The translations under genes were made by a program, and so were the position numbers. The notes below the pieces were generated by a model. The model was not told where the DNA came from. It saw nothing but the letters and a program-made list of their open reading frames with translations, and ran no database searches. This document shows, one piece after another, positions 1 through 64,000 of a DNA stretch of 64,000 nt (the first letter of the stretch is position 1; each line of letters begins with the position of its first letter). The stretch is from an uncultured Holophagales bacterium. Lineage in GTDB: Bacteria; Acidobacteriota; Thermoanaerobaculia; Multivoradales; UBA5704. The DNA is taken from NCBI GenBank assembly GCA_963842525.1, contig CAWJGT010000023.1, forward strand, positions 288,001 to 352,000. The letters are read 5' to 3'.

Positions 1-3000
1 GCGTCCCCATATGCTCCCGTGAGGCCGATGCTTGGATCTCGCCGGAGAGCTCCGGACGCGTCCCCCCTCTCCCGGTCGGGGGGAGGGTGATGGGAGAGGG
101 GGACAGGGGGTGAGGCACCACATACGCCACCAGCATCCGTCCCTCTCCGCCCACCCGCTCCCGTGCCAGAACCGCGGCCTCGGCCACGGCCGGATGCGCC
201 GCAAGGGCCGCTTCGATCTCCCCCGGCTCGATACGGAAGCCGCGGATCTTGAGCTGGTCGTCGCTTCGCCCAAGGTACTGGAGGTCCCCGCCGGGAAGCC
301 GCCGGGCGAGGTCGCCCGAACGGTAGAGCCGCGCCCCGGGCTCGGAGGCATCGGGGACGAAGCGCTCGGCCGTCAGCTCCGGACGGCCGAGATAGCCGCG
401 CGCCAGGCCGCGCCCACCCACGCAGATCTCGCCGGGCACGAGGTCCGGCACCGGCCGGCCGTGGCCGTCGAGGAGCGAGATCCGGAGGTCCGGGATCGGC
501 TCTCCGATCATGCTGCCGGGCGCATTCGCGAGGTCGGCCTGCACGATCCGCCGGAAGGTCACATGCACGGTCGTCTCGGTGATGCCGTACATGTTGGCCA
601 GCCGGGGCCGCTCGCCGCCATGCCGCTCGATCCAGGGCGCCAGGACCGGCAGCTCCAACGCCTCGCCGCCGAAGATCACCCACCGCAGGGACGGCCCCAC
701 GGGGACTGCGCCAGCATGGTCCCGCTCCCACTGCACAAGTTGGCGGAAGGCCGACGGGGTCTGGTTGAGGACGGTCACCCGCTCCTCCGCCAGCAGGCGG
801 GCCAAGGCCTCGGGCGAGCGGCTCACCCAGAACGGCACCACCACGAGCCGGCCGCCCCACGCCAGGGCGCCCCAGATCTCCCACACCGAGAAGTCGAACG
901 CAAAGGAGTGGAAGAGCGTCCAGACGTCCTGGGACGAGAAGCCGAACCGGGGCTGGCAGGCGGCGAGCAGGCGGGCCACCTCGGCGTGACGGACCACGAC
1001 ACCCTTGGGCCGCCCCGTCGAGCCGGAGGTGTAGATCACATACGCGGCGTTGTCCTCCTCTGCACCACCCGCGAGGCGTTCGGGGTTTTCCAGGTCCTGC
1101 AGGTCATCGAGTCGCACGAGGGCCAGGCGGTCCGCCCCGGGCAGGCGCCCGGCAAGCTCATCCCGGGTAACTACGACACGGACGCCCGAATCCTCCACAA
1201 GGAACGCCAGCCGCTCGGTCGGAAGGTCCGGATCAAGTGGGACATAGGCGCCGCCGGCCTTGAGGATGCCGAGGATGCCGAGCGGGGTCTCGGGCGAGCG
1301 CTGGAGGCAGAGCCCGACCCGGATCTCCGGGCCGACGCCGAGGCGCCGGAGCCGGCGGGCCAGCCGGTTCGAGCAGCGCGTCGAGCTCGCCATAGGTCGT
1401 CCCGCGTCCCTCGAACAAGACGGCGACCGCTCGAGGGTCCCGGTCCGCAGCGGCTTCGAAGAGGCGGTGCAGAGCCCTCTCCCCCTGACCCCCTCTCCCG
1501 TGCGGCCCCCATTCCTCCACCCCGAACGGGAGAGGGGGAACGCTGTGGTGATCCTCGGAAGAAACAACTGACGGTTGGGTGGCGGCGCCCCTCTCCCGCT
1601 CGGGATGGGGGGTGGTGGACGCGCGGGGGAGGGGTCGGGGGAGGGGGCTCACAACGGCCCTGATCTCCTCCTCCGTCAGCATCGGCAGCTCGGAAAGCCG
1701 GCGCTCCGGATCGGCCGCCATCCCGGCGAGGAGCGCCTGAAAATGGCCGGCGATGCGGGCGGCGGCCGGGGCATCGAAAAGGTCGGTGCTGTACTCGAAA
1801 TAGCCCTCGAGGTCGTCGCCCGCCTCGGTGACCGACAGCATCAGGTCGTAGCGCGCCGTCCGCGCCTCGGTATCCAACGCGGCAAGCTCGACGCCGGGCA
1901 GGTGGAACGCGACGGGTGGCGTGTTCTGGAAGGACAGGACCACCTGGACGAGCGGCGGGCGCAGCGGATCGCGGTCAATCCGCAGCTCCTCGATCAGCTT
2001 TTCGAAAGGGAGGTCCTGGTGTGCCTGGGCGCCGACGGTCGCCTCGCGGGTGCGCGCCAGGAGGGTGCGGACCGAGGGGTCGCCGGACAGATCCGCCCGC
2101 AGGACCAGGGTATTCACGAAGAGCCCGATCAGTCCTTCGAAGCTCCGCCCGGTTGCGCCCGGCCACCGGCGAGCCCACGAGCAGGTCGGTCGCGCCGGAG
2201 TAGCGGTGCAGCAGGATATCGAGCCCGGCGAGAAGGATCATGAAGAGCGTCGCTCCCTCGCCGCGGGCCAGCGCCCGCAGCTCTGCCGGGAGATCTCCCG
2301 CCAGAGTGAAGAGCTGGTCCGCACCGCCGGAGCCGCGGACGGCCGGCCAGGGACGGGTGACCGGCAGCTCGACGACCGGCGGCGCCCCGTCGAGAGCCTG
2401 CCTCCAGTAGCCAAGCTGCGCCTCCAGCCGCTCGCCTTCGAGCCACTCCCGCTGCCAGACGGCGAAGTCGGGCACCTGGACCGGCAGCTCCGGCAGCGGC
2501 GAGGGCCTCTCCAGCAGGCGCGCTTCGTAGAGGGCCGCGAAATCGCGCACGAACACGGCGATCGACCAGCCGTCGGACACGATGTGATGCATCGTCACCA
2601 GCGCGACGTGCTCCTCCGGCCCGCAGCGCAGCAGGGCGGCCCGCACCAGCCGGTCCCGGGAGAGGTCGAACGGCAGCAGCCCCTCCTCCTCGACGATGCG
2701 CTCCACCTCGGCCGAACGGACCTCCGCGGGCAGGCCAGCCAGGTCGACGATCGGCGCCGGCAGCGGCTCCGGCGGGCGGACGACCTGGACCGGCCGCCCC
2801 CCCACGACATCGAAGCCGGTCCGCAGGCTCTCCTGCCGCCGCACCAGCTCGTCGAAGGCCCAGCGCAGCGCCGGAATGTCGAGGCGTCCCTGGAAACGGG
2901 TGGCCGACGAGATGTTCCATGCCGGGTTGCGCGGCTGCCACTGGTCCATGAACCAGAGCCGCTGCTGGGCGAAGGAGAGCGGCAGCTCACGGTCGCGCGG

Positions 3001-3144
3001 CACCGGCCGCAGCTCGAGCTCGTCCGGCTCGCGTTCGGCCGCCTTCCGCCGCAAGCGAAGCATGAGCAACGCCCGCTGCTCCGGCGTGAGGCCGGCCAGG
3101 CTATCGTTCAAAGCGGTCGAATCGATGACTTCGGGGCTGCTCAT
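1..3144 (-). CDS. Non-ribosomal peptide synthetase, first module (C-A), runs off the left edge; frameshifts near 2141 and 1372
   Basis: C-domain motifs LPLSFAQQRLWF and HHIVSDGWS. A-domain motifs AAYVIYTSGSTGRPKGV, FDFSVWEIWGAL, LNQTPSAF, IFGGEAL, NMYGITETTVHVT and LVAYVVP, read across ORFs 1975..3144, 1233..2117 and the unlisted frame down to position 1. Confidence 0.93.
62..115. repeat. REP-like palindromic element (CCCCTCTCCC..GGGAGAGGGG..GGGGGTGAGG family) inside the NRPS
   Basis: Same motif as the intergenic copies at 8481, 42935 and 56082; translates in frame as PHPLSPSPITLPPTGRGG. Confidence 0.8.
1472..1651. repeat. Inverted pair of REP-like elements inside the NRPS C-A linker
   Basis: CCCTCTCCCCCTGACCCCCTCTCCC..GGGAGAGGGGG followed by CCCCTCTCCC..GGGGGAGGGGTCGGGGGAGGGG; the frame of ORF 1233..2117 stays open through it. 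Confidence 0.8.
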
Positions 3145-3359
3145 GGCCAGAGGGAATGACCGGAGGGAAGCCGGTCAGAGGAAGAACGTAGACGGTCTCA
3201 CAGATCTCTCATGGATTCAACCGGGGCCTCCGCGGCTCGCCGCGCTTTCTCTACGGAGTGACCTAAAAGGCATGGATTGGAGCGGCTCCTTGCCGCTTTT
3301 CACCCTACGATCCGACACTGACGCCGGAGGGGCTGCGAGCGGTTTTTGCCGTCGCACCT

Positions 3360-4079
3360 CTACCCTGACGAGCTTCCCTCTGCCTCGGGAGAAAACAGCG
3401 ACAGCACCGGCAGCCCCAGCCGCTGGCGCACGATCTGGAACCGCAGCCGCTCGCGCGAGCGCTCCAGCTCCTCGGCAGGCAGCCGGGCGCGCAGTCCGGC
3501 GAGGGTCTTCTCCACCGCCGCCTCCACCTCGGCCCAGCCGGCCTCATCCAGCGCGGCTCCGGCTCTGGCGAGCATCTCGGTGTCCAGATCGGACAACCCT
3601 TCCTCCACCGTCGGGGGATCTCCCGCCAGCATTGTGATCCGGGAAGCGATCTCTTCGCGGCCCGGGAGGCTCTGCGGTAGCGCCGCAGCGAGGGCGTGCA
3701 GGCGACCAGGGATGTGGAACGGCGGCGCCTTCGCACGCTCGCCAGGGGCGGTCAGCTCGCGCAGCTCCGCCCAGGCGGCCTCGACGGCAGGGGCGCAGTA
3801 GCGAAGGCTCGAAAGCCTGCCTCTGGCGCCACGCTCCTTCCCACGCTCCTTCCACTTGGCGAAGGCATCCTCCAGGACACGCTCGATCAGGTCCAGAGGA
3901 ATGCCCGCCTCATACCAGCGGAAAGCGACGTGGTAGTCAGCCGGAGGGAGCAGCGTGGCGGAATTCCGGAGCCTGAGGAAGATGTCCTCGATGGCCAGGA
4001 AGTATGCGTGGCCACCAAGATCGTCTTGAACCTCCATCATGGTGTCCGGAGGTGTTTTCCCCTCAGGGGGTGAGGTCAT
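3360..4079 (-). CDS. Hypothetical protein coupled to coaX
   Basis: 239-aa ORF whose start overlaps the coaX stop (ATGA); protein-like composition. Confidence 0.75.
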   Translation of the reverse strand: MTSPPEGKTPPDTMMEVQDDLGGHAYFLAIEDIFLRLRNSATLLPPADYHVAFRWYEAGIPLDLIERVLEDAFAKWKERGKERGARGRLSSLRYCAPAVEAAWAELRELTAPGERAKAPPFHIPGRLHALAAALPQSLPGREEIASRITMLAGDPPTVEEGLSDLDTEMLARAGAALDEAGWAEVEAAVEKTLAGLRARLPAEELERSRERLRFQIVRQRLGLPVLSLFSPEAEGSSSG

Positions 4080-4894
4080 CCCCGATTCCGGTCATAGATC
4101 AGCTTCAGCCCCGCCAGGGTGAGCATCGGGTCCACGTCCCGGATGTACTTCGAGCCCTCGGCGATCAGGTCGGCCTGGCCGCCGGTGGCGACCACGGTCT
4201 TGATCCCCGGGATGTCGGCGAGCAACCGCTCCAGGATGCCGTCCACCAGGCCGATGTAGCCGTAGTAGATGCCGGCCTGCATGGCCCCGGCGGTGTTCTT
4301 CCCCACCAGCTCGTGCGGCTTGCGGACGTCGACCCGGTAGAGCCGCGAGGCGTGCGCGAAGAGCGCCTCGGCCGAGATCATGATGCCGGGCGCGATGATG
4401 CCGCCCACGTACTCCCCCGCCGCGCTCACCACGTCGAAGGTGGTCGCCGTGCCGAAGTCCACCACGATGACCGGCGCGCCGTAGCGCTCGCGGGCGGCCA
4501 CGGCGTTGACGATGCGGTCAGCCCCGACCTCGGCCGGGTTGTCGTAGCGGATCGGCATGCCGGTGCGCACGCCCGGCTCGATGAAGAGCGGCTTCTGGCC
4601 GAAGTAGCGGCGCGCCAGGTGGTCGAGGGTCATATGGAGCGGCGGCACCACCGACGAGATCACCACGGCCTCGGCCGCCATGGGGTCGACTCCCCCGCGG
4701 GTGAAGAGCGGCAGCAGGAGCGAGCCGTACTCGTCCGCCGTCCGCTCCGTGTCGGTGGAGAGCCGGAAGCTCTCGATCAGCTCGTCCCCTCGATAGACCC
4801 CGAACACCGTGTTGGTGTTGCCCACGTCGACCAGGACGATCAGTCCGCTCGTGCTCCCCTCGCCGTCCCGCGTCCGCCTCCGTCCGTCTGTCAT
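4076..4894 (-). CDS. coaX: Type III pantothenate kinase
   Basis: VDVGNTNTV, EVGADRIVNA, VVDFGTATT and GGIIAPG motifs; start placed at the ATGA overlap with the birA stop. Confidence 0.95.
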   Translation of the reverse strand: MTDGRRRTRDGEGSTSGLIVLVDVGNTNTVFGVYRGDELIESFRLSTDTERTADEYGSLLLPLFTRGGVDPMAAEAVVISSVVPPLHMTLDHLARRYFGQKPLFIEPGVRTGMPIRYDNPAEVGADRIVNAVAARERYGAPVIVVDFGTATTFDVVSAAGEYVGGIIAPGIMISAEALFAHASRLYRVDVRKPHELVGKNTAGAMQAGIYYGYIGLVDGILERLLADIPGIKTVVATGGQADLIAEGSKYIRDVDPMLTLAGLKLIYDRNRG

Positions 4895-5724
4895 TCGAGC
4901 ACCTCCCCCGAGGACAGGAGCAGCTCCTCGCCATCTTTCGTCGCTAATTTGAGCCGTCCCAGATCGTCGAACCCGCGGAACGTCCCTTCGACGGTCCCCT
5001 GCCCGACCTGGCAGGTGATGGGCTCGCACTCCCGATGGACCGACAGACCGCGGTACTGCTCGACGGCGTAGGCGGCGTCGCCCAGATGGACCAGCTCGGC
5101 CTCGAGGCCGGCGACCAGGTCCCAGACCAGCCGGCCGAGCGGTATCAGGATGGGTTCTCCGCCGAGCAGGCGGAGCGAGGTGCCGGTCTCCGGCAGCTCG
5201 CCGGCCTCATGGCCATGGTTCACTCCGAAGCCGATGATCGCCAGAGCGCAGTCATCCGGCCGGACCACCGCCTCGATCAGGATCCCCCCGATCTTCTTGC
5301 GTTCTCCATGGGTCTCGACCACCAGGTCGTTCGGCCACTTGAGACGGCAGGTGGCCGGCAGGTGCCGGGCGAGCCCGCGGCAGAGCCCGATGCCGACCAG
5401 CAGCGGGAGGGTCTGCAGGAGCCCGGCCTCGTGGGCCCACAGCACCCGCGTGGCATAGACCCCCTTGCCCGGCGGGCTCATCCAGCTCCGGCCCTGCCGC
5501 CCGCGCCCGCCGCGCTGCTCCAGGGCGAGGATCAACACCGAATGGAGCTCCTGCTCCTCCTGGTCGTACTCCTTCACGATCTCGCGCGCCAGCAGGTTGG
5601 TCGAGTCCACGCTGCGCACGATGACGAGGTTCTCGGGGATGCGGTACTCCGTTCGATCTTCCTGGGGCGGCCGGGTCCGCTCCAACTCGTCCAGATAGGC
5701 GGCGAAAAGGTCCCCGGAGCCCAC
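4891..5724 (-). CDS. birA: Biotin-[acetyl-CoA-carboxylase] ligase (no HTH)
   Basis: VDSTN, GRGRQGRSW, LKWPNDL and KIGGILIE motifs. Confidence 0.93.
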   Translation of the reverse strand: MGSGDLFAAYLDELERTRPPQEDRTEYRIPENLVIVRSVDSTNLLAREIVKEYDQEEQELHSVLILALEQRGGRGRQGRSWMSPPGKGVYATRVLWAHEAGLLQTLPLLVGIGLCRGLARHLPATCRLKWPNDLVVETHGERKKIGGILIEAVVRPDDCALAIIGFGVNHGHEAGELPETGTSLRLLGGEPILIPLGRLVWDLVAGLEAELVHLGDAAYAVEQYRGLSVHRECEPITCQVGQGTVEGTFRGFDDLGRLKLATKDGEELLLSSGEVLE

Positions 5725-5725
5725 C

Positions 5726-8377
<2,652 letters not shown>

Positions 8378-8480
8378 GTCAAGGCCCGTTGCGGGCCGGC
8401 CGGGTTCGGTCACGTCTGCCTCGTCGTCTGTCTCGTCGTTGTCTCGCCGCAAGGGAAATCCCTCGCCTCTCGTATTTCTT

Positions 8481-8537
8481 CCCCCTCTCCCGGGGGGTCG
8501 CGAGGGCGGATGGGAGAGGGGGTCAGGGGGTGAGGGG
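8481..8537. repeat. REP-like palindromic element
   Basis: CCCCTCTCCCGGGGGG..GGATGGGAGAGGGGGTCAGGGGGTGAGGGG, intergenic. Confidence 0.8.
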
Positions 8538-8541
8538 TTCC

Positions 8542-9646
8542 CTACAGGTCCTCGGCCTGGCTCTCGAGCTCGCGCAGGCGCTCCCGGATGACCACCTCGG
8601 CCATGTCCGGGATGACCTCCCAGGCGACGTCCCGGACGGTCTTGTCGCCCAGCAGCTCGACGACCCGCCGCGCGATCCGATCCACGTCGTCGTCGCTCAG
8701 CCCGCCGCCGCCGTTGGCGGATGCAGGGGTGACCGAACCTACCGCTAAAGGCGCCGATAAAGGCGCCGGTAGAGGGGTCGCCAACGGCGGCGGGGCGGAC
8801 CAGGAAGACTCCGGCTCGTGCGCGGCTGCGAACGACGGCGGAGGTGGCGCCTCGATCCGCGCTTCCATCTCGGAAAAGCTGTCCACCAGAGGCGCCGCCT
8901 CCAGCGGCACACCGAGCCGCTCTTCGGGCGTCGCGGCGAAGCCGGCCGGGCTGCTCACTTCGGGAAAAACGGGGTCGGCGAACACCGGTTCGTCGAGCGA
9001 GACCTGCGGGCTCTCGAGGTCGAACAGCGGCTCGTCCACCGGGAAGGCGGTCTCCGGAGCCGCGTAGGCCAGGGCCGAGCGGTCTTCCTCCAGGACGAAG
9101 GGGCTCTCCTCGTCGAGGAACGGGCTCTGCAGGGGCGGCTCCGGCTCGGCCTGCACCTCGGGCCACTCCGGCCAAGCCGGGGCGGGAGGGGCCCCGGCCG
9201 CCTGGGCCATGGGATCAGTGACCGAAAGGTCCGGCTCCGGCTCGGACAGCGAGAGGGGCAGCTCGGCGACCCGGGCCGACGGAGACCGGGCGAGCAGCTC
9301 GTCGACCCGCTGCAGCAGCTCCTGGGAATCGAAAGGCTTCTTCAGGAACGAGTCGGCGCCCGCGGCACGCGCCTGGCTCTCGTCGAACGGCTCGAAAGTG
9401 CCCACGAGCAGCAGCACCGGCAGGTCCGGGCGCGTCGCCTTGGCGCGCCTGCAGACCTCATAGCCGTTGGCCCCGGGCATGTGCACGTCGGCGATGACGA
9501 AGTCCGGGTCGAGCTTCCGGCAGCGCGGCAATGGCGTCGTCGCCGTTGCTGACCGCTCGGACGTCGTAGTCCTCGTCCATGAACGTCAGCTCGATCACCT
9601 TCTGGATCGTGACGCTGTCGTCGGCCAGCAGAATACGTCTCTTCAT
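8542..9646 (-). CDS. RomR-like response regulator (receiver, Pro/acidic linker, conserved C-terminal helix); frameshift near 9525
   Basis: [30 protein letters not shown] and KKPFD receiver motifs; C-terminus [21 protein letters not shown]; lies next to valS. Confidence 0.85.
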
Positions 9647-9674
9647 AGCTCCTCCGCGAGATTTGGCGACGGGA

Positions 9675-10076
9675 TCAGGCCGCCTGGATGCGGTCCTGCA
9701 GATAGCGCACGATGTCCTTGGTGGAGGTCCCCGGCAGGAAGATCTCGTCGATGCCCGAGCCCTTGAGCACTGCGACGTCCTGCGCCGGGATGATGCCGCC
9801 GGCAAAGACCAGGATGTCCGCGGCTCCCTGCTCCTTGAGCAGGCGCGTCACTTCGGGCAGCAGCGCATTGTGCGCCCCGGAAAGGATCGAGAGCCCCACC
9901 GCGTCGACGTCCTCCTGGACGGCGGCCGAGGCGATCTGCTCCGGCGTCTGGCGCAGCCCGGTGTAGATCACCTCGTAGCCGGCGTCGCGCAGGGCCCGCG
10001 CCACCACCTTCGCGCCACGGTCGTGCCCATCCAGGCCCGGCTTGGCGATCAGGATGCGAATCGGTCTGTCCCTCAT
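9675..10076 (-). CDS. Methylmalonyl-CoA mutase, cobalamin-binding subunit
   Basis: [14 protein letters not shown] (DxHxxG), [10 protein letters not shown] and AGGIIP motifs. Confidence 0.95.
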
Positions 10077-10093
10077 GGCGCGCGATTGTAACA

Positions 10094-10126
10094 CCTCACC
10101 CCCACCCCCCTTTCCCGGGGGGTGAG
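10094..10126. repeat. Short REP-like hairpin
   Basis: CCTCACCCCC..GGGGGGTGAGG inverted repeat just after the stop of 10128..11381. Confidence 0.6.
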
Positions 10127-10127
10127 G

Positions 10128-11381
10128 TCAGAACGTCTCCAGGTCCACCAGCCGCAGGCCCTGGCCGAGGAGCTCCTTCCACTTGGCCGCGAAGGCCGGC
10201 CACTCGGCGGGCGGCTGCAGGTCGCCCTTGAGCCCGCTGTGGAGCCCGGCATCGAAGAGGCGCTTGCCGCCCTCGGTGTAGCCCTCGATGTCGAAGATCT
10301 GCGTGCCGCCGTCGCTCGCCCTCTTCCACTCGCTGTAGAGCTTGTCCCAGTCGTACTCGAACCACAGGCCGTAACCTCCGGCGCCGGCCCGGAAAACGCC
10401 GGCATAGAGGCGCTTGCCGCTGTCCGACCGGTAATGCTCGAGGTCGACCAGGCGCAGGTCCTGACCCGACAGCTCGTACCACTTCTTCTGGAACTCGTCC
10501 TTGTCCTGCCCGACCCAGAACGACTCCGGGTCCCATCCGTTGTGGAAGAGGCCGTTGAAGAAGCGCTTCCCCCCCTGCTCGTAGATGACGACGTCCACCA
10601 GCCGCATCCCGTCGTCGGTGAGGTTCTTCCACTTCCCGGAGAAGGCCTCCCACTCCAGGCCGGTGACGATCTCGCTCTTCTCCGGGCCGGAGTAGAAGAT
10701 GCCGCTCCACAGGCGCTGGCTGCCGTCCATCCAGGTCTCCAGCATGGCCGGGTGCGACCCCTTGGCGGCGAGCCGGTCCGACCGCGCCTTGAAGCGGTCC
10801 CAGGGCAGGCCGACCACCACCGCGCGTCCGCCCGGCAGCTTCTCGTAGACGCCGATCCACGTGCGCGCCGCCGCGGGCTTCTTTTCCTTGGCCGCAGCCG
10901 GTGCAGGCGGTGCTGGCGGCGTCCCGATCTCCAGGCTGTCCACGGCCAGCGTGACATGCACCGTGCCCTCGTCCTCGCTCCCCAGCTTCAGCACATAGTC
11001 GCCGCCTCCGGGGATGCTGATCGACTCCTTCTGCACCTCGTCCCAGGCCTCGGAGAACCAGCCGTCGTCCTCGAACAGGGTGCAGGCCAGGGCGACCGGG
11101 AAGCTCTGGACGTCGAACGTCTTGTTGATGTCCAGCGAGCTGGCCCCGACGACCTCTCCGGCGACGATCTCCTGGTCGCGGCCGCTGCCGATCCGGCAGG
11201 CCAGCCGCCATTCGCAGGCACCGCCCTCCTCACACCTTTCAGCCTTCATCTTGGTGAACGCGATCCGTCCCTCCGCCCGCGCGCCGGCCGCTCCGCCCAG
11301 CAGGAGCAGCCCTCCCAGCGCGGCAGGCAGGGCACGGCGAGAGACTTGGCGCATCGTGGCCAGAACCATCTGGAATGTCAT
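10128..11381 (-). CDS. Secreted protein with tandem BTRD1-like repeats
   Basis: Signal peptide (AGARA-EG); repeated W..F..KW..L...G.RLVD.E.Y...GKR.[YF].G.F units. Confidence 0.8.
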   Translation of the reverse strand: MTFQMVLATMRQVSRRALPAALGGLLLLGGAAGARAEGRIAFTKMKAERCEEGGACEWRLACRIGSGRDQEIVAGEVVGASSLDINKTFDVQSFPVALACTLFEDDGWFSEAWDEVQKESISIPGGGDYVLKLGSEDEGTVHVTLAVDSLEIGTPPAPPAPAAAKEKKPAAARTWIGVYEKLPGGRAVVVGLPWDRFKARSDRLAAKGSHPAMLETWMDGSQRLWSGIFYSGPEKSEIVTGLEWEAFSGKWKNLTDDGMRLVDVVIYEQGGKRFFNGLFHNGWDPESFWVGQDKDEFQKKWYELSGQDLRLVDLEHYRSDSGKRLYAGVFRAGAGGYGLWFEYDWDKLYSEWKRASDGGTQIFDIEGYTEGGKRLFDAGLHSGLKGDLQPPAEWPAFAAKWKELLGQGLRLVDLETF

Positions 11382-11445
11382 AGGGATACCCTCCGTCGCA
11401 GAATCCGTGGCCTATCTTAGGCCAGAAATCGCGATCGGGGGGTAG

Positions 11446-11940
11446 TTATCGTAAAAGATAGTCGACCAGGTCGGTCGCGGGGGGCTGGTGGCCGAGCTGG
11501 CGCAGGAGAGAGGTCACCTGGCCGCGGTGGTAGGAGGTGTGGTTCACCAGGTGGAGCACCAGTTGCCAGAGCGGTGCGGTGCGGGTCTCGCCCTCCGAGC
11601 TGGTCCAGGTGATGAGGTCGGCGAGGTGAGAGTCCGTCAGGCTGGCGACGAAGGCTTCGACCTCCGAGGCCATCTCCTCCCAGCCATGGATCCAGGAGAG
11701 GAGGTCCGGGAAGTCCTCCAGCCTGGGCCGGTGGTCCAGCGGCTGGCCCGAGAAGCGCGACAGCCAGAGCTTCTGCGAGCCGAGCGTATGGACCATGGTG
11801 CCGAGGAGAGACCCGAAGCTGACCCCGGCCTCGCGGGTCAAGTCGTCGGGCGACACCGCCCGCACCGCGCTGAGCGTCGTGCGGTCGGCCCACAGCATGT
11901 AGAGAAGCAGGTCCCGCACTGCCGCAGAAGAGATCGACAT
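11446..11940 (-). CDS. DinB family protein
   Basis: GSLLGTMVH and HLVNHTSYHRGQVTSLLRQLG motifs. Confidence 0.92.
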   Translation of the reverse strand: MSISSAAVRDLLLYMLWADRTTLSAVRAVSPDDLTREAGVSFGSLLGTMVHTLGSQKLWLSRFSGQPLDHRPRLEDFPDLLSWIHGWEEMASEVEAFVASLTDSHLADLITWTSSEGETRTAPLWQLVLHLVNHTSYHRGQVTSLLRQLGHQPPATDLVDYLLR

Positions 11941-11955
11941 GGGCGCCCTCCGCGG

Positions 11956-13719
<1,764 letters not shown>

Positions 13720-13802
13720 CGAGGGCTCTCCTTTCCAGGCGGGCGGGGCAAAGCAGTGCCGGGCGCCCCTCCCCGGGTCCCGACAAGTATAGCCGACACG
13801 CG

Positions 13803-13868
13803 CTCTCCCCTCCCCCGACCCCTCCCCCGCGCGGCCACCACACGCCCACCCCAAGCGGGAGAGGGGCG
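13803..13868. repeat. REP-like palindromic element
   Basis: CTCTCCCCTCCCCCGACCCCTCCCCC..GGGAGAGGGGCGCC, closely matching the reverse complement of the 1588-1651 copy. Confidence 0.75.
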
Positions 13869-13931
13869 CCACCACCCGGCCCTCTGACTGGATGGAAAGG
13901 TGGCGGGTCAGATGCGGAGTTGGCTCGCCAC

Positions 13932-14030
13932 CCGGCCCAACGGGCCGGCAGAGCATAGCCCGGGGCTGAGGCCGCAGGCCGATGCCCCGGGTAGAAAGGC
14001 AACCAACCAATGCGGCCTGAAAGGCCCGCG
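13932..14030. repeat. Second REP-like palindrome family (GGCCCAACGGGCC / GGCCTGAAAGGCC hairpins)
   Basis: Several short perfect hairpins in intergenic DNA. Confidence 0.55.
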
Positions 14031-14112
14031 AGAGATTTTTCTGATCGGGTCGGCCTCGCCGGTCCGGCGCGTCCCATCCTCGCAAATGCAGCACCCGGAG
14101 CCTTTGAGACTC

Positions 14113-14300
14113 CGCGCGACCCGGACCGCGAGTCCGGTCACAGGGACCGCGCAACGCCCCACACGGACCACGGGTCCTGTGACCGGACCCGCCAATGTGC
14201 ATCCGGTTTGGCGAAGCCAGTGACAGGGACCGCGGTCCGCGTGACCGGACCCACGGTCCGCGCAGCGGGCTTCGCGGTCCCGGCCACACGGAGCGGAAGA
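14113..14300. repeat. Degenerate tandem repeat with about 21-bp period
   Basis: GACCGGACC / CAGGGACCGCG / CACGGACC units recur about every 21 nt. Confidence 0.55.
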
Positions 14301-14598
14301 CGGGGCCGCGTTTTGCGAGGCGGATGACGGGAACCACGAAACCAGGAGCGCGACCCGCGGTCCGCGCCGGGGATCGCGTGGGCCCGCAGGCCTCGACATC
14401 CCAGGAGCCGACGCGGCTCGCGAGGCCCGTCGCTGGAGCGGCAGGTCCGGTCGCCGGCTCCGGGACCGGCCACCGCCCAGATCCTCTCGCTACGCTCAGG
14501 ATGATACGACGGAACTGACGCTTGGCTGGTCCATCTCGTTCGCTGGCAAGCCCTACGCCGACCCCAAGACGAACTGATTCCCGTCCGGATCGGCGAAG

Positions 14599-14770
14599 AT
14601 GGCCGGCGAGGCCACGGTCCAGATAAGCCTTCTGGACATCTCTGAGGGAACCGGCCTGTCGAAGCGACTCAGTGCAGGAGGCGTTCCGCTTGCTCTCCAA
14701 GCGCCGGCTGCTTTCGATTCAGCGCGAGAGCATCACGGCGATCCCTCTCTACACCGTGCTGCGCCCGTCA
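14599..14770 (+). pseudogene. C-terminal remnant of a winged-helix DNA-binding protein
   Basis: [18 protein letters not shown] / [33 protein letters not shown] across a frameshift; HTH pattern with no intact N-terminus. Confidence 0.6.
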
Positions 14771-15148
14771 GACCTTCTCCACGATGACGTCGTGTGCGTA
14801 TTGAGCGAGAGCGCCGAGATCGCCAGGATCCGAGGTGAGCACCGTTCCGCCTGGCTCGGCCAAGGCGACTACGAGCGCATCGACCGCGGAGCCTCGCCGT
14901 GCCAACCTCCGCAACAGCGCAGCTCGCCGTGCCAGCGGCTCGCCGATCTCCTCCACGAGATCGCACGTCTTGAGAAAGCTGTTGGAGAGAGCGTCGCGGC
15001 CCGGATGCCCGTGCAAACACTCCACGAGCACGATGGAGGGAACAAGGGGCGGCCACAGCCCCTCTTCGCGAAGCGCCAGGATCAGCGCTGCCACCTGCCG
15101 GGACCGCTCGGCCAAACGGCTGACTCCGCCCGAATCGAGGACCAGCAC
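14768..15148 (-). CDS. PIN-domain (VapC-like) toxin
   Basis: MLVLDSG, VLVEC, SAVDALVVA and VLTSDPGDL acidic PIN motifs. Confidence 0.88.
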   Translation of the reverse strand: MLVLDSGGVSRLAERSRQVAALILALREEGLWPPLVPSIVLVECLHGHPGRDALSNSFLKTCDLVEEIGEPLARRAALLRRLARRGSAVDALVVALAEPGGTVLTSDPGDLGALAQYAHDVIVEKV

Positions 15149-15153
15149 GGCGG

Positions 15154-15402
15154 TCAGCCCGCCTGACGCGTGCGCTGTCGCGCAAGCCGCCGCGCGACGG
15201 CGGCGGCGCGCGTCCGATCAGATGCGGCGGGTGGCCCCACCTCGGCGACCAGATCCGTAATGTAGCGGTCGGTTTCGGCGAGCAGATCCAGCCGTCGCAG
15301 CTCCGCGCGCACAGCCTTCTGAAGCAGCTCCGAGGCCGGAAGACCGCGGGCCTTCACCTGTGTGTACAGGTCGTCGGGGAGGTAAACCTGCATGCGAGCC
15401 AT
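15154..15402 (-). CDS. CcdA/VapB-like antitoxin
   Basis: MARMQVYLPDDLY..ASELLQKAVRAEL ribbon-helix-helix pattern directly upstream of the PIN gene. Confidence 0.85.
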   Translation of the reverse strand: MARMQVYLPDDLYTQVKARGLPASELLQKAVRAELRRLDLLAETDRYITDLVAEVGPPAASDRTRAAAVARRLARQRTRQAG

Positions 15403-15432
15403 ACGCCTAAGTATACACCGGGAAGTGGTGCG

Positions 15433-15612
15433 TCACTCACCGAGAAGGGCTTCCACCTGGATCGCGAAAGAACTCTCGACATCGGCTTCTGCCGAGTCCT
15501 CGGCAAGCATGTCGTAAGCCCTGCTCAGGCGTTCCGCCACCGACCGGTCTGCCATGTTTCTAGCCGCCCGATAGACATCGTCGGGCAGGTTCACAGTGAA
15601 CTCATGGTCCAT
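15433..15612 (-). CDS. Small antitoxin-like protein or remnant (59 aa, not in the ORF track)
   Basis: MDHEFTVNLPDDVYRAARNMADRSVAERLSRAYDMLAEDSAEADVESSFAIQVEALLGE*; homologous to the fragment at 22700-22843. Confidence 0.55.
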   Translation of the reverse strand: MDHEFTVNLPDDVYRAARNMADRSVAERLSRAYDMLAEDSAEADVESSFAIQVEALLGE

Positions 15613-15651
15613 CTCCGTGGGACCCTCCTTATTGGAGCTGCCAGCCGCGGC

Positions 15652-16065
15652 TCACTGGGAAAAGCGCCGCGCCGCATCAAGGGCGGTGCCGAGGGCCGGC
15701 TCGATCTCTCGCCCTTGACGCAGCCAATCCACCACGGAATGCCCCTCCAGCGAGCGAGACGGCGCGACCAGCCAGCCTGCCAGGGTCCAATCATCGACGC
15801 CGGTATTCCGGAAGCACTGCAAGATGTCCGGCAGACGCGGCAGGGTACCGTTGTGCTCGTCGAACTGGAAGGCAGGATAGACAACGACGCCGTCAGCCGT
15901 CCGCAGACCGAGCAGCGTCCGCCGGGCGCGGCGGTTGGCAACCGCCTGGCGGGAGACGTCTCCCAGGAGCTTCGAAACCGTGCTCACGGTGTAGAAGGGG
16001 CCAAGGAGATCTTCCCAGCGCGATGGCTCCGGGATGGTTTCGACCGTCCTCTGCACAGGCACCAT
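15652..16065 (-). CDS. Antitoxin-like protein (HTH plus Xre/MbcA-like C-terminus), no adjacent RES toxin
   Basis: VSRQAVANRR, VYPAFQF, WTLAGWL and SLEGHSVVDWL motifs. Confidence 0.6.
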   Translation of the reverse strand: MVPVQRTVETIPEPSRWEDLLGPFYTVSTVSKLLGDVSRQAVANRRARRTLLGLRTADGVVVYPAFQFDEHNGTLPRLPDILQCFRNTGVDDWTLAGWLVAPSRSLEGHSVVDWLRQGREIEPALGTALDAARRFSQ

Positions 16066-16235
16066 GTCGCAACGTTACGCTGCGGGCGCAATCCTGTCCA
16101 GGTCGTCAAGGAGAGCCACCCTGGCATCATGGCGATCCGTGTTTATACTGTGCTACCGCCCGTGGGCCTGCTAGCCGCGACCGCCCCTTCGGATACGAGC
16201 CCGTATTCCAGTACAATCCTCAGGGAGCCATGCTC

Positions 16236-16583
16236 ATGAACCTGCCCGCCGTGTCCGATCCCGTGCCTCTGACCCTGGCTGAGGACAGCGGTGTGATCCG
16301 TGTGGCCGGGACGCGTGTCACTCTCGACACGGTCATCGGAGCCTTCAAGAGCGGGGCGACTCCCGAGGAGATCGCTCAGGACTACTCGTCGGTCCCGCTG
16401 GCGGACGTGTACGCCGTCATCACCTACTACCTCCGGCATCGATCCGAGGTCGAAGAGTACCTGGACAGGCGTGCGCGGGAGCACCGGGAGCTACGGTGTG
16501 AGATCGAGTCACGCCCCGGCTACCAGGAGTTTCGCGAGCGGCTCCTCGCCCGCATGCAGAAGGCACGGGCAAGCGCGGCCTGA
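16236..16583 (+). CDS. DUF433 antitoxin
   Basis: IRVAGTRVTLDTVI..GATPEEI..LADVYAVITYY. Confidence 0.9.
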   Translation: MNLPAVSDPVPLTLAEDSGVIRVAGTRVTLDTVIGAFKSGATPEEIAQDYSSVPLADVYAVITYYLRHRSEVEEYLDRRAREHRELRCEIESRPGYQEFRERLLARMQKARASAA

Positions 16584-16933
16584 TGCTTCGCCTGGCCGCC
16601 GACGAGAACTTTGACGGCCGCATCGTACGTGGGCTGTTGCGAGTCCTTCCCGACCTCGATCTGGTCCGCGTGCAGGACACTCCCCTTGCGGAGGCCCCCG
16701 ATGAGGAGGTCTTGGAATGGGCAGCCCGCGAAGGGCGCTTGGTGCTGACCCACGACGTTGGCACCATGACGGCGGCCGCTTGGGCTCGTGTCCGGGCCGG
16801 CCTTCCGATGCCTGGTCTCATCGAGGTGAGCTCCGAGCAGCCGATTGGCCGGGCGATCGATGAGATCCGCTTGGTCGTCGTGGCATCCCGAGAGGGAGAG
16901 CACGAAGCGCAGGTGCTCTTCCTCCCGCTTTGA
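16583..16933 (+). CDS. DUF5615 PIN-like toxin
   Basis: LAADEN, DEEVLEWAAREGRLVLTHD; coupled to the DUF433 gene. Confidence 0.9.
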   Translation: MLRLAADENFDGRIVRGLLRVLPDLDLVRVQDTPLAEAPDEEVLEWAAREGRLVLTHDVGTMTAAAWARVRAGLPMPGLIEVSSEQPIGRAIDEIRLVVVASREGEHEAQVLFLPL

Positions 16934-16959
16934 CACCACTCGACCGCCAGCCTGACTCC

Positions 16960-19198
16960 ATGATCGAAGCTCCCTACGCACGGGACCTGCTGCTGCTCGG
17001 CGGCGGGCATTCTCATGCCCTGGCTCTCCGCATGCTTGGGATGCGGCCGCTGCCCGGCGTGCGCGTCACGCTGGTGAGCGACGTCTCTTCCGCACCCTAC
17101 TCGGGCATGCTGCCCGGGCATGTTGCGGGCTTCTATTCGTGGGAGGAGATGCACATCGACCTGCGCCGGCTGTGCGCCTTCGCCGGCGCGACGTTCGTGC
17201 TCGGCCACGTCGAGGGCCTGGAGCCGGAGGCCCGTCTCGTCCACGTGGGCGGCCGGCCGCCGATGCATGCGGACGTCATCTCCCTCAACATCGGCAGCAC
17301 GCCGAGCTTGCGGGACGTGCCGGGCGCGGAGGCTTGGGCCATCCCCGCCAAGCCGGTACCGCAGCTCCTGGCGGGCTGGGAGCGGGTGAAGGCCGCGGCT
17401 GCGCAGCGCGAGCAGCGCCTCGTCCTCGTCGGCGGCGGCGCCGGCGGTGTGGAGCTGGCCTTGACCATGCACCACCAGCTCGGCCGGCGAGGCTCCATCA
17501 CCGTCGTGCACGAGGGCCCACATCTGCTGCCGGGCCACAACCCGCGCGTGCGCAAAATCCTGTCCCGGCTGCTCATGGAACGCGGCATCGCGGTCCGCAT
17601 CGGCACGAGGGTCGTCGAGGTCACCCCGGAGGGCGTGCGCCTTGCGACCGGCGAGCTTCCTGGAGGCGGACTCCGTGTTCTGGGTCACCCAGGTCTCGGC
17701 GCCGCCCTGGGTCGCGGCGAGCGGGCTGGCCACCACGGCGGAGGGGTTCGTCCGCGTGACGCCGACGCTCCAGGCGGTCGATCACCCCTGGATCTTCGCC
17801 GTGGGTGACGTGGCGACGATCGACGGCGAAGCCCGTCCCAAGTCCGGCGTCTTCGCCGTCCGCATGGCCAAGCCGCTCGTGGACAACCTGCGGGCGTCGT
17901 TTGCCGGCCGGCCGCTGCGGATGTACCGTCCCCAGAGCCATCATTTGGGCCTCCTCGGCACCGGCGACGGCCGGGCGGTGGCCTCGCGCCGCTGGCTGGC
18001 GGGCCATTCCGCCTTTTTCTGGCGCCTCAAGGACCGCATCGACCGCCGCTTCATGGCCAAGTTCGAGGACCTGCCCGTGATGCAGGAGGAGCCCGCGGCC
18101 GGTGAGGCCGGCGACGGGCTGGCCGGGCTCCGGCAAAGGGCTCACATGCGTTGCCTCGGCTGCGCGGCCAAGGTGGGCAACACTACGCTCGACCGCGTGA
18201 TCGCCCGCCTGCGCGCAGAGCACGGCACGGCCTGGCAGGATGCCGCACGTACCGGCGCCGTGCTCGCCGGCCTGGAAGCGCCGGATGACGCCGCGGTCTT
18301 CTCCGTGCCGCCGGGCCGGGCGCTGGTCCAGAGCGTCGACTACATGCCGGCTTTGGTCTCCGATCCATTCCTTTTCGGGCGCATCGCCACGCTCCACAGT
18401 TGCAGCGACCTGTTTGCCATGGGCGCGGCGCCGCATAGCGCGCTGGCCGCCGCGCTGGTCCCTTTCGCCTCCGAGGAGGTGACCGAGGAGACGCTCTATC
18501 AACTGCTCAGCGGGGTCCTGCGCGAGCTCACGGCCCTGGACGCCACGCTGCTCGGCGGGCACAGCGCGGAAGCCTCCGTGCTCGGCCTGGCCCTCACGGT
18601 GAACGGCCTGATCGATCCTGCCCGGATCCTGCGCAAGGGTGGGCTGCAATTTGGCGAGGCGCTCCTCCTCACCAAGCCTCTCGGCACAGGCGTCCTCTTC
18701 GCCGCGCACATGCGGCTGCAGGCCAAGGCGGCATGGATCGAGGAGGCGATCGCCTCGATGCTGGCCTCCAATCGGGCCGCGGCCACGATCCTGCGCGATC
18801 ATGGAGCCCGCGGCTGCACGGACGTGACCGGCTTCGGCCTCGCCGGCCATCTCCTGGAGATGCTGCGGCCGCAGCGTCTCGGCGCGAAGCTGCGTCTCGC
18901 CGAGGTCCCTGCCCTGGCAGGAGCCCTGCCGTGCCTGCAACGCGGGCTTGCCAGCTCGCTGCAGCCGGCGAATCAGCGCGCCGTGTCCGCCATTGCGAAT
19001 GCCGCGGCCTTCGCCGGGCACGAGCGATTGGGGCTGCTCTTCGATCCCCAGACCTCCGGCGGCCTCCTGGCCGGCGTGCCGGCGGAGCGCGCCGCCGATT
19101 GCGTCGAGGCTCTCCGTGCGGCAGGCTACGTCCACGCCGCGATCATCGGACAGGTCACCGAGCGCGACGACGCCGAGGCGCCCATTCTTGTGGAGTGA
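16960..19198 (+). CDS. selD: FAD-dependent oxidoreductase-selenide, water dikinase fusion; frameshift near 17650
   Basis: N-terminal LLGGGHSH, YSGMLPG and VGGGAGGVE; C-terminal RCLGCAAKVG, PDDAAV, QSVDY, GGHS, TDVTGFGLAGHL and DPQTSGGLL. Confidence 0.92.
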
Positions 19199-19208
19199 TC
19201 GATACGTG

Positions 19209-20198
19209 ATGAAGCGCTGGAAGACCTGGCTCGTCGTGCTCGGATTTCTCGTCGTGGTGTTCCTGCTCACCCGCGGTCCGGAAGCGCCGACGCCGAATCC
19301 ACCGGGGACCTTTTCCTTTGCCGTTCTGGGCGACGCTCCCTATTACGCGTGGGAGGAGATCCAGTACCGCTTCGTCCTGCAGTCGCTCGACGCCCACGAC
19401 CTCGGCTTCGTCGTCCACGTGGGCGACATCTTCTGGCGGCCCTGCACCGACGAGCACTACCGGCAAGCCCTCGGCTGGCTCAACGGTCTGCGGCACCCGG
19501 TGATCTATACCCCGGGCGACAACGAATGGGTGGATTGCTGGGAGCCGGGCTCCGGCGGCTTCGTGCCGCGCGAACGGCTCGACCGCCTCCGTCAGATCTT
19601 CTTCGCCGACCCGACCCGCAGCCTGGGCGGCAGCCGCCTGTCGCTGGTCAGCCAGGGAGGCCGCGAGCCCTATCCCGAATTCGTCGAGAACGCCCGCTGG
19701 GTCCACCAGGGGATCGTCTTCGCCACCGCTCACATGCCGGGAAGCATGAACGGTCTGGATACCACCTGGCGCATCGAACCCCCTGACGACAAAGCGGGCC
19801 GGAGGACGGAAGCGGCAGCCGCGTGGGTGCGCGAGACGTTCGCCGAGGCCAGGGCTGCGAACGCCTCGGCAGTGGTGCTCGGCTTCCAGGCGAACGCGGA
19901 TTTCGAGAATCCCGTCGACGATTCTTACCGCCGGGCGTTCAACCCGTTCATCCTGGCGGTCGAGGAAGAGGCCGAACGGTTCCCGCGTCCGGTGCTCCTG
20001 GCCCATGGGGACGGCCACAATTACACCGTCGATCACCCGCTCGTCCGGCGCACCACGCGCCGGCGCTTGAAGAACCTCACGCGCCTCCAGGTCCCCGGCT
20101 CACCTCTGGTCGGCTGGGTGCGGGTCGTGGTCGCCCCCGGCGCCGAGAGTCCGTTCGCCTTCGAGGAGCACGTGGTCCCGCGCTGGAAGTATTGGTAG
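19209..20198 (+). CDS. Exported calcineurin-like metallophosphoesterase
   Basis: GDAPY, VHVGDI, YTPGDNEWVD and LAHGDGH motifs; N-terminal hydrophobic segment. Confidence 0.85.
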   Translation: MKRWKTWLVVLGFLVVVFLLTRGPEAPTPNPPGTFSFAVLGDAPYYAWEEIQYRFVLQSLDAHDLGFVVHVGDIFWRPCTDEHYRQALGWLNGLRHPVIYTPGDNEWVDCWEPGSGGFVPRERLDRLRQIFFADPTRSLGGSRLSLVSQGGREPYPEFVENARWVHQGIVFATAHMPGSMNGLDTTWRIEPPDDKAGRRTEAAAAWVRETFAEARAANASAVVLGFQANADFENPVDDSYRRAFNPFILAVEEEAERFPRPVLLAHGDGHNYTVDHPLVRRTTRRRLKNLTRLQVPGSPLVGWVRVVVAPGAESPFAFEEHVVPRWKYW

Positions 20199-20201
20199 GA
20201 G

Positions 20202-21962
20202 TCAGGCTTCACCACCGGCCGCCCGCGTCCAGGCCGGCTCGAGGCGACGCCACAGGCCCACGAGGATCTCCTCGTCGTCGGCCAGCGGCCTTTCCCGGGC
20301 GCCGGTGACGCCGGACGTGGCCAACTCCCGGTTCCTCAGAAGGACGTGGACTCCGCGCTCCGTACGCAGCGCTGAAGGCTTGGCGCCGGCCCATTCGGCG
20401 CCGGCCTTGCGCAGTTGGAGGACGAAGAGGCGGTCCTGGACGAGGAACGCCTTGACCACGTCCGAGAAGAGCGCGGCGGCGACGAAGGTGGGAGCGGCGA
20501 TCCGGGAGGCCCCGAAGGCCACGTCGATGCCCAGGGTGCTCTCGACCTTGCCGGCGAAGTCCGGGTCGAAGAGGCGGACCACGGTGCGGATCTTCGGGCT
20601 CATGCGCCGGGCGGCGAGGCCGATCCCCAGGTTCACGGCGTCGTCGCTGGTCGCCGCGACCACGGCCCGGGCTTTCGGCAGCCCCGCGCGGAGCAACGTG
20701 TCGTCCAGGCGCGCATCTCCCACGACCAGCGGCGCCTTGGTCCGCACGGTGGCCAGGAAGGCGCCGTCCGGATCAGCGTCCACCGCCACGACCGGCACCC
20801 CCAGCGCCACCAGCTCATCGACGACGCGATACCCGACGTTGCCCATGCCCACGACCACGACATGGCGGGACGCCGGCATCGGCGGACTACCAATGAGCTT
20901 GCGCAGCCGCGAGCCCACCAGGTAGTCGGTGAGCATCGAGTAGATGGTGGCCACCGTGATCGAGCCGAGAACCATCAGCAGGATCTCGTACATCTTGATC
21001 TCGGGCCCGGCCTCGGTGAGACCGACCTCGCCGTGCAGGCTGGTCACCGTGAAGAAGACCGCATCCGCCACGGACGCCCGCAGATAGGAGCGAAAGAAGA
21101 GGATCGAAAGCGGGATGAGGAGGCACAGGGCGAGGAAGATCGCACGCAGCGCCAACGGCTCGTCGAGCCAGGCGGAGACCATCCGGCGGCCGAGCCGCGC
21201 GAGCCGCTGGCGGAGGTGATGCAGGAGCGGCTTCCTCTGGTCCAGGAGCGGCACCTCCGTCGGATTGAAGAGCGCATCCCAGTCCTCCTTGCGGCAGAGG
21301 AGGGAGAGACGGTCGCCGGGCTTGAGCGGCTCCTCCCCCGCCGGCAAGGCCAGGGGCTCCTCCTCCGGCCGTTCCCGCGCCAGGACCAGCAGGCCGAAGC
21401 GGCGGGCCACGGCATCCACGGTCGGGCAGCCCGCCAGCGGACCTGCTCCCACCTCCTGGCGTCCGACCACGTACGCGTCGTCACCGAGTGAGAGGCTCGC
21501 CAGGACCGCGTCGCCCAGGGCCGCGGCCGTGAAGCTGGGCGCGGCGAGAGCCGACATGCCGAGCGCCCGGCGGATCGCGAGCGAGGTCTCGAGCTGGCGG
21601 GCGAGCATCTGGTCGAACAGTCGCGCGACGACCGGCAAATCAGGTCGCCGGCGGCGGACGTCGAGAGCGACCTCGATGTTGACCAGATCCTCACCCGTCG
21701 CAGCAATCACCGCCTGTGCCGTCGCGAGGCCGGCTTCCTCCAAAAGGCGGTCGTTGCGGGCATCACCCAGGAGGATACGGACGCCGAAAGCCTCGGCCGT
21801 CTGCCGCCGCTCGTCCCGGACCCGCTCCGTGATCACGACCACGCTCTCGCCCAGCCGGTGCAGGAGCTCCACGATCCGGTATCCCACGTCCCCCATACCG
21901 CAGACGATGAAGTGGCCTGCCACGCGGTGTGCCCTCCTCTTCGGGACCTCTTGGAGCCTCAC
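20202..21962 (-). CDS. Potassium channel family protein with two TrkA-N (RCK) domains
   Basis: IVCGMGDVGYRI and VVVGMGNVGYRV Rossmann motifs flanking TM segments. Confidence 0.88.
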   Translation of the reverse strand: MRLQEVPKRRAHRVAGHFIVCGMGDVGYRIVELLHRLGESVVVITERVRDERRQTAEAFGVRILLGDARNDRLLEEAGLATAQAVIAATGEDLVNIEVALDVRRRRPDLPVVARLFDQMLARQLETSLAIRRALGMSALAAPSFTAAALGDAVLASLSLGDDAYVVGRQEVGAGPLAGCPTVDAVARRFGLLVLARERPEEEPLALPAGEEPLKPGDRLSLLCRKEDWDALFNPTEVPLLDQRKPLLHHLRQRLARLGRRMVSAWLDEPLALRAIFLALCLLIPLSILFFRSYLRASVADAVFFTVTSLHGEVGLTEAGPEIKMYEILLMVLGSITVATIYSMLTDYLVGSRLRKLIGSPPMPASRHVVVVGMGNVGYRVVDELVALGVPVVAVDADPDGAFLATVRTKAPLVVGDARLDDTLLRAGLPKARAVVAATSDDAVNLGIGLAARRMSPKIRTVVRLFDPDFAGKVESTLGIDVAFGASRIAAPTFVAAALFSDVVKAFLVQDRLFVLQLRKAGAEWAGAKPSALRTERGVHVLLRNRELATSGVTGARERPLADDEEILVGLWRRLEPAWTRAAGGEA

Positions 21963-21994
21963 GCAGTGTAGCGTAGGGGCAGGTCAACGCATCT

Positions 21995-22024
21995 TGACAT
22001 CGACCGGCCGGAACAAGCATGATG
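21995..22024 (+). promoter_or_regulatory. Putative sigma70 promoter, leaderless, for the degenerate vapBC pair
   Basis: TTGACA-18 nt-CATGAT, with ATG 5 nt downstream. Confidence 0.5.
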
Positions 22025-22029
22025 CATTC

Positions 22030-22241
22030 ATGCGACCGGAAGCAGCGGCAAAGGTCTCAAGGTGACAGTCAACGAGCCCCTGAGAACCGGCCTCGGAAGG
22101 ACGGAGATGCCTGTCCATCCGTCGAAGTTCAGGATCCGGGCCTTCCTCGACGGTCTCGAGCCGGGTATCGATCCCGACAAGATGAATCGGCTGTCGGACG
22201 AGATCGAAGCCAAAGAGCTTGCGCGGAAGCACCGCGGGTGA
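22030..22241 (+). pseudogene. VapB-like antitoxin with an N-terminal deletion
   Basis: ..KGLKVTVNEPLRTGLG..GLEPGIDPDKMNRLSDEIE* is out of frame with the ATG; the N-terminal RHH strand is missing. Confidence 0.65.
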
Positions 22242-22676
22242 TCCTACCTGACCTCAACCTCATCCTCCACGCTCACAACCGCGGGTCGATGTTTCATGTG
22301 CCCGCGCGGCGCTGGTGGGAGGCGACGATGAGCAGCTCGCACCCGGTGGGGCTCTGCTGGGCGGTGATGCTGGGATTTATTCGCCTGTCCACCCGGCGTG
22401 TCGTCTTTCGTGAGCCTCTGTCAGTCTCTCTCGCCTGTGACGAGATCCGTGCTTGGCTTGCCCAGCCGCAGGTGATCATCCTCGAACCCGGCCGGCACCA
22501 TGCTGCGATCGTCTTCGATCTTTTCGAAACGCTCGGCGCTGGCGGAAACTTTGACGACCGACGCTCACCTGGCTGCTCTCGCGATCGAGCATCAATGCCA
22601 GTCTCTGCACGACGGACGGCGACTTCTCCCTCTTTCCGGGCTGCACTGGTCGAACCCGTTGACGGCTGCGCGATAG
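22238..22676 (+). pseudogene. VapC PIN ribonuclease toxin, frameshifted
   Basis: VILPDLNLILHAHN, WAVMLGFIRLST, GAGGN(L)TTDAHLAALAIE and GLHWSNPL across frames. Confidence 0.8.
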
Positions 22677-22699
22677 CCCGTTGCGGCGTCACTCCGCGA

Positions 22700-22843
22700 G
22701 CAAAGGCCCACCTGAACCGCGAAAGGGTTCTCGACTTCGATCTCTGACGAGTCCTCGGCAAGCATATCGTACGCACTGCCCAGACGTTCCTCCATCCACC
22801 TTTCCGCCTTCTCTGCCAGAGCTTCCTGCTCCAGTCGGTCCAT
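22700..22843 (-). pseudogene. Fragment homologous to 15433..15612
   Basis: ERLGSAYDMLAEDSSEIEVENPFAVQV vs ERLSRAYDMLAEDSAEADVESSFAIQV; shared GAGTCCTCGGCAAGCAT. Confidence 0.6.
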
Positions 22844-22884
22844 GCTGATCTCTCGCCGGTCCGCCGCCTTGCTGCGGAGACGGA

Positions 22885-23850
22885 TCAGGGCCGTCGAAGT
22901 CCAAACGGAGCGAAGGGTAGCGGCAACCGACGACGGTGCATATCAAAGGGCCAGATTTCCGGAACCTTTAACTGCACGAGCGCAGAGCGTTCAGCAATAG
23001 CCAGTGGCCAAGTGAACTCCGGGGCTGATCGCTCCGGCACAATGATATATTGACCATTGGATTGTACCCCGATATGAATCGTTCCTTCGCATCGGGTAGT
23101 CAGTACGAAACGTCGCCTGAGACTGGGCAATGGTAAAACCGGAATGCCTCGTGCGCGCCATCGATACCGATCTGTCGTATCTTGACTAGCATAGCGGCGC
23201 CTAGCATCAGAAATAACAAAAACATCAGGTTGACAGAATTGAAACACATCTTCACAGCATCCGTTCTCCCGTCCGTGGTGGGAAGCCACAAACACAGTGA
23301 CGGAGGCAAGATCTGCGACGAAACCGGGCTGCCGCAACAGTGCACGCCAACCAGCAGTCTCTAGATCACCGGCAAACAAGATCGTGAAAGCGCCATAACG
23401 GATGAAAACGGCCAAGCTAAGATTGTTCGTATCGGTGAAGTCATTTCCATATTGATTAAAGTAGGCCCATGCTCGAACACCCCCGCCATCGGCGATACTA
23501 CCAACCAGTCCTGATCCAAAGCGCTTGAGGATGCCCTGCATCATCCGCACTCCTCTTCCCATACCTCCAGCGCGTTTCATCGCCGCGAGCGCATCCGCAT
23601 GGACAGTTGGGTTGCTAAATATGGAACGGATCGACACATCCCGCCAGAGATAAGATAAATCTCCGACATGATCTTCATCGAGATTTACGATTGCGAGAAG
23701 ATCGATCGGGCTTCCTCTAAAGGCTATAGAGGGGAACCACGGAGGTTCCAAACGGTAACCACAATCAATCATTACACGGGCGCCATTTGGACAGGTAATT
23801 CCAGCACAACTACCGTGGCCTACGTCAAAAATGTCGATGAGCATTTTCAT
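22885..23850 (-). CDS. ComEC/Rec2-like metallo-beta-lactamase-fold hydrolase
   Basis: FDVGHG, MIDCG, NLDEDH (variant HxHxDH), NNLS, LFAGDLE and ASHHG; visibly lower GC. Confidence 0.85.
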   Translation of the reverse strand: MKMLIDIFDVGHGSCAGITCPNGARVMIDCGYRLEPPWFPSIAFRGSPIDLLAIVNLDEDHVGDLSYLWRDVSIRSIFSNPTVHADALAAMKRAGGMGRGVRMMQGILKRFGSGLVGSIADGGGVRAWAYFNQYGNDFTDTNNLSLAVFIRYGAFTILFAGDLETAGWRALLRQPGFVADLASVTVFVASHHGRENGCCEDVFQFCQPDVFVISDARRRYASQDTTDRYRWRARGIPVLPLPSLRRRFVLTTRCEGTIHIGVQSNGQYIIVPERSAPEFTWPLAIAERSALVQLKVPEIWPFDMHRRRLPLPFAPFGLRRP

Positions 23851-23863
23851 TCTAACCTCTTCA

Positions 23864-24370
23864 TTACAACAGCTCTCGGAAGGAGCCGATCTCCATCCGA
23901 TAGCGGTTCTTCTCTAACACGGATCTTGCCTCTTCAGCTTCATCCACGGTCCAGTAGCCTGTCCGGATGGCGAGAAGGAAGAGGCCTGGAGTGTTGAGGA
24001 GGCGATCAGGCCCAAGGAGCCTCTTGGCTTCACTGCGGACGCTCCGCTTTTCATCGCAAGCAAATAGCCATCCTCTGGATACCGCGAGCGTGAGGCATGC
24101 AGCCTCTCCCAGCTTCATCTGCTTGCGAAATTTGAAGAGTTGGACCAGCTCCGATGGCTGGTCGAGGGAAACTTCCTGCAGGATCCCGACCTCAAGCGCT
24201 GCACGCACGCGACTCTTTTGGTCGGGCTTTTTCACCTCTGCCAAGACTTCGGCAGGAATCACAAACTGAAGTCGGTCGAGTGCTCCGAAGAGTTCGAGCC
24301 GGTCGAGTATGACCATGTTGATCAGCACCGAGGTGTCCATTACAACAGTCTCTGGCTCGCCTCCGCTCAC
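23864..24370 (-). CDS. PIN-domain protein (DUF3368-like)
   Basis: VVMDTSVLIN, EVLAEV, LGEAACLTLA and ACDEK motifs. Confidence 0.85.
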   Translation of the reverse strand: MSGGEPETVVMDTSVLINMVILDRLELFGALDRLQFVIPAEVLAEVKKPDQKSRVRAALEVGILQEVSLDQPSELVQLFKFRKQMKLGEAACLTLAVSRGWLFACDEKRSVRSEAKRLLGPDRLLNTPGLFLLAIRTGYWTVDEAEEARSVLEKNRYRMEIGSFRELL

Positions 24371-25652
24371 TCAAGTCCCTCAGGTAGGAGGACCTCGCTC
24401 TCCGGCTCTTCCTCCATGCCTACCGCCCGAAGCACCCGATCCAATGCTGAAGAGGAGAAATCTACGATCGAGGCCAGCTCGGAGAGCTTCCCGCGGGAAA
24501 TTTTTTCTCGCCGGTATGCCTCGACCGCAAAGGCGAGGAAGCGGGACCGAAAGTCTTTTGAGCCCGCCGGTCGTTTCCCTTTCTCCTTGCGGGGAACGGC
24601 AAGGCGTAACGATCGTTCGATCTCCTTTCCTCGACCCTCCTGCTCTTCGCGCAGCAGCTCGTCTAGCTTGGCCTGTGAGATCACGCCAAGGTTCTTGAGC
24701 CGATAAAGGGCAGCGAGGCGACTGACCCCAAAGTGATGTGCCATGAGCACGACATCGTAGAGCTGGAGAGCCTGGGAACCCGGTTCGGCTCGCGCCTCGG
24801 CGGAGACCACCTCTTCTTCGTCGAAGATTGCCCATTTGTCGCGGCTCGGCTGACCCTTTCCGATTCCCGCGAGAAACTCGCGCACTCCAAGCTCGGGCAT
24901 TAGGAAAGCAGCAGCGAAAGCGTTGGCCCGAACCTCGGAAAAATCGGCACGGTCCGACTCCCGACTGACCGTGCCTTTGAGGTTGCGATCGAACAGAATA
25001 TGAGCGTACTCATGCACCCAAGAGAACCGAGCCCGCAACGGGTGGTGACGCTGGTTCGCCACCACAAGGAAGCTAAGGTTCGGCTCCATGAGGGTGAAAC
25101 CAGAAACATCTTGGGGCAGGTCTCGGAGGACCGTCCGAATCCCTTGGCTCTGTAGGAGGTCTTCAATATCGCCGAGAGGCACCTCGCCCAGGTTGAGGCG
25201 ACGCCGCTCCGCGGCCGCCGCACGAGCTCCCTGTTCGAACGCCCTGCCATTTTGAGTTGAGCACGGGATCGGCATAGGCGGGTGCACGGAGGGAAGACCG
25301 GTCGATACCGAGCAGATCTTCGAGGTTCGCAAGTTGCCGAGCCAAAGCGATGCAGAGGGAGACTGCCTCGGCAACCTCTTGTGCCTCGGCAAAGCCGGCT
25401 TCCGCTCGGAAGAGCGCGAACAGAGACTCCTCCGGGTGGAATTCCTCGGCGAAGAACTCCTCGACTCCCCGGCCATAGTGCCGAGCCAACGCCTCCAGCT
25501 CAAGTCCCGAGACAGTACGATTCCCGAGCTTCCACCTGGGCCAGCGACGAACGTGGCAGTCCCAACTTGCGCGCAACCGCCTCCTGAGTCAGCCTTGCCG
25601 CTTCGCGAGCCATTCGGAGGCGTGAGGCTAACTCCTCTTGAGTGATCGGCAT
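24367..25652 (-). CDS. XRE-HTH plus ImmA/IrrE metallopeptidase; frameshifts near 25530 and 25245
   Basis: MPITQEELASRLRMAREAARLTQEAVARKLGLPRSSLAQVE HTH; RARFSWVHEYAH (HExxH); EVRANAFAAAFLMP. Confidence 0.88.
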
Positions 25653-25854
25653 CAAGGGCTCCTTCCCGTAGCGCTTCGACCCAAGCCCATGCTACACAAT
25701 CGAACAGGCTGTGTCAAGAAAATCCGGCCTGTGCTGCAAAAGAGAACAAGCCTGTGGGGAGACATCTCTGCCAGCTTGGAAAATCCTGGCGTGGCGGCAG
25801 GAAGCCTGGCGACAGGTGCGGGCCGGGCCGCACGCTAACATTCCGGCCGACAAG

Positions 25855-25881
25855 GCGGGCGAGACGCCCGCGCTCCCAGGA
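25855..25881. repeat. REP-like hairpin
   Basis: GCGGGCGAGACGCCCGCGCTCCCAGG perfect palindrome. Confidence 0.6.
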
Positions 25882-25887
25882 ACTCTC

Positions 25888-28114
25888 CTACCGGGCCTTC
25901 CGCTCCTCGGCCGCCGGCTGGGCGAGCCCGTAGACGTGGTTGAGGGTGCGCACGACGAGCAGGCCACCGGACATGGCCGGCGTCGACATCACCGTCTCGC
26001 CCATCGGTTGAATGGTGAGGAGCTCCGGCTCGGGGCCCGCGCGCAGGACGTAGACCTCTCCCGTCTCGCTGGCGATGTAGAGCCGGCCGTCGGCCGCCAC
26101 CGGCGAGGCGGAGAACGAGGCGCCGGCGGCGCTCAGGCGGATCTGCGAGAGCTGCTCGCCGGTCTCCGCGCGGTAGGAGGTGAGGATGCCGTTGTTGTTG
26201 CAGGTGTGGAGGATGCCGCGGTAGAGGATCGGCGTCGGGATATAGGTCCCGCCGCGGGGATGGCTCCAGGCGACCGCCGGCGTCGCGCTCTGGCCCGCGG
26301 GCAGGCTCAGGTCGCCGCGGTGACCCGGTCGCACGGCATAGACCGGACGCACCGGCGGGTAGCCGGCGGTCACGAAGGCCATCCCGTCGCCCACCACCGG
26401 CGTCGCGACCACGACCTCGGAGCTCGGCCCCAGGCTCCAGAGGAGCCGGCCGGAGCGCGGATCGTAGGCGCGGATCGTCGAACCGTTGGTGATCAGCTCG
26501 TCGCCGGAGGGTGAGGGGAGCACGTTGGGCGTCGCCCAGGTCGAGGGCTCATCGCGGGCAACGCGCCAGACCTCCTCGCCCGTCGCCAGCCGGTAGGCGG
26601 CGAGGAAGGAGTCCTTGCGGCGGTCCCCCTGGATGAGCACCAGGTCGCCATAGAGGACCGGTGAGCTGGCGTGCCCCCACTCGGCGCTGCCGGACTGCGG
26701 GTCGTTGCAGTCCAGGATGCCGATGTCGCGCTGCCAGAGCTGCTTGCCCTCGAAGTCGTAGGCGGCGAGCTTGCCGATCGGGCCGAAGAGCACGACGATG
26801 CGCTCGCCGTCGGTGGCCGGGGTGGCATTGGAGAGGCTCGATTTGAGGTGGCGCCGCACCTGGGGCGTGCCGCGGTGGACCTCGCGCTCCCAGAGCACCT
26901 TGCCATTGGTCGCGTCGAGGGCGTAGAGCCGGAAGGAATGCTCGGAGAGGTCCTCGACCGAGGTGGGGTCGCCGTAGAGGCCGGTGCGGAACGTCGTGTC
27001 GCCCTTGCTGCTCACCGCCGTGGTGAGGAAGATCCGGTTGCCCCAGATGATCGGGCTGGACAGCCCGATGCCCGGGATCGGCGTCTTGAAACGAACGTTT
27101 TCGCCGGCCGCGACGTTCCAGGCGGCCGGTGCGCCCTGACCGTCGCCGATCCCCGCGGCCCGCGGGCCGCGGAACTGCGGCCACGGGCGGGCAGGAGCGA
27201 GCGCCGCCGGCTCGGCTTTGGCCTTCTCATCGGGGCCCGGCGCGGCAGTCCGCACCGGCGTCGGATCGGAGGTCATCAGGCCGAGGAAGGAGACCTCGCC
27301 GCCGCGGTTGACGCGCGCCCATTCGACGATCCCGCCTCGCCCGCCGAAGAAGACCGACAGGTTGCCGTCGGGACTGTCGAACCGGCGCTCGGCCACCGCG
27401 CCGAGCACCGTCTCTCCCTGGCCTGCGTGCCTGGTCAGGAAAAACGACTCCAAGGCCTTCGCCGCGCACGGTCACCGTGACCTCTTTGCCGATCTCCGTG
27501 CGGTAGCGCCCGGCATAGATGGACAGTTGCTCCGGTGCAGCCCGGTACGGGGGGCGTTGCCGCGGCTTCGCCGTGGCCGCGGCGAGCAGATCGCGCAGGG
27601 CCGGCGCCACGCCTTCTCCTGCGGTCACACGGCGCGCTGCCGCGAGGTCGAGCGGCTCGAGGAATCCGGTGGCGAGCGCGGCGCGCGCCAGCTCGAGGTC
27701 ACCGCGATCGATCGCCACCTCGAGGACGGTAGCGGCGTCCTCGGCCCCATGGGCGAGGAGATACCGCACCAGCTCGAAGTGCTCGCCCTGGAGCGCCATG
27801 CCCACCACCGAGGCACCGAAGAACCGGTCCGTGGCATTGACGTTGGCCCCGCGCTCGACGAGCAGCCGCGCCGCGGCAAGGTGCCCCTTCTCGGACGCAA
27901 AATAGAGCGGGGTCTGGCCGTAGCGGGCCGGTGCGTCGACCGGCGCCCCGGCGGCGAGCAGCGCCTGGATCCGCGCCACGTCCCCGGCACGCGCCGCTTC
28001 GCGGAGGGCCTCACCGGGATCGTCGGCGCCGGCTGCGGGCACCGCGGTCGCGGCGACAAAGAAGAAAGCGAGGCAGAGGAAGAGAGCGCGACGGCAGGAG
28101 TGCGAGACGGTCAT
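25888..28114 (-). CDS. Secreted ankyrin-repeat plus PQQ-like beta-propeller protein; frameshift near 27420-27450
   Basis: Signal peptide, GQTPLYFASEKGH ankyrin, WPQFRGP, SSPIIWG, NATPATDGER and SASPVAADG. Confidence 0.85.
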
Positions 28115-28254
28115 GGGGTGCCTCCAGAAAAGGTTCGGACGACAAGGCCTTTCCTACCACAAGAGGGGGGCCATGCTCCAGGCTGGCCTGTACCCCCGCT
28201 CGGCAGGATACGACAACTTCGCCAGCGTCCCGATTGGCCGCTCTGCGCTACTCT

Positions 28255-28485
28255 TGCGGCCGCGATCGCGGTCACCTCGAAAAGGATGTGGAACTGGGAC
28301 GAATCGGGATCGAGCAGCTCGTAGCGGCTGTACTCGTCCGCCTCGCGGGGCGGCGCCTCGACAGGCTCAGTGCCGCTCGCCTGAGCGGCGGCCTGCGGAG
28401 GCGCCGGTGCTGTCACGACACGGGGCTGCCCTGCGCAGGCGACGAGCAGTGGCAGCCCGAGGCAGAGGACAACGAGACACAGCAC
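28255..28485 (-). pseudogene. 5' fragment of a lipoprotein gene
   Basis: Lipobox LLVAC, then ADEYSRYELLDPDSSQFHILFEVTA, then non-coding-like sequence. Confidence 0.45.
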
Positions 28486-28504
28486 AGCGCGAGTATATCC
28501 GCCT

Positions 28505-31500
28505 TCAGAAACCGGGCAACGCGCTCGTGTCGCCGACGCTGGTGTAGCTCCCCTTCGGATTCGTATACGTCTTTACATTGCCGGTCGAGACGTCGGTCAC
28601 GGTCAGCGTGTATTCGGCGTTGGACAGGCCGCCGTAGAAGACCCAGAACCTGTTGTTGACCGGGCGTCCGTCGATGACTTTCATCAGCAGGTCGAGGGTG
28701 CTCCCTCCGAAGCTGAAGTAGCCGCTGCCGTCTCCCAGCGACGTGGCCTTCGCCGCAGTGACCTTGCCTTTCGCATCCTTCCAGGTGACCTCGACCTTGA
28801 ATCGCTTGCTGCCGAGACAGAGGGTCGTCGAGCCGGCCTTGCAGGTGCCGCCACCACCGCTGGCGGTCTCCTGGCCGCGCAGACGGAAGACGAAATCGGG
28901 CTCGTCACCGGCACCGCACGTCGAGCGGCGGGTCCAGTCGGAGCAGCCGGTGTTGTAGCCGTTGCCGGGGTTGCGCCACACCGAGGCTCGCTCCTTTTGG
29001 ACCGTACGCTCCAGCCAGCCCCACTGGCCCGCCGTGGTCCGGTTCTGGTTCGCCTGCACGGCGATCCAATAGCGGCCGGCGGCCAAGCGGCAAGAGCCGC
29101 TCAGATTGACCTCGAACGAGCCGGTGTCGAGGCCGCTCCGCGGTCGGAGCTGGCGCTGGTTGCACAGCAGACTGCCGGGCCGCCCGTTCTGATCGCCATA
29201 GACGAAGACGTTGACCGACTGTGCCGGACCCTGCGGAACGTTGTCTCCATAGTAGGCGCCCACGACGTCGATCCCCTCGACCAGCCAGGTCTTCTGTGCC
29301 GGGACCACGAAGTCATCGGCCCCCTCGCTGTTGAACGGCGTACCGCCCGCGTCGAGCCGGTTTTCGCTGCTGACGATGACGTTCCCCAACTGGTCGCCCT
29401 GGTACCAGAGCACCTTCTGCGTTGCGGGCTGGGTTGCCGAAAGGATCGCGAAGCGCGCCTCGCCCTGAACCTGCTCGACCTCCGCCGGCCAGCGCGAGGA
29501 CGGACGGGAGCCGTCGGCCCGCACCACCGTCTGGGGCAGGACCTCCGCGTCGCCGCCGAATTCAACGCCTTCCTCCGGAGGCGGACCGAAGGCGGTGTCG
29601 TCCGCGAAGCTGCGGAATTCCCCTTCCACGCTCGAATAGACGCGCGTGTCGCCGGTCTTCGAGTCGGTGACGAAAATCGAGTAGTCGAGGCTGGTGAGCG
29701 CTCCCGAGAAAACCCAGATGTGCGCATTGGCGGCCCGGCCGTCGACCAGCTTGACGCCCAGCTCGGCGTTGGCCTTGTCGACGAACCAGAAATATCCGGC
29801 CGCATCGCCCAGAGCCACGGCCTTGGCGAAGCCGCCACCGCCCTGCGGCAGCCGCCAGAGCACCCGCACCTGGTATCTCCCCTGGAGAAGACAGAGCGTT
29901 TCCGGGCCCTTCGTACAGGTGAAGCCGTTGGCCGGGACTGCGATGGTGAACGTTTGATCGGAACGTGCAGTATGGCCGGTCGCGCGGTCGGCGACCACGG
30001 CGCTGTACAACGGGCCGGCAGGCAGGAAGTCGATGTTGATCGGTTGCGAGCCGTCGTCCGCGGTGTCCAGCAGGTACCAGATTTCGGAGCCGTCCGAGAT
30101 CGCCAGGCCCACCGTCGAGCCGCAGGAAGGGCCGGTGGTCGTCCAGTCGATCCTCTGCTGCTTCCCCTTGGTCCAGACCTCCCCGCCGTTGGGCCGGACG
30201 ATGCGGGGATCGCAAATGGCGGTCGGCGGCGGGCAGCCGGTCGTTCCGCTCTGGGAATAGGTGGTGGATTCCTGATCGAAATCGGGGCCGTCGGACACCG
30301 TGACCTCGATGTTCTGTGTGCCGCCGGAGATGAAATCGGTGGCCCAGCTCAGGAGGTATTGCTGCGCGAACGTGCGGCCGATCGCCGCCAGGATCGCCTG
30401 CAGGTCGGCCGAGCTGCCGCCGAGGAAGAAACGGGCGCCGGTCTGCACGGCAATGTTGCTCAGCACGGAAGAGTCGACGCCGCCAAAACCGATGGTGAAC
30501 ACGGGGACGCCGACGGCGCGGGCGGCGTTGATCGGCACCTGCGGGTCGCGCGTGCCGGTGTTGTTCTGTCCGTCGGTCATCGCCACCAGCGCGCGCCTTC
30601 CGAGGGCCTGGGTGGAGTGCTGCGCGGACTCGATGATGGCATCGAACAGCGCGGTCGCATTCCCGTCGCCCACCGCGCCGCCGCGGTTGTCGAGGGCATT
30701 GATCGCCGCTTTGGCCCGCGCCTTGTCGGAGGTGTAGTCCTGGACGAGGACCACGCCGTTGGCAAAGTGATAGACGGCCACTTTGTCGCGCGGCCCGAGG
30801 AGGTCGACGAACCGCCGCGACGCGTCCCGGATGTTGTCGACGTCGAAACTCGAGAGGCTGCCGCTGGCGTCGAGCACCAGGGCCACCGAAATGGCGCTGT
30901 CGCTCACCTGGGCCTGCTCGACGTCGACCGCCTGCGGAACGCCGTTCTCGTTGAGCGTGAAGTTGGCGCGGGTGAGGTCCGGCACGGGCTGGCCGCTGGT
31001 GCCGAGGACGCTGACGATCGCCTTGACCAGGGGGCATTTCTGGGCGTCCACCTGGTTGATGGTCAGATTCACGCCATTGCGGGTCTGCGGGGTCCAGCGC
31101 ATCCATTCCGAAATCAGGTCGATGTTCTGTGCGACGAGACGCGCGCCGCTGTTGCCGTTGTTGGTGGTGTCTCCGGTCGAATGGACCGCGATGGCGCGGA
31201 CCTGCCCGCCGCCGAGGACCTGCCAGACCGGGCTGCCGCTGTTGCCGGGGCTGGTGTCGACCTTGTAGCGCAGGAGCCGTCCCAGAACGCCCACGACCTT
31301 GTCGGAGTGCGTCCACTGGGCCTTGGTTTCTTTTTTGCTCACCTCTCCGGGATAGCCGGCGACGTGAACGGTCGATCCCGCGGCCGGGCTGACGTCGAAA
31401 GCGAGCGGCATGTAGGTCGAGATGCCGGCGAACGGCGTATCGAAAAAGGCGGCCGCATAGTCGAACTGGATCTTGCCCGTGGCAACCCAGCCGGGGTTGG

Positions 31501-32374
31501 TGGCGAGGCGTACGGCGCTGCGCACGCCCGCGGGCTGCTCGATGCCGAGCGAGGACTCGTACTGGCCCGGCACGATCGTCATATTGCGTACCAGCGCCCT
31601 CTTCTCCCCGTCCCAGACCACATGGCCGTTGGTGAGGAGCACGTAGGGGCCGACCAGGAAGCCGGTGGCGCGGCTGACCGCCGGCTGGCCCCGGAGGGTG
31701 GTCAGGAAGCTCAGGTACGAGATGAGCTGATGCGGAAAAGCCCTGGTGTTGGGGACGCGGGTCCGGTCGTCCTTGCCGCCGATGACTGCGCCGCCGGTCT
31801 GGACGCTCAGCCCCCCACCGACCTTTGCGTGGTCGTCCGTCTCCCCTTCCCCCTCCGGCTCGTCAGGCCCTTCGGGGCCTACCCAGCCGACGACGCCGCG
31901 GTCCGGCTGCCGGTCCGGCGACAGGTCCGGCGTCGCATCTCCCTTCCAGGGGATGGGGGTTCCAAAGAAGGGATCGCCCGCAGAGAGGGTATTCGCCTCG
32001 GAAGAGGCCAGCGCCTGCTCGACCCAGAAACTCGACGCCGTCAACAGGACCTGCGCCTCCGCAGGGGTGAGCACCCGGTCGTACGGCTGGCGCATCACGA
32101 CGCAGTAGGACGCTCCCGGCGTGGCCGCGAGGTCGTACTCTTCCCAACCGTAGAACGTGTTCTCGATGTATTGGAGCACCCGGCGGCTCGGCTGGCGCAA
32201 GGCGACGTCCTGCGGACAGCCGGCGATCCCGAGCTCCTCCTGCGCGATCAGCCGGCCGGTCACCCGCTGTGGCAGCTCCTGCCACGGGACCTGCCGCATC
32301 TCAGCCTGAGCCCGGGCCGTCCCGAGGACGACCGCGAGAAACGTTGCGAACAGCACGGCGACGCGCTTCGACAT
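28505..32374 (-). CDS. Large secreted protein: trypsin-like (V8-type) serine protease, VWA, Ig-like domain and two lineage-specific modules
   Basis: LLTNGHVV, FDYAA and GNSGSPV catalytic triad; VLDASGS and TDG MIDAS; PNGGEVW; TLCLLQGRYQVRVLW and TLCLGSKRFKVEVTW repeats. Confidence 0.9.
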   Translation of the reverse strand: MSKRVAVLFATFLAVVLGTARAQAEMRQVPWQELPQRVTGRLIAQEELGIAGCPQDVALRQPSRRVLQYIENTFYGWEEYDLAATPGASYCVVMRQPYDRVLTPAEAQVLLTASSFWVEQALASSEANTLSAGDPFFGTPIPWKGDATPDLSPDRQPDRGVVGWVGPEGPDEPEGEGETDDHAKVGGGLSVQTGGAVIGGKDDRTRVPNTRAFPHQLISYLSFLTTLRGQPAVSRATGFLVGPYVLLTNGHVVWDGEKRALVRNMTIVPGQYESSLGIEQPAGVRSAVRLATNPGWVATGKIQFDYAAAFFDTPFAGISTYMPLAFDVSPAAGSTVHVAGYPGEVSKKETKAQWTHSDKVVGVLGRLLRYKVDTSPGNSGSPVWQVLGGGQVRAIAVHSTGDTTNNGNSGARLVAQNIDLISEWMRWTPQTRNGVNLTINQVDAQKCPLVKAIVSVLGTSGQPVPDLTRANFTLNENGVPQAVDVEQAQVSDSAISVALVLDASGSLSSFDVDNIRDASRRFVDLLGPRDKVAVYHFANGVVLVQDYTSDKARAKAAINALDNRGGAVGDGNATALFDAIIESAQHSTQALGRRALVAMTDGQNNTGTRDPQVPINAARAVGVPVFTIGFGGVDSSVLSNIAVQTGARFFLGGSSADLQAILAAIGRTFAQQYLLSWATDFISGGTQNIEVTVSDGPDFDQESTTYSQSGTTGCPPPTAICDPRIVRPNGGEVWTKGKQQRIDWTTTGPSCGSTVGLAISDGSEIWYLLDTADDGSQPINIDFLPAGPLYSAVVADRATGHTARSDQTFTIAVPANGFTCTKGPETLCLLQGRYQVRVLWRLPQGGGGFAKAVALGDAAGYFWFVDKANAELGVKLVDGRAANAHIWVFSGALTSLDYSIFVTDSKTGDTRVYSSVEGEFRSFADDTAFGPPPEEGVEFGGDAEVLPQTVVRADGSRPSSRWPAEVEQVQGEARFAILSATQPATQKVLWYQGDQLGNVIVSSENRLDAGGTPFNSEGADDFVVPAQKTWLVEGIDVVGAYYGDNVPQGPAQSVNVFVYGDQNGRPGSLLCNQRQLRPRSGLDTGSFEVNLSGSCRLAAGRYWIAVQANQNRTTAGQWGWLERTVQKERASVWRNPGNGYNTGCSDWTRRSTCGAGDEPDFVFRLRGQETASGGGGTCKAGSTTLCLGSKRFKVEVTWKDAKGKVTAAKATSLGDGSGYFSFGGSTLDLLMKVIDGRPVNNRFWVFYGGLSNAEYTLTVTDVSTGNVKTYTNPKGSYTSVGDTSALPGF

Positions 32375-32469
32375 GGAGCTCCTCTCCGGGGCGTGGATTC
32401 GCCCCCCTCACAGTCGGACACGTTCGGGCTGGAAATTGTTTAGAGGGTGTTTGGATGACTCTGCTGGGA

Positions 32470-32821
32470 CCGCGGGAAGTCGAACCGCTGCCGCGGCGGC
32501 GACAACGCCCACCGCGGGACCAGCTACAGCCACCGCGGGAAGTCGAACCGCTGCCGCGGCGGCGACAACGCCCACCGCGGGACCAGCTACAGCCACCGCG
32601 GGAAGTTCGAACCGCTGCCGCGGCGGCGACAACGCCCACCGCGGGACCAGCTACAGCCACCGCGGGAAGTCGAACCGCTGCCGCGGCGGCGACAACGCCC
32701 GCCGCGGGACCAGCTACAGCCACCGCGGGAAGTTGAACCGCTGCCGTGGCAGCGGCAACGCCCACCGCGGCAGCAGCTCCATCCACCGCGGGGAGTCGAA
32801 CCAGTCCGCGGGACCAGCAGG
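32470..32821. repeat. Tandem array of about 5.5 x 63-bp units with internal 21-bp periodicity
   Basis: Unit CCGCGGGAAGTCGAACCGCTGCCGCGGCGGCGACAACGCCCACCGCGGGACCAGCTACAGCCA starts at 32470, 32533, 32596, 32660, 32723 and 32786 (degenerate). Confidence 0.95.
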
Positions 32822-32994
32822 ACTGCCGGCTTCCCGCCCTAGATCCTACACTCCCGCTCAGCATGACACGATAGACCGGGCTCTGCGGTGAGAACCTTCC
32901 TGGATCGCTGGCGAGCTTCTTTGGAGCGTGCCCCGTTAACAAAATGGCTCCTCCGGCGTTTCTCTGGTGACGGCATCCGACGGGAGGATCTACC

Positions 32995-34611
32995 GTGATC
33001 GGGACGCCCATCCTTCTGCACCTTTTCCTCAATGCTCTCTGGATCATGCTCCAGGCCCAGAGCCCGCTCCTGACTGGCCGCTGGATTGGACAGTTGGACC
33101 TCGCGGGAGAGGCCACGGTCTTCCGGCTCAACGGCACCTCCGGCAGCGCGACGGTCGACCTCCTGCCGTCGGGGCCGTCGGCGCTGCCGGTCCAGGGCCT
33201 CTCGTCCCAGGAGTCCGGCATCCATTTCGAGCTGCCACTCGGGCCTTCGTCCCTCGTGTTCAACGGCCGGTCCGACGCGCAGGAGATCGCCGGGACCGTC
33301 CGCCGGGACGGCGCGGAAGGCCGCTTCCGGATGCTGCGTCTGGCCGACCTGGAGCCCTCCCGGCGCGAGCTGGTCACGGGCAACTACGAGACCGAGTCCG
33401 GACGGGTGATCTGGGTCGGCCCCTTCGGCGAGTTCGGGGCCGATCTCTACGTCCTCGACTACGCAACGGGCCGCTTCGGCGCGCTCTACCCGCGATCGGA
33501 GACAACTTTCGTGGCGGGGCCGGCGATCGTGACTCCCCTCTTCCCCCTGGCCCTGACCCTCACGTTCGAACCGGACGACAAAGGCCAGATCACCGGCCTG
33601 CTCTACCAGGAGGGCGACCACCCGGCGATCGGCGCGAGCCGCGCGCGCCGCCGCGACCTCACCCGGGAAGAGGTTTCGTTCCGCAACGGCGACGTGACTC
33701 TGGCCGGCATGCTCACCCTGCCACCCAAGAAAGGACCCCACCCGGCCATCGTGCTCATCCACGGCTCGGGACCCGAGGACCGCAACTTCCTGGGGCCGTG
33801 GATCGACTTCTTCGCGCGCCAGGGACTGGCCGTCCTGTCCTACGACAAGCGGGGCGTGGGCGCTTCGGGAGGCGACTGGCAGGACGCGGGCTTCGAAGAG
33901 CTGGCAGGCGACGCCCAGGCGGCCTTCCGATACCTCGCGGGCCGCGGCGACGTCGACCGCCGGCGGATCGGCTTGTTCGGCATCAGCCAGGGCGGCTGGA
34001 TTGCGCCGCTCATCGCGTCCCGCCACCCCGAAGTCGCCTTCATCGTGCTCCACGCCGGCGCGAGCGTCACCGCTGCGCGCCAAGGGGAGCTGCATCTCGA
34101 GCACGAGCTGCGGGCCTACGGCCTCCCCGAGGAGGAGATCGCGGCAGCGCTGGCGTACAAGCGGCTCGATGACGGGTACACACGCACCGGCCAGGGCTGG
34201 GAGAAGCTCCAGGCAGCGGACCGCAAGGCGCGCGAAGCCCCGGCGCAGTGGCTCTACGCCGACCTCCTGCCCGCCGACGCCCCGTTCCGCCGCATGTTCC
34301 GAAAGATGATGGACTTCGATCCCGCCGCTGCGTGGCGCCAGGTGAAATGCCCTGTGCTCGCGTTCTTCGGCGAGCTCGACCTCAACGTGCCGCCGCAGCC
34401 CAACCGGGAGATCCTGGAAAAGACCCTCGCGAGCGCCGGCCACACAGCCCATACGATCCGGGTCCTGCCCAAGGCGAACCACCTGTTCCTTCAGGCGGAG
34501 ACCGGCGTCATGACGGAGTATCCCCGCCTGCGCGGCTTCGTCCCTGAATACTTCACGGAGCTTGGAGGGTGGCTGCAGAAGGTTGTGCCCCTATCAAACC
34601 CCGCCATGTAG
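32995..34611 (+). CDS. Secreted alpha/beta hydrolase (S9/S15-like)
   Basis: LIHGSGP, YDKRGVG, GISQGG nucleophile elbow, GELDLNVP and ANHLF. Confidence 0.9.
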   Translation: MIGTPILLHLFLNALWIMLQAQSPLLTGRWIGQLDLAGEATVFRLNGTSGSATVDLLPSGPSALPVQGLSSQESGIHFELPLGPSSLVFNGRSDAQEIAGTVRRDGAEGRFRMLRLADLEPSRRELVTGNYETESGRVIWVGPFGEFGADLYVLDYATGRFGALYPRSETTFVAGPAIVTPLFPLALTLTFEPDDKGQITGLLYQEGDHPAIGASRARRRDLTREEVSFRNGDVTLAGMLTLPPKKGPHPAIVLIHGSGPEDRNFLGPWIDFFARQGLAVLSYDKRGVGASGGDWQDAGFEELAGDAQAAFRYLAGRGDVDRRRIGLFGISQGGWIAPLIASRHPEVAFIVLHAGASVTAARQGELHLEHELRAYGLPEEEIAAALAYKRLDDGYTRTGQGWEKLQAADRKAREAPAQWLYADLLPADAPFRRMFRKMMDFDPAAAWRQVKCPVLAFFGELDLNVPPQPNREILEKTLASAGHTAHTIRVLPKANHLFLQAETGVMTEYPRLRGFVPEYFTELGGWLQKVVPLSNPAM

Positions 34612-34633
34612 GGGCGGGGCTTGTCCCCGCCCG
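34608..34633. repeat. GTAG-type REP hairpin
   Basis: GTAGGGGCGGGGCTTGTCCCCGCCC overlapping the hydrolase stop. Confidence 0.65.
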
Positions 34634-34654
34634 GGAGGGGGACCGGGCTCGACC

Positions 34655-34876
34655 TCAGCCTGTCGGGCGGCCTGAGTGCGCGAAACGCTTGGGTCTTTGC
34701 ACCACAAAGTAAAGGACCGCACCGACAGTGTGGGTCAGAGCGATGATGATGATCCAGACCAGCCGATTGGGGTCATCGACCCTCTTTGCACAATCGACAA
34801 GCATCCAGATCCAGAAGACAGTGGCGACGCCAACCAACAGCAGCATGAAGAGCTCGGCAGGGCCAATGCCAGGCAT
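34655..34876 (-). CDS. Small membrane protein (PLDc N-terminal domain-like)
   Basis: FWIWMLVDC..RLVWIIIIAL..VGAVLYFV. Confidence 0.8.
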   Translation of the reverse strand: MPGIGPAELFMLLLVGVATVFWIWMLVDCAKRVDDPNRLVWIIIIALTHTVGAVLYFVVQRPKRFAHSGRPTG

Positions 34877-35288
34877 TCCAATCTCCTCTTATGATCCCTG
34901 GTTCAGAACGGGCGGTAAAGTCTCAGCTTGCTGCTGATGGAGGTACCTACCTCGAAAGCCTCCACCGACCAACCGGCGAAGGGGACATGCAGGAGCTTGA
35001 TCTCGGCTGGCATCTCACCAGCATCAGTTGTTACAGTAACCCGAGCCTTCGAGCCGTCCTCAATGTACGCCGTTGCGCAGGATGTCGTCCAGGGCCGAGG
35101 CCATCTCGGGCGCCAGATCGTCCCGACATGGATGCAGCTCCCTTTCCGCGTCCCGGGCGCAGGATTGTCGAGCCCCGGCATCTCGCCGGGGCTCCCGGAG
35201 AGGCCCGGCGCGCACCACACCTGTTAGAAGTGCGCCGTTTCCGGCTCGCGGCAAGGGAGCCGCGACCTACTTTCTGGGGAGACACATC

Positions 35289-37850
35289 ATGACAGGCAAA
35301 GGCATTTTCCACCGCTGGTGGGCCATCCTGGCGGCAGGCATGATAGCTGCCACCACTTTCACGACGGCGGCCACGGCACAGCAGGTCGATCAGAACCGGG
35401 GTGTGGATCCCCGGGTGGACTACCCCTCGTTCGTCCAGCTCGGACCCTGGGATGACCGCAACTACCGGGTCACGAAGGAGGATCTCGCCGTCCTCGCCCC
35501 CAACGAGCACGAGCTCAAGGACCCCATCCCCGTCTTCTTCCGGATCGAGCTGCGCAAGGCCATCCCCGGAATGCCGCGCATCGGCGTGGCCCAGTACCCA
35601 CGGAGCGCTCTCCAGGTCTTCGAGCTGAAGTACGGCGGCTACCTGATCGGCAAGACCCTGTACAAGGGGGCGACCTACCGCAATGGCCGCTTCGAGGTGG
35701 TGCAGACCAAGGGCGTCACCGTGGAGGAGTTCGAGAACAAGGCTCTGACCAATGACGTGCGCGTCACCTCGCCGACCGGCGGCGCCGAATCGGCGGTGAA
35801 GATCCATCCGACGGATGTCAACAAGGTGGTGGCTGGATCGAACGGGCCCGGCTCGGGCCAGATCATGTGGTTTTCGACCAACGGCGGCTCCACCTGGACC
35901 CAGGCCGCTGCTCTTCCCCAGGGCGGCACCTGCTGCGACCCCACGGTCGACTGGTCCTCGAATGGCCAGTTCGCCTACACCTCCACCCTCGGCGGCTGCG
36001 GTGCGGTCTGCAATGTGTGGGTCTACCGCTCCTCCGACGGCGGCGCCACCTGGAACGACCTGGCGACCATCACGCCGGGAGACGGCCGGCGCGAGGTCAC
36101 CTCGGCGAACACCAGCGACAAGCAGTACATCCACGTCGACAAGTTCGCGACCTCTCCCTTCCGCGACAACATCTACCAGTGCTGGCACGACAACAACGTC
36201 CTGAAGCACTCGCGGTCGACGGACTTCGCCCACACCTGGAGCGCGCCGCTGACCATGTCGAGCGGCACGAGCCAGTCGGGCATCGGCTGCGATCTGACGA
36301 CCGACAAGGCCGGCAATGTCTATTATTTCTGGCCGGCGGTCAACGGCCAGACCATCCTGATGCGCAAGTCGACCAACGGCGGCTCGAGCTTCGCCGCGGC
36401 CGCTACCGTGTCCACCACGTCGGACGGCTACGATTTCGCCATCCCGGCGATGGAGACCCGCCGCGCTTTCATTTACGCGTCCGCCGATGCGGACGTTTCG
36501 AACGGCGCCTTTGCGAATTCAATCTACGTCGCCTGGACGGACACCACGGCTCCCGAGACGTCGCCCCCCGCCAACAACCATGGCCGCATCCGGGTCGCCT
36601 ACTCCCGGGACGGCGGCGCCACCTGGACGGTCCGCACGCCGCACGAGACGGCCGATGCCAACACGGTCGACCGTTTCCATCCCTGGCTGGGAGTCGGCCC
36701 GGACGGCAAGGTCTATGTCATGTTCTATGACACCCGCCGCAGCCCAACCCGGGTGGGAGTCGACATCTTCTATTCCGTCTCCTCCGACGGCGGCAACACC
36801 TGGCCGACGCCGGTCCGCCTGACCAGCGTGCTGTCGCCGCAGATCGACACCGGCTTCGAGTGGGGTGACTACAACGGTCTGGACATCGTCGGCAACCAGC
36901 TCATCACCATCTTCACCGACAACCGGCACGAGACCGGCGGTACCGCCGACTCGGTCGACGTCTATGCCGCAGGGGTCCAGATCGGCGGCGGCCCGGGCAA
37001 TACGCCGCCGGTCGTGACCATCACCGCGCCGCCCAACGGCACCTCGGTGGCGCAGGGCACCTCGGTGACCTTCAGCGGCACGGCCACGGACGCCGAGGAC
37101 GGCAACATTTCAGCCAGCCTGACCTGGACCTCGAGCATCAACGGCATTTTCGGCAGCGGCGCCTCGTTCAGCACCTCGACGCTCTCGGCGGGCACCCACA
37201 CGATCACCGCTTCGGTGACCGACAGCGCCGGCGCTCCGGGCTCTGCCCAGATCACCCTGACAGTGACCTCCGGCTCGACGACGGTGACCTTCAATTCGGT
37301 GGCCGCGCAGGACGGCCGCATCTGGGAGTCGGGCGAGAACACCAACGTCGGCGGCGGCGGCAACTCGACCGAAAACCTGACGACCGCGCTTCGGATCGGC
37401 GACACCAACGTCGACGAGCAGTACAAGAGCATCGTCTCCTTCGACACCTCGTCGATCCCGGACGGCGCGACGATCCTGTCGGCGACCCTGCGCCTGGTGC
37501 GCGGCGCCATCTCCGGCACCAGCCCCTTCTCCACCCACGGCCCCTGCGTCGCCGACATCGTGACCGGCGGCTTCGGCGGCTCGACCGCCTTTGCCTTCGC
37601 CGACTGGCAGGCGGCGGCGACAGCCAACGCCGTGGCCACCATGTCGAGCCCGGCCAGCAACGGCTCCCCGTCGACGGGCAGCCTGAACGCGGCCGGCCTG
37701 AGCGCCGTCAACAAGACCGGAACGACGCAGCTCCGCGTTTACTGCACGCTCGGCGACAACGACGACAACGGCTACGACTACATCGGCTTCTACCCGGGTG
37801 AGGCCACCACGGCAACCAACCGCCCGCAGCTTACCGTCACCTACCAGTAG
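35289..37850 (+). CDS. Secreted sialidase-like (BNR/Asp-box) propeller with Ig-like and C-terminal DNRLRE-like domains
   Basis: Signal peptide; STNGGSTW, SSDGGATW, SRDGGATW and SSDGGNTW Asp-boxes; NTPPVVTITAP; FDTSSIP..ATL.L..RPQLTVTY. Confidence 0.85.
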   Translation: MTGKGIFHRWWAILAAGMIAATTFTTAATAQQVDQNRGVDPRVDYPSFVQLGPWDDRNYRVTKEDLAVLAPNEHELKDPIPVFFRIELRKAIPGMPRIGVAQYPRSALQVFELKYGGYLIGKTLYKGATYRNGRFEVVQTKGVTVEEFENKALTNDVRVTSPTGGAESAVKIHPTDVNKVVAGSNGPGSGQIMWFSTNGGSTWTQAAALPQGGTCCDPTVDWSSNGQFAYTSTLGGCGAVCNVWVYRSSDGGATWNDLATITPGDGRREVTSANTSDKQYIHVDKFATSPFRDNIYQCWHDNNVLKHSRSTDFAHTWSAPLTMSSGTSQSGIGCDLTTDKAGNVYYFWPAVNGQTILMRKSTNGGSSFAAAATVSTTSDGYDFAIPAMETRRAFIYASADADVSNGAFANSIYVAWTDTTAPETSPPANNHGRIRVAYSRDGGATWTVRTPHETADANTVDRFHPWLGVGPDGKVYVMFYDTRRSPTRVGVDIFYSVSSDGGNTWPTPVRLTSVLSPQIDTGFEWGDYNGLDIVGNQLITIFTDNRHETGGTADSVDVYAAGVQIGGGPGNTPPVVTITAPPNGTSVAQGTSVTFSGTATDAEDGNISASLTWTSSINGIFGSGASFSTSTLSAGTHTITASVTDSAGAPGSAQITLTVTSGSTTVTFNSVAAQDGRIWESGENTNVGGGGNSTENLTTALRIGDTNVDEQYKSIVSFDTSSIPDGATILSATLRLVRGAISGTSPFSTHGPCVADIVTGGFGGSTAFAFADWQAAATANAVATMSSPASNGSPSTGSLNAAGLSAVNKTGTTQLRVYCTLGDNDDNGYDYIGFYPGEATTATNRPQLTVTYQ

Positions 37851-38045
37851 ACTCCGAGGAGGCAACCGGTCAAGGGGGGCGCGATCCGTCGCGCTCCCCC
37901 ACTCCGGGACGCCGATGACCAGCGGCAGCGCGCGCAGCACTGGCAAGGCCGTCGCCCCCGTGGACCCAACCGAACACTCGCCGGGCACCTGTTCGGCACG
38001 GTTTGTAGACCATGCCGGCGTTTTACGGCGTAGAATGACGGCGTC

Positions 38046-39206
38046 ATGGTCGAAGCGGTACTGCCACGGATCACGGTCGCGCCGAAGGGCAGCTTCTTCC
38101 TGTTCGGTGCCCGCGGAGTCGGCAAGAGCACCTGGGCACGCGAGACCTTCCCAGGTGCTCACCGCTTCGACCTTCTCGACGAAGGGCTCTTTCAAAGCTT
38201 CCTTTCCGACCCGGCGTTGTTCGGCGCCGAGCTGCGGACGCTCGAGCCGGGCAGTTGGGTGGTCGTCGACGAGGTACAACGGATTCCCGGGCTTTTGAAC
38301 GAGGTCCACCGCGCGATCGAGGAGCTACGGCTGCGCTTCGCGCTGCTCGGATCGAGCGCCCGGAAGCTCAAGACCGCGGGGACCAACCTCTTGGCCGGCC
38401 GGGCTCTATGGCGAACGATGTACCCCTTCGTGCCGCAGGAGCTGGGCGCCGCTTTCGACCTCGAGAGCACCTTGCAGTTCGGGAGTATCCCTCTGGTGGT
38501 GGCATCCGAGGATCGAGGGGCGACCTTGGCGGCCTATTTCCAGCTCTATATCCGTGAGGAGATTCGGGGCGAAGCGTTGGTGCGGAATCTTCCGGGCTTC
38601 GTCCGCTTTCTCCCGATCGCTGCTCTCGCGCACGGCCAGGTTGTCAACGTCGCCGGCATCGCCCGCGATTCGGGCACCGCGCGAACCACCGTCCAGGGCT
38701 ATCTCGAGATCCTCGAGGATACCCTTCTCGCCTGGCGGCTCGCGGCTTTCGAGACCCGCCTGCGAGTGCGGGAACGCAAGCACCCGAAGCTCTACTGGCT
38801 CGATCCCGGCTTGGTGCGCGCGGTCAAAAAGCAGGTCGGCACCGTATCTTCCGAGGAGGCGGGCTCCCTGTTCGAAGGCTGGATCCACACCTTGCTCCGC
38901 GCCTACGGCGGCACGGGCACGCTCTTCGACGAGATCGCCTACTGGTCGCCGGCCGAAGCTCGGTCGGTCGAGGTCGATTTTCTCCTCCAGCGGGGCGGCG
39001 AGCACCTGGCCCTCGAAGTGAAAGCCGGGGCGCGCTTCACGCCCGCCTGGCTGTCCGGCCTCACGGCGATCGGCGACCTGCCGCGGCTCGCGCGGCGGAT
39101 CCTGGTCTACACCGGCACACGCGAGCTGCGCACTCCGGAGGGAATCGAGGTCTGGCCGCTCGACAAGCTCCTCACCGCGCTCGCGGACGGGACGCTCTGG
39201 CCGTGA
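38046..39206 (+). CDS. AAA_14 ATPase with DUF4143 C-terminus
   Basis: GARGVGKST, VVDEVQ, LLGSS, LAGRA, KLYWLDPG and EVDFLL..LALEVK. Confidence 0.92.
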   Translation: MVEAVLPRITVAPKGSFFLFGARGVGKSTWARETFPGAHRFDLLDEGLFQSFLSDPALFGAELRTLEPGSWVVVDEVQRIPGLLNEVHRAIEELRLRFALLGSSARKLKTAGTNLLAGRALWRTMYPFVPQELGAAFDLESTLQFGSIPLVVASEDRGATLAAYFQLYIREEIRGEALVRNLPGFVRFLPIAALAHGQVVNVAGIARDSGTARTTVQGYLEILEDTLLAWRLAAFETRLRVRERKHPKLYWLDPGLVRAVKKQVGTVSSEEAGSLFEGWIHTLLRAYGGTGTLFDEIAYWSPAEARSVEVDFLLQRGGEHLALEVKAGARFTPAWLSGLTAIGDLPRLARRILVYTGTRELRTPEGIEVWPLDKLLTALADGTLWP

Positions 39207-39395
39207 GCCTCGCCGGCCGGCGCCGAATCACAGCCCGTGCCGGCAGCAGGGGCGCGATGGATCGCGCCCCTTTTCTTTCGCGGCGCGCCTCGGGCGAGCG
39301 GCCGTGCGTCAGCGCCGCCCCGGCCCCTCGGGCATGGATGTTCCGCCCGGCCGCAAGATCCTCTATAATCTTTGTCGCAACCCTGTAAGCCGACG

Positions 39396-41042
39396 ATGTA
39401 CCGACGACTGCTCGCCCTCGCTTCTGCCGCCCTGCTGGCCACGGCCTGCGACTCCACGAACCCGGTGGCGCCGCCGGCTCCGGACGACCCCGGCTCGCCC
39501 ACGACGCTGACGGTCACCGTGGCCTCGGACCGCGGCCAGATCGAGGCCGGCTCCTCGCAGGCGGCCAACTTGACGGTCACGGCGAAGAAAAGGGACGGCT
39601 CGCCGGCTCCGGACGGCACCGAGGTCGCCCTCAACACCAATCTGGGCAGCTTCGGGTCGGACAACCTGGGCAACCCGGTCCAACTCGTCACGAAGACGCT
39701 CGCCGGCGGCACCACCACGGTCCAGTTCTTCGCCGGCAGCGCCCAGGGCACCGCCAACATCCTTGCCCAGGCGGGCACCGCCTTGGGGCAGATCAACCTG
39801 CCGATCGTGGCGGCGTCGGCCCCGCCGGTGGCGGAGTTCGCCTTCGAGGCCAGCGGCCTGTCGGTCCTCTTCGAGGACGCCTCGACGGGCACCCCGACCG
39901 CCTGGATCTGGGACTTCGGCGACGGCAAGGTGAGCACGGCGAAGAGCCCGCTCCACACCTACTCCGCGGCCGGCAGCTACGCGGTGTCGCTCACGGTCAC
40001 GGCCGCGGGCGGACAGAGCACCAAGCGCAAGTTCGTCACGGTCGACGAAGGCGATGCGCTGATCGCCAACTTCACCTTCTCGACGAACGGCCTGACCGTG
40101 CTGTTCACGGACGCGTCGGCCGGCAGTCCCCGGAGCTATTTCTGGGACTTCGGCGACGGCAAGACGAGCACGGCGAAGAGCCCGAGCCACACCTACGCCG
40201 GGCCGGGCGACTATACGGTCACGCTGACGGTCGCCAATGCCTTCGGCACCACGGACAGCCTGAGCAAGTTCGTGACGCTGTCGCTTGGCACTGCGCCGGT
40301 GGCGGAGTTCCAGTTCGAGACCGACGGCCTGCGGGCCCTGTTCACCGACGCATCGACCAACACGCCGACCCGCTGGGCCTGGGACTTCGGCGACGGCGGG
40401 ACGAGCACGCAGCAGAACCCCTCCCACAACTTCTCCACCGGGGGCACCTACAACGTGACCCTCACGGCCTCGAACAACGGCGGCTCCTCGTCGAAAACCA
40501 AGTTCGTCACCGTCTCGCTGGGCACGCCGCCGGTGGCCTCCTTCGAGGCCACGCCCAACGCCCTGAACGTCGCCTTCACGGACACCTCGACGAACACCCC
40601 CACGAGCTGGAGCTGGGAATTCGGCGACGGCGGCACGAGCACGCTGCAGAACCCCTCCCATACCTATGCGGCCGCCGGCAGCTATACGGTGGCGCTGACC
40701 GCCTCGAATGCCGCGGGCTCCAACCGCACCACCAAGGTGATCACCGTCTCGGCCAGCGCAAACCCGCCGGTGGCCAACTTCTGCTACCGGCGCAACGGGC
40801 TGGCCGTGGTCTTTTCCGACTTCTCCAACCAGGGCCCCACCGCCTGGCAATGGAATTTCGGCGATTGCAGCACCTCGCCTTCGACCTGCCAGAGCACCCT
40901 CCAGAATCCCGCCCACACCTATGCCGCGGCCGGCACCTTCGCCGTCGTGCTCGCGGTCTCCAACTCGGCGGGTGACAGCTCGATCAGCAAGTTCGTCGAG
41001 GTCACCGGCACGACCGTGGACCTCGTGCCGATCTGCTTATAA
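39396..41042 (+). CDS. Lipoprotein with an Ig-like domain and five PKD repeats
   Basis: Lipobox LATAC; five W[DEN]FGD..S...P.H.[YF] repeats. Confidence 0.92.
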   Translation: MYRRLLALASAALLATACDSTNPVAPPAPDDPGSPTTLTVTVASDRGQIEAGSSQAANLTVTAKKRDGSPAPDGTEVALNTNLGSFGSDNLGNPVQLVTKTLAGGTTTVQFFAGSAQGTANILAQAGTALGQINLPIVAASAPPVAEFAFEASGLSVLFEDASTGTPTAWIWDFGDGKVSTAKSPLHTYSAAGSYAVSLTVTAAGGQSTKRKFVTVDEGDALIANFTFSTNGLTVLFTDASAGSPRSYFWDFGDGKTSTAKSPSHTYAGPGDYTVTLTVANAFGTTDSLSKFVTLSLGTAPVAEFQFETDGLRALFTDASTNTPTRWAWDFGDGGTSTQQNPSHNFSTGGTYNVTLTASNNGGSSSKTKFVTVSLGTPPVASFEATPNALNVAFTDTSTNTPTSWSWEFGDGGTSTLQNPSHTYAAAGSYTVALTASNAAGSNRTTKVITVSASANPPVANFCYRRNGLAVVFSDFSNQGPTAWQWNFGDCSTSPSTCQSTLQNPAHTYAAAGTFAVVLAVSNSAGDSSISKFVEVTGTTVDLVPICL

Positions 41043-41056
41043 CCGAGAGGCCGAAT

Positions 41057-41160
41057 GTGCAGCGAGCTCAAATGGGTTTCGCCCTGCTGCTCCTGGCGAT
41101 GTCTTCTCCGGTCTACGCCTGGGGACCTATCGGACACCGGACCGTCGGCAGGATCGCGAT
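41057..41160 (+). pseudogene. 5' fragment of an S1/P1 nuclease gene
   Basis: Signal peptide plus AWGPIGHRTVGRIA (WG..GH motif), after which similarity stops. Confidence 0.7.
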
Positions 41161-41749
41161 AACAGGATCAACCAGCTCCTCTCTCCCCGGGTTTCGCACC
41201 AAGACGAGACCAACCGGTCTCAACGCTGCGGGGTCATCGCAATGCCGTGCTCCGCAGCAGCAGGATCGCTTTCTCCAGAAACAGCCGCGCCTGCAGGATG
41301 CGCGGGCGTACCGCCGCCTCGTCTTCGTCCGCCAGGTCCGACACCTCCAGGGCTTCGAGCGACTCGGACACGCGTATCAATGTCCGCCGGTGACCGGCGA
41401 GGAGCGGCCTCGCCTCCACTCTCTGCCTTACCGCGGTATCCAGGCCGCCGCCGTTCGGCAGCGTCACAACAAAAGTTTCGATCAGATCGTCGATCATTCA
41501 ACGTCTCCACGAAAAAAGGGGCTGGTGCGACCAGCCCGATCCAAGCACAACGCGAGGCCCCTCCTCAGCTCTTCTCGTCCACGACCGCCAGCAGCGCCCG
41601 GAGCAGCGGCTCGACATGGTCCCTCAGCAGCCCCTGGACCGAGATCCGGAGGCCTGTCACACCTTCCGGGTGCGTTTTGAAGTCCTCCAGGTCCAACTCC
41701 TCCGGCGCCGCCGGGAGCATTTTTTCGATCAGGAACAGCCGCGTGTGCA

Positions 41750-41978
41750 GCGCCTTGAGGAGCCGGACGCGCCTCTCCTCACGCGCGAGATCACCACCTT
41801 CCGGCTGGTCGGGGCCGCGTACCGCAGGGCCAGCGAGACACACCGCGTGCGCCTCTATACCCGTGAGGAGATCGAAAGCGAGCTGCGGCAGGCCGGGTTC
41901 TCGGTCCGTGTGCAGCGCCGCTATGGCACGCAGGAGGTGGGGCCGCAGCGGCTCGTCTTCTGCGCTCGCAAGATCTAA
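41750..41978 (+). pseudogene. 3' fragment of a class I SAM methyltransferase-like gene
   Basis: LTREITTFR..YRRASETHRVRLYTREEIESELRQAGF..RLVFCARKI*. Confidence 0.55.
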
Positions 41979-42868
41979 CTTCGCGCGTCCCAGGCACTCT
42001 TGACCAGGGTGGCGAGCAGGATGATTGCGGCCCCTGCGATCGACCAGGCGCCGGGCCGCTCGCCGTGGACGATCCAGGCCCAGACCGGATTGAGCACCGG
42101 CTCGAGGAGCAGCAGCAGCGAGGCCTCGAGCGCGCGGATGCGTTTCAGGCCGCGCAGCAGGAAGGCGTAGGCCACGCCGACCTGGAAGGTGCCGAGGTAG
42201 GCGATGATCGCCCAATCGGCCCCGGTCGTGGGCCCGAGCGGCAGGGCCATCGGAAGGCAGCAGAGCGCGGTGATCACGCTCCCCCACAGGGCCGAGGCGG
42301 GACCCCAATTGCCCGAAGCCCTCCCCAGCGCCCGGAGCCCTATGATGGTGATCGCCCAGGTGAGCCCGGACAGGGCGCCCAGGATGTTGCCGAGGAAGGG
42401 GTTCGGCGCGGTCACCGAGACCGGATCGAGCCCGACGAAGAAGCAGCCCAGCCCCACCCCCAGCGCCGCCATGTAGATCAGGTCCGCGGCGCGCACCTTC
42501 TCGCCCAGCAGCCATGGGCTCAGCAGGACCACCCAGAGCGGCGCGGTCGCCTGCAGGTAGATCGCGCCCGCCGCCGTGGTGAGCTTGTTCGCCTGGACGA
42601 AGAGCACCATGGTCGCGGCGTAGACGGCGCCGACCCCGAGCACCCGCAGGGTCGGGCGGCGCCGTGCCTCGGGCAGCAGGACCAGGAAGGCGAGGGTGGC
42701 CACGGCCGAGCGGAAGCTCGCCACCTGCCAACCCGTGAGATGGCTTGCCGCCTTGACCGCGGCCCCGCCGGAGGAAAAGAGCGCCGCCGCGGCCAGGACA
42801 CGCAGCCGGGAGCCCAGGGCACCCGGAGTCTCTTCAGCATGGGAGGACGTGGGCTCGGATGTCGGCAT
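41975..42868 (-). CDS. EamA/DMT family transporter
   Basis: Multiple TM segments; LQATAPLWVVLLSPWLLGE and LLEPVLNPVWAW..GERP. Confidence 0.93.
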   Translation of the reverse strand: MPTSEPTSSHAEETPGALGSRLRVLAAAALFSSGGAAVKAASHLTGWQVASFRSAVATLAFLVLLPEARRRPTLRVLGVGAVYAATMVLFVQANKLTTAAGAIYLQATAPLWVVLLSPWLLGEKVRAADLIYMAALGVGLGCFFVGLDPVSVTAPNPFLGNILGALSGLTWAITIIGLRALGRASGNWGPASALWGSVITALCCLPMALPLGPTTGADWAIIAYLGTFQVGVAYAFLLRGLKRIRALEASLLLLLEPVLNPVWAWIVHGERPGAWSIAGAAIILLATLVKSAWDARS

Positions 42869-42934
42869 GGGATAGGAGGATGCCGTGTGGACGGCCGGGC
42901 GGAGATCTTAGAGCGCGAGCCGGCGCCGCGAAAG

Positions 42935-43076
42935 CCCTCACCCCCGGCCCCTCTCCCATCCGCACTCCCTTCCCCCCGGGGAGGGGGGAAATACATCACC
43001 AGGAAGCTCTTGGGTGGGGGCTCCCCTCTCCCGGGTGGGTGGGAGTGCGGATGGGAGAGGGGCCGGGGGTGAGGGA
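42935..43076. repeat. Inverted pair of REP-like elements
   Basis: CCCTCACCCCCGGCCCCTCTCCCATCCGCACTCCC ... GGGAGTGCGGATGGGAGAGGGGCCGGGGGTGAGGG perfect long inverted repeat. Confidence 0.9.
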
Positions 43077-43190
43077 CCTCGGCGGCGACCTCGCGCAAAA
43101 TCTCGCAAAACCTCTCAGCCTCCCCCCAGTTCTGTAGTACTCTTTCCCGGTTCTACCTCCAGAGCTCGAGCGATAAGGAGAAGCGGTGAT

Positions 43191-44087
43191 ATGTGGCAAC
43201 GTGGTCTGTCCTGGATCCTGGGCCTGAGCCTGCTGGCGGGAGCGCTCCCGGCCGCCGCCCAAACGGCCTATTCGGTCCGCTCCGACGGGGGCTCCTCCGC
43301 GAGCAACTTCGACGATCACCTCTACGCGATCAACCTGGCGAACGGAGAGGCCACCCGCATCGGGCCGACCGGATTCGAAGACGTCGAGTCGCTCGCCTTC
43401 GACCGGGGGTGCAACCACCTCTTCGCGGTCGACGACGTCACGGACCAACTCCTCACCTGCGACCTGCAGACCGGGGATTGCACGCCGGTCGGGCCGCTCA
43501 AAGTGAACGTGACCGACACCGGTCTCGCGTTCGACCTCGCCGGCAAGCTCTACATGTCCACCGACGCACCCAAGAAGCCGACCTTCCTCTACCGCCTCAA
43601 CCTCTACACCGGCGAAGCGGTCCGGGCCGGCGACCAGGGGCAGTCGGTCACCGGCCTGGCCGTGAACGACACGGCCATCTACGGGCTCGGCGGCGACAAC
43701 GCCAACAACCTCGTGGTCATCGACCCCAGGACCGGTGCCGCGAAGGCCATCGGCTCCCTGGGGTCAACGGTGAAGCTGTCCGACGGCGGCCTCGACTTCG
43801 CGGCGGACGGCCTCCTCTACGGCATCAGCGACGCCAGCGGCAGGAACGGCCCAAGCCAGATCTTCACGGTCAACCCGGAGACCGGGCACGCCACGGTCGT
43901 GGCGACCGTCCACGACGCCCAAGGGAAGCCCATCAGCGGCTTCGAAGGGCTGGCGGTCCAGGGCGGCATCTGCTCGATCCCGTCCCCGGGGACCATCACC
44001 GACGTCCCCACGGCGAGCGAGTGGAGCCTGGGGGTGCTGATGGCGCTGCTGGTGGCTGCCGGCATCTTCATTCTGCGGCGCGGGTGA
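43191..44087 (+). CDS. Secreted beta-propeller protein with IPTL-CTERM sorting signal
   Basis: Signal peptide; GLAFD / GLDF repeats; C-terminus DVPTASEWSLGVLMALLVAAGIFILRRG. Confidence 0.85.
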   Translation: MWQRGLSWILGLSLLAGALPAAAQTAYSVRSDGGSSASNFDDHLYAINLANGEATRIGPTGFEDVESLAFDRGCNHLFAVDDVTDQLLTCDLQTGDCTPVGPLKVNVTDTGLAFDLAGKLYMSTDAPKKPTFLYRLNLYTGEAVRAGDQGQSVTGLAVNDTAIYGLGGDNANNLVVIDPRTGAAKAIGSLGSTVKLSDGGLDFAADGLLYGISDASGRNGPSQIFTVNPETGHATVVATVHDAQGKPISGFEGLAVQGGICSIPSPGTITDVPTASEWSLGVLMALLVAAGIFILRRG

Positions 44088-44171
44088 GGTTGCCGCTCGC
44101 CCTCATCTGAGCTAGCCTGTCGGGTGACGGAGCCATTCCGTCAAGATCTTTGGAGAGCGATCGCAGCCCCC

Positions 44172-45503
44172 ATGCCTGAGCCTCTGCGCAAAATCTTCGT
44201 CCTGGATACCTCGGTCATCCTCTACGACTTCAACGCCGTCCAGAACTTCCAGGAGCACGACGTCGCGATCCCGATCACGGTGCTGGAGGAGCTGGACCAG
44301 TTCAAGAAGGGCAACTCGGTCCTGAACCTCCAGGCGCGCGAGTTCATCCGCCAGCTCGACCGGCTGGCGGGGCGCAACATGCTGAGCGACTGGATCCCCC
44401 TGGACGGGCCGGCCCGCGGCAAGATCCGGGTGCTCACCGACGAGAGCTCGCCGGCCGAGGTCGCGGAGGCCTTCGGCGGCAACCGCAAGCCCGACCACCG
44501 CATCTTGAACGCCGCCATCCGCCTCGCCCAGACCGAGCCGGACCGCCGGGTCGTCCTGGTCACCAAGGACATCAACCTGCGCTTGAAGGCGCGGGCCCTG
44601 AACTTGCCGGCCGAGGACTACGAGACCGTCAAGATCAAGGACGTCGACCACCTCTACACGGGGAAGAGCGAGCTCGAGGTCCACGATCCTGCCGTGATCG
44701 ACCAGCTCTACCGGGAGGAGCACGTCCCGGTCTCCGCCATCACGGCCGAGCCGCCCCCGGCCAATCAGTACTTCATCCTGCGCAGCGAGACGAAATCCGC
44801 CCTCGCCTGCTACAACCCGCGCCTGGAGCGGGTCGAGCGGGTGGTGAAGTCGATGGCCTATGGCGTCTCCCCGCGCAACGCCGAGCAGACCTTCGCCCTG
44901 CACGCCATCCTCAACCCGGAAGTCCCGTTGGTCTCCCTCTCGGGCGCCGCGGGCACGGGCAAGACCCTGCTCGCGCTGGCCGGCGCCCTGGAGCAGCGGC
45001 GGCTCTTCCGGCAGATCTACCTGGCACGGCCGATCGTGCCGCTATCGAACAAGGACATCGGCTTCCTGCCGGGCGACGTGCTGTCGAAGATCAACCCCTT
45101 CATGCAGCCGCTGTGGGACAACCTCGGCATCATCAAGAACCAGTGGGGCGAGCGCGACCGCGAATACAAGAAGGTCGACGAGCTGGTCGAGACCGAGAAG
45201 CTCCACATCGTGCCGCTGGCCTACATCCGCGGCCGCAGCCTCTCGAACGTCATCTTCATCGTGGACGAGGCGCAGAACCTGACGCCGCACGAGGTCAAGA
45301 CCATCATCACCCGAGCCGGCGAAAGCACGAAGATCGTGCTGACAGGCGACATCTTCCAGATCGACACGCCCTATCTGGACGCCCACAGCAACGGCCTTTC
45401 CTACCTGATCGACCGCCTCCGCGGGAATCCCCTCTACGCGCACATCAATCTGGAGAAGGGGGAGCGCTCGCAGCTCGCCAACCTGGCGAGCATGATGCTG
45501 TAA
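44172..45503 (+). CDS. PIN-PhoH ATPase (PhoH2/YlaK-like)
   Basis: FVLDTSV and TKDINLR PIN motifs; GAAGTGKT, GFLPG, IRGRSL, VDEAQN, TGD..QID and ERS. Confidence 0.95.
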   Translation: MPEPLRKIFVLDTSVILYDFNAVQNFQEHDVAIPITVLEELDQFKKGNSVLNLQAREFIRQLDRLAGRNMLSDWIPLDGPARGKIRVLTDESSPAEVAEAFGGNRKPDHRILNAAIRLAQTEPDRRVVLVTKDINLRLKARALNLPAEDYETVKIKDVDHLYTGKSELEVHDPAVIDQLYREEHVPVSAITAEPPPANQYFILRSETKSALACYNPRLERVERVVKSMAYGVSPRNAEQTFALHAILNPEVPLVSLSGAAGTGKTLLALAGALEQRRLFRQIYLARPIVPLSNKDIGFLPGDVLSKINPFMQPLWDNLGIIKNQWGERDREYKKVDELVETEKLHIVPLAYIRGRSLSNVIFIVDEAQNLTPHEVKTIITRAGESTKIVLTGDIFQIDTPYLDAHSNGLSYLIDRLRGNPLYAHINLEKGERSQLANLASMML

Positions 45504-45533
45504 GGGGGCCTTGGAAGCCGCAGGAGCCATGGC

Positions 45534-47066
45534 CTACGTGCGGTGCCTCCAGAAACGGCGGAAACGACGATAAAGTTTACGCAACGGCCCAAGTTGCTGC
45601 CGTCCTTTCCATGTGTCAAGCGCGTCATCTCGCCTTGGAGCTCGCTGATAGAGGACCGGGGCCGCTAAACGGGCGAGGTTCGCTTGGCTAAGCACTCGGT
45701 AGCTCACATCCATTGCATCGGAGATGCCGCGACCGGCGACAAGCAACCTATAAAACGTTTGGCTAAATGCAGCAACCGCCACCTGATCGTCGACATAATG
45801 CTGGAGGGCGACTACAGATGGAATTCCAACTTTGACAAGCTGGTTAGCCACCCGCTGAACCGGCTCAAAATGCGCATCTTGCTTGAATTGCCCCGATAAG
45901 CAGGCGTCTAAAACCACCAAGCGGAGTGTCTGAAGGCCGCGTAGACTACTGGCGAGATCGGCACGCCAAGACCATGCTGCAGCACCGACCGATTCAATTT
46001 GGAGGTGTCGCACCCCGCGCGCGGAGCCCACCTCATTCGGACTACCATGGCCCACGAAATGGACGACTTCGTAACCACCCGAACGTAGGGCTTCTCTGAG
46101 TATTTCGGGTGTCGAAAGCTTGTGGGTAGTAAACTCGATTCCCTCGACTCTCTGGAGCGCCATGGTCATACTGGCGTGTTCCGATGGTACAAAGCAGGGG
46201 TGGCCCCATGCTACAGAATCTACAGAATCTACAGAATCATCCCCGACTTCCGAACAATTCACATAAAGGATACGCAAAGGATCTACACGCTTCGGATGCC
46301 TAGACCCTGCGATAACTTTATCGAGTAAGGCCCAAGCGTCCCAACGGCCAACAGACGGATCGTCCTGGCGTCGCAGAGTCGAAGCCCACCTTTCTAAGAT
46401 CTCCCGATGATTCTGGATCGCCAGAAGAGAGTTGCTGCGGAGGATTCGTTCGAGAACTTCGCCGACACCGCCATAGGTTGCCAACGACTCGACGAAGTCG
46501 CGAAAGAGACCCGCCCTGACCGCCGTTGCCAGTGCGCATCTTCGGTCCTGCTCGGAGCCAAACACCCGGTCCGGAATTTGCTCCCACGCCTCGTAGACTG
46601 AGACGATTTCTCCCTGGAGCGATCCCAATCGAAAGAGGAGTTGCTGGGACGGTTCGGATCGATGGGTGCAACAGGAGAGCGCTCCCGGCAGATCTCCATC
46701 GGCCGGAAGGGGATGAGAGTGGAGGACGCTTTCAACATATTCCAGGACCCCTGGAATCGCGAGCAGCTCCGTCAATTCTTCGGCCGCTTCCCGCCTTGTA
46801 TCGTGCGTCAGTTGAGGATCGAGGAGGATCAAGGCAATGTGGAAGGCGTCGGCTTTTGTGGTCGCGAGCTGCAGCTCACGGGCCACCTCCGGAAGCTCGA
46901 CATCCTCCAAGAATTGGAAATCCCTGGCATCTCCGAATAGGTATGGGATCTCGCGGTCCCGCCGGCGGACCACCTCATCCGTCTTGCCGGCGTGAAGCGA
47001 AGAGAATTTGTCTCCTTCGACGAGGAGAGCGACACCCACCTGTCCTGAGATCACAGCCTGCATCAC
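45534..47066 (-). CDS. CHAT (caspase-like) protease with an uncharacterised N-terminal domain
   Basis: VVHFVGHG and LVVLDACLSG catalytic His/Cys; GIPSVVALQ and FSQTFYRLL. Confidence 0.85.
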   Translation of the reverse strand: MMQAVISGQVGVALLVEGDKFSSLHAGKTDEVVRRRDREIPYLFGDARDFQFLEDVELPEVARELQLATTKADAFHIALILLDPQLTHDTRREAAEELTELLAIPGVLEYVESVLHSHPLPADGDLPGALSCCTHRSEPSQQLLFRLGSLQGEIVSVYEAWEQIPDRVFGSEQDRRCALATAVRAGLFRDFVESLATYGGVGEVLERILRSNSLLAIQNHREILERWASTLRRQDDPSVGRWDAWALLDKVIAGSRHPKRVDPLRILYVNCSEVGDDSVDSVDSVAWGHPCFVPSEHASMTMALQRVEGIEFTTHKLSTPEILREALRSGGYEVVHFVGHGSPNEVGSARGVRHLQIESVGAAAWSWRADLASSLRGLQTLRLVVLDACLSGQFKQDAHFEPVQRVANQLVKVGIPSVVALQHYVDDQVAVAAFSQTFYRLLVAGRGISDAMDVSYRVLSQANLARLAAPVLYQRAPRRDDALDTWKGRQQLGPLRKLYRRFRRFWRHRT

Positions 47067-47896
47067 CGATACTCCAACTCTAGCCCCATCTCCTCCATCC
47101 TCGTTCGGAGAGCCTTGCGAATTGCCTGCCGGGGCGGGCGGGCCCCGGTGGAAAGAACGGCGCGTTCAAAGGACCGGATGGACAGAGATCCCCAGATGTG
47201 CACTTCAACGAAACGGTCGTTCTCAGGATCGGCTCCCTGTTCCAAGAGTAAACCAGGGAAATCAGCCGGAGTCGTATCCTTGTGAATCCACTTGGTAAGC
47301 TTTGCGACACAGAGCTTGGCCCGCTCTCGCCACGGGGCGCGTTGCCCCGGAGGCAGCTTGTAACCGCGGTCGCGGAGGAACACAGCGGAGTTATCCTCAA
47401 ACACCGAAGCCCGGTGCGCGATCAGGTTCTCCCGGAGGACGAACGTGCAATCACCATAGCTCCGCAAGCCCATACCATCCAACGAAAGCGCCGCGAAACG
47501 GATCGGCTTCGCATAGAGAGGAAAAAGCTCCGCATCGGCCTTGACCCGTAGCCGGTCCCATTTGTCGCCGTAAGGCAGTTGAAGCCCGGCTTCGAGCCGT
47601 TGGTAAAAGCTTGAGTACAGTTGCCGATCCGAGGACGCCAAGCGTTCGACCTCAAGCAGCGGGCGATTGATGACCGCCTTCGAGGCGGTAATGGCGGCTT
47701 CGAAGCTCTCCAGGACATCGCGGCAACCCCGGCCAGCCGCGTCCTGAACTGCAGCCTGGTATCGACTATCCAGCGCTGCTGCCTCCAGTCGCGCTGCTTT
47801 GACATTCGGGACCTCGCCCGCTTGGTTGCAGTGCGGACAGTGCTCGACCTCCAGGGGGACATTATTCGCACAGAAACCGCAAGGGCTGGAGTCCAT
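47063..47896 (-). CDS. Zn-ribbon plus DUF3626-like protein
   Basis: CGFC..CPHC; IRFAALSL..SYGDCTFVL..RASVFEDNS..FVEVHIWG; stop overlaps the CHAT start. Confidence 0.65.
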   Translation of the reverse strand: MDSSPCGFCANNVPLEVEHCPHCNQAGEVPNVKAARLEAAALDSRYQAAVQDAAGRGCRDVLESFEAAITASKAVINRPLLEVERLASSDRQLYSSFYQRLEAGLQLPYGDKWDRLRVKADAELFPLYAKPIRFAALSLDGMGLRSYGDCTFVLRENLIAHRASVFEDNSAVFLRDRGYKLPPGQRAPWRERAKLCVAKLTKWIHKDTTPADFPGLLLEQGADPENDRFVEVHIWGSLSIRSFERAVLSTGARPPRQAIRKALRTRMEEMGLELEYR

Positions 47897-47917
47897 GATG
47901 GCTCATTGTAGAGCTTC

Positions 47918-48582
47918 TCAGCCCTGCCCTACTCGCCGTTGCTCCAACTCCCGCCGCAGCCGGGCCAACTCTTCCTCAGCGGCACGGCGTGCCGCAACCG
48001 CCTCCTCATACCGCAGGTACGGCTCGCCGGTCGCGGTGTCTACGACCCGGATCCGCTGCCCTTCCCGCCGGAGCGTCACGCCCGTGGTGCGGCTAATGAG
48101 CGAGCCGTCCGGCTCCGGGGCAACCTCTCGGTAGCGGCCGGATTCGAGCCGGAGGCCCTGGAGCGGCGGATCGAGGTATTCCTCGAAGGGATCAAAGAGG
48201 AAGTACTCCTCCACCCCGAGATCCGCGTAGGTCTTCCTCTTGCGGCCAAGGTCTTCGTCCCGGGTGTTGTCCGAGGTCACCTCGATTACCAGACAGGGCA
48301 CGCGGCCCTCTTCCTTCCAGAGCAGGTAGGTTCTGCGCGGCGGCTCTTTGGCCGCGCACGGCACGACGAAGAGGTCCGGCGCCACGACAGCGCGTGGGTT
48401 GCCCTGCTCGTAATAGAGGAAGAGGTTCCCAGCGACATACACATCCGGCTTCTCCCGAAAACGCTCTCGGAAGGCTTCGAGCAGGTACGTCATCTCCTGG
48501 ACGTGGAGAGCTCGGTTTCCGCCATCGGCTGGCCGTCGGACTCCGGATAGTCGACCGGACGCTGGAGAGGGATCGCGGCCAT
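47918..48582 (-). CDS. Uma2 family endonuclease; frameshift near 48510
   Basis: YPESDGQPMAE, VAPDLFVV, VIEVTS and GVEEYFLFDP. Confidence 0.92.
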
Positions 48583-48662
48583 GCGTGCCTTCCTTTCTCC
48601 GGTTGGTGCCCGAATCCCATCACAAGGACCGCCGGAACGCAACTCGCAGTATGATACCAGGC

Positions 48663-50559
<1,897 letters not shown>

Positions 50560-50643
50560 CGGAGGCTCCTCGGGCTCGGAGGGGGAAGACGAAAAAACCG
50601 CACCGGGGGTGGCGCGGCTTCGCAGGCAGAGGCGGAGATCTTC

Positions 50644-50730
50644 ATCGCTTCCCTACGCTGGCATGACCCAGGTCAGGTGATGAGGGTGGTCCCTGAAGGG
50701 ATCTCAGCCTTGCGGCCCCCCTAGCAGGGT
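50644..50730 (-). ncRNA. TPP riboswitch
   Basis: Minus strand GGGG..GGCTGAGA..ACCC..ACCTGACCTGGGTCATGCCAGCGTAGGGAAG upstream of thiC. Confidence 0.95.
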
Positions 50731-50732
50731 TC

Positions 50733-50760
50733 ATCCTACACCGGATGGGCAGGGAGTCAA
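50733..50760 (-). promoter_or_regulatory. Putative thiC sigma70 promoter
   Basis: Minus strand TTGACT-16 nt-TAGGAT immediately 5' of the riboswitch. Confidence 0.65.
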
Positions 50761-50866
50761 TGAGGCGCCGGAATCAGCACGGAACCAGCAGGAGCGGGTG
50801 GGTAGCGGTACACTCGTCGTCCGATCGAGGCACCGGCGGGCACCACCCCGTTGCCGGAAGCATTCC

Positions 50867-52120
50867 ATGGCCGAAGAGAGTGAGGAAACGCCGATGAAGG
50901 AGGTCTTCACCGACCCGGGTAGCGAGCTTTCGTTTGCCAGTGCTGGAGACTTGACACGGCAGCTCAGCGAAATGGACTCTTCCGTCCCAAGAAGAACGGA
51001 GGGACGGCGGTCGCATCACCGCGAGAGGTACTGCATCGTGCGCTACCTCACGGCTCTGGCTCGGTCGTCGCTGTTGAAGTTTCCCCTCCGGGTCGAGAAG
51101 TCGGAATCCCCGGACTTTCTTCTCCATCTGTCCGATGGAACTGTCGCTGGGATTGAGGTCACGGAAGCGGGAACAGAACGCTCGCAGCGTGCTGCAACCC
51201 AACTCGAGAAGAGCCCTCCCGGCTCTTTTCTGGAAGACGAAGATAAATTGAGGATGCCCGGTGAAGAGTTGCAAGGGCGGGTTTATGCAGGAAACGAGCC
51301 CGAGATCGAGCTGGCCAAGATCTTCCTCAAGGCAGTTATAGACAAAACCGGGGCGCTGAACCGGGGCCATTATACAGAAGCAGGCCGGTACGAGCTCCTG
51401 ATCTACGACAACAGCCATCTTGCCGTTCTCACCGATCTCGGAGGCCTGGCTCCCTTCTTGAAGCCTGCCTTGAACGAATGGCTCGCGCAAAGCCAGACGG
51501 AGAAAGCTTTCAGTGTGATCTCAGTATTGCGCGATTCTGAGCTGTTGTACGACTGCGCGGGAGCAAGCACTATCTTTGGGGTCGGTGACCTTCCCAACCT
51601 GCGGCTCACTCGTGGCGTCGTAGCCCCCGAGATTATCAAGGCAGCGGGACTGGCCTCCCAGAAGCTCCACGAGGCCAACATCCCCCATGCCCTCGCCGGA
51701 GGTCTTGCCGTGGGCGCCCATGGCTACCCGCGGACGACCGACGATGTGGACTTCCTGGTCGGCGATGAGGCGTTCGAGAAGCATGAGGGCGGCTTCGTGA
51801 CCCTGAAGGTACCCCTGATCGCCATCGGCAACGTCCGGATCGACTTCGTCTCGATCGATGAGTCGAAGGGCGAGGAACGACAGTTGCGTCCTGCAGTAGA
51901 GGAGCCGCCTCAAAGCAACGGAGTTCCGATCGTGCCGCTGCCTGCGCTGGTGTACATGAAGCTCAAGGCAGGAAGACAGAAGGACACCGCAGATCTGGTG
52001 GAGCTTCTGAAGCGTGGCAGAGTCGATCTCGAGGCGATGGATGAGTATCTCGAGGAGTATGCGCCGGAGCAGACCCGGCGCTGGCAAAGGGTCAAGGAAA
52101 TCGCAGCGCGAGAGGAGTAA
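50867..52120 (+). CDS. PD-(D/E)XK-like domain fused to a nucleotidyltransferase (DUF6036/AbiEii-like)
   Basis: ESPDFLL..GIEVTE; GGLAVGAHGYPRTTDDVDFLV and KLKAGRQKDTADL. Confidence 0.75.
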   Translation: MAEESEETPMKEVFTDPGSELSFASAGDLTRQLSEMDSSVPRRTEGRRSHHRERYCIVRYLTALARSSLLKFPLRVEKSESPDFLLHLSDGTVAGIEVTEAGTERSQRAATQLEKSPPGSFLEDEDKLRMPGEELQGRVYAGNEPEIELAKIFLKAVIDKTGALNRGHYTEAGRYELLIYDNSHLAVLTDLGGLAPFLKPALNEWLAQSQTEKAFSVISVLRDSELLYDCAGASTIFGVGDLPNLRLTRGVVAPEIIKAAGLASQKLHEANIPHALAGGLAVGAHGYPRTTDDVDFLVGDEAFEKHEGGFVTLKVPLIAIGNVRIDFVSIDESKGEERQLRPAVEEPPQSNGVPIVPLPALVYMKLKAGRQKDTADLVELLKRGRVDLEAMDEYLEEYAPEQTRRWQRVKEIAAREE

Positions 52121-52138
52121 GGCGCGCCCGACTAGACT

Positions 52139-52178
52139 TAGCAGGAGTTCATCCTACACCGATCAAGTGGGGAGTCAA
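52139..52178. repeat. Second copy of the thiC promoter region (direct repeat with 50722-50760)
   Basis: TAGCAGGAGTTCATCCTACACCG..GGGAGTCAA vs TAGCAGG-GTTCATCCTACACCG..GGGAGTCAA. Confidence 0.8.
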
Positions 52179-55100
52179 CGGACGGCAGGGGCAGGCATGG
52201 CGTGCCGGGATGGTGGAAGGAGGGGGCCTTCGTCGAGGCGGCGCCAGGCTTCCTGGATGAGGTCCTCGGGGCGCCAGAGCCAGCGCCGGACAGATGTCCC
52301 GACGATGCCCGCCAGCCATCTTCGGTCGGCCGAGAAGGCGAGGCCGGTCACGGAGGTCCCCGTGCTCGAAGTGGGAGACCTTGCGGCGGAGGACCAGGTC
52401 CCACACCTCGGTGGTCTCGTCCTCGAGAGCCGTGGCCGCGTACCTGCCCTGGGCATCCAGGGCGACACGAATCGGTTTCGCCGAATAGCTCGCAACCCAG
52501 GAGGGACAGGTCCCGCGTAGATTGCAGACCCACTGGGTCCCGTCGCGACGGGCTGCCACCAGGAGATCTCCTCGCGGGCTGAAGGCGTAGTGGCTGACCG
52601 TCGAACGCAGCGCGGCGACGATCGGCCGCGATCCGGCGTTGCGGATCACGACAAAGCCACCGTCAAAAGAGGCGGCGAGATGGCCTTCGTCGGCGCTCCA
52701 GGCGAGGCTGCGCAGCATGCCGCTCAGAGGAACGCGCTCGATCCGGGCCGCCTTCCCCCGCTCCAGGTCCAGGGACCAGATCTCCAGGGAGCGGCCGCGG
52801 TCCGGACCCATCATCGCGAGATACCTTCCCCGCGGGCTCATCTCGCCAGCGAGCATGCGGTGGTCTACCGGGATCTCCACGCGCGGACGCTCCTCGCCCG
52901 TCCTGCGGATTTCGATCCGCTCGCGCCCAAAGACGGCGAACAAGCGCTCCTGCCGGTCGAAGCTCACGTTGACGCTGAGCAGGGACGGTGCTGGGACCCT
53001 TCGCCCCGAAGGGATCTCCAGCATCCAGGAGTGTTCCCCAAAATCGCCTGCGAGGTACGCCCCCGTCGGGCTGAACGCGACATAGCCTTGCAGACCGCCG
53101 GAGAGGCGCTGGTCGAGGACCCGCTGCGCGGTCCGGATCTCCCAGACCTGGACACGATCGAGCATCGCCGCGGCGAAATATCTGCCGTCCTGGCTCATCG
53201 CGACCTTGCTGCCAGCGCTGCGTACCCCCAACGGTATGTCCTGCGGGCTCGGCGTCAGGTCCCAGACGTGGACCGCGTCCCTGCCGATCGTGCCGAAGGC
53301 CGCCAGGGAGTTGCCGTCCGCGCTGAATGCCAGGTCGCTACCGCCCCCTTGCAGGCGTGCGAGCTCCGCCCGGCTCGACAGATCCCAGAGCTGAACCCTG
53401 AACCGGTTCCCCGTCGCCAGCGTCTGGCCGTCGGGGCTGAAGGCGAGCGCCTCCGGCGCCTCGTCTCTCATCGGCAGGCGTGCGAGCTCGTGTTTACCGA
53501 GGACATCCCAGACGACGACCTCGTTGTCGGGCCCCGGACCCCGATCGACCAGGGCCGCGGCGAGGTGGTACGCATCGGGGCTCAGGGCGACGACCTCGAC
53601 GGCCTGGGACCACGTGCTCAGCCCCTTCGTCCGCGCTGTGAAGCGCGCGGTTTCTTTTCCGAGGTCGGTGTCGAAGAGGCGGACCTCCTCCGCTTCCCGG
53701 GTGGAGATCGCGATTGCGATCGAACGGCCGGCCATGGCCTGAGCCCTCTCGCGGCGTTGCTCTGGACGGTCCGTAAGGAGCAGACGGGAGGGTGGCTCCT
53801 GCGCCTCGGCAAGGTTCCAGATCTGGACCTCCCGCGCCTCCCGGTCTACGGCGAGGAATCGATTTCCCCCCGCGCTGAATGTGGCCGTATCTCCTTTGTA
53901 GGAGCCAAGCCTTCGGCAGTGCGGGTCCGGCGTCTCCCAGCCGTCGCAGATCCAGAGGGAGCCGTCGTGCCCAGCCAGCGCGAGGCGCCCTTGATGGAAG
54001 GCCATGGCTCGGCATCCCGTCGCCGTTGGATCGGGCAGGCTTCCGGCCCTGTGCAGCTTGCCGGCCAAGCTCCAGACTTCGATCCCCTGGTCATAGAGGG
54101 CGACGAGCCGTCCGTCCGGGCTGAACGCCATGGCCTTGGCCTCGAGACCCGAGGGAGCCCTGATCTTGGCCCTGAGGGGACGCACCAGTTCCATGCCCTT
54201 GCGGAGGGTGCGGTCGGCCTGGAGAGAGGCTGTTCCCAGGTCGGCGAGCCGGCGTAGCGACTCTGCCGCCAGTCGGACACTCTCATGCAGCGAGTCGAGG
54301 TCCCTGGTGCGGAGTGCTTCGGCGCGATTTGCCAGACCGAAGGCCTCAGCAAGGCGCTGCTGATGGACAGCCTCGACTCGGGCGCGGCCGGCATCGCGCA
54401 AGGCGGAGTCCCGGGCACCGCGGGCAGTTTCAGCCTCTTTCTTGAAGAGTTGGGAGTCCTTTAGTGCCTTCTCCCGTTCGCGACGCGCGTCTTCTGCCCT
54501 CCGCGCGGCGATCTTTGCACCCATCCGGGCCCACTTCTGCTCGAACTCGGTAGCCTCCCGGCGCTCCTCGGCCCCGCGGACCCGGAAAAGGGAATAGAGA
54601 GTTGCGACCACAATGATGGTTACAACCGCTCCGGTCACCCACGCGAGCACCTGACGCAGGCGACGGCTGCGGCTGACGAAGTCCTCGGCGCCGACAACCC
54701 GCTGGACGACCGCGTCTGAGACCACCCCTTCTTTCAGTGCAGAGAGTGGCTCCCTCTCCTCCGTGATTCCGCCGACGAGGTCGCGCCAGACCGCCACCTG
54801 GAGCGCCCCTTCGAAGTCGATGGGGATTGCCTGCCTTTCCAGCGGGTTGAACGCCACAATCTCTTTACGGACGTTCTCCGAGGCCGCCGCCGCGGGACCC
54901 GCAACGACGACGAGCATTGAGCTGTTCCTCGCCTGAGATAGGACCCTCGGAGAGACCGTGGTCCCAGGCGGTGAGCCGAGCCGGTCGTAGTAGCAAACGA
55001 GGCCTTCGCGGGCGAGCCTGCGGACGAGGGCCTCCGGATAGAGGGTTCCGTCTCTTCGACCGTAGGAGACGAAGACATCGTTGCCGAGAAGGAACCGGTA

Positions 55101-55187
55101 TAGTTTCCCATAGAGCTTGCCCATGGCCTCGTGCCAGGGCAGCCAGAGGAACACCCGGCGCAGGGCTCTCCGCAAGATGGCATCCAT
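52175..55187 (-). CDS. TIR-TM-coiled coil-WD40 repeat protein; frameshift near 52355
   Basis: DVFVSYGRRD..SENVRKEI TIR; one TM helix; many AFSPDG-type repeats; true C-terminus lies in the frame of ORF 52175..52495. Confidence 0.85.
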
Positions 55188-55329
55188 GGATGCGAGGAAT
55201 TCTAATCCCGCTGAGAACGCAGCTCACACCGAAGCCGCTTCAGATCGGCTCCATGGTCAAAGAGTCGGGCAAAAAGACATGTCTTCCCAAGATCTCGAAG
55301 AGCGGCTAGACTCGTATTCCGGAGGTTGT

Positions 55330-55890
55330 ATGGCTGAGCCCCTCAAGCGGCTGTTCACGCGCGACGAGTACTACGCGATGGCGGAGGCCGGGATCCTGAA
55401 GCCGGAGGATCGGTTTGAGCTCATCGAAGGAGAGATCTACTGCATGCCTCCGATCGGCAATCCCCATGCAGGTTGTGTCAATCGGCTGGTCCGCCAGTTC
55501 TCCGTCCTGACGGTGGCAGATCGAGCCGTGTTGTCTCCCCAGAATCCGGTCAACCTGACGGACATCTCGGAGCCGCAGCCTGACATCACGGTGCTCCGCC
55601 CTCGCGCGGACTTCTACGGCGAGGGCCATCCGACCCCGGAGGATGTGCTCCTTCTCGTCGAGGTGGCGGACAGCAGCCTCGGGTTCGATCGAAATACCAA
55701 GATCCCCCTGTACGCCCGGTGCGGCATCCCCGAGGCTTGGCTGGTCGATCTGGTCAAGGAGATCCTCGAGGTCTACCGCGATCCCTCGCGAGACGGCTAC
55801 CGGAGCGTCCAGCGGCTCCGCAGGGGGGACCGGATCGCGCCGCTGGCGTTCCCGGATTTCGAGATCACCGTCGAGTCCATCCTCCCCTGA
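55330..55890 (+). CDS. Uma2 family endonuclease
   Basis: ELIEGEI, SEPQPDI, LVEVADSS and GIPEAWLVD. Confidence 0.93.
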   Translation: MAEPLKRLFTRDEYYAMAEAGILKPEDRFELIEGEIYCMPPIGNPHAGCVNRLVRQFSVLTVADRAVLSPQNPVNLTDISEPQPDITVLRPRADFYGEGHPTPEDVLLLVEVADSSLGFDRNTKIPLYARCGIPEAWLVDLVKEILEVYRDPSRDGYRSVQRLRRGDRIAPLAFPDFEITVESILP

Positions 55891-55906
55891 CCCATATACT
55901 CGCCTT

Positions 55907-56080
55907 ATGGCGAGCCCCCGCGACCTGCAGTCCCTTCGCGAAGCCATCGAAGTTGTCGACCCGCGAGATCCTGGCTCAGCTCCGTCGCCGGATGGACCTC
56001 GTCGAGGAGGTGGTCGGCGCCAAGCTCGATGCGGCTTCTCCCTTCCGCGATCCGGTCCGCGAGGAGGCTCGAACGGTTTT
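55907..56080 (+). pseudogene. 5' fragment of a chorismate mutase (AroQ-type) domain, ending at a REP
   Basis: LQSLREAIEVVD/REILAQLRRRMDLVEEVVGAK..FRDPVREE matches the CM_2 pattern LR..ID..D..I..LL..R......G..K....D..RE. Confidence 0.7.
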
Positions 56081-56081
56081 T

Positions 56082-56133
56082 CTCCCCTCTCCCGGTGGAA
56101 GGGAGTGCGGATGGGAGAGGGGCCGGGGGTGCG
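56082..56133. repeat. REP-like palindromic element
   Basis: CTCCCCTCTCCCGGTGGAAGGGAGTGCGGATGGGAGAGGGGCCGGGGGTGCGG, near-identical to 43021-43076. Confidence 0.85.
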
Positions 56134-56176
56134 GCCCGTATTTGGTACAGTTCGCCCCGCCCCCGGAGGTGCCATC

Positions 56177-58057
56177 ATGTCCAATCGCGCGTGCAGGCTC
56201 GTCTTTTCCCTCAGCTTTCTGTTCCTTCTCGCCCTTCCCCTCACAGCTCAACAGCCCGCCTCTCCCATCCCCCGGGAGTGGCTCACTCCGGCCGAGGTCG
56301 CGGGCTTCGAGGCCACGCCGAGCTATGACGAGACGCTCGCCTTCCTGCGCAAGGTCCAGACCCGCCTGCCCGCGATGTACATCGGCACCTACGGCAGCTC
56401 CGGCGAGCACCGGCCGCTCCCCTTCGTCGTCGTCTCCAAGGACAAGGCCTTCACCGCCGACAAGGCCCGCCAGCTCGGCAAACCGATCGTCATGATCCAG
56501 AACGGCATCCACGCGGGCGAGATCGACGGCAAGGACGCATCCCTGATGATCCTCCGCGACATGGCCCTGGGCCGCCATGAGGAGATTGCGGAGATCCTCA
56601 ATGCCGTGACCCTGGTGATCGTGCCGATCTACAACGTCGACGGCCACGAGAAGGTCTCGCCCTACAACCGGGCAAACCAGGACGGGCCGCGCAAGGGCAT
56701 GGGCTTCCGGACCACCAGCAACGGGCTCGACCTCAACCGCGACTACCTGAAGCTCGCCTCCGAGGAAGCCCGCGCCCTGGTCGGCCTGATCGCGGACTGG
56801 CGCCCCCATCTCTTCGTGGACAACCATGTCACCGACGGGGTCGACCACGACTGGGTGCTGACCTGGTCCTGGGCCGAGGCGCCGCAGAGCCCGGCGCCGG
56901 TGGACGCGTGGATGCGCGCCCATCTGCCCGCCGCGCTCGCCAACACCGAAAAGGCCGGCCACCGCACCGGGCCGTACGTCGACTTGAAGGACCGCAACGA
57001 TCCCGCCAAAGGGTTCAGCTCCTGGGTCGGCGGGCCTCGCTATTCGTCCGGCTACCTGCCGCTCCGCAACCGCGCCGCGGTCCTGGTGGAGACGCACTCG
57101 TACAAACCCTACCGGCAGCGGGTGCTCGCCACGCGCGACTTCCTGGTCACCCTCCTCCTGGAGGCGGCGAACGACCCGCAGAGTCTGCGCAAGGCGGTCG
57201 CCGACGCCGAGGCCGCCACCGTGGCGATGGGACGGCCGGACGCTCCGCCCTCCGAGGTCGCCGTAGCGTACGACGAGAGCGAAACCGCGGACCGCATCCG
57301 CTTCCCCGTCTATGCCTGGGACATGAAGACCTCGGCCGTGACCGGCCAGCCGCTCCTGGTCTACCGCCGCGGCGAGGTCAAGGAGATCGAGGTCCCCTGG
57401 TACCACGCTCCGAAGGTGGCCAAGGCACTCCCCCGCCCGCGAGGCTACCTCGTGCTCCCCGGCTGGCCGCAGATCGAGCAGCGCCTGCAATGGCATGGGC
57501 TTCGATTCGAAAAGCTGACCGCGCCCGCCGAGCTCGAGGTCGAGACGCTGCGCGTGTCGAATCCCGATCCGGCCGATGGTCCCTACCAGGGCCTGACCCA
57601 GGTCTCGGCCCAGGTCGAGCACAGGACCGAGCGCCGGAAGATCCCCGCCGGCGCGCTCTGGGTCCCGGCCGACCAGCCCGACTTCGCCGTCGCCGTGCAC
57701 CTACTGGAGCCCGAGAGCCCCGACTCGCTCTTCGCCTGGGGTCTCCTCTCCACCGTCTTCGAACAGAAGGAGTACATGGACGCGAGGGTCCTGGAAGGGC
57801 ACGTGGCCGAGATGCTGAAGGACCCCAAGGTCGCCGCCGAATGGCAGGTCGCCCTCAAGGACGAGAAGCTCGCCGGCAATCCCTTCGCCCGCTATCGTTG
57901 GTGGTATCTGCGGACGCCGTATTGGGATGAGGCCGTGGGGCTGGTGCCGGTGTTCCGGGTCCTCAGTCCCTGGAATCCTTCAGCCCGGCCGGCGAAAACG
58001 GGACAGCACAAACCCTACGCCACCGGCGAGAAGCAAGACTCCGCCCATCAACCATGA
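56177..58057 (+). CDS. Secreted M14 zinc carboxypeptidase
   Basis: GIHAGEIDG, NVDG, DLNRD, VDNH and VETH motifs; signal peptide. Confidence 0.92.
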   Translation: MSNRACRLVFSLSFLFLLALPLTAQQPASPIPREWLTPAEVAGFEATPSYDETLAFLRKVQTRLPAMYIGTYGSSGEHRPLPFVVVSKDKAFTADKARQLGKPIVMIQNGIHAGEIDGKDASLMILRDMALGRHEEIAEILNAVTLVIVPIYNVDGHEKVSPYNRANQDGPRKGMGFRTTSNGLDLNRDYLKLASEEARALVGLIADWRPHLFVDNHVTDGVDHDWVLTWSWAEAPQSPAPVDAWMRAHLPAALANTEKAGHRTGPYVDLKDRNDPAKGFSSWVGGPRYSSGYLPLRNRAAVLVETHSYKPYRQRVLATRDFLVTLLLEAANDPQSLRKAVADAEAATVAMGRPDAPPSEVAVAYDESETADRIRFPVYAWDMKTSAVTGQPLLVYRRGEVKEIEVPWYHAPKVAKALPRPRGYLVLPGWPQIEQRLQWHGLRFEKLTAPAELEVETLRVSNPDPADGPYQGLTQVSAQVEHRTERRKIPAGALWVPADQPDFAVAVHLLEPESPDSLFAWGLLSTVFEQKEYMDARVLEGHVAEMLKDPKVAAEWQVALKDEKLAGNPFARYRWWYLRTPYWDEAVGLVPVFRVLSPWNPSARPAKTGQHKPYATGEKQDSAHQP

Positions 58058-58252
58058 AAGCCAGACCAGCAGACCGAAGCCGAGGGAGTTGCCTCCCTCC
58101 GGGCCGAAGGTGCGATCCAGCAAGAGCGGGACCGGACCTCCGATCATCAGGAGAACGCCGAGCACAAGCAGGGTCCAACTCGCGCCCCTGACGATCTTCG
58201 GGGTTTCGCCTTCCGGCGGGCTCGCCTCTTGATCGCTGTCGCTCGTGCTCAT
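57980..58252 (-). CDS. Small two-TM membrane protein
   Basis: Two hydrophobic segments; 3' end overlaps the convergent M14 gene. Confidence 0.5.
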   Translation of the reverse strand: MSTSDSDQEASPPEGETPKIVRGASWTLLVLGVLLMIGGPVPLLLDRTFGPEGGNSLGFGLLVWLSWLMGGVLLLAGGVGFVLSRFRRPG

Positions 58253-58339
58253 GGTGGTACAGGGGTGCAGTATAGACTCCCCCGCCAATGACGATCTGCG
58301 TCCTCGGCGCTTGGACCGGCGGCCGTCTTCTCTCACCTC

Positions 58340-59716
58340 ATGCCACGAAAAAAACTGCTCAGCCGGTTGGCCGCCCTGGATCCCCTGATTCCTGAAGCCT
58401 GCCTGACGCTGCTCTGGACCTGCTTCGAGGAGGTTGGGCTTTCCGCCGTGGAAAACGCCATGCGATCGAGGAGGATTCATCCCATACGGCTCGAAGCACA
58501 CCGCCCATCTGGGAGATCCATTCGCGATCTCCTGTCCGCCGGCGTCGAGGATCTGCGGGCCGCCGGTAACGCGGAGGACTTCGACCTGCTTGCCCTACGC
58601 TGGCTGAAATGGCTTGATATCTGGCTGGGGGAGGGAGAACTCGAGGACTTCGAGAGTGACAGATTTACAGGGCTCGACGGAAGGCTCTATGCCGTACGGC
58701 GCCGTAACGCCTTCCTCGCCTCCCACTACGAGGGATCAGGGGTCGCCGTTCGATGGAGCGCACATCAGGGCCTCTCCCTTGCGGCTTATTGCCGCAACTT
58801 CGTCGTCGTCCCCTGCGAGCCAGTGCACGGGCTACGCATCGTGCCGCGCGCTGCAGCCCGCTGGGGTACACCCTATCTGCACGACCGGCTTCGGATGGAG
58901 AGCGAGGATCTGCGGATCATGCTCTGGCCCCTCCGAACGGCTCTGGACTACCCCTCTCTCGCCGCTCTCCAGAGCTCTCCTCCGCCGACGTTCCTCAGCT
59001 TCGATCAGATCCGGAACGAGCCCGAACTCCAGGATGAGGTGCTGCAAGCGCTCACCATTGCCCGCCACGAGAGAGCGACGGTTCTCGTCTTTCCCGAGCT
59101 CGCGATTCCCCCGACCACGGAGCAAGGGATCCGACGCACCCTGGCCGGCCACGGCGTGGACGGCCACCCCATTCTCACCCTTTTCGGATGCTGCCACCGC
59201 CCGAACAGCCGGGGGGATCTTGACCTGAACGAGGCGGTTCTCCTCGGGTCGGACGGCTCCGAGCTCCACCGGCACCGCAAGCTCGCTCCGTTCACCGACT
59301 ACTCTTTCGGAGAGGAACACCCTTGTGGAGAAAGGCTGGAGCTCGGAACGGACGTGACCGTCCTGGAATCGGCACTCGGCAACCTCACACCGCTGATCTG
59401 CCTCGATCTGCTGAATGGGAGCGTCGCCGAGGCCCTCTACCGGAGTCACGCGAACCTCTTCGCCGTCCCTTCCCTCAGCCAAGAGACCAGGGCCCACCGG
59501 AGCGCCGCAAAGCGGCTCCAGGTGAGCCTTCAGGCTAGCACCTTCGTCTGCAACCGGTGGGTTGCCGCCCTTTCGGAGGAGCGCACGAGCTTCTTCCAGA
59601 TCCCGCGCCAGCAAGGTCTCGTCTGTCACCTCCCCGATCGCAGCGACAAGCCATACCTCCTCTTCGATCTTTCCGAGAGCCCAGGGGTGGACAAGTCAAC
59701 AATCCGGCAAGTATGA
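58340..59716 (+). CDS. Carbon-nitrogen hydrolase (nitrilase-fold) protein with a long N-terminal extension
   Basis: VLVFPEL (Glu), HRKL (Lys) and LICLD (Cys) catalytic triad; VPSLS and FVCN. Confidence 0.8.
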   Translation: MPRKKLLSRLAALDPLIPEACLTLLWTCFEEVGLSAVENAMRSRRIHPIRLEAHRPSGRSIRDLLSAGVEDLRAAGNAEDFDLLALRWLKWLDIWLGEGELEDFESDRFTGLDGRLYAVRRRNAFLASHYEGSGVAVRWSAHQGLSLAAYCRNFVVVPCEPVHGLRIVPRAAARWGTPYLHDRLRMESEDLRIMLWPLRTALDYPSLAALQSSPPPTFLSFDQIRNEPELQDEVLQALTIARHERATVLVFPELAIPPTTEQGIRRTLAGHGVDGHPILTLFGCCHRPNSRGDLDLNEAVLLGSDGSELHRHRKLAPFTDYSFGEEHPCGERLELGTDVTVLESALGNLTPLICLDLLNGSVAEALYRSHANLFAVPSLSQETRAHRSAAKRLQVSLQASTFVCNRWVAALSEERTSFFQIPRQQGLVCHLPDRSDKPYLLFDLSESPGVDKSTIRQV

Positions 59717-59733
59717 TGTCACCTGGTTGAGAG

Positions 59734-60705
59734 ATGATTGTCATGCTAGCAAGCCCGCCCATTCTCCTCGCGCTTTCGGTCTTCCGGGATGCTCCGCCCT
59801 CCGAGGTGGCGGACCTGCTCGAAAGAGCGGCTACCGAGCCGCAGGAGGAGGCGCTCTCGGCTCTTTCGGCTCTGCTGATGAACCGGACGCTGCGTCTGTT
59901 GCGCCAGGGATCGCGGCAGGAGATCCTCGAAGAGTCCTTGATGCTCAACCGCTTCCTGGCGATAGACGCCGGAGACCGGTTGCGGCGAGCTCGCCTCGAT
60001 GTGTCCAGCCGCTGGGCCGCTCTGGGAGAGCTCCTCTCGGGGGCCGCGCGCTCAACGAGCCGGGCGGCGGTCCCCTCGATCCTGAAGAGCACGCGGGGGC
60101 GCGGTCAGGAAATCCTGGAGCTGCTGGCCGGCGAGGGGCGTCCAGTCCCCCGGTCGGAGGTCAAGCGGCGCCTCGGCCTCGCGGAATCCCACCTCTCGCA
60201 CCTTCTCCGCGACTTGGAGGGAGCCAACCTTGTCGTCCGCTATCGCCCAGAGGGTGGAAAAGAGGTCCTAGTGGCCCTCGGCCCGGCCGGAGAGGAAGTG
60301 GTCGACGAGTCGGTATTGCCACCCTGGATCGAGAGGTTGGCAGAGGCTCTCGCCGCGGTCTCCCGCGGCGTTCGGATCGACGGAGAGGAACTCGCCCGAA
60401 GCCTGCACGACTCGGGCGCCCCATCCCGGCTCGCAGCCGGCAGGCTGGCCGAGGCGTTGGGGAAGCTGAGCCTCCCTTCCGAAGCTCCCGCCACCGGTTA
60501 TGCCGCAGCAGAGGACACAGATTCACCAGCTTCCGAGGCTGGGCAACGTCGCGAGGCTGCTCGCCGGACAACAGAGCGGGTAAAGGAAACGAACCCGCAC
60601 TTTGCCAACGTGCTGACCTTTCAGCGCGAACGGCGACCCGGCGCTCTCTTCTCCGCACCCGAGCCTGATGCGGGGCCGCGCTCGGCCGGTGCCGACGGCC
60701 GATGA
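59734..60705 (+). CDS. Protein with a central MarR-like winged-helix domain
   Basis: QEILELLA..VPRSEVKRRLGLAESHLSHLLRDLEGANLVVR..EVLVALGPAG. Confidence 0.75.
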   Translation: MIVMLASPPILLALSVFRDAPPSEVADLLERAATEPQEEALSALSALLMNRTLRLLRQGSRQEILEESLMLNRFLAIDAGDRLRRARLDVSSRWAALGELLSGAARSTSRAAVPSILKSTRGRGQEILELLAGEGRPVPRSEVKRRLGLAESHLSHLLRDLEGANLVVRYRPEGGKEVLVALGPAGEEVVDESVLPPWIERLAEALAAVSRGVRIDGEELARSLHDSGAPSRLAAGRLAEALGKLSLPSEAPATGYAAAEDTDSPASEAGQRREAARRTTERVKETNPHFANVLTFQRERRPGALFSAPEPDAGPRSAGADGR

Positions 60706-63700
60706 TCGTCACCTTCTATTCGTTCAAGGGCGGAGTCGGACGCAGCTCAGCTCTCGTCGAGGTCGCAGCACAGCTTGCCGCGCAAGGGCGGTCGGTCGTC
60801 GTCTGGGATCTGGACCTCGAAGCCCCGGGCCTCCAGAAAATGCCCGACCTCCAGTCGCTCGACCAGCGGCTCGAGATCGGTAGCCTCGACCTGCTCCTGG
60901 AATTTCAGAAGAACAACTACACCCTTCCCAGGGAAGGCGCTCTCCGTCGGGCCGTGATCGACCTTCCTCTCTACGGCCGGCTGGCGAAAGCGCAGGGGAG
61001 GCTCTCCTTCTTGCTTCCCGCCCGGCTCGACGACGGGTATGCAGCCAAGTTCAGCCAGGTGGACTGGGCGGCTCTCTTCGAACCGGAGGGAGCGGGCCCG
61101 GCGTTCTTTCACAGTCTCGCCGGCTCTCTCCTTCAAGAGCTGGGCTACGAGATCGTCCTCGTCGATTCGCGGACCGGTTATACCGACCTCGGAGCGGTCT
61201 GCACCTTACAGCTCCCCGACCTCGTGGTGCTCGTCTTCAACTTCAACGAGCAGAACCTCGCAGGCATCGAACGCGTCCATCTGGCCGTCACTCAGACCCC
61301 GGCGCGCCATTCGGGGACCATCCCGGTCTTCCTCCTGGCGAACATGCTCCCGGACCGGCCCCGCGAGCTGTACGCTCGGAAGAAGGAGGCCCTCGCCGCC
61401 AAGGGGCTCCGTCCGCACGCCGAAGTGATCCTCCGGCCCGAGCTTCTCCTGAGCGATCGAGTACCGACTCTGGCGGGGATGGACGAGGCCGCAGCGGCTC
61501 TGCGGCCCGTCGTCGAGGAGATCGAGAGTCGGATGCGCGAGCTCGAGGCCACGGCGGAGGCCGAGGCCCGCAGCCGGCTGAGCCGCGCAAAGTCGAGAGG
61601 CGACGAAGAGGAGCTCGAAACTTTGCGCCGGCGCGGCATCTACGAGAAGGCCAAGACTTTCGAGGACAAGGTCGCGGAGCTCTTCGCCCTGCTCGGCTAC
61701 CGCACGACGGTCGACTATAAGCGGGACGACCTCCAGCTCGACATCCGCCTGGAGGCGTCGTTCGGGTCCCTGCCGATCCATGCCCTCGTGGAGTGCAAGG
61801 ACACCGAACGGCCGGTCACGCAACAACAGGTCCGGGACTTTGCCTCCAAGGTGGAGTACGTGAGCCGGGTCGACAAGCGGCCGTATCAAGCCATCCTGGT
61901 CGCCCGCTCGGCCTTTGCAAATAACGCCCATACGGTGGCTGAGAACTTGCACGTTAACCTCCAGACCTTTCAGCATCTCCTCCTCTCTCTCGTCGATCTC
62001 CGTCCGAATCTGGAGGCGGCGACCCGAGCTTTCCAGGGAACACCCTTGGAGCGGCTCTACGTCGAGCAGAGCGTAGTGCTGGAGGCGGACATCCGGCCCG
62101 GCGAGGATCTCCACCCGCGTGGGCTCACCGACACGGTCCTCCAGTGGCTCGATCAGCCGGGAGACACTTTCCTAACTCTGCTCGGCGACTTCGGGTGCGG
62201 CAAGACGAGCTTCTGCAAGAGGCTTGCATGCGAGTTGGCCCAGCAGGCCAAGGAACGGCCGGACCAGGTCCGGACACCGGTGCTCATCGATCTGCGGGAA
62301 GGAGGCTCGACGACGGTCACGCTGGAAAACCTCCTCACCTATCACTTCCAGCGCCTCTCTTCGCAGCCGTTCAACCCCCAGGCCCTGCTCCACCTGAACC
62401 GGGAGGGCTACCTCCTCCTGATCTTCGACGGTTTCGACGAGACGATCGCCTATTCGGAACCGGGCCGCTATGTCGAGAACCTGCGGCAGATCCTGCGCGC
62501 CGCCGAGGGGAAGGCGAAGGTTCTTCTCACCTGCCGCACCCACTATTTCCGAGACCGCCCGGAGGCGCTGCGGCGCCTGGGCAAGGCGCCGGAGATTCCG
62601 ACGACGACCGGGGCGACCCGGCTTTACGAGGAAATCCAGGAGCGACCCGGCGCCGAGGTCGGCTATGTCCTTGAATTCGGTGAGGAACAGGTCCGGGAAT
62701 ACCTGCGTAAAGCCCTTCCGCCGCCAGCGGACCCGGAGGCGTTTCGCGAGCAGATCCGGCGTAGATACAACCTGGAAGACCTCGCCCAGCGTCCGGTCCT
62801 CTTGGAGATGATTGTCAAGACGCTGCCGCGGCTCACCGCCTTTGGCAATGGTGAGGTCTCGATTGCGGATCTCTATGAAGCCTATTGCGAGGGATGGTTC
62901 CAGCATACTGACTTCCGTCTCACCCTGACGCGGGAGCGCAAGGTGGCCTTGGTGGAGTACCTGGCGCGCTTGATCTGGGACTCCCCCGAGAACCGCGTCC
63001 ACTACGAGGTGCTGTCCGAGAAAGCGGCCGAGTTCTTCAAGGACCGTCCCTTCACGGTCTTCGAGCGGGAGCGTGTGGACTACGAGGTGCGCACGGCCCT
63101 CTTCCTCCGCCGCGACGCCGAGGGCCACTACTCTTTCATTCACCGCTCATTCCTCGAATTCTTCATCGCTCGCACTCTGCGGGCCGGGCTCGTAGCAGGG
63201 AATCCGGGCTGCCTGGACCTGCGCCGGCTGACGCGAGAGGTGGTCTTCTTTCTGGAGCTCTGGGCGGAGGCACAAAGGATTCCTGACCTCAGTTGCAAGG
63301 TGTTGGAGCAGGATTACCGGCCCCGGATCTCCGAAAACGCGCTTCTCCTGCTCTACCTCCACGCCCGGGCATCTCTGGGGCCGCTCCTTGGCACGGGTGC
63401 GGAAGGGGATGACGGGCAAGCAGACCTGGGAAGGGTGCGGGAGGTATTTCAGCGGACACGTCCAAGAGCTCTTCGGCTCGAAGGAGCGGACCTCGAAGGA
63501 GTGATGCTGGCCGGGGCGGATTTGAGCGGGGCCTCGCTCATCGCGGCCCGGCTGGCCGGGGCGGACTTGCGGGAGGCCTCTCTCGACGGTGCCTGCCTCG
63601 CGAGAGCATTCCTCTCTTCCGCCGACCTAAGGCGTGCTTCGGCATTGAACGCGGATTTCAGTGAAGCCAATCTGGATCACGTGGATGCCCAAGAGGCGAT

Positions 63701-64000
63701 CCTCCAAAGGGCAAACCTCCATGGAGCGAATCTCTGCTTCGCCCGGTTCACTCGGGCGAATTTACTGGAATCCGACTTGGGCGATGTCCTTGCAGATGGG
63801 GCTGGATTCCTCAAGTCCGAGATGTCCCCAGGTTGGGAGCTGTCTTCCACAACCGGTGCGATCGAGCCGCGCGTCTTGGAGCTTCGCGCCCAGGTTGGAC
63901 ATTCCTCTAAGGTTACTCGCCTAGCCTGGATGCCCGGAGGTAGAATTATCGCTTCCACATCTCTTGATGGCGCAATCCTTCTCTTAGATGCCGTTTCGGG
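60702..64000 (+). CDS. NLR-like STAND protein: ParA-like ATPase, Mrr-type REase, NACHT, pentapeptide and WD40 repeats (open at the right edge)
   Basis: My translation: MIVTFYSFKGGVGRS, DLDLEAPGL, LVDSRTG; FEDKVAELF..LDI..LVECK; GDFGCGKT (62184), LIFDGFDE, LLTCRTHYF; LEGADL/LAGADL repeats; GHSSKVTRLAW..IASTSLDG. Start, Walker A and WD40 are in the same frame. Confidence 0.9.
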   Translation, partial: MIVTFYSFKGGVGRSSALVEVAAQLAAQGRSVVVWDLDLEAPGLQKMPDLQSLDQRLEIGSLDLLLEFQKNNYTLPREGALRRAVIDLPLYGRLAKAQGRLSFLLPARLDDGYAAKFSQVDWAALFEPEGAGPAFFHSLAGSLLQELGYEIVLVDSRTGYTDLGAVCTLQLPDLVVLVFNFNEQNLAGIERVHLAVTQTPARHSGTIPVFLLANMLPDRPRELYARKKEALAAKGLRPHAEVILRPELLLSDRVPTLAGMDEAAAALRPVVEEIESRMRELEATAEAEARSRLSRAKSRGDEEELETLRRRGIYEKAKTFEDKVAELFALLGYRTTVDYKRDDLQLDIRLEASFGSLPIHALVECKDTERPVTQQQVRDFASKVEYVSRVDKRPYQAILVARSAFANNAHTVAENLHVNLQTFQHLLLSLVDLRPNLEAATRAFQGTPLERLYVEQSVVLEADIRPGEDLHPRGLTDTVLQWLDQPGDTFLTLLGDFGCGKTSFCKRLACELAQQAKERPDQVRTPVLIDLREGGSTTVTLENLLTYHFQRLSSQPFNPQALLHLNREGYLLLIFDGFDETIAYSEPGRYVENLRQILRAAEGKAKVLLTCRTHYFRDRPEALRRLGKAPEIPTTTGATRLYEEIQERPGAEVGYVLEFGEEQVREYLRKALPPPADPEAFREQIRRRYNLEDLAQRPVLLEMIVKTLPRLTAFGNGEVSIADLYEAYCEGWFQHTDFRLTLTRERKVALVEYLARLIWDSPENRVHYEVLSEKAAEFFKDRPFTVFERERVDYEVRTALFLRRDAEGHYSFIHRSFLEFFIARTLRAGLVAGNPGCLDLRRLTREVVFFLELWAEAQRIPDLSCKVLEQDYRPRISENALLLLYLHARASLGPLLGTGAEGDDGQADLGRVREVFQRTRPRALRLEGADLEGVMLAGADLSGASLIAARLAGADLREASLDGACLARAFLSSADLRRASALNADFSEANLDHVDAQEAILQRANLHGANLCFARFTRANLLESDLGDVLADGAGFLKSEMSPGWELSSTTGAIEPRVLELRAQVGHSSKVTRLAWMPGGRIIASTSLDGAILLLDAVS

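What the first reader, a model, noticed from the sequence alone, without database searches (positions are those of the whole stretch)
58340..64000. Candidate undescribed defence operon: nitrilase + wHTH + ParA-REase-NACHT-pentapeptide-WD40 NLR
Seen: three co-oriented genes with a 17-nt gap and then an ATGA overlap. Gene 1 has an intact E-K-C nitrilase triad behind about 200 aa of unknown sequence. Gene 2 has a wHTH. Gene 3 is a giant ORF missing from the ORF track. Known: bacterial NACHT/STAND proteins (Avs, bNACHT) sense phage through C-terminal repeats and fire N-terminal effectors such as Mrr-like nucleases, and nitrilase domains occur in some defence-associated reverse transcriptase systems (DRT1). 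Inference: the three genes act as one immune module with a nuclease output plus an amidase partner under wHTH control. I do not recognise this combination as a named system.
Basis: partly seen in the sequence, partly recalled or inferred. Interest (0 to 1): 0.82.

Follow-up and report, generated by a model that had tools for sequence, protein, structure and literature searches.

The report
Nitrilase, wHTH and ParA-NACHT immune operon
Three tightly linked genes in a soil Acidobacterium (a nitrilase-type enzyme, a DNA-binding protein, and a giant ParA-nuclease-NACHT-WD40 receptor) form a conserved, portable module of a predicted but untested bacterial immune type first described in an October 2026 preprint.

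Summary
Gene 1 (58340-59716) is a nitrilase-superfamily protein with an intact E253/K314/C354 triad behind a 185-aa N-domain of unknown fold. Gene 2 (59734-60705) is a MarR-like wHTH protein. Gene 3 (60702 onwards) runs off the window and is 1728 aa: KGGVGR-type ParA, Mrr-like REase with D-ExK intact, NACHT, pentapeptide repeats, about 14 WD40 blades.

The module is conserved. In 36 nitrilase-anchored loci the wHTH gene follows directly in 31. ParA-NACHT follows in 13 of 26 loci with enough sequence. In the reverse test, 11 of 11 ParA-bearing REase-NACHT genes have the nitrilase-family gene upstream. Among close ParA-less relatives, 0 of 10 do. The flanks are not syntenic.

It is no longer unnamed. 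Li, Burroughs and Aravind (bioRxiv, October 2026) describe "TA-ParA" ternary systems, subtype (i): C-N hydrolase toxin, HTH antitoxin and ParA-sensor, where the sensor may be NACHT plus beta-propeller. This locus meets every sequence criterion I could test.

Function is untested anywhere. The best reading is an abortive-infection module with a cis nuclease and a trans nitrilase released through ParA. It is a new member of a known, predicted kind.

The parts
58340..59716 (+). Gene 1 (458 aa). N-terminal domain of unknown fold (residues 1-185, nt 58340-58894) plus a nitrilase-superfamily (C-N hydrolase) domain (residues 186-449) with triad E253/K314/C354. Predicted trans effector or 'toxin'.
   Evidence: The family is small: 174 representatives at E<=1e-30 among 1.84 billion.
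59688..59717 (+). Promoter-like site (TGGACA, 18 nt, TATGAT; 10 of 12) at the end of gene 1, just upstream of gene 2. It could be an internal promoter for genes 2-3. This is weak evidence.
   Evidence: 1 site found in 57800-60800 against 0.3 +/- 0.5 in shuffles. A consensus match only.
59734..60705 (+). Gene 2 (323 aa; alternative start 59743 gives 320 aa). Helical N-domain (about 1-120), MarR-like winged HTH (about 120-195), helical C-domain (about 197-246), then a disordered tail ending in an R/P...(L/A/Q)(F/W/L) motif. Predicted antitoxin, repressor or adaptor.
60702..61599 (+). Gene 3, residues 1-300: ParA-like SIMIBI NTPase of the KGGVGR type. KGGVGRS at 9-15 has Arg14 in place of the Walker A Lys. 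DLDLEAPG at 36-43. Walker B at 151-159.
   Evidence: (NF047398, 141.8 bits). The ConB2 signature is as stated in the preprint.
61650..61979 (+). Gene 3, residues 317-426: Mrr-like PD-(D/E)xK restriction-endonuclease domain with E321...D347...E364-x-K366 intact. Predicted cis effector.
   Evidence: Mrr_cat 44.4 bits, while NA-iREase1 scores 21.3 bits, below its cut-off of 27; the motif is kept in 6 of 6 orthologues..
62079..63401 (+). Gene 3, residues about 460-900: NACHT STAND NTPase module. Walker A GDFGCGKTS at 495-503 and Walker B LLLIFDGFDE at 571-580.
63459..63821 (+). Gene 3, residues about 920-1040: pentapeptide-repeat beta-helix.
63888..64000 (+). Gene 3 from residue 1063: start of the WD40 propellers (1063-1635, about 14 blades). 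A conserved C-terminal tail follows, and the gene ends 1888 nt beyond the window (contig position 353888). Predicted sensor.

Best explanation
The locus is a three-gene conflict (anti-phage or anti-mobile-element) module of the 'TA-ParA' type.

Proposed mechanism:
1. Gene 3 is the receptor and switch. Its pentapeptide and WD40 repeats sense an invader-derived or infection-induced cue.
2. The NACHT NTPase then oligomerises.
3. This fires the Mrr-like nuclease carried in cis.
4. Through the N-terminal ParA-type NTPase, it also remodels a complex of the wHTH protein (gene 2) with the nitrilase-superfamily enzyme (gene 1).
5. The freed nitrilase hydrolyses an essential amide- or amine-bearing molecule. 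The substrate is unknown.
6. The outcome is growth arrest or death of the infected cell.

The ParA domain is the part that couples the receptor to the nitrilase-wHTH pair. The block nitrilase + wHTH + ParA behaves as a portable cassette on an otherwise self-sufficient REase-NACHT-WD40 backbone.

Shown here: the architecture, the intact catalytic and NTP-binding motifs, the conserved gene order and 4-nt coupling, and the strict ParA/nitrilase association. Inferred: sensing, activation, toxicity, neutralisation by the wHTH protein, and the immune role.
For: (1) All domains are present with catalytic motifs intact.

(2) Nitrilase-anchored neighbourhoods (counted). Of 36 loci with a nitrilase match at E<=1e-15, 31 have the wHTH gene directly downstream on the same strand. 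One contig ends too early. The four without it are short or fragmentary contigs. Of 26 loci with at least 1.9 kb beyond the wHTH gene, 13 carry ParA-NACHT. Two more hold deletion remnants of gene 3 (L024, L033).

(3) Reverse test anchored on REase-NACHT (flanks in 93, 103; analysis in 94-97, 104). All 11 ParA-bearing genes have a nitrilase-family gene upstream. Seven of these are loci not seen before. None of 10 ParA-less or other-N-terminus relatives with at least 2.5 kb upstream do, although four of them are 71-75% identical to the window's REase-NACHT.

(4) In the REase-NACHT tree (31 rows), ParA-plus and ParA-minus rows interleave. The window's smallest well-supported set holds 5 plus and 4 minus (98/96). 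The well-supported (starred) branches force at least 3 changes.

(5) The wHTH stop overlaps the gene 3 start by 4 nt in the window and in most ParA-plus loci.

(6) None of the window's flanking genes recurs in 46 other loci. The nitrilase was found in 0 of 400 other genomes sampled from the phylum. The REase-NACHT was found in 0 of 5 same-genus genomes.

(7) The neighbourhood holds PIN-PhoH, CHAT, Uma2, AbiEii-like and TIR-WD40 genes.

(8) Precedents from papers, read as passages only. A nitrilase domain is the abortive-infection effector of DRT1, with substrate unknown (PMC13275509). bNACHT25 carries a predicted Mrr-like REase effector (10.1101/2022.07.19.500537).

(9) The preprint's model for TA-ParA systems is the same (sections 24 and 26 read in full).
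Against: There is no experimental datum for this family anywhere. Toxicity of the nitrilase, binding to the wHTH protein and phage protection are all untested.

Half of the informative nitrilase-wHTH pairs (13 of 26) have no ParA-NACHT next to them. They sit instead beside an MFS transporter (L014), a short KGGVGK ParA plus a solute symporter (L032), asparaginase (L037-L039), cytochromes (L041/42/47, one sequence seen three times) or giant TPR proteins (L049, L051). The pair can therefore live without the receptor, and some of these neighbours look metabolic.

Several loci are near-duplicates (L025/L026, L038/L039, L041/L042/L047), and the genomes are related. The counts overstate independent events.

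Arg in place of the Walker A Lys raises the question of whether the ParA domain hydrolyses ATP at all.

In two distant ParA-plus loci (L141, L144) my wHTH profile found no match.
Confidence: 0.6

Rival explanations
1. The module and immune role are the same, but the wHTH protein is only a DNA-binding partner and not a protein antitoxin. It would be an autorepressor of the operon, or a ParB/TubR-like DNA adaptor whose C-terminal tail talks to the ParA domain. The nitrilase would be a second effector switched on directly by ParA-NACHT.
For: The wHTH core is MarR-like: best match 4xrf_A, Z 12.9, rmsd 2.4, 80 aligned. The plasmid-partition adaptor TubR (4asn_A, Z 12.4) ties with it. ParA-plus loci have long disordered wHTH tails ending in an R/P...(L/A/Q)(F/W/L) motif, and the ParA-less pairs mostly do not (a qualitative reading). 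In one genome the first ~100 residues of the wHTH protein are fused in frame in front of REase-NACHT, in the place of ParA (L140).
Against: Nitrilase-wHTH pairs persist with an intact triad where ParA-NACHT is absent. That is what a self-contained toxin-antitoxin pair would do. No operator-like inverted repeat was found upstream of gene 1. The tail motif is loosely defined.
Confidence: 0.2
2. The nitrilase-wHTH pair is a small metabolic or detoxification regulon: an amidase with a MarR-type ligand-responsive regulator. Its link to the receptor gene would reflect signalling, with the enzyme making or destroying a small molecule, and not toxicity.
For: The closest solved folds are ordinary amidases: yeast Nit2, Nesterenkonia amidase, D-carbamoylase and the NAD synthetase glutaminase domain, Z 19-21. 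ParA-less pairs neighbour transporters and asparaginase. The preprint proposes a messenger-generating role for asparaginase-family enzymes in other ParA systems (section 36 read in full).
Against: There is a strict 11 of 11 against 0 of 10 association with the ParA graft. Genes 2 and 3 overlap by 4 nt. The distribution is patchy and non-syntenic. The nitrilase and wHTH proteins diverge much faster than housekeeping proteins: 45% and 53% identity to the locus L012, against 91-96% for RpoB over the aligned pieces in the same genome. The family-specific N-domain has no match.
Confidence: 0.12
3. Chance juxtaposition: an independent two-gene unit lying next to an independent bNACHT-type defence gene.
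For: Both halves exist on their own elsewhere. There are nitrilase-wHTH pairs without a receptor, and REase-NACHT-WD40 genes without ParA or a nitrilase.
Against: The ParA domain and the nitrilase-wHTH pair come and go together in every locus tested from the receptor side. The gene order and the 4-nt overlap are conserved from 76% down to about 33% REase-NACHT identity.
Confidence: 0.03

Closest known systems
TA-ParA ternary systems, subtype (i): C-N hydrolase toxin + HTH antitoxin + ParA-sensor (Li, Burroughs and Aravind, bioRxiv 10.64898/2026.10.19.760177, Oct 2026; in silico only)
   Same: The three components and their order match. The ParA is of the ConB2 kind (Arg for the Walker A Lys, PG after sensor-1). 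The sensor can be a whole NACHT module with a beta-propeller. The proposed logic is the same: ParA acts as the switch that releases the toxin.
   Different: The text I could read does not mention the intact Mrr-like REase between ParA and NACHT, nor the pentapeptide repeats. I could not see the figures or supplements, so this exact architecture may be drawn there.

New here:
- The all-or-none link between the ParA graft and the nitrilase-wHTH pair among close REase-NACHT relatives.
- Repeated gain or loss of the block.
- Deletion remnants.
- The 185-aa N-domain of the nitrilase.
Bacterial NACHT (bNACHT) defence proteins, e.g. bNACHT25 with a predicted Mrr-like REase effector (Kibby et al., 10.1101/2022.07.19.500537; passages read)
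   Same: An N-terminal REase effector, a central NACHT and C-terminal repeat sensors. The ParA-less relatives found here (L132, L133, L135, L136) have exactly this single-gene layout.
   Different: The window's protein carries an extra ParA NTPase in front of the effector. It is always accompanied by two upstream genes. Its sensor is pentapeptide plus about 14 WD40 blades.
DRT1 (class 3 UG/Abi reverse transcriptase fused to a nitrilase; PMC13275509; passages read)
   Same: A nitrilase-superfamily domain with an intact catalytic centre serves as the abortive-infection effector, and the substrate is unknown. The PADLOC RT-associated nitrilase model gives a weak hit (E 1e-4).
   Different: None of the three genes gave a reverse-transcriptase hit. 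The nitrilase is a free-standing protein with its own N-domain. It is presumably controlled by a wHTH protein and ParA, not by DNA adducts and filaments.
Reverse-order type II toxin-antitoxin pairs with an HTH antitoxin (HigBA, MqsRA; named in the preprint, section 24)
   Same: The toxin gene comes first and the HTH protein second. The pair also occurs alone.
   Different: Both proteins are far larger (458 and 323 aa). The toxin is an amidase-type enzyme. No toxicity or neutralisation has been shown.
TIR-ParA systems (same preprint, section 25)
   Same: A ParA of the same KGGVGR kind is grafted onto a STAND NTPase, with an effector gene just upstream. The same genome has one: TIR, then ParA-nSTAND1-TPR-S, with a 4-nt overlap (L060).
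   Different: The upstream effector there is a TIR domain, and there is no wHTH gene.

Membership tests
TA-ParA system, C-N hydrolase subtype (preprint 10.64898/2026.10.19.760177) | ParA domain of the ConB2 assemblage: Arg in place of the Walker A Lys, and a PG motif after sensor-1 | tested here: met
   KGGVGRS at 9-15 and DLDLEAPG at 36-43, conserved in 6 of 6 orthologues. The criterion is as worded in the preprint. NF047398 scores 141.8 bits against a cut-off of 90. No phylogeny against the preprint's own tree was possible.
TA-ParA system, C-N hydrolase subtype (preprint 10.64898/2026.10.19.760177) | An adjacent gene for a C-N hydrolase 'toxin' | tested here: met
   CN_hydrolase scores 36.2 bits against 23.2. 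The fold matches at Z 21.0. The E-K-C triad is kept.
TA-ParA system, C-N hydrolase subtype (preprint 10.64898/2026.10.19.760177) | An HTH 'antitoxin' gene in the same operon | tested here: met
   HTH_27 scores 27.7 bits against 22.2. The gene follows the nitrilase in 31 of 36 loci.
TA-ParA system, C-N hydrolase subtype (preprint 10.64898/2026.10.19.760177) | ParA fused to a C-terminal sensor, here a NACHT STAND module plus a beta-propeller | tested here: met
TA-ParA system, C-N hydrolase subtype (preprint 10.64898/2026.10.19.760177) | Conserved three-gene neighbourhood across genomes | tested here: met
   13 of 26 nitrilase-anchored loci and 11 of 11 ParA-REase-NACHT-anchored loci.
TA-ParA system, C-N hydrolase subtype (preprint 10.64898/2026.10.19.760177) | Toxin-antitoxin behaviour and release by ParA | not testable with these tools
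   No experiment exists for this family. The structure-based binding test gave no verdict (see Tried and rejected).
NACHT-clade STAND NTPase (bNACHT) | NACHT module with Walker A and B, flanked by an N-terminal effector and C-terminal repeats | tested here: met
   NACHT scores 40.1 bits against 26.7. GDFGCGKTS at 495-503 and LLLIFDGFDE at 571-580. REase lies in front, pentapeptide and WD40 behind.
NACHT-clade STAND NTPase (bNACHT) | Protection against phage | not testable with these tools
   Needs a bench test.
Nitrilase superfamily | Alpha-beta-beta-alpha sandwich fold with a Glu-Lys-Cys catalytic triad | tested here: met
   AF2 pLDDT 94.8. Foldseek E 2.9e-12 to 4hg3_A. VIA Z 21.0, rmsd 3.0, 226 aligned to 4hgd_B. 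E253, K314 and C354.
Active Mrr-like PD-(D/E)xK nuclease, as against NA-iREase1 (the inactive NACHT-associated REase) | Catalytic D...(E/Q)xK retained | tested here: met
   D347 and E364-x-K366 are present and kept in 6 of 6 orthologues. Mrr_cat scores 44.4 bits, above its cut-off of 21. NA-iREase1 scores 21.3, below its cut-off of 27. Activity itself is untested.
PADLOC candidate system PDC-M28 | Both components (A and B) present | tested here: inconclusive
   Only PDC-M28B matches, and only over the ParA domain (E 2.1e-27, residues 3-218). No PDC-M28A hit appears among the three proteins at E<=0.1. I could not see what component A is.
DRT1 / UG-Abi class 3 | Reverse transcriptase domain joined to the nitrilase | tested here: not met
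   No RT family appears among the Pfam, NCBIfam or PADLOC hits of the three genes. There is only a weak hit to the RT-associated nitrilase model (E 1e-4).

The most novel reading that the evidence does not exclude
The ParA domain is a physical coupler that lets an NLR-like receptor command a trans-encoded enzyme-inhibitor pair. The block [nitrilase + wHTH + ParA] would be a plug-in cassette, repeatedly gained and lost on self-sufficient REase-NACHT-WD40 receptors. It would turn a one-shot nuclease receptor into a two-armed one: DNA cleavage plus hydrolysis of an essential amide-bearing metabolite or macromolecule. The wHTH protein's C-terminal tail would act as the ParA-contact peptide, in the way ParB or MinE peptides act on ParA or MinD.
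Probability: 0.35. Interest if true: 0.7.

Novelty: new member of a known kind. Interest (0 to 1): 0.5.

Why it matters
No member of this predicted class has been tested at the bench. This locus gives a clean, complete example with every catalytic motif intact. It also comes with natural controls: near-identical receptors in sister genomes that lack ParA, the nitrilase and the wHTH gene. Those pairs make three open questions directly testable:
- What does a ParA NTPase do in front of an NLR-type receptor?
- How is a nitrilase-superfamily enzyme used as an immune effector, and on what substrate? The substrate is also unknown for DRT1.
- Can STAND receptors control effectors encoded in trans?

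The interest is moderate and not high, because the architecture has been catalogued in print.

Tried and rejected
- Complex prediction, nitrilase plus wHTH: no verdict (scores 0.18 and 0.20 against a mark of 0.32; controls were not run). This counts neither for nor against binding.
- Sequencing runs: no RNA holder listed. One soil-metagenome DNA run holds a small share (0.13) of the sampled words. I did not lay any reads.
- N-domain of the nitrilase (residues 1-188) in the ESM Atlas: best score 0.79, which is chance level.
- wHTH model against the PDB (Foldseek; VIA wide): only generic MarR/ArsR/TubR-type wHTH matches over residues 102-206. The helical N- and C-domains were barely tested.
- REase domain against PDB sequences: 0 hits at E<=1. 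The window part of gene 3 against PDB sequences: only pentapeptide, WD40 and one weak ParA-like match.
- Inverted repeats upstream of gene 1: none. No operator is proposed.
- Synteny: none of nine flanking proteins of the window recurs in 46 other loci.
- Matching 'longest contig' lengths between the hit tables, done by eye. 15 of 33 ParA-bearing gene 3 homologues share a contig length with a nitrilase or wHTH hit, against 1 of about 14 ParA-less ones. This is only a heuristic, and the direct neighbourhood tests supersede it.
- PADLOC: no named system. DefenseFinder was not available.
- Literature. 'KGGVGR' occurs in one unrelated paper. Searches on NACHT/nitrilase/conflict systems and on C-N hydrolase/TA/ParA/STAND returned only the one preprint that describes this combination. 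The Nature 2026 STAND survey (PMC13581612, passages) does not mention ParA grafts or hydrolase partners in the passages shown.
Full report
**1. What is in the window**

Three co-oriented ORFs lie at 58340-59716, 59734-60705 and 60702 onwards. The gap between genes 1 and 2 is 17 nt, or 26 nt if gene 2 starts at Met4 as in the 320-aa form P0096. Genes 2 and 3 overlap by 4 nt.

Gene 3 is open at the window end. The window is G000:C23:288001-352000, and in the contig the frame runs to 1728 aa without any N. Local G+C is 62-68%, like the surroundings.

**2. Domains**

Gene 1:
- CN_hydrolase scores 36.2 bits against a cut-off of 23.2.
- The AlphaFold2 model built on 81 homologues has pLDDT 94.8.
- Foldseek and VIA-align place a nitrilase-superfamily fold at residues 186-449. 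The best matches are yeast Nit2 (4hgd_B: Z 21.0, rmsd 3.0, 226 aligned), then the Nesterenkonia amidase, D-carbamoylase and the glutaminase domain of NAD synthetase at Z 19-20.
- E253 and K314 are invariant, and C354 is kept in at least 90% of the 81 sequences.
- Residues 1-185 form a well-modelled helical and alpha/beta N-domain that matched nothing informative.

Gene 2:
- It has a MarR-like wHTH at about 120-195, between helical N- and C-domains, followed by a disordered tail.

Gene 3:
- A KGGVGR-motif ParA-like NTPase (NF047398, 141.8 bits against 90).
- An Mrr-like REase. Mrr_cat scores 44.4 bits. The 'inactive' NA-iREase1 model scores only 21.3 bits, below its cut-off of 27. D347 and E364-x-K366 are present and kept in 6 of 6 orthologues.
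- A NACHT module with Walker A at 495-503 and Walker B at 571-580.
- Pentapeptide repeats at about 920-1040.
- WD40 propellers at 1063-1635.

PADLOC-DB v2 gives only domain-level hits: PDC-M28B over the ParA domain, the ZorD Mrr domain, and an RT-associated nitrilase model at E 1e-4.

**3. Is the trio a unit? Test from the nitrilase side**

The nitrilase family is small: 92 hits in the word-indexed search, and 174 representatives at E<=1e-30 among 1.84 billion.

Pattern scans gave 11 loci in species-representative genomes, of which 7 are true family members (L012-L018, all from Acidobacteriota MAGs). They gave 35 loci in metagenomes.

I counted with one script, using a nitrilase tblastn threshold of E<=1e-15. 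This gave 36 loci:
- 31 have the wHTH gene directly downstream on the same strand.
- 1 contig ends too early (L030).
- 4 lack it. All four are short contigs with fragmentary nitrilase matches (L043, L046, L048, L052).

Of 26 loci with at least 1.9 kb beyond the wHTH gene, 13 carry ParA plus NACHT. The other 13 are:

| Locus | What follows the wHTH gene |
|---|---|
| L024 | Only the last ~50 codons of gene 3, at 84% identity (a deletion remnant) |
| L033 | Gene 3 from mid-NACHT onwards (a deletion remnant) |
| L014 | MFS transporter |
| L032 | Short classical KGGVGK ParA, then a solute symporter |
| L038, L039 (and the short L037) | Asparaginase |
| L041, L042, L047 | One sequence seen three times; unknown protein and cytochromes |
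| L049, L051 | Giant TPR proteins without a ParA motif |
| L045, L050 | No identifiable domain (L045) or not examined (L050) |

L025/L026 and L038/L039 are near-duplicates.

The catalytic triad is kept wherever the alignment covers it. The exception is L018, where a deletion removed the nitrilase C-terminus and the wHTH N-terminus.

**4. Reverse test from the receptor side**

I searched 400 genomes of the class and 299 other genomes of the order with the REase-NACHT part of gene 3 alone. I then fetched wider flanks and scanned them with profiles of the nitrilase and wHTH alignments.

ParA-bearing genes with upstream sequence available: L102-L105, L131, L134, L138, L139, L141, L143 and L144.
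- 11 of 11 have a nitrilase-family gene upstream (62-603 bits).
- L102's nitrilase aligns only over the first 271 of 442 profile positions and may be broken.
- A wHTH gene was detected in 9 of the 11.

Relatives without ParA, or with another N-terminus, and with at least 2.5 kb upstream: L108, L132, L133, L135, L136, L137, L140, L142, L145 and L148.
- 0 of 10 have a nitrilase.
- L132, L133, L135 and L136 are 71-75% identical to the window's REase-NACHT. That is as close as the ParA-bearing ones.
- L146 and L147 (too little upstream sequence) and L106 and L107 (contig ends) were uninformative.

A maximum-likelihood tree of the REase-NACHT region (31 rows) interleaves the two states. Rows left out were the frameshifted L012/L143, the duplicates L026, L131, L138 and L139, and the partial L106 and L107. 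The window's smallest well-supported set has 5 ParA-plus and 4 ParA-minus rows (98/96). The well-supported (starred) branches force at least 3 changes of the ParA label.

So the block [nitrilase, wHTH, ParA] is gained or lost as one piece on an otherwise autonomous REase-NACHT-pentapeptide-WD40 receptor. Related genomes are not independent, so I give no P-value.

**5. Mobility and rate of change**

- The C-terminal 709 residues of RpoB are 91-96% identical, in the frameshifted pieces that align, to the genome behind L012 (a Thermoanaerobaculaceae MAG by its record title). They are 86% identical to the genome behind L017 and 82% to the one behind L016. The host is therefore an Acidobacterium of the Thermoanaerobaculia type.
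- Against L012 the module itself is only 45% (nitrilase), 53% (wHTH), 62% (ParA), 81% (REase) and 72-74% (NACHT) identical.
- Across the ParA-plus loci the nitrilase (33-53%), the wHTH protein (33-55%) and the WD40 sensor (30-53%) are the fastest-changing parts.
- None of nine flanking proteins recurs near the module elsewhere.
- The nitrilase was not found in 400 other genomes sampled from the phylum.
- The receptor was not found at E<=1e-60 in 5 same-genus genomes.
- The own genome has a single copy of the nitrilase and three KGGVGR proteins over the cut-off.

**6. Context**

Upstream lie five conflict-type genes, then an M14 peptidase and a small divergent membrane protein:
- PIN-PhoH (44124-45503)
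- CHAT protease (45534-47066, minus strand)
- Uma2 nuclease-like protein (47918-48493, minus strand)
- AbiEii-like nucleotidyltransferase (50798-52120)
- TIR-WD40 protein (52149-55187, minus strand)

This looks like a conflict island, though none of these genes travels with the module.

**7. What is known**

The decisive source is Li, Burroughs and Aravind, bioRxiv 10.64898/2026.10.19.760177 (22 Oct 2026). I read the outline, sections 20, 24, 26 and 36 in full, and searched passages. I could not see the figures or supplements.

The preprint states the following:
- The ParA 'ConB2' assemblage has an Arg replacing the Walker A Lys and a PG motif after sensor-1.
- 'TA-ParA' ternary systems extend a type II TA pair with a ParA fused to a sensor. 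[quoted passage not shown] - In the proposed model, the sensor signals to ParA, which reorganises the toxin-antitoxin complex.

Every sequence-level criterion is met here (see Membership tests). The work is purely computational.

Two experimental precedents make the parts plausible. Both were read as passages only.
- In DRT1 a nitrilase domain is the abortive-infection effector. It needs oligomerisation, and its substrate is unknown (PMC13275509).
- bNACHT25 has a predicted Mrr-like REase effector (10.1101/2022.07.19.500537).

My literature searches turned up no other description of this combination.

**8. Mechanism and its rivals**

I commit to the two-armed abortive-infection reading given under Best explanation, with confidence 0.6. 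The module's unity is close to certain. The immune role is likely. The 'toxin neutralised by wHTH' step is about even odds.

The main rival keeps the immune role but makes the wHTH protein a DNA-bound adaptor or repressor instead of an antitoxin (0.2). It draws on three observations:
- The partition adaptor TubR ties with MarR proteins in the fold search.
- The tail motif is seen in ParA-plus loci.
- L140 has the wHTH N-domain fused directly in front of REase-NACHT.

A metabolic or signalling reading of the nitrilase-wHTH pair (0.12) rests on the transporter and asparaginase neighbours of ParA-less pairs. Chance juxtaposition is all but excluded (0.03).

**9. Verdict**

I file it as a new member of a known, in-silico-predicted kind.

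- The all-or-none ParA/nitrilase association among near-identical receptors.
- Evidence for repeated gain, loss and decay of the cassette.
- The intact cis nuclease.
- The extra N-domain of the nitrilase.

Interest: 0.5.

Noticed in passing
window 44124-55187: A run of conflict-type genes upstream of the module: PIN-PhoH (44124-45503), CHAT protease (45534-47066, minus), Uma2 nuclease-like protein matching PADLOC PDC-S03 (47918-48493, minus), AbiEii-like nucleotidyltransferase (50798-52120) and a 1012-aa TIR-WD40 protein (52149-55187, minus).
   Followed up: partly
L060 (G000:C1:741001-757000) 6242-7510 and 7507-11094: The same genome carries a second KGGVGR-ParA system. A TIR gene overlaps by 4 nt a 1195-aa ParA-nSTAND1-TPR-S gene, which is the 'TIR-ParA, STAND fusion' layout of the preprint.
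   Followed up: partly
L061 (G000:C24:58001-76000) 6743-9271, minus strand: The third KGGVGR protein of the genome (842 aa, 129 bits to NF047398) has no Pfam domain behind the ParA part at E<=1e-4. The 389-aa ORF upstream also has none.
   Followed up: no
P0326, P0328, P0332, P0333; L137 (G936:C2:649501-658500): Close relatives (61-66% identity) of the REase-NACHT-pentapeptide part are fused to non-ribosomal peptide synthetase domains (condensation, AMP-binding, PP-binding, by precomputed Pfam). None of the four lists a WD40 family. They lack ParA and have no nitrilase upstream. This is an odd NLR-NRPS fusion.
   Followed up: no
L140 (G789:C199:1-5000) 2514-5000: The first ~100 residues of the wHTH protein family are fused in frame directly in front of REase-NACHT. 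There is no ParA, and no nitrilase in the 2.5 kb upstream. This is either a deletion product or a sign that this helical domain docks on the receptor.
   Followed up: no
L037 3303-3920; L038 4542-6689; L039 9280-11427: In one clade (36-37% nitrilase identity) the nitrilase-wHTH pair is followed by an asparaginase gene, not ParA-NACHT. That is a second amidohydrolase. The preprint links asparaginases to other ParA and V4R systems.
   Followed up: partly
L049 11696-15694; L051 3483-9086: Distant nitrilase-wHTH pairs (33-34% identity over the catalytic half) are followed by 1332-aa and 1867-aa TPR proteins in which I found no KGGxG[KR] motif.
   Followed up: partly
L018 9980-11631; L024 13588-13740; L033 12198-14195; L102 5605-6741: Decay products of the module:
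- L018: an internal deletion joins a truncated nitrilase to a truncated wHTH gene.
- L024: only the last ~50 codons of gene 3 are left.
- L033: gene 3 starts in mid-NACHT.
- L102: the nitrilase aligns only over its first 271 of 442 profile positions.

Some of these may be assembly errors. The genome behind L012 is full of frameshifts.
   Followed up: partly
window 59688-59717: The only sigma-70-like promoter match in 57800-60800 lies in the last codons of gene 1, 17 nt before gene 2. It could give genes 2-3 their own transcript.
   Followed up: no
window 60500-60705 (C-terminal tail of gene 2) and the wHTH genes of the ParA-plus loci: The disordered tail of the wHTH protein ends in a loosely conserved R/P...(L/A/Q)(F/W/L) motif a few residues from the C-terminus in ParA-plus loci. 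Most ParA-less pairs lack it. It could be a ParA-contact peptide. This is only a qualitative reading.
   Followed up: partly
window 57980-58252, minus strand: A small divergent ORF (about 90 aa from the ATG at 58252) with two hydrophobic stretches starts 87 nt upstream of gene 1. It is not conserved next to the module elsewhere.
   Followed up: partly
P0366: A Hyalangium minutum (Myxococcota) protein of 1698 aa matches residues 1-900 of gene 3 over 98% of that stretch at 29% identity. NCBI names it 'KGGVGR-motif variant AAA ATPase'. The ParA-REase-NACHT layout therefore reaches beyond Acidobacteriota. Its neighbours were not examined.
   Followed up: no
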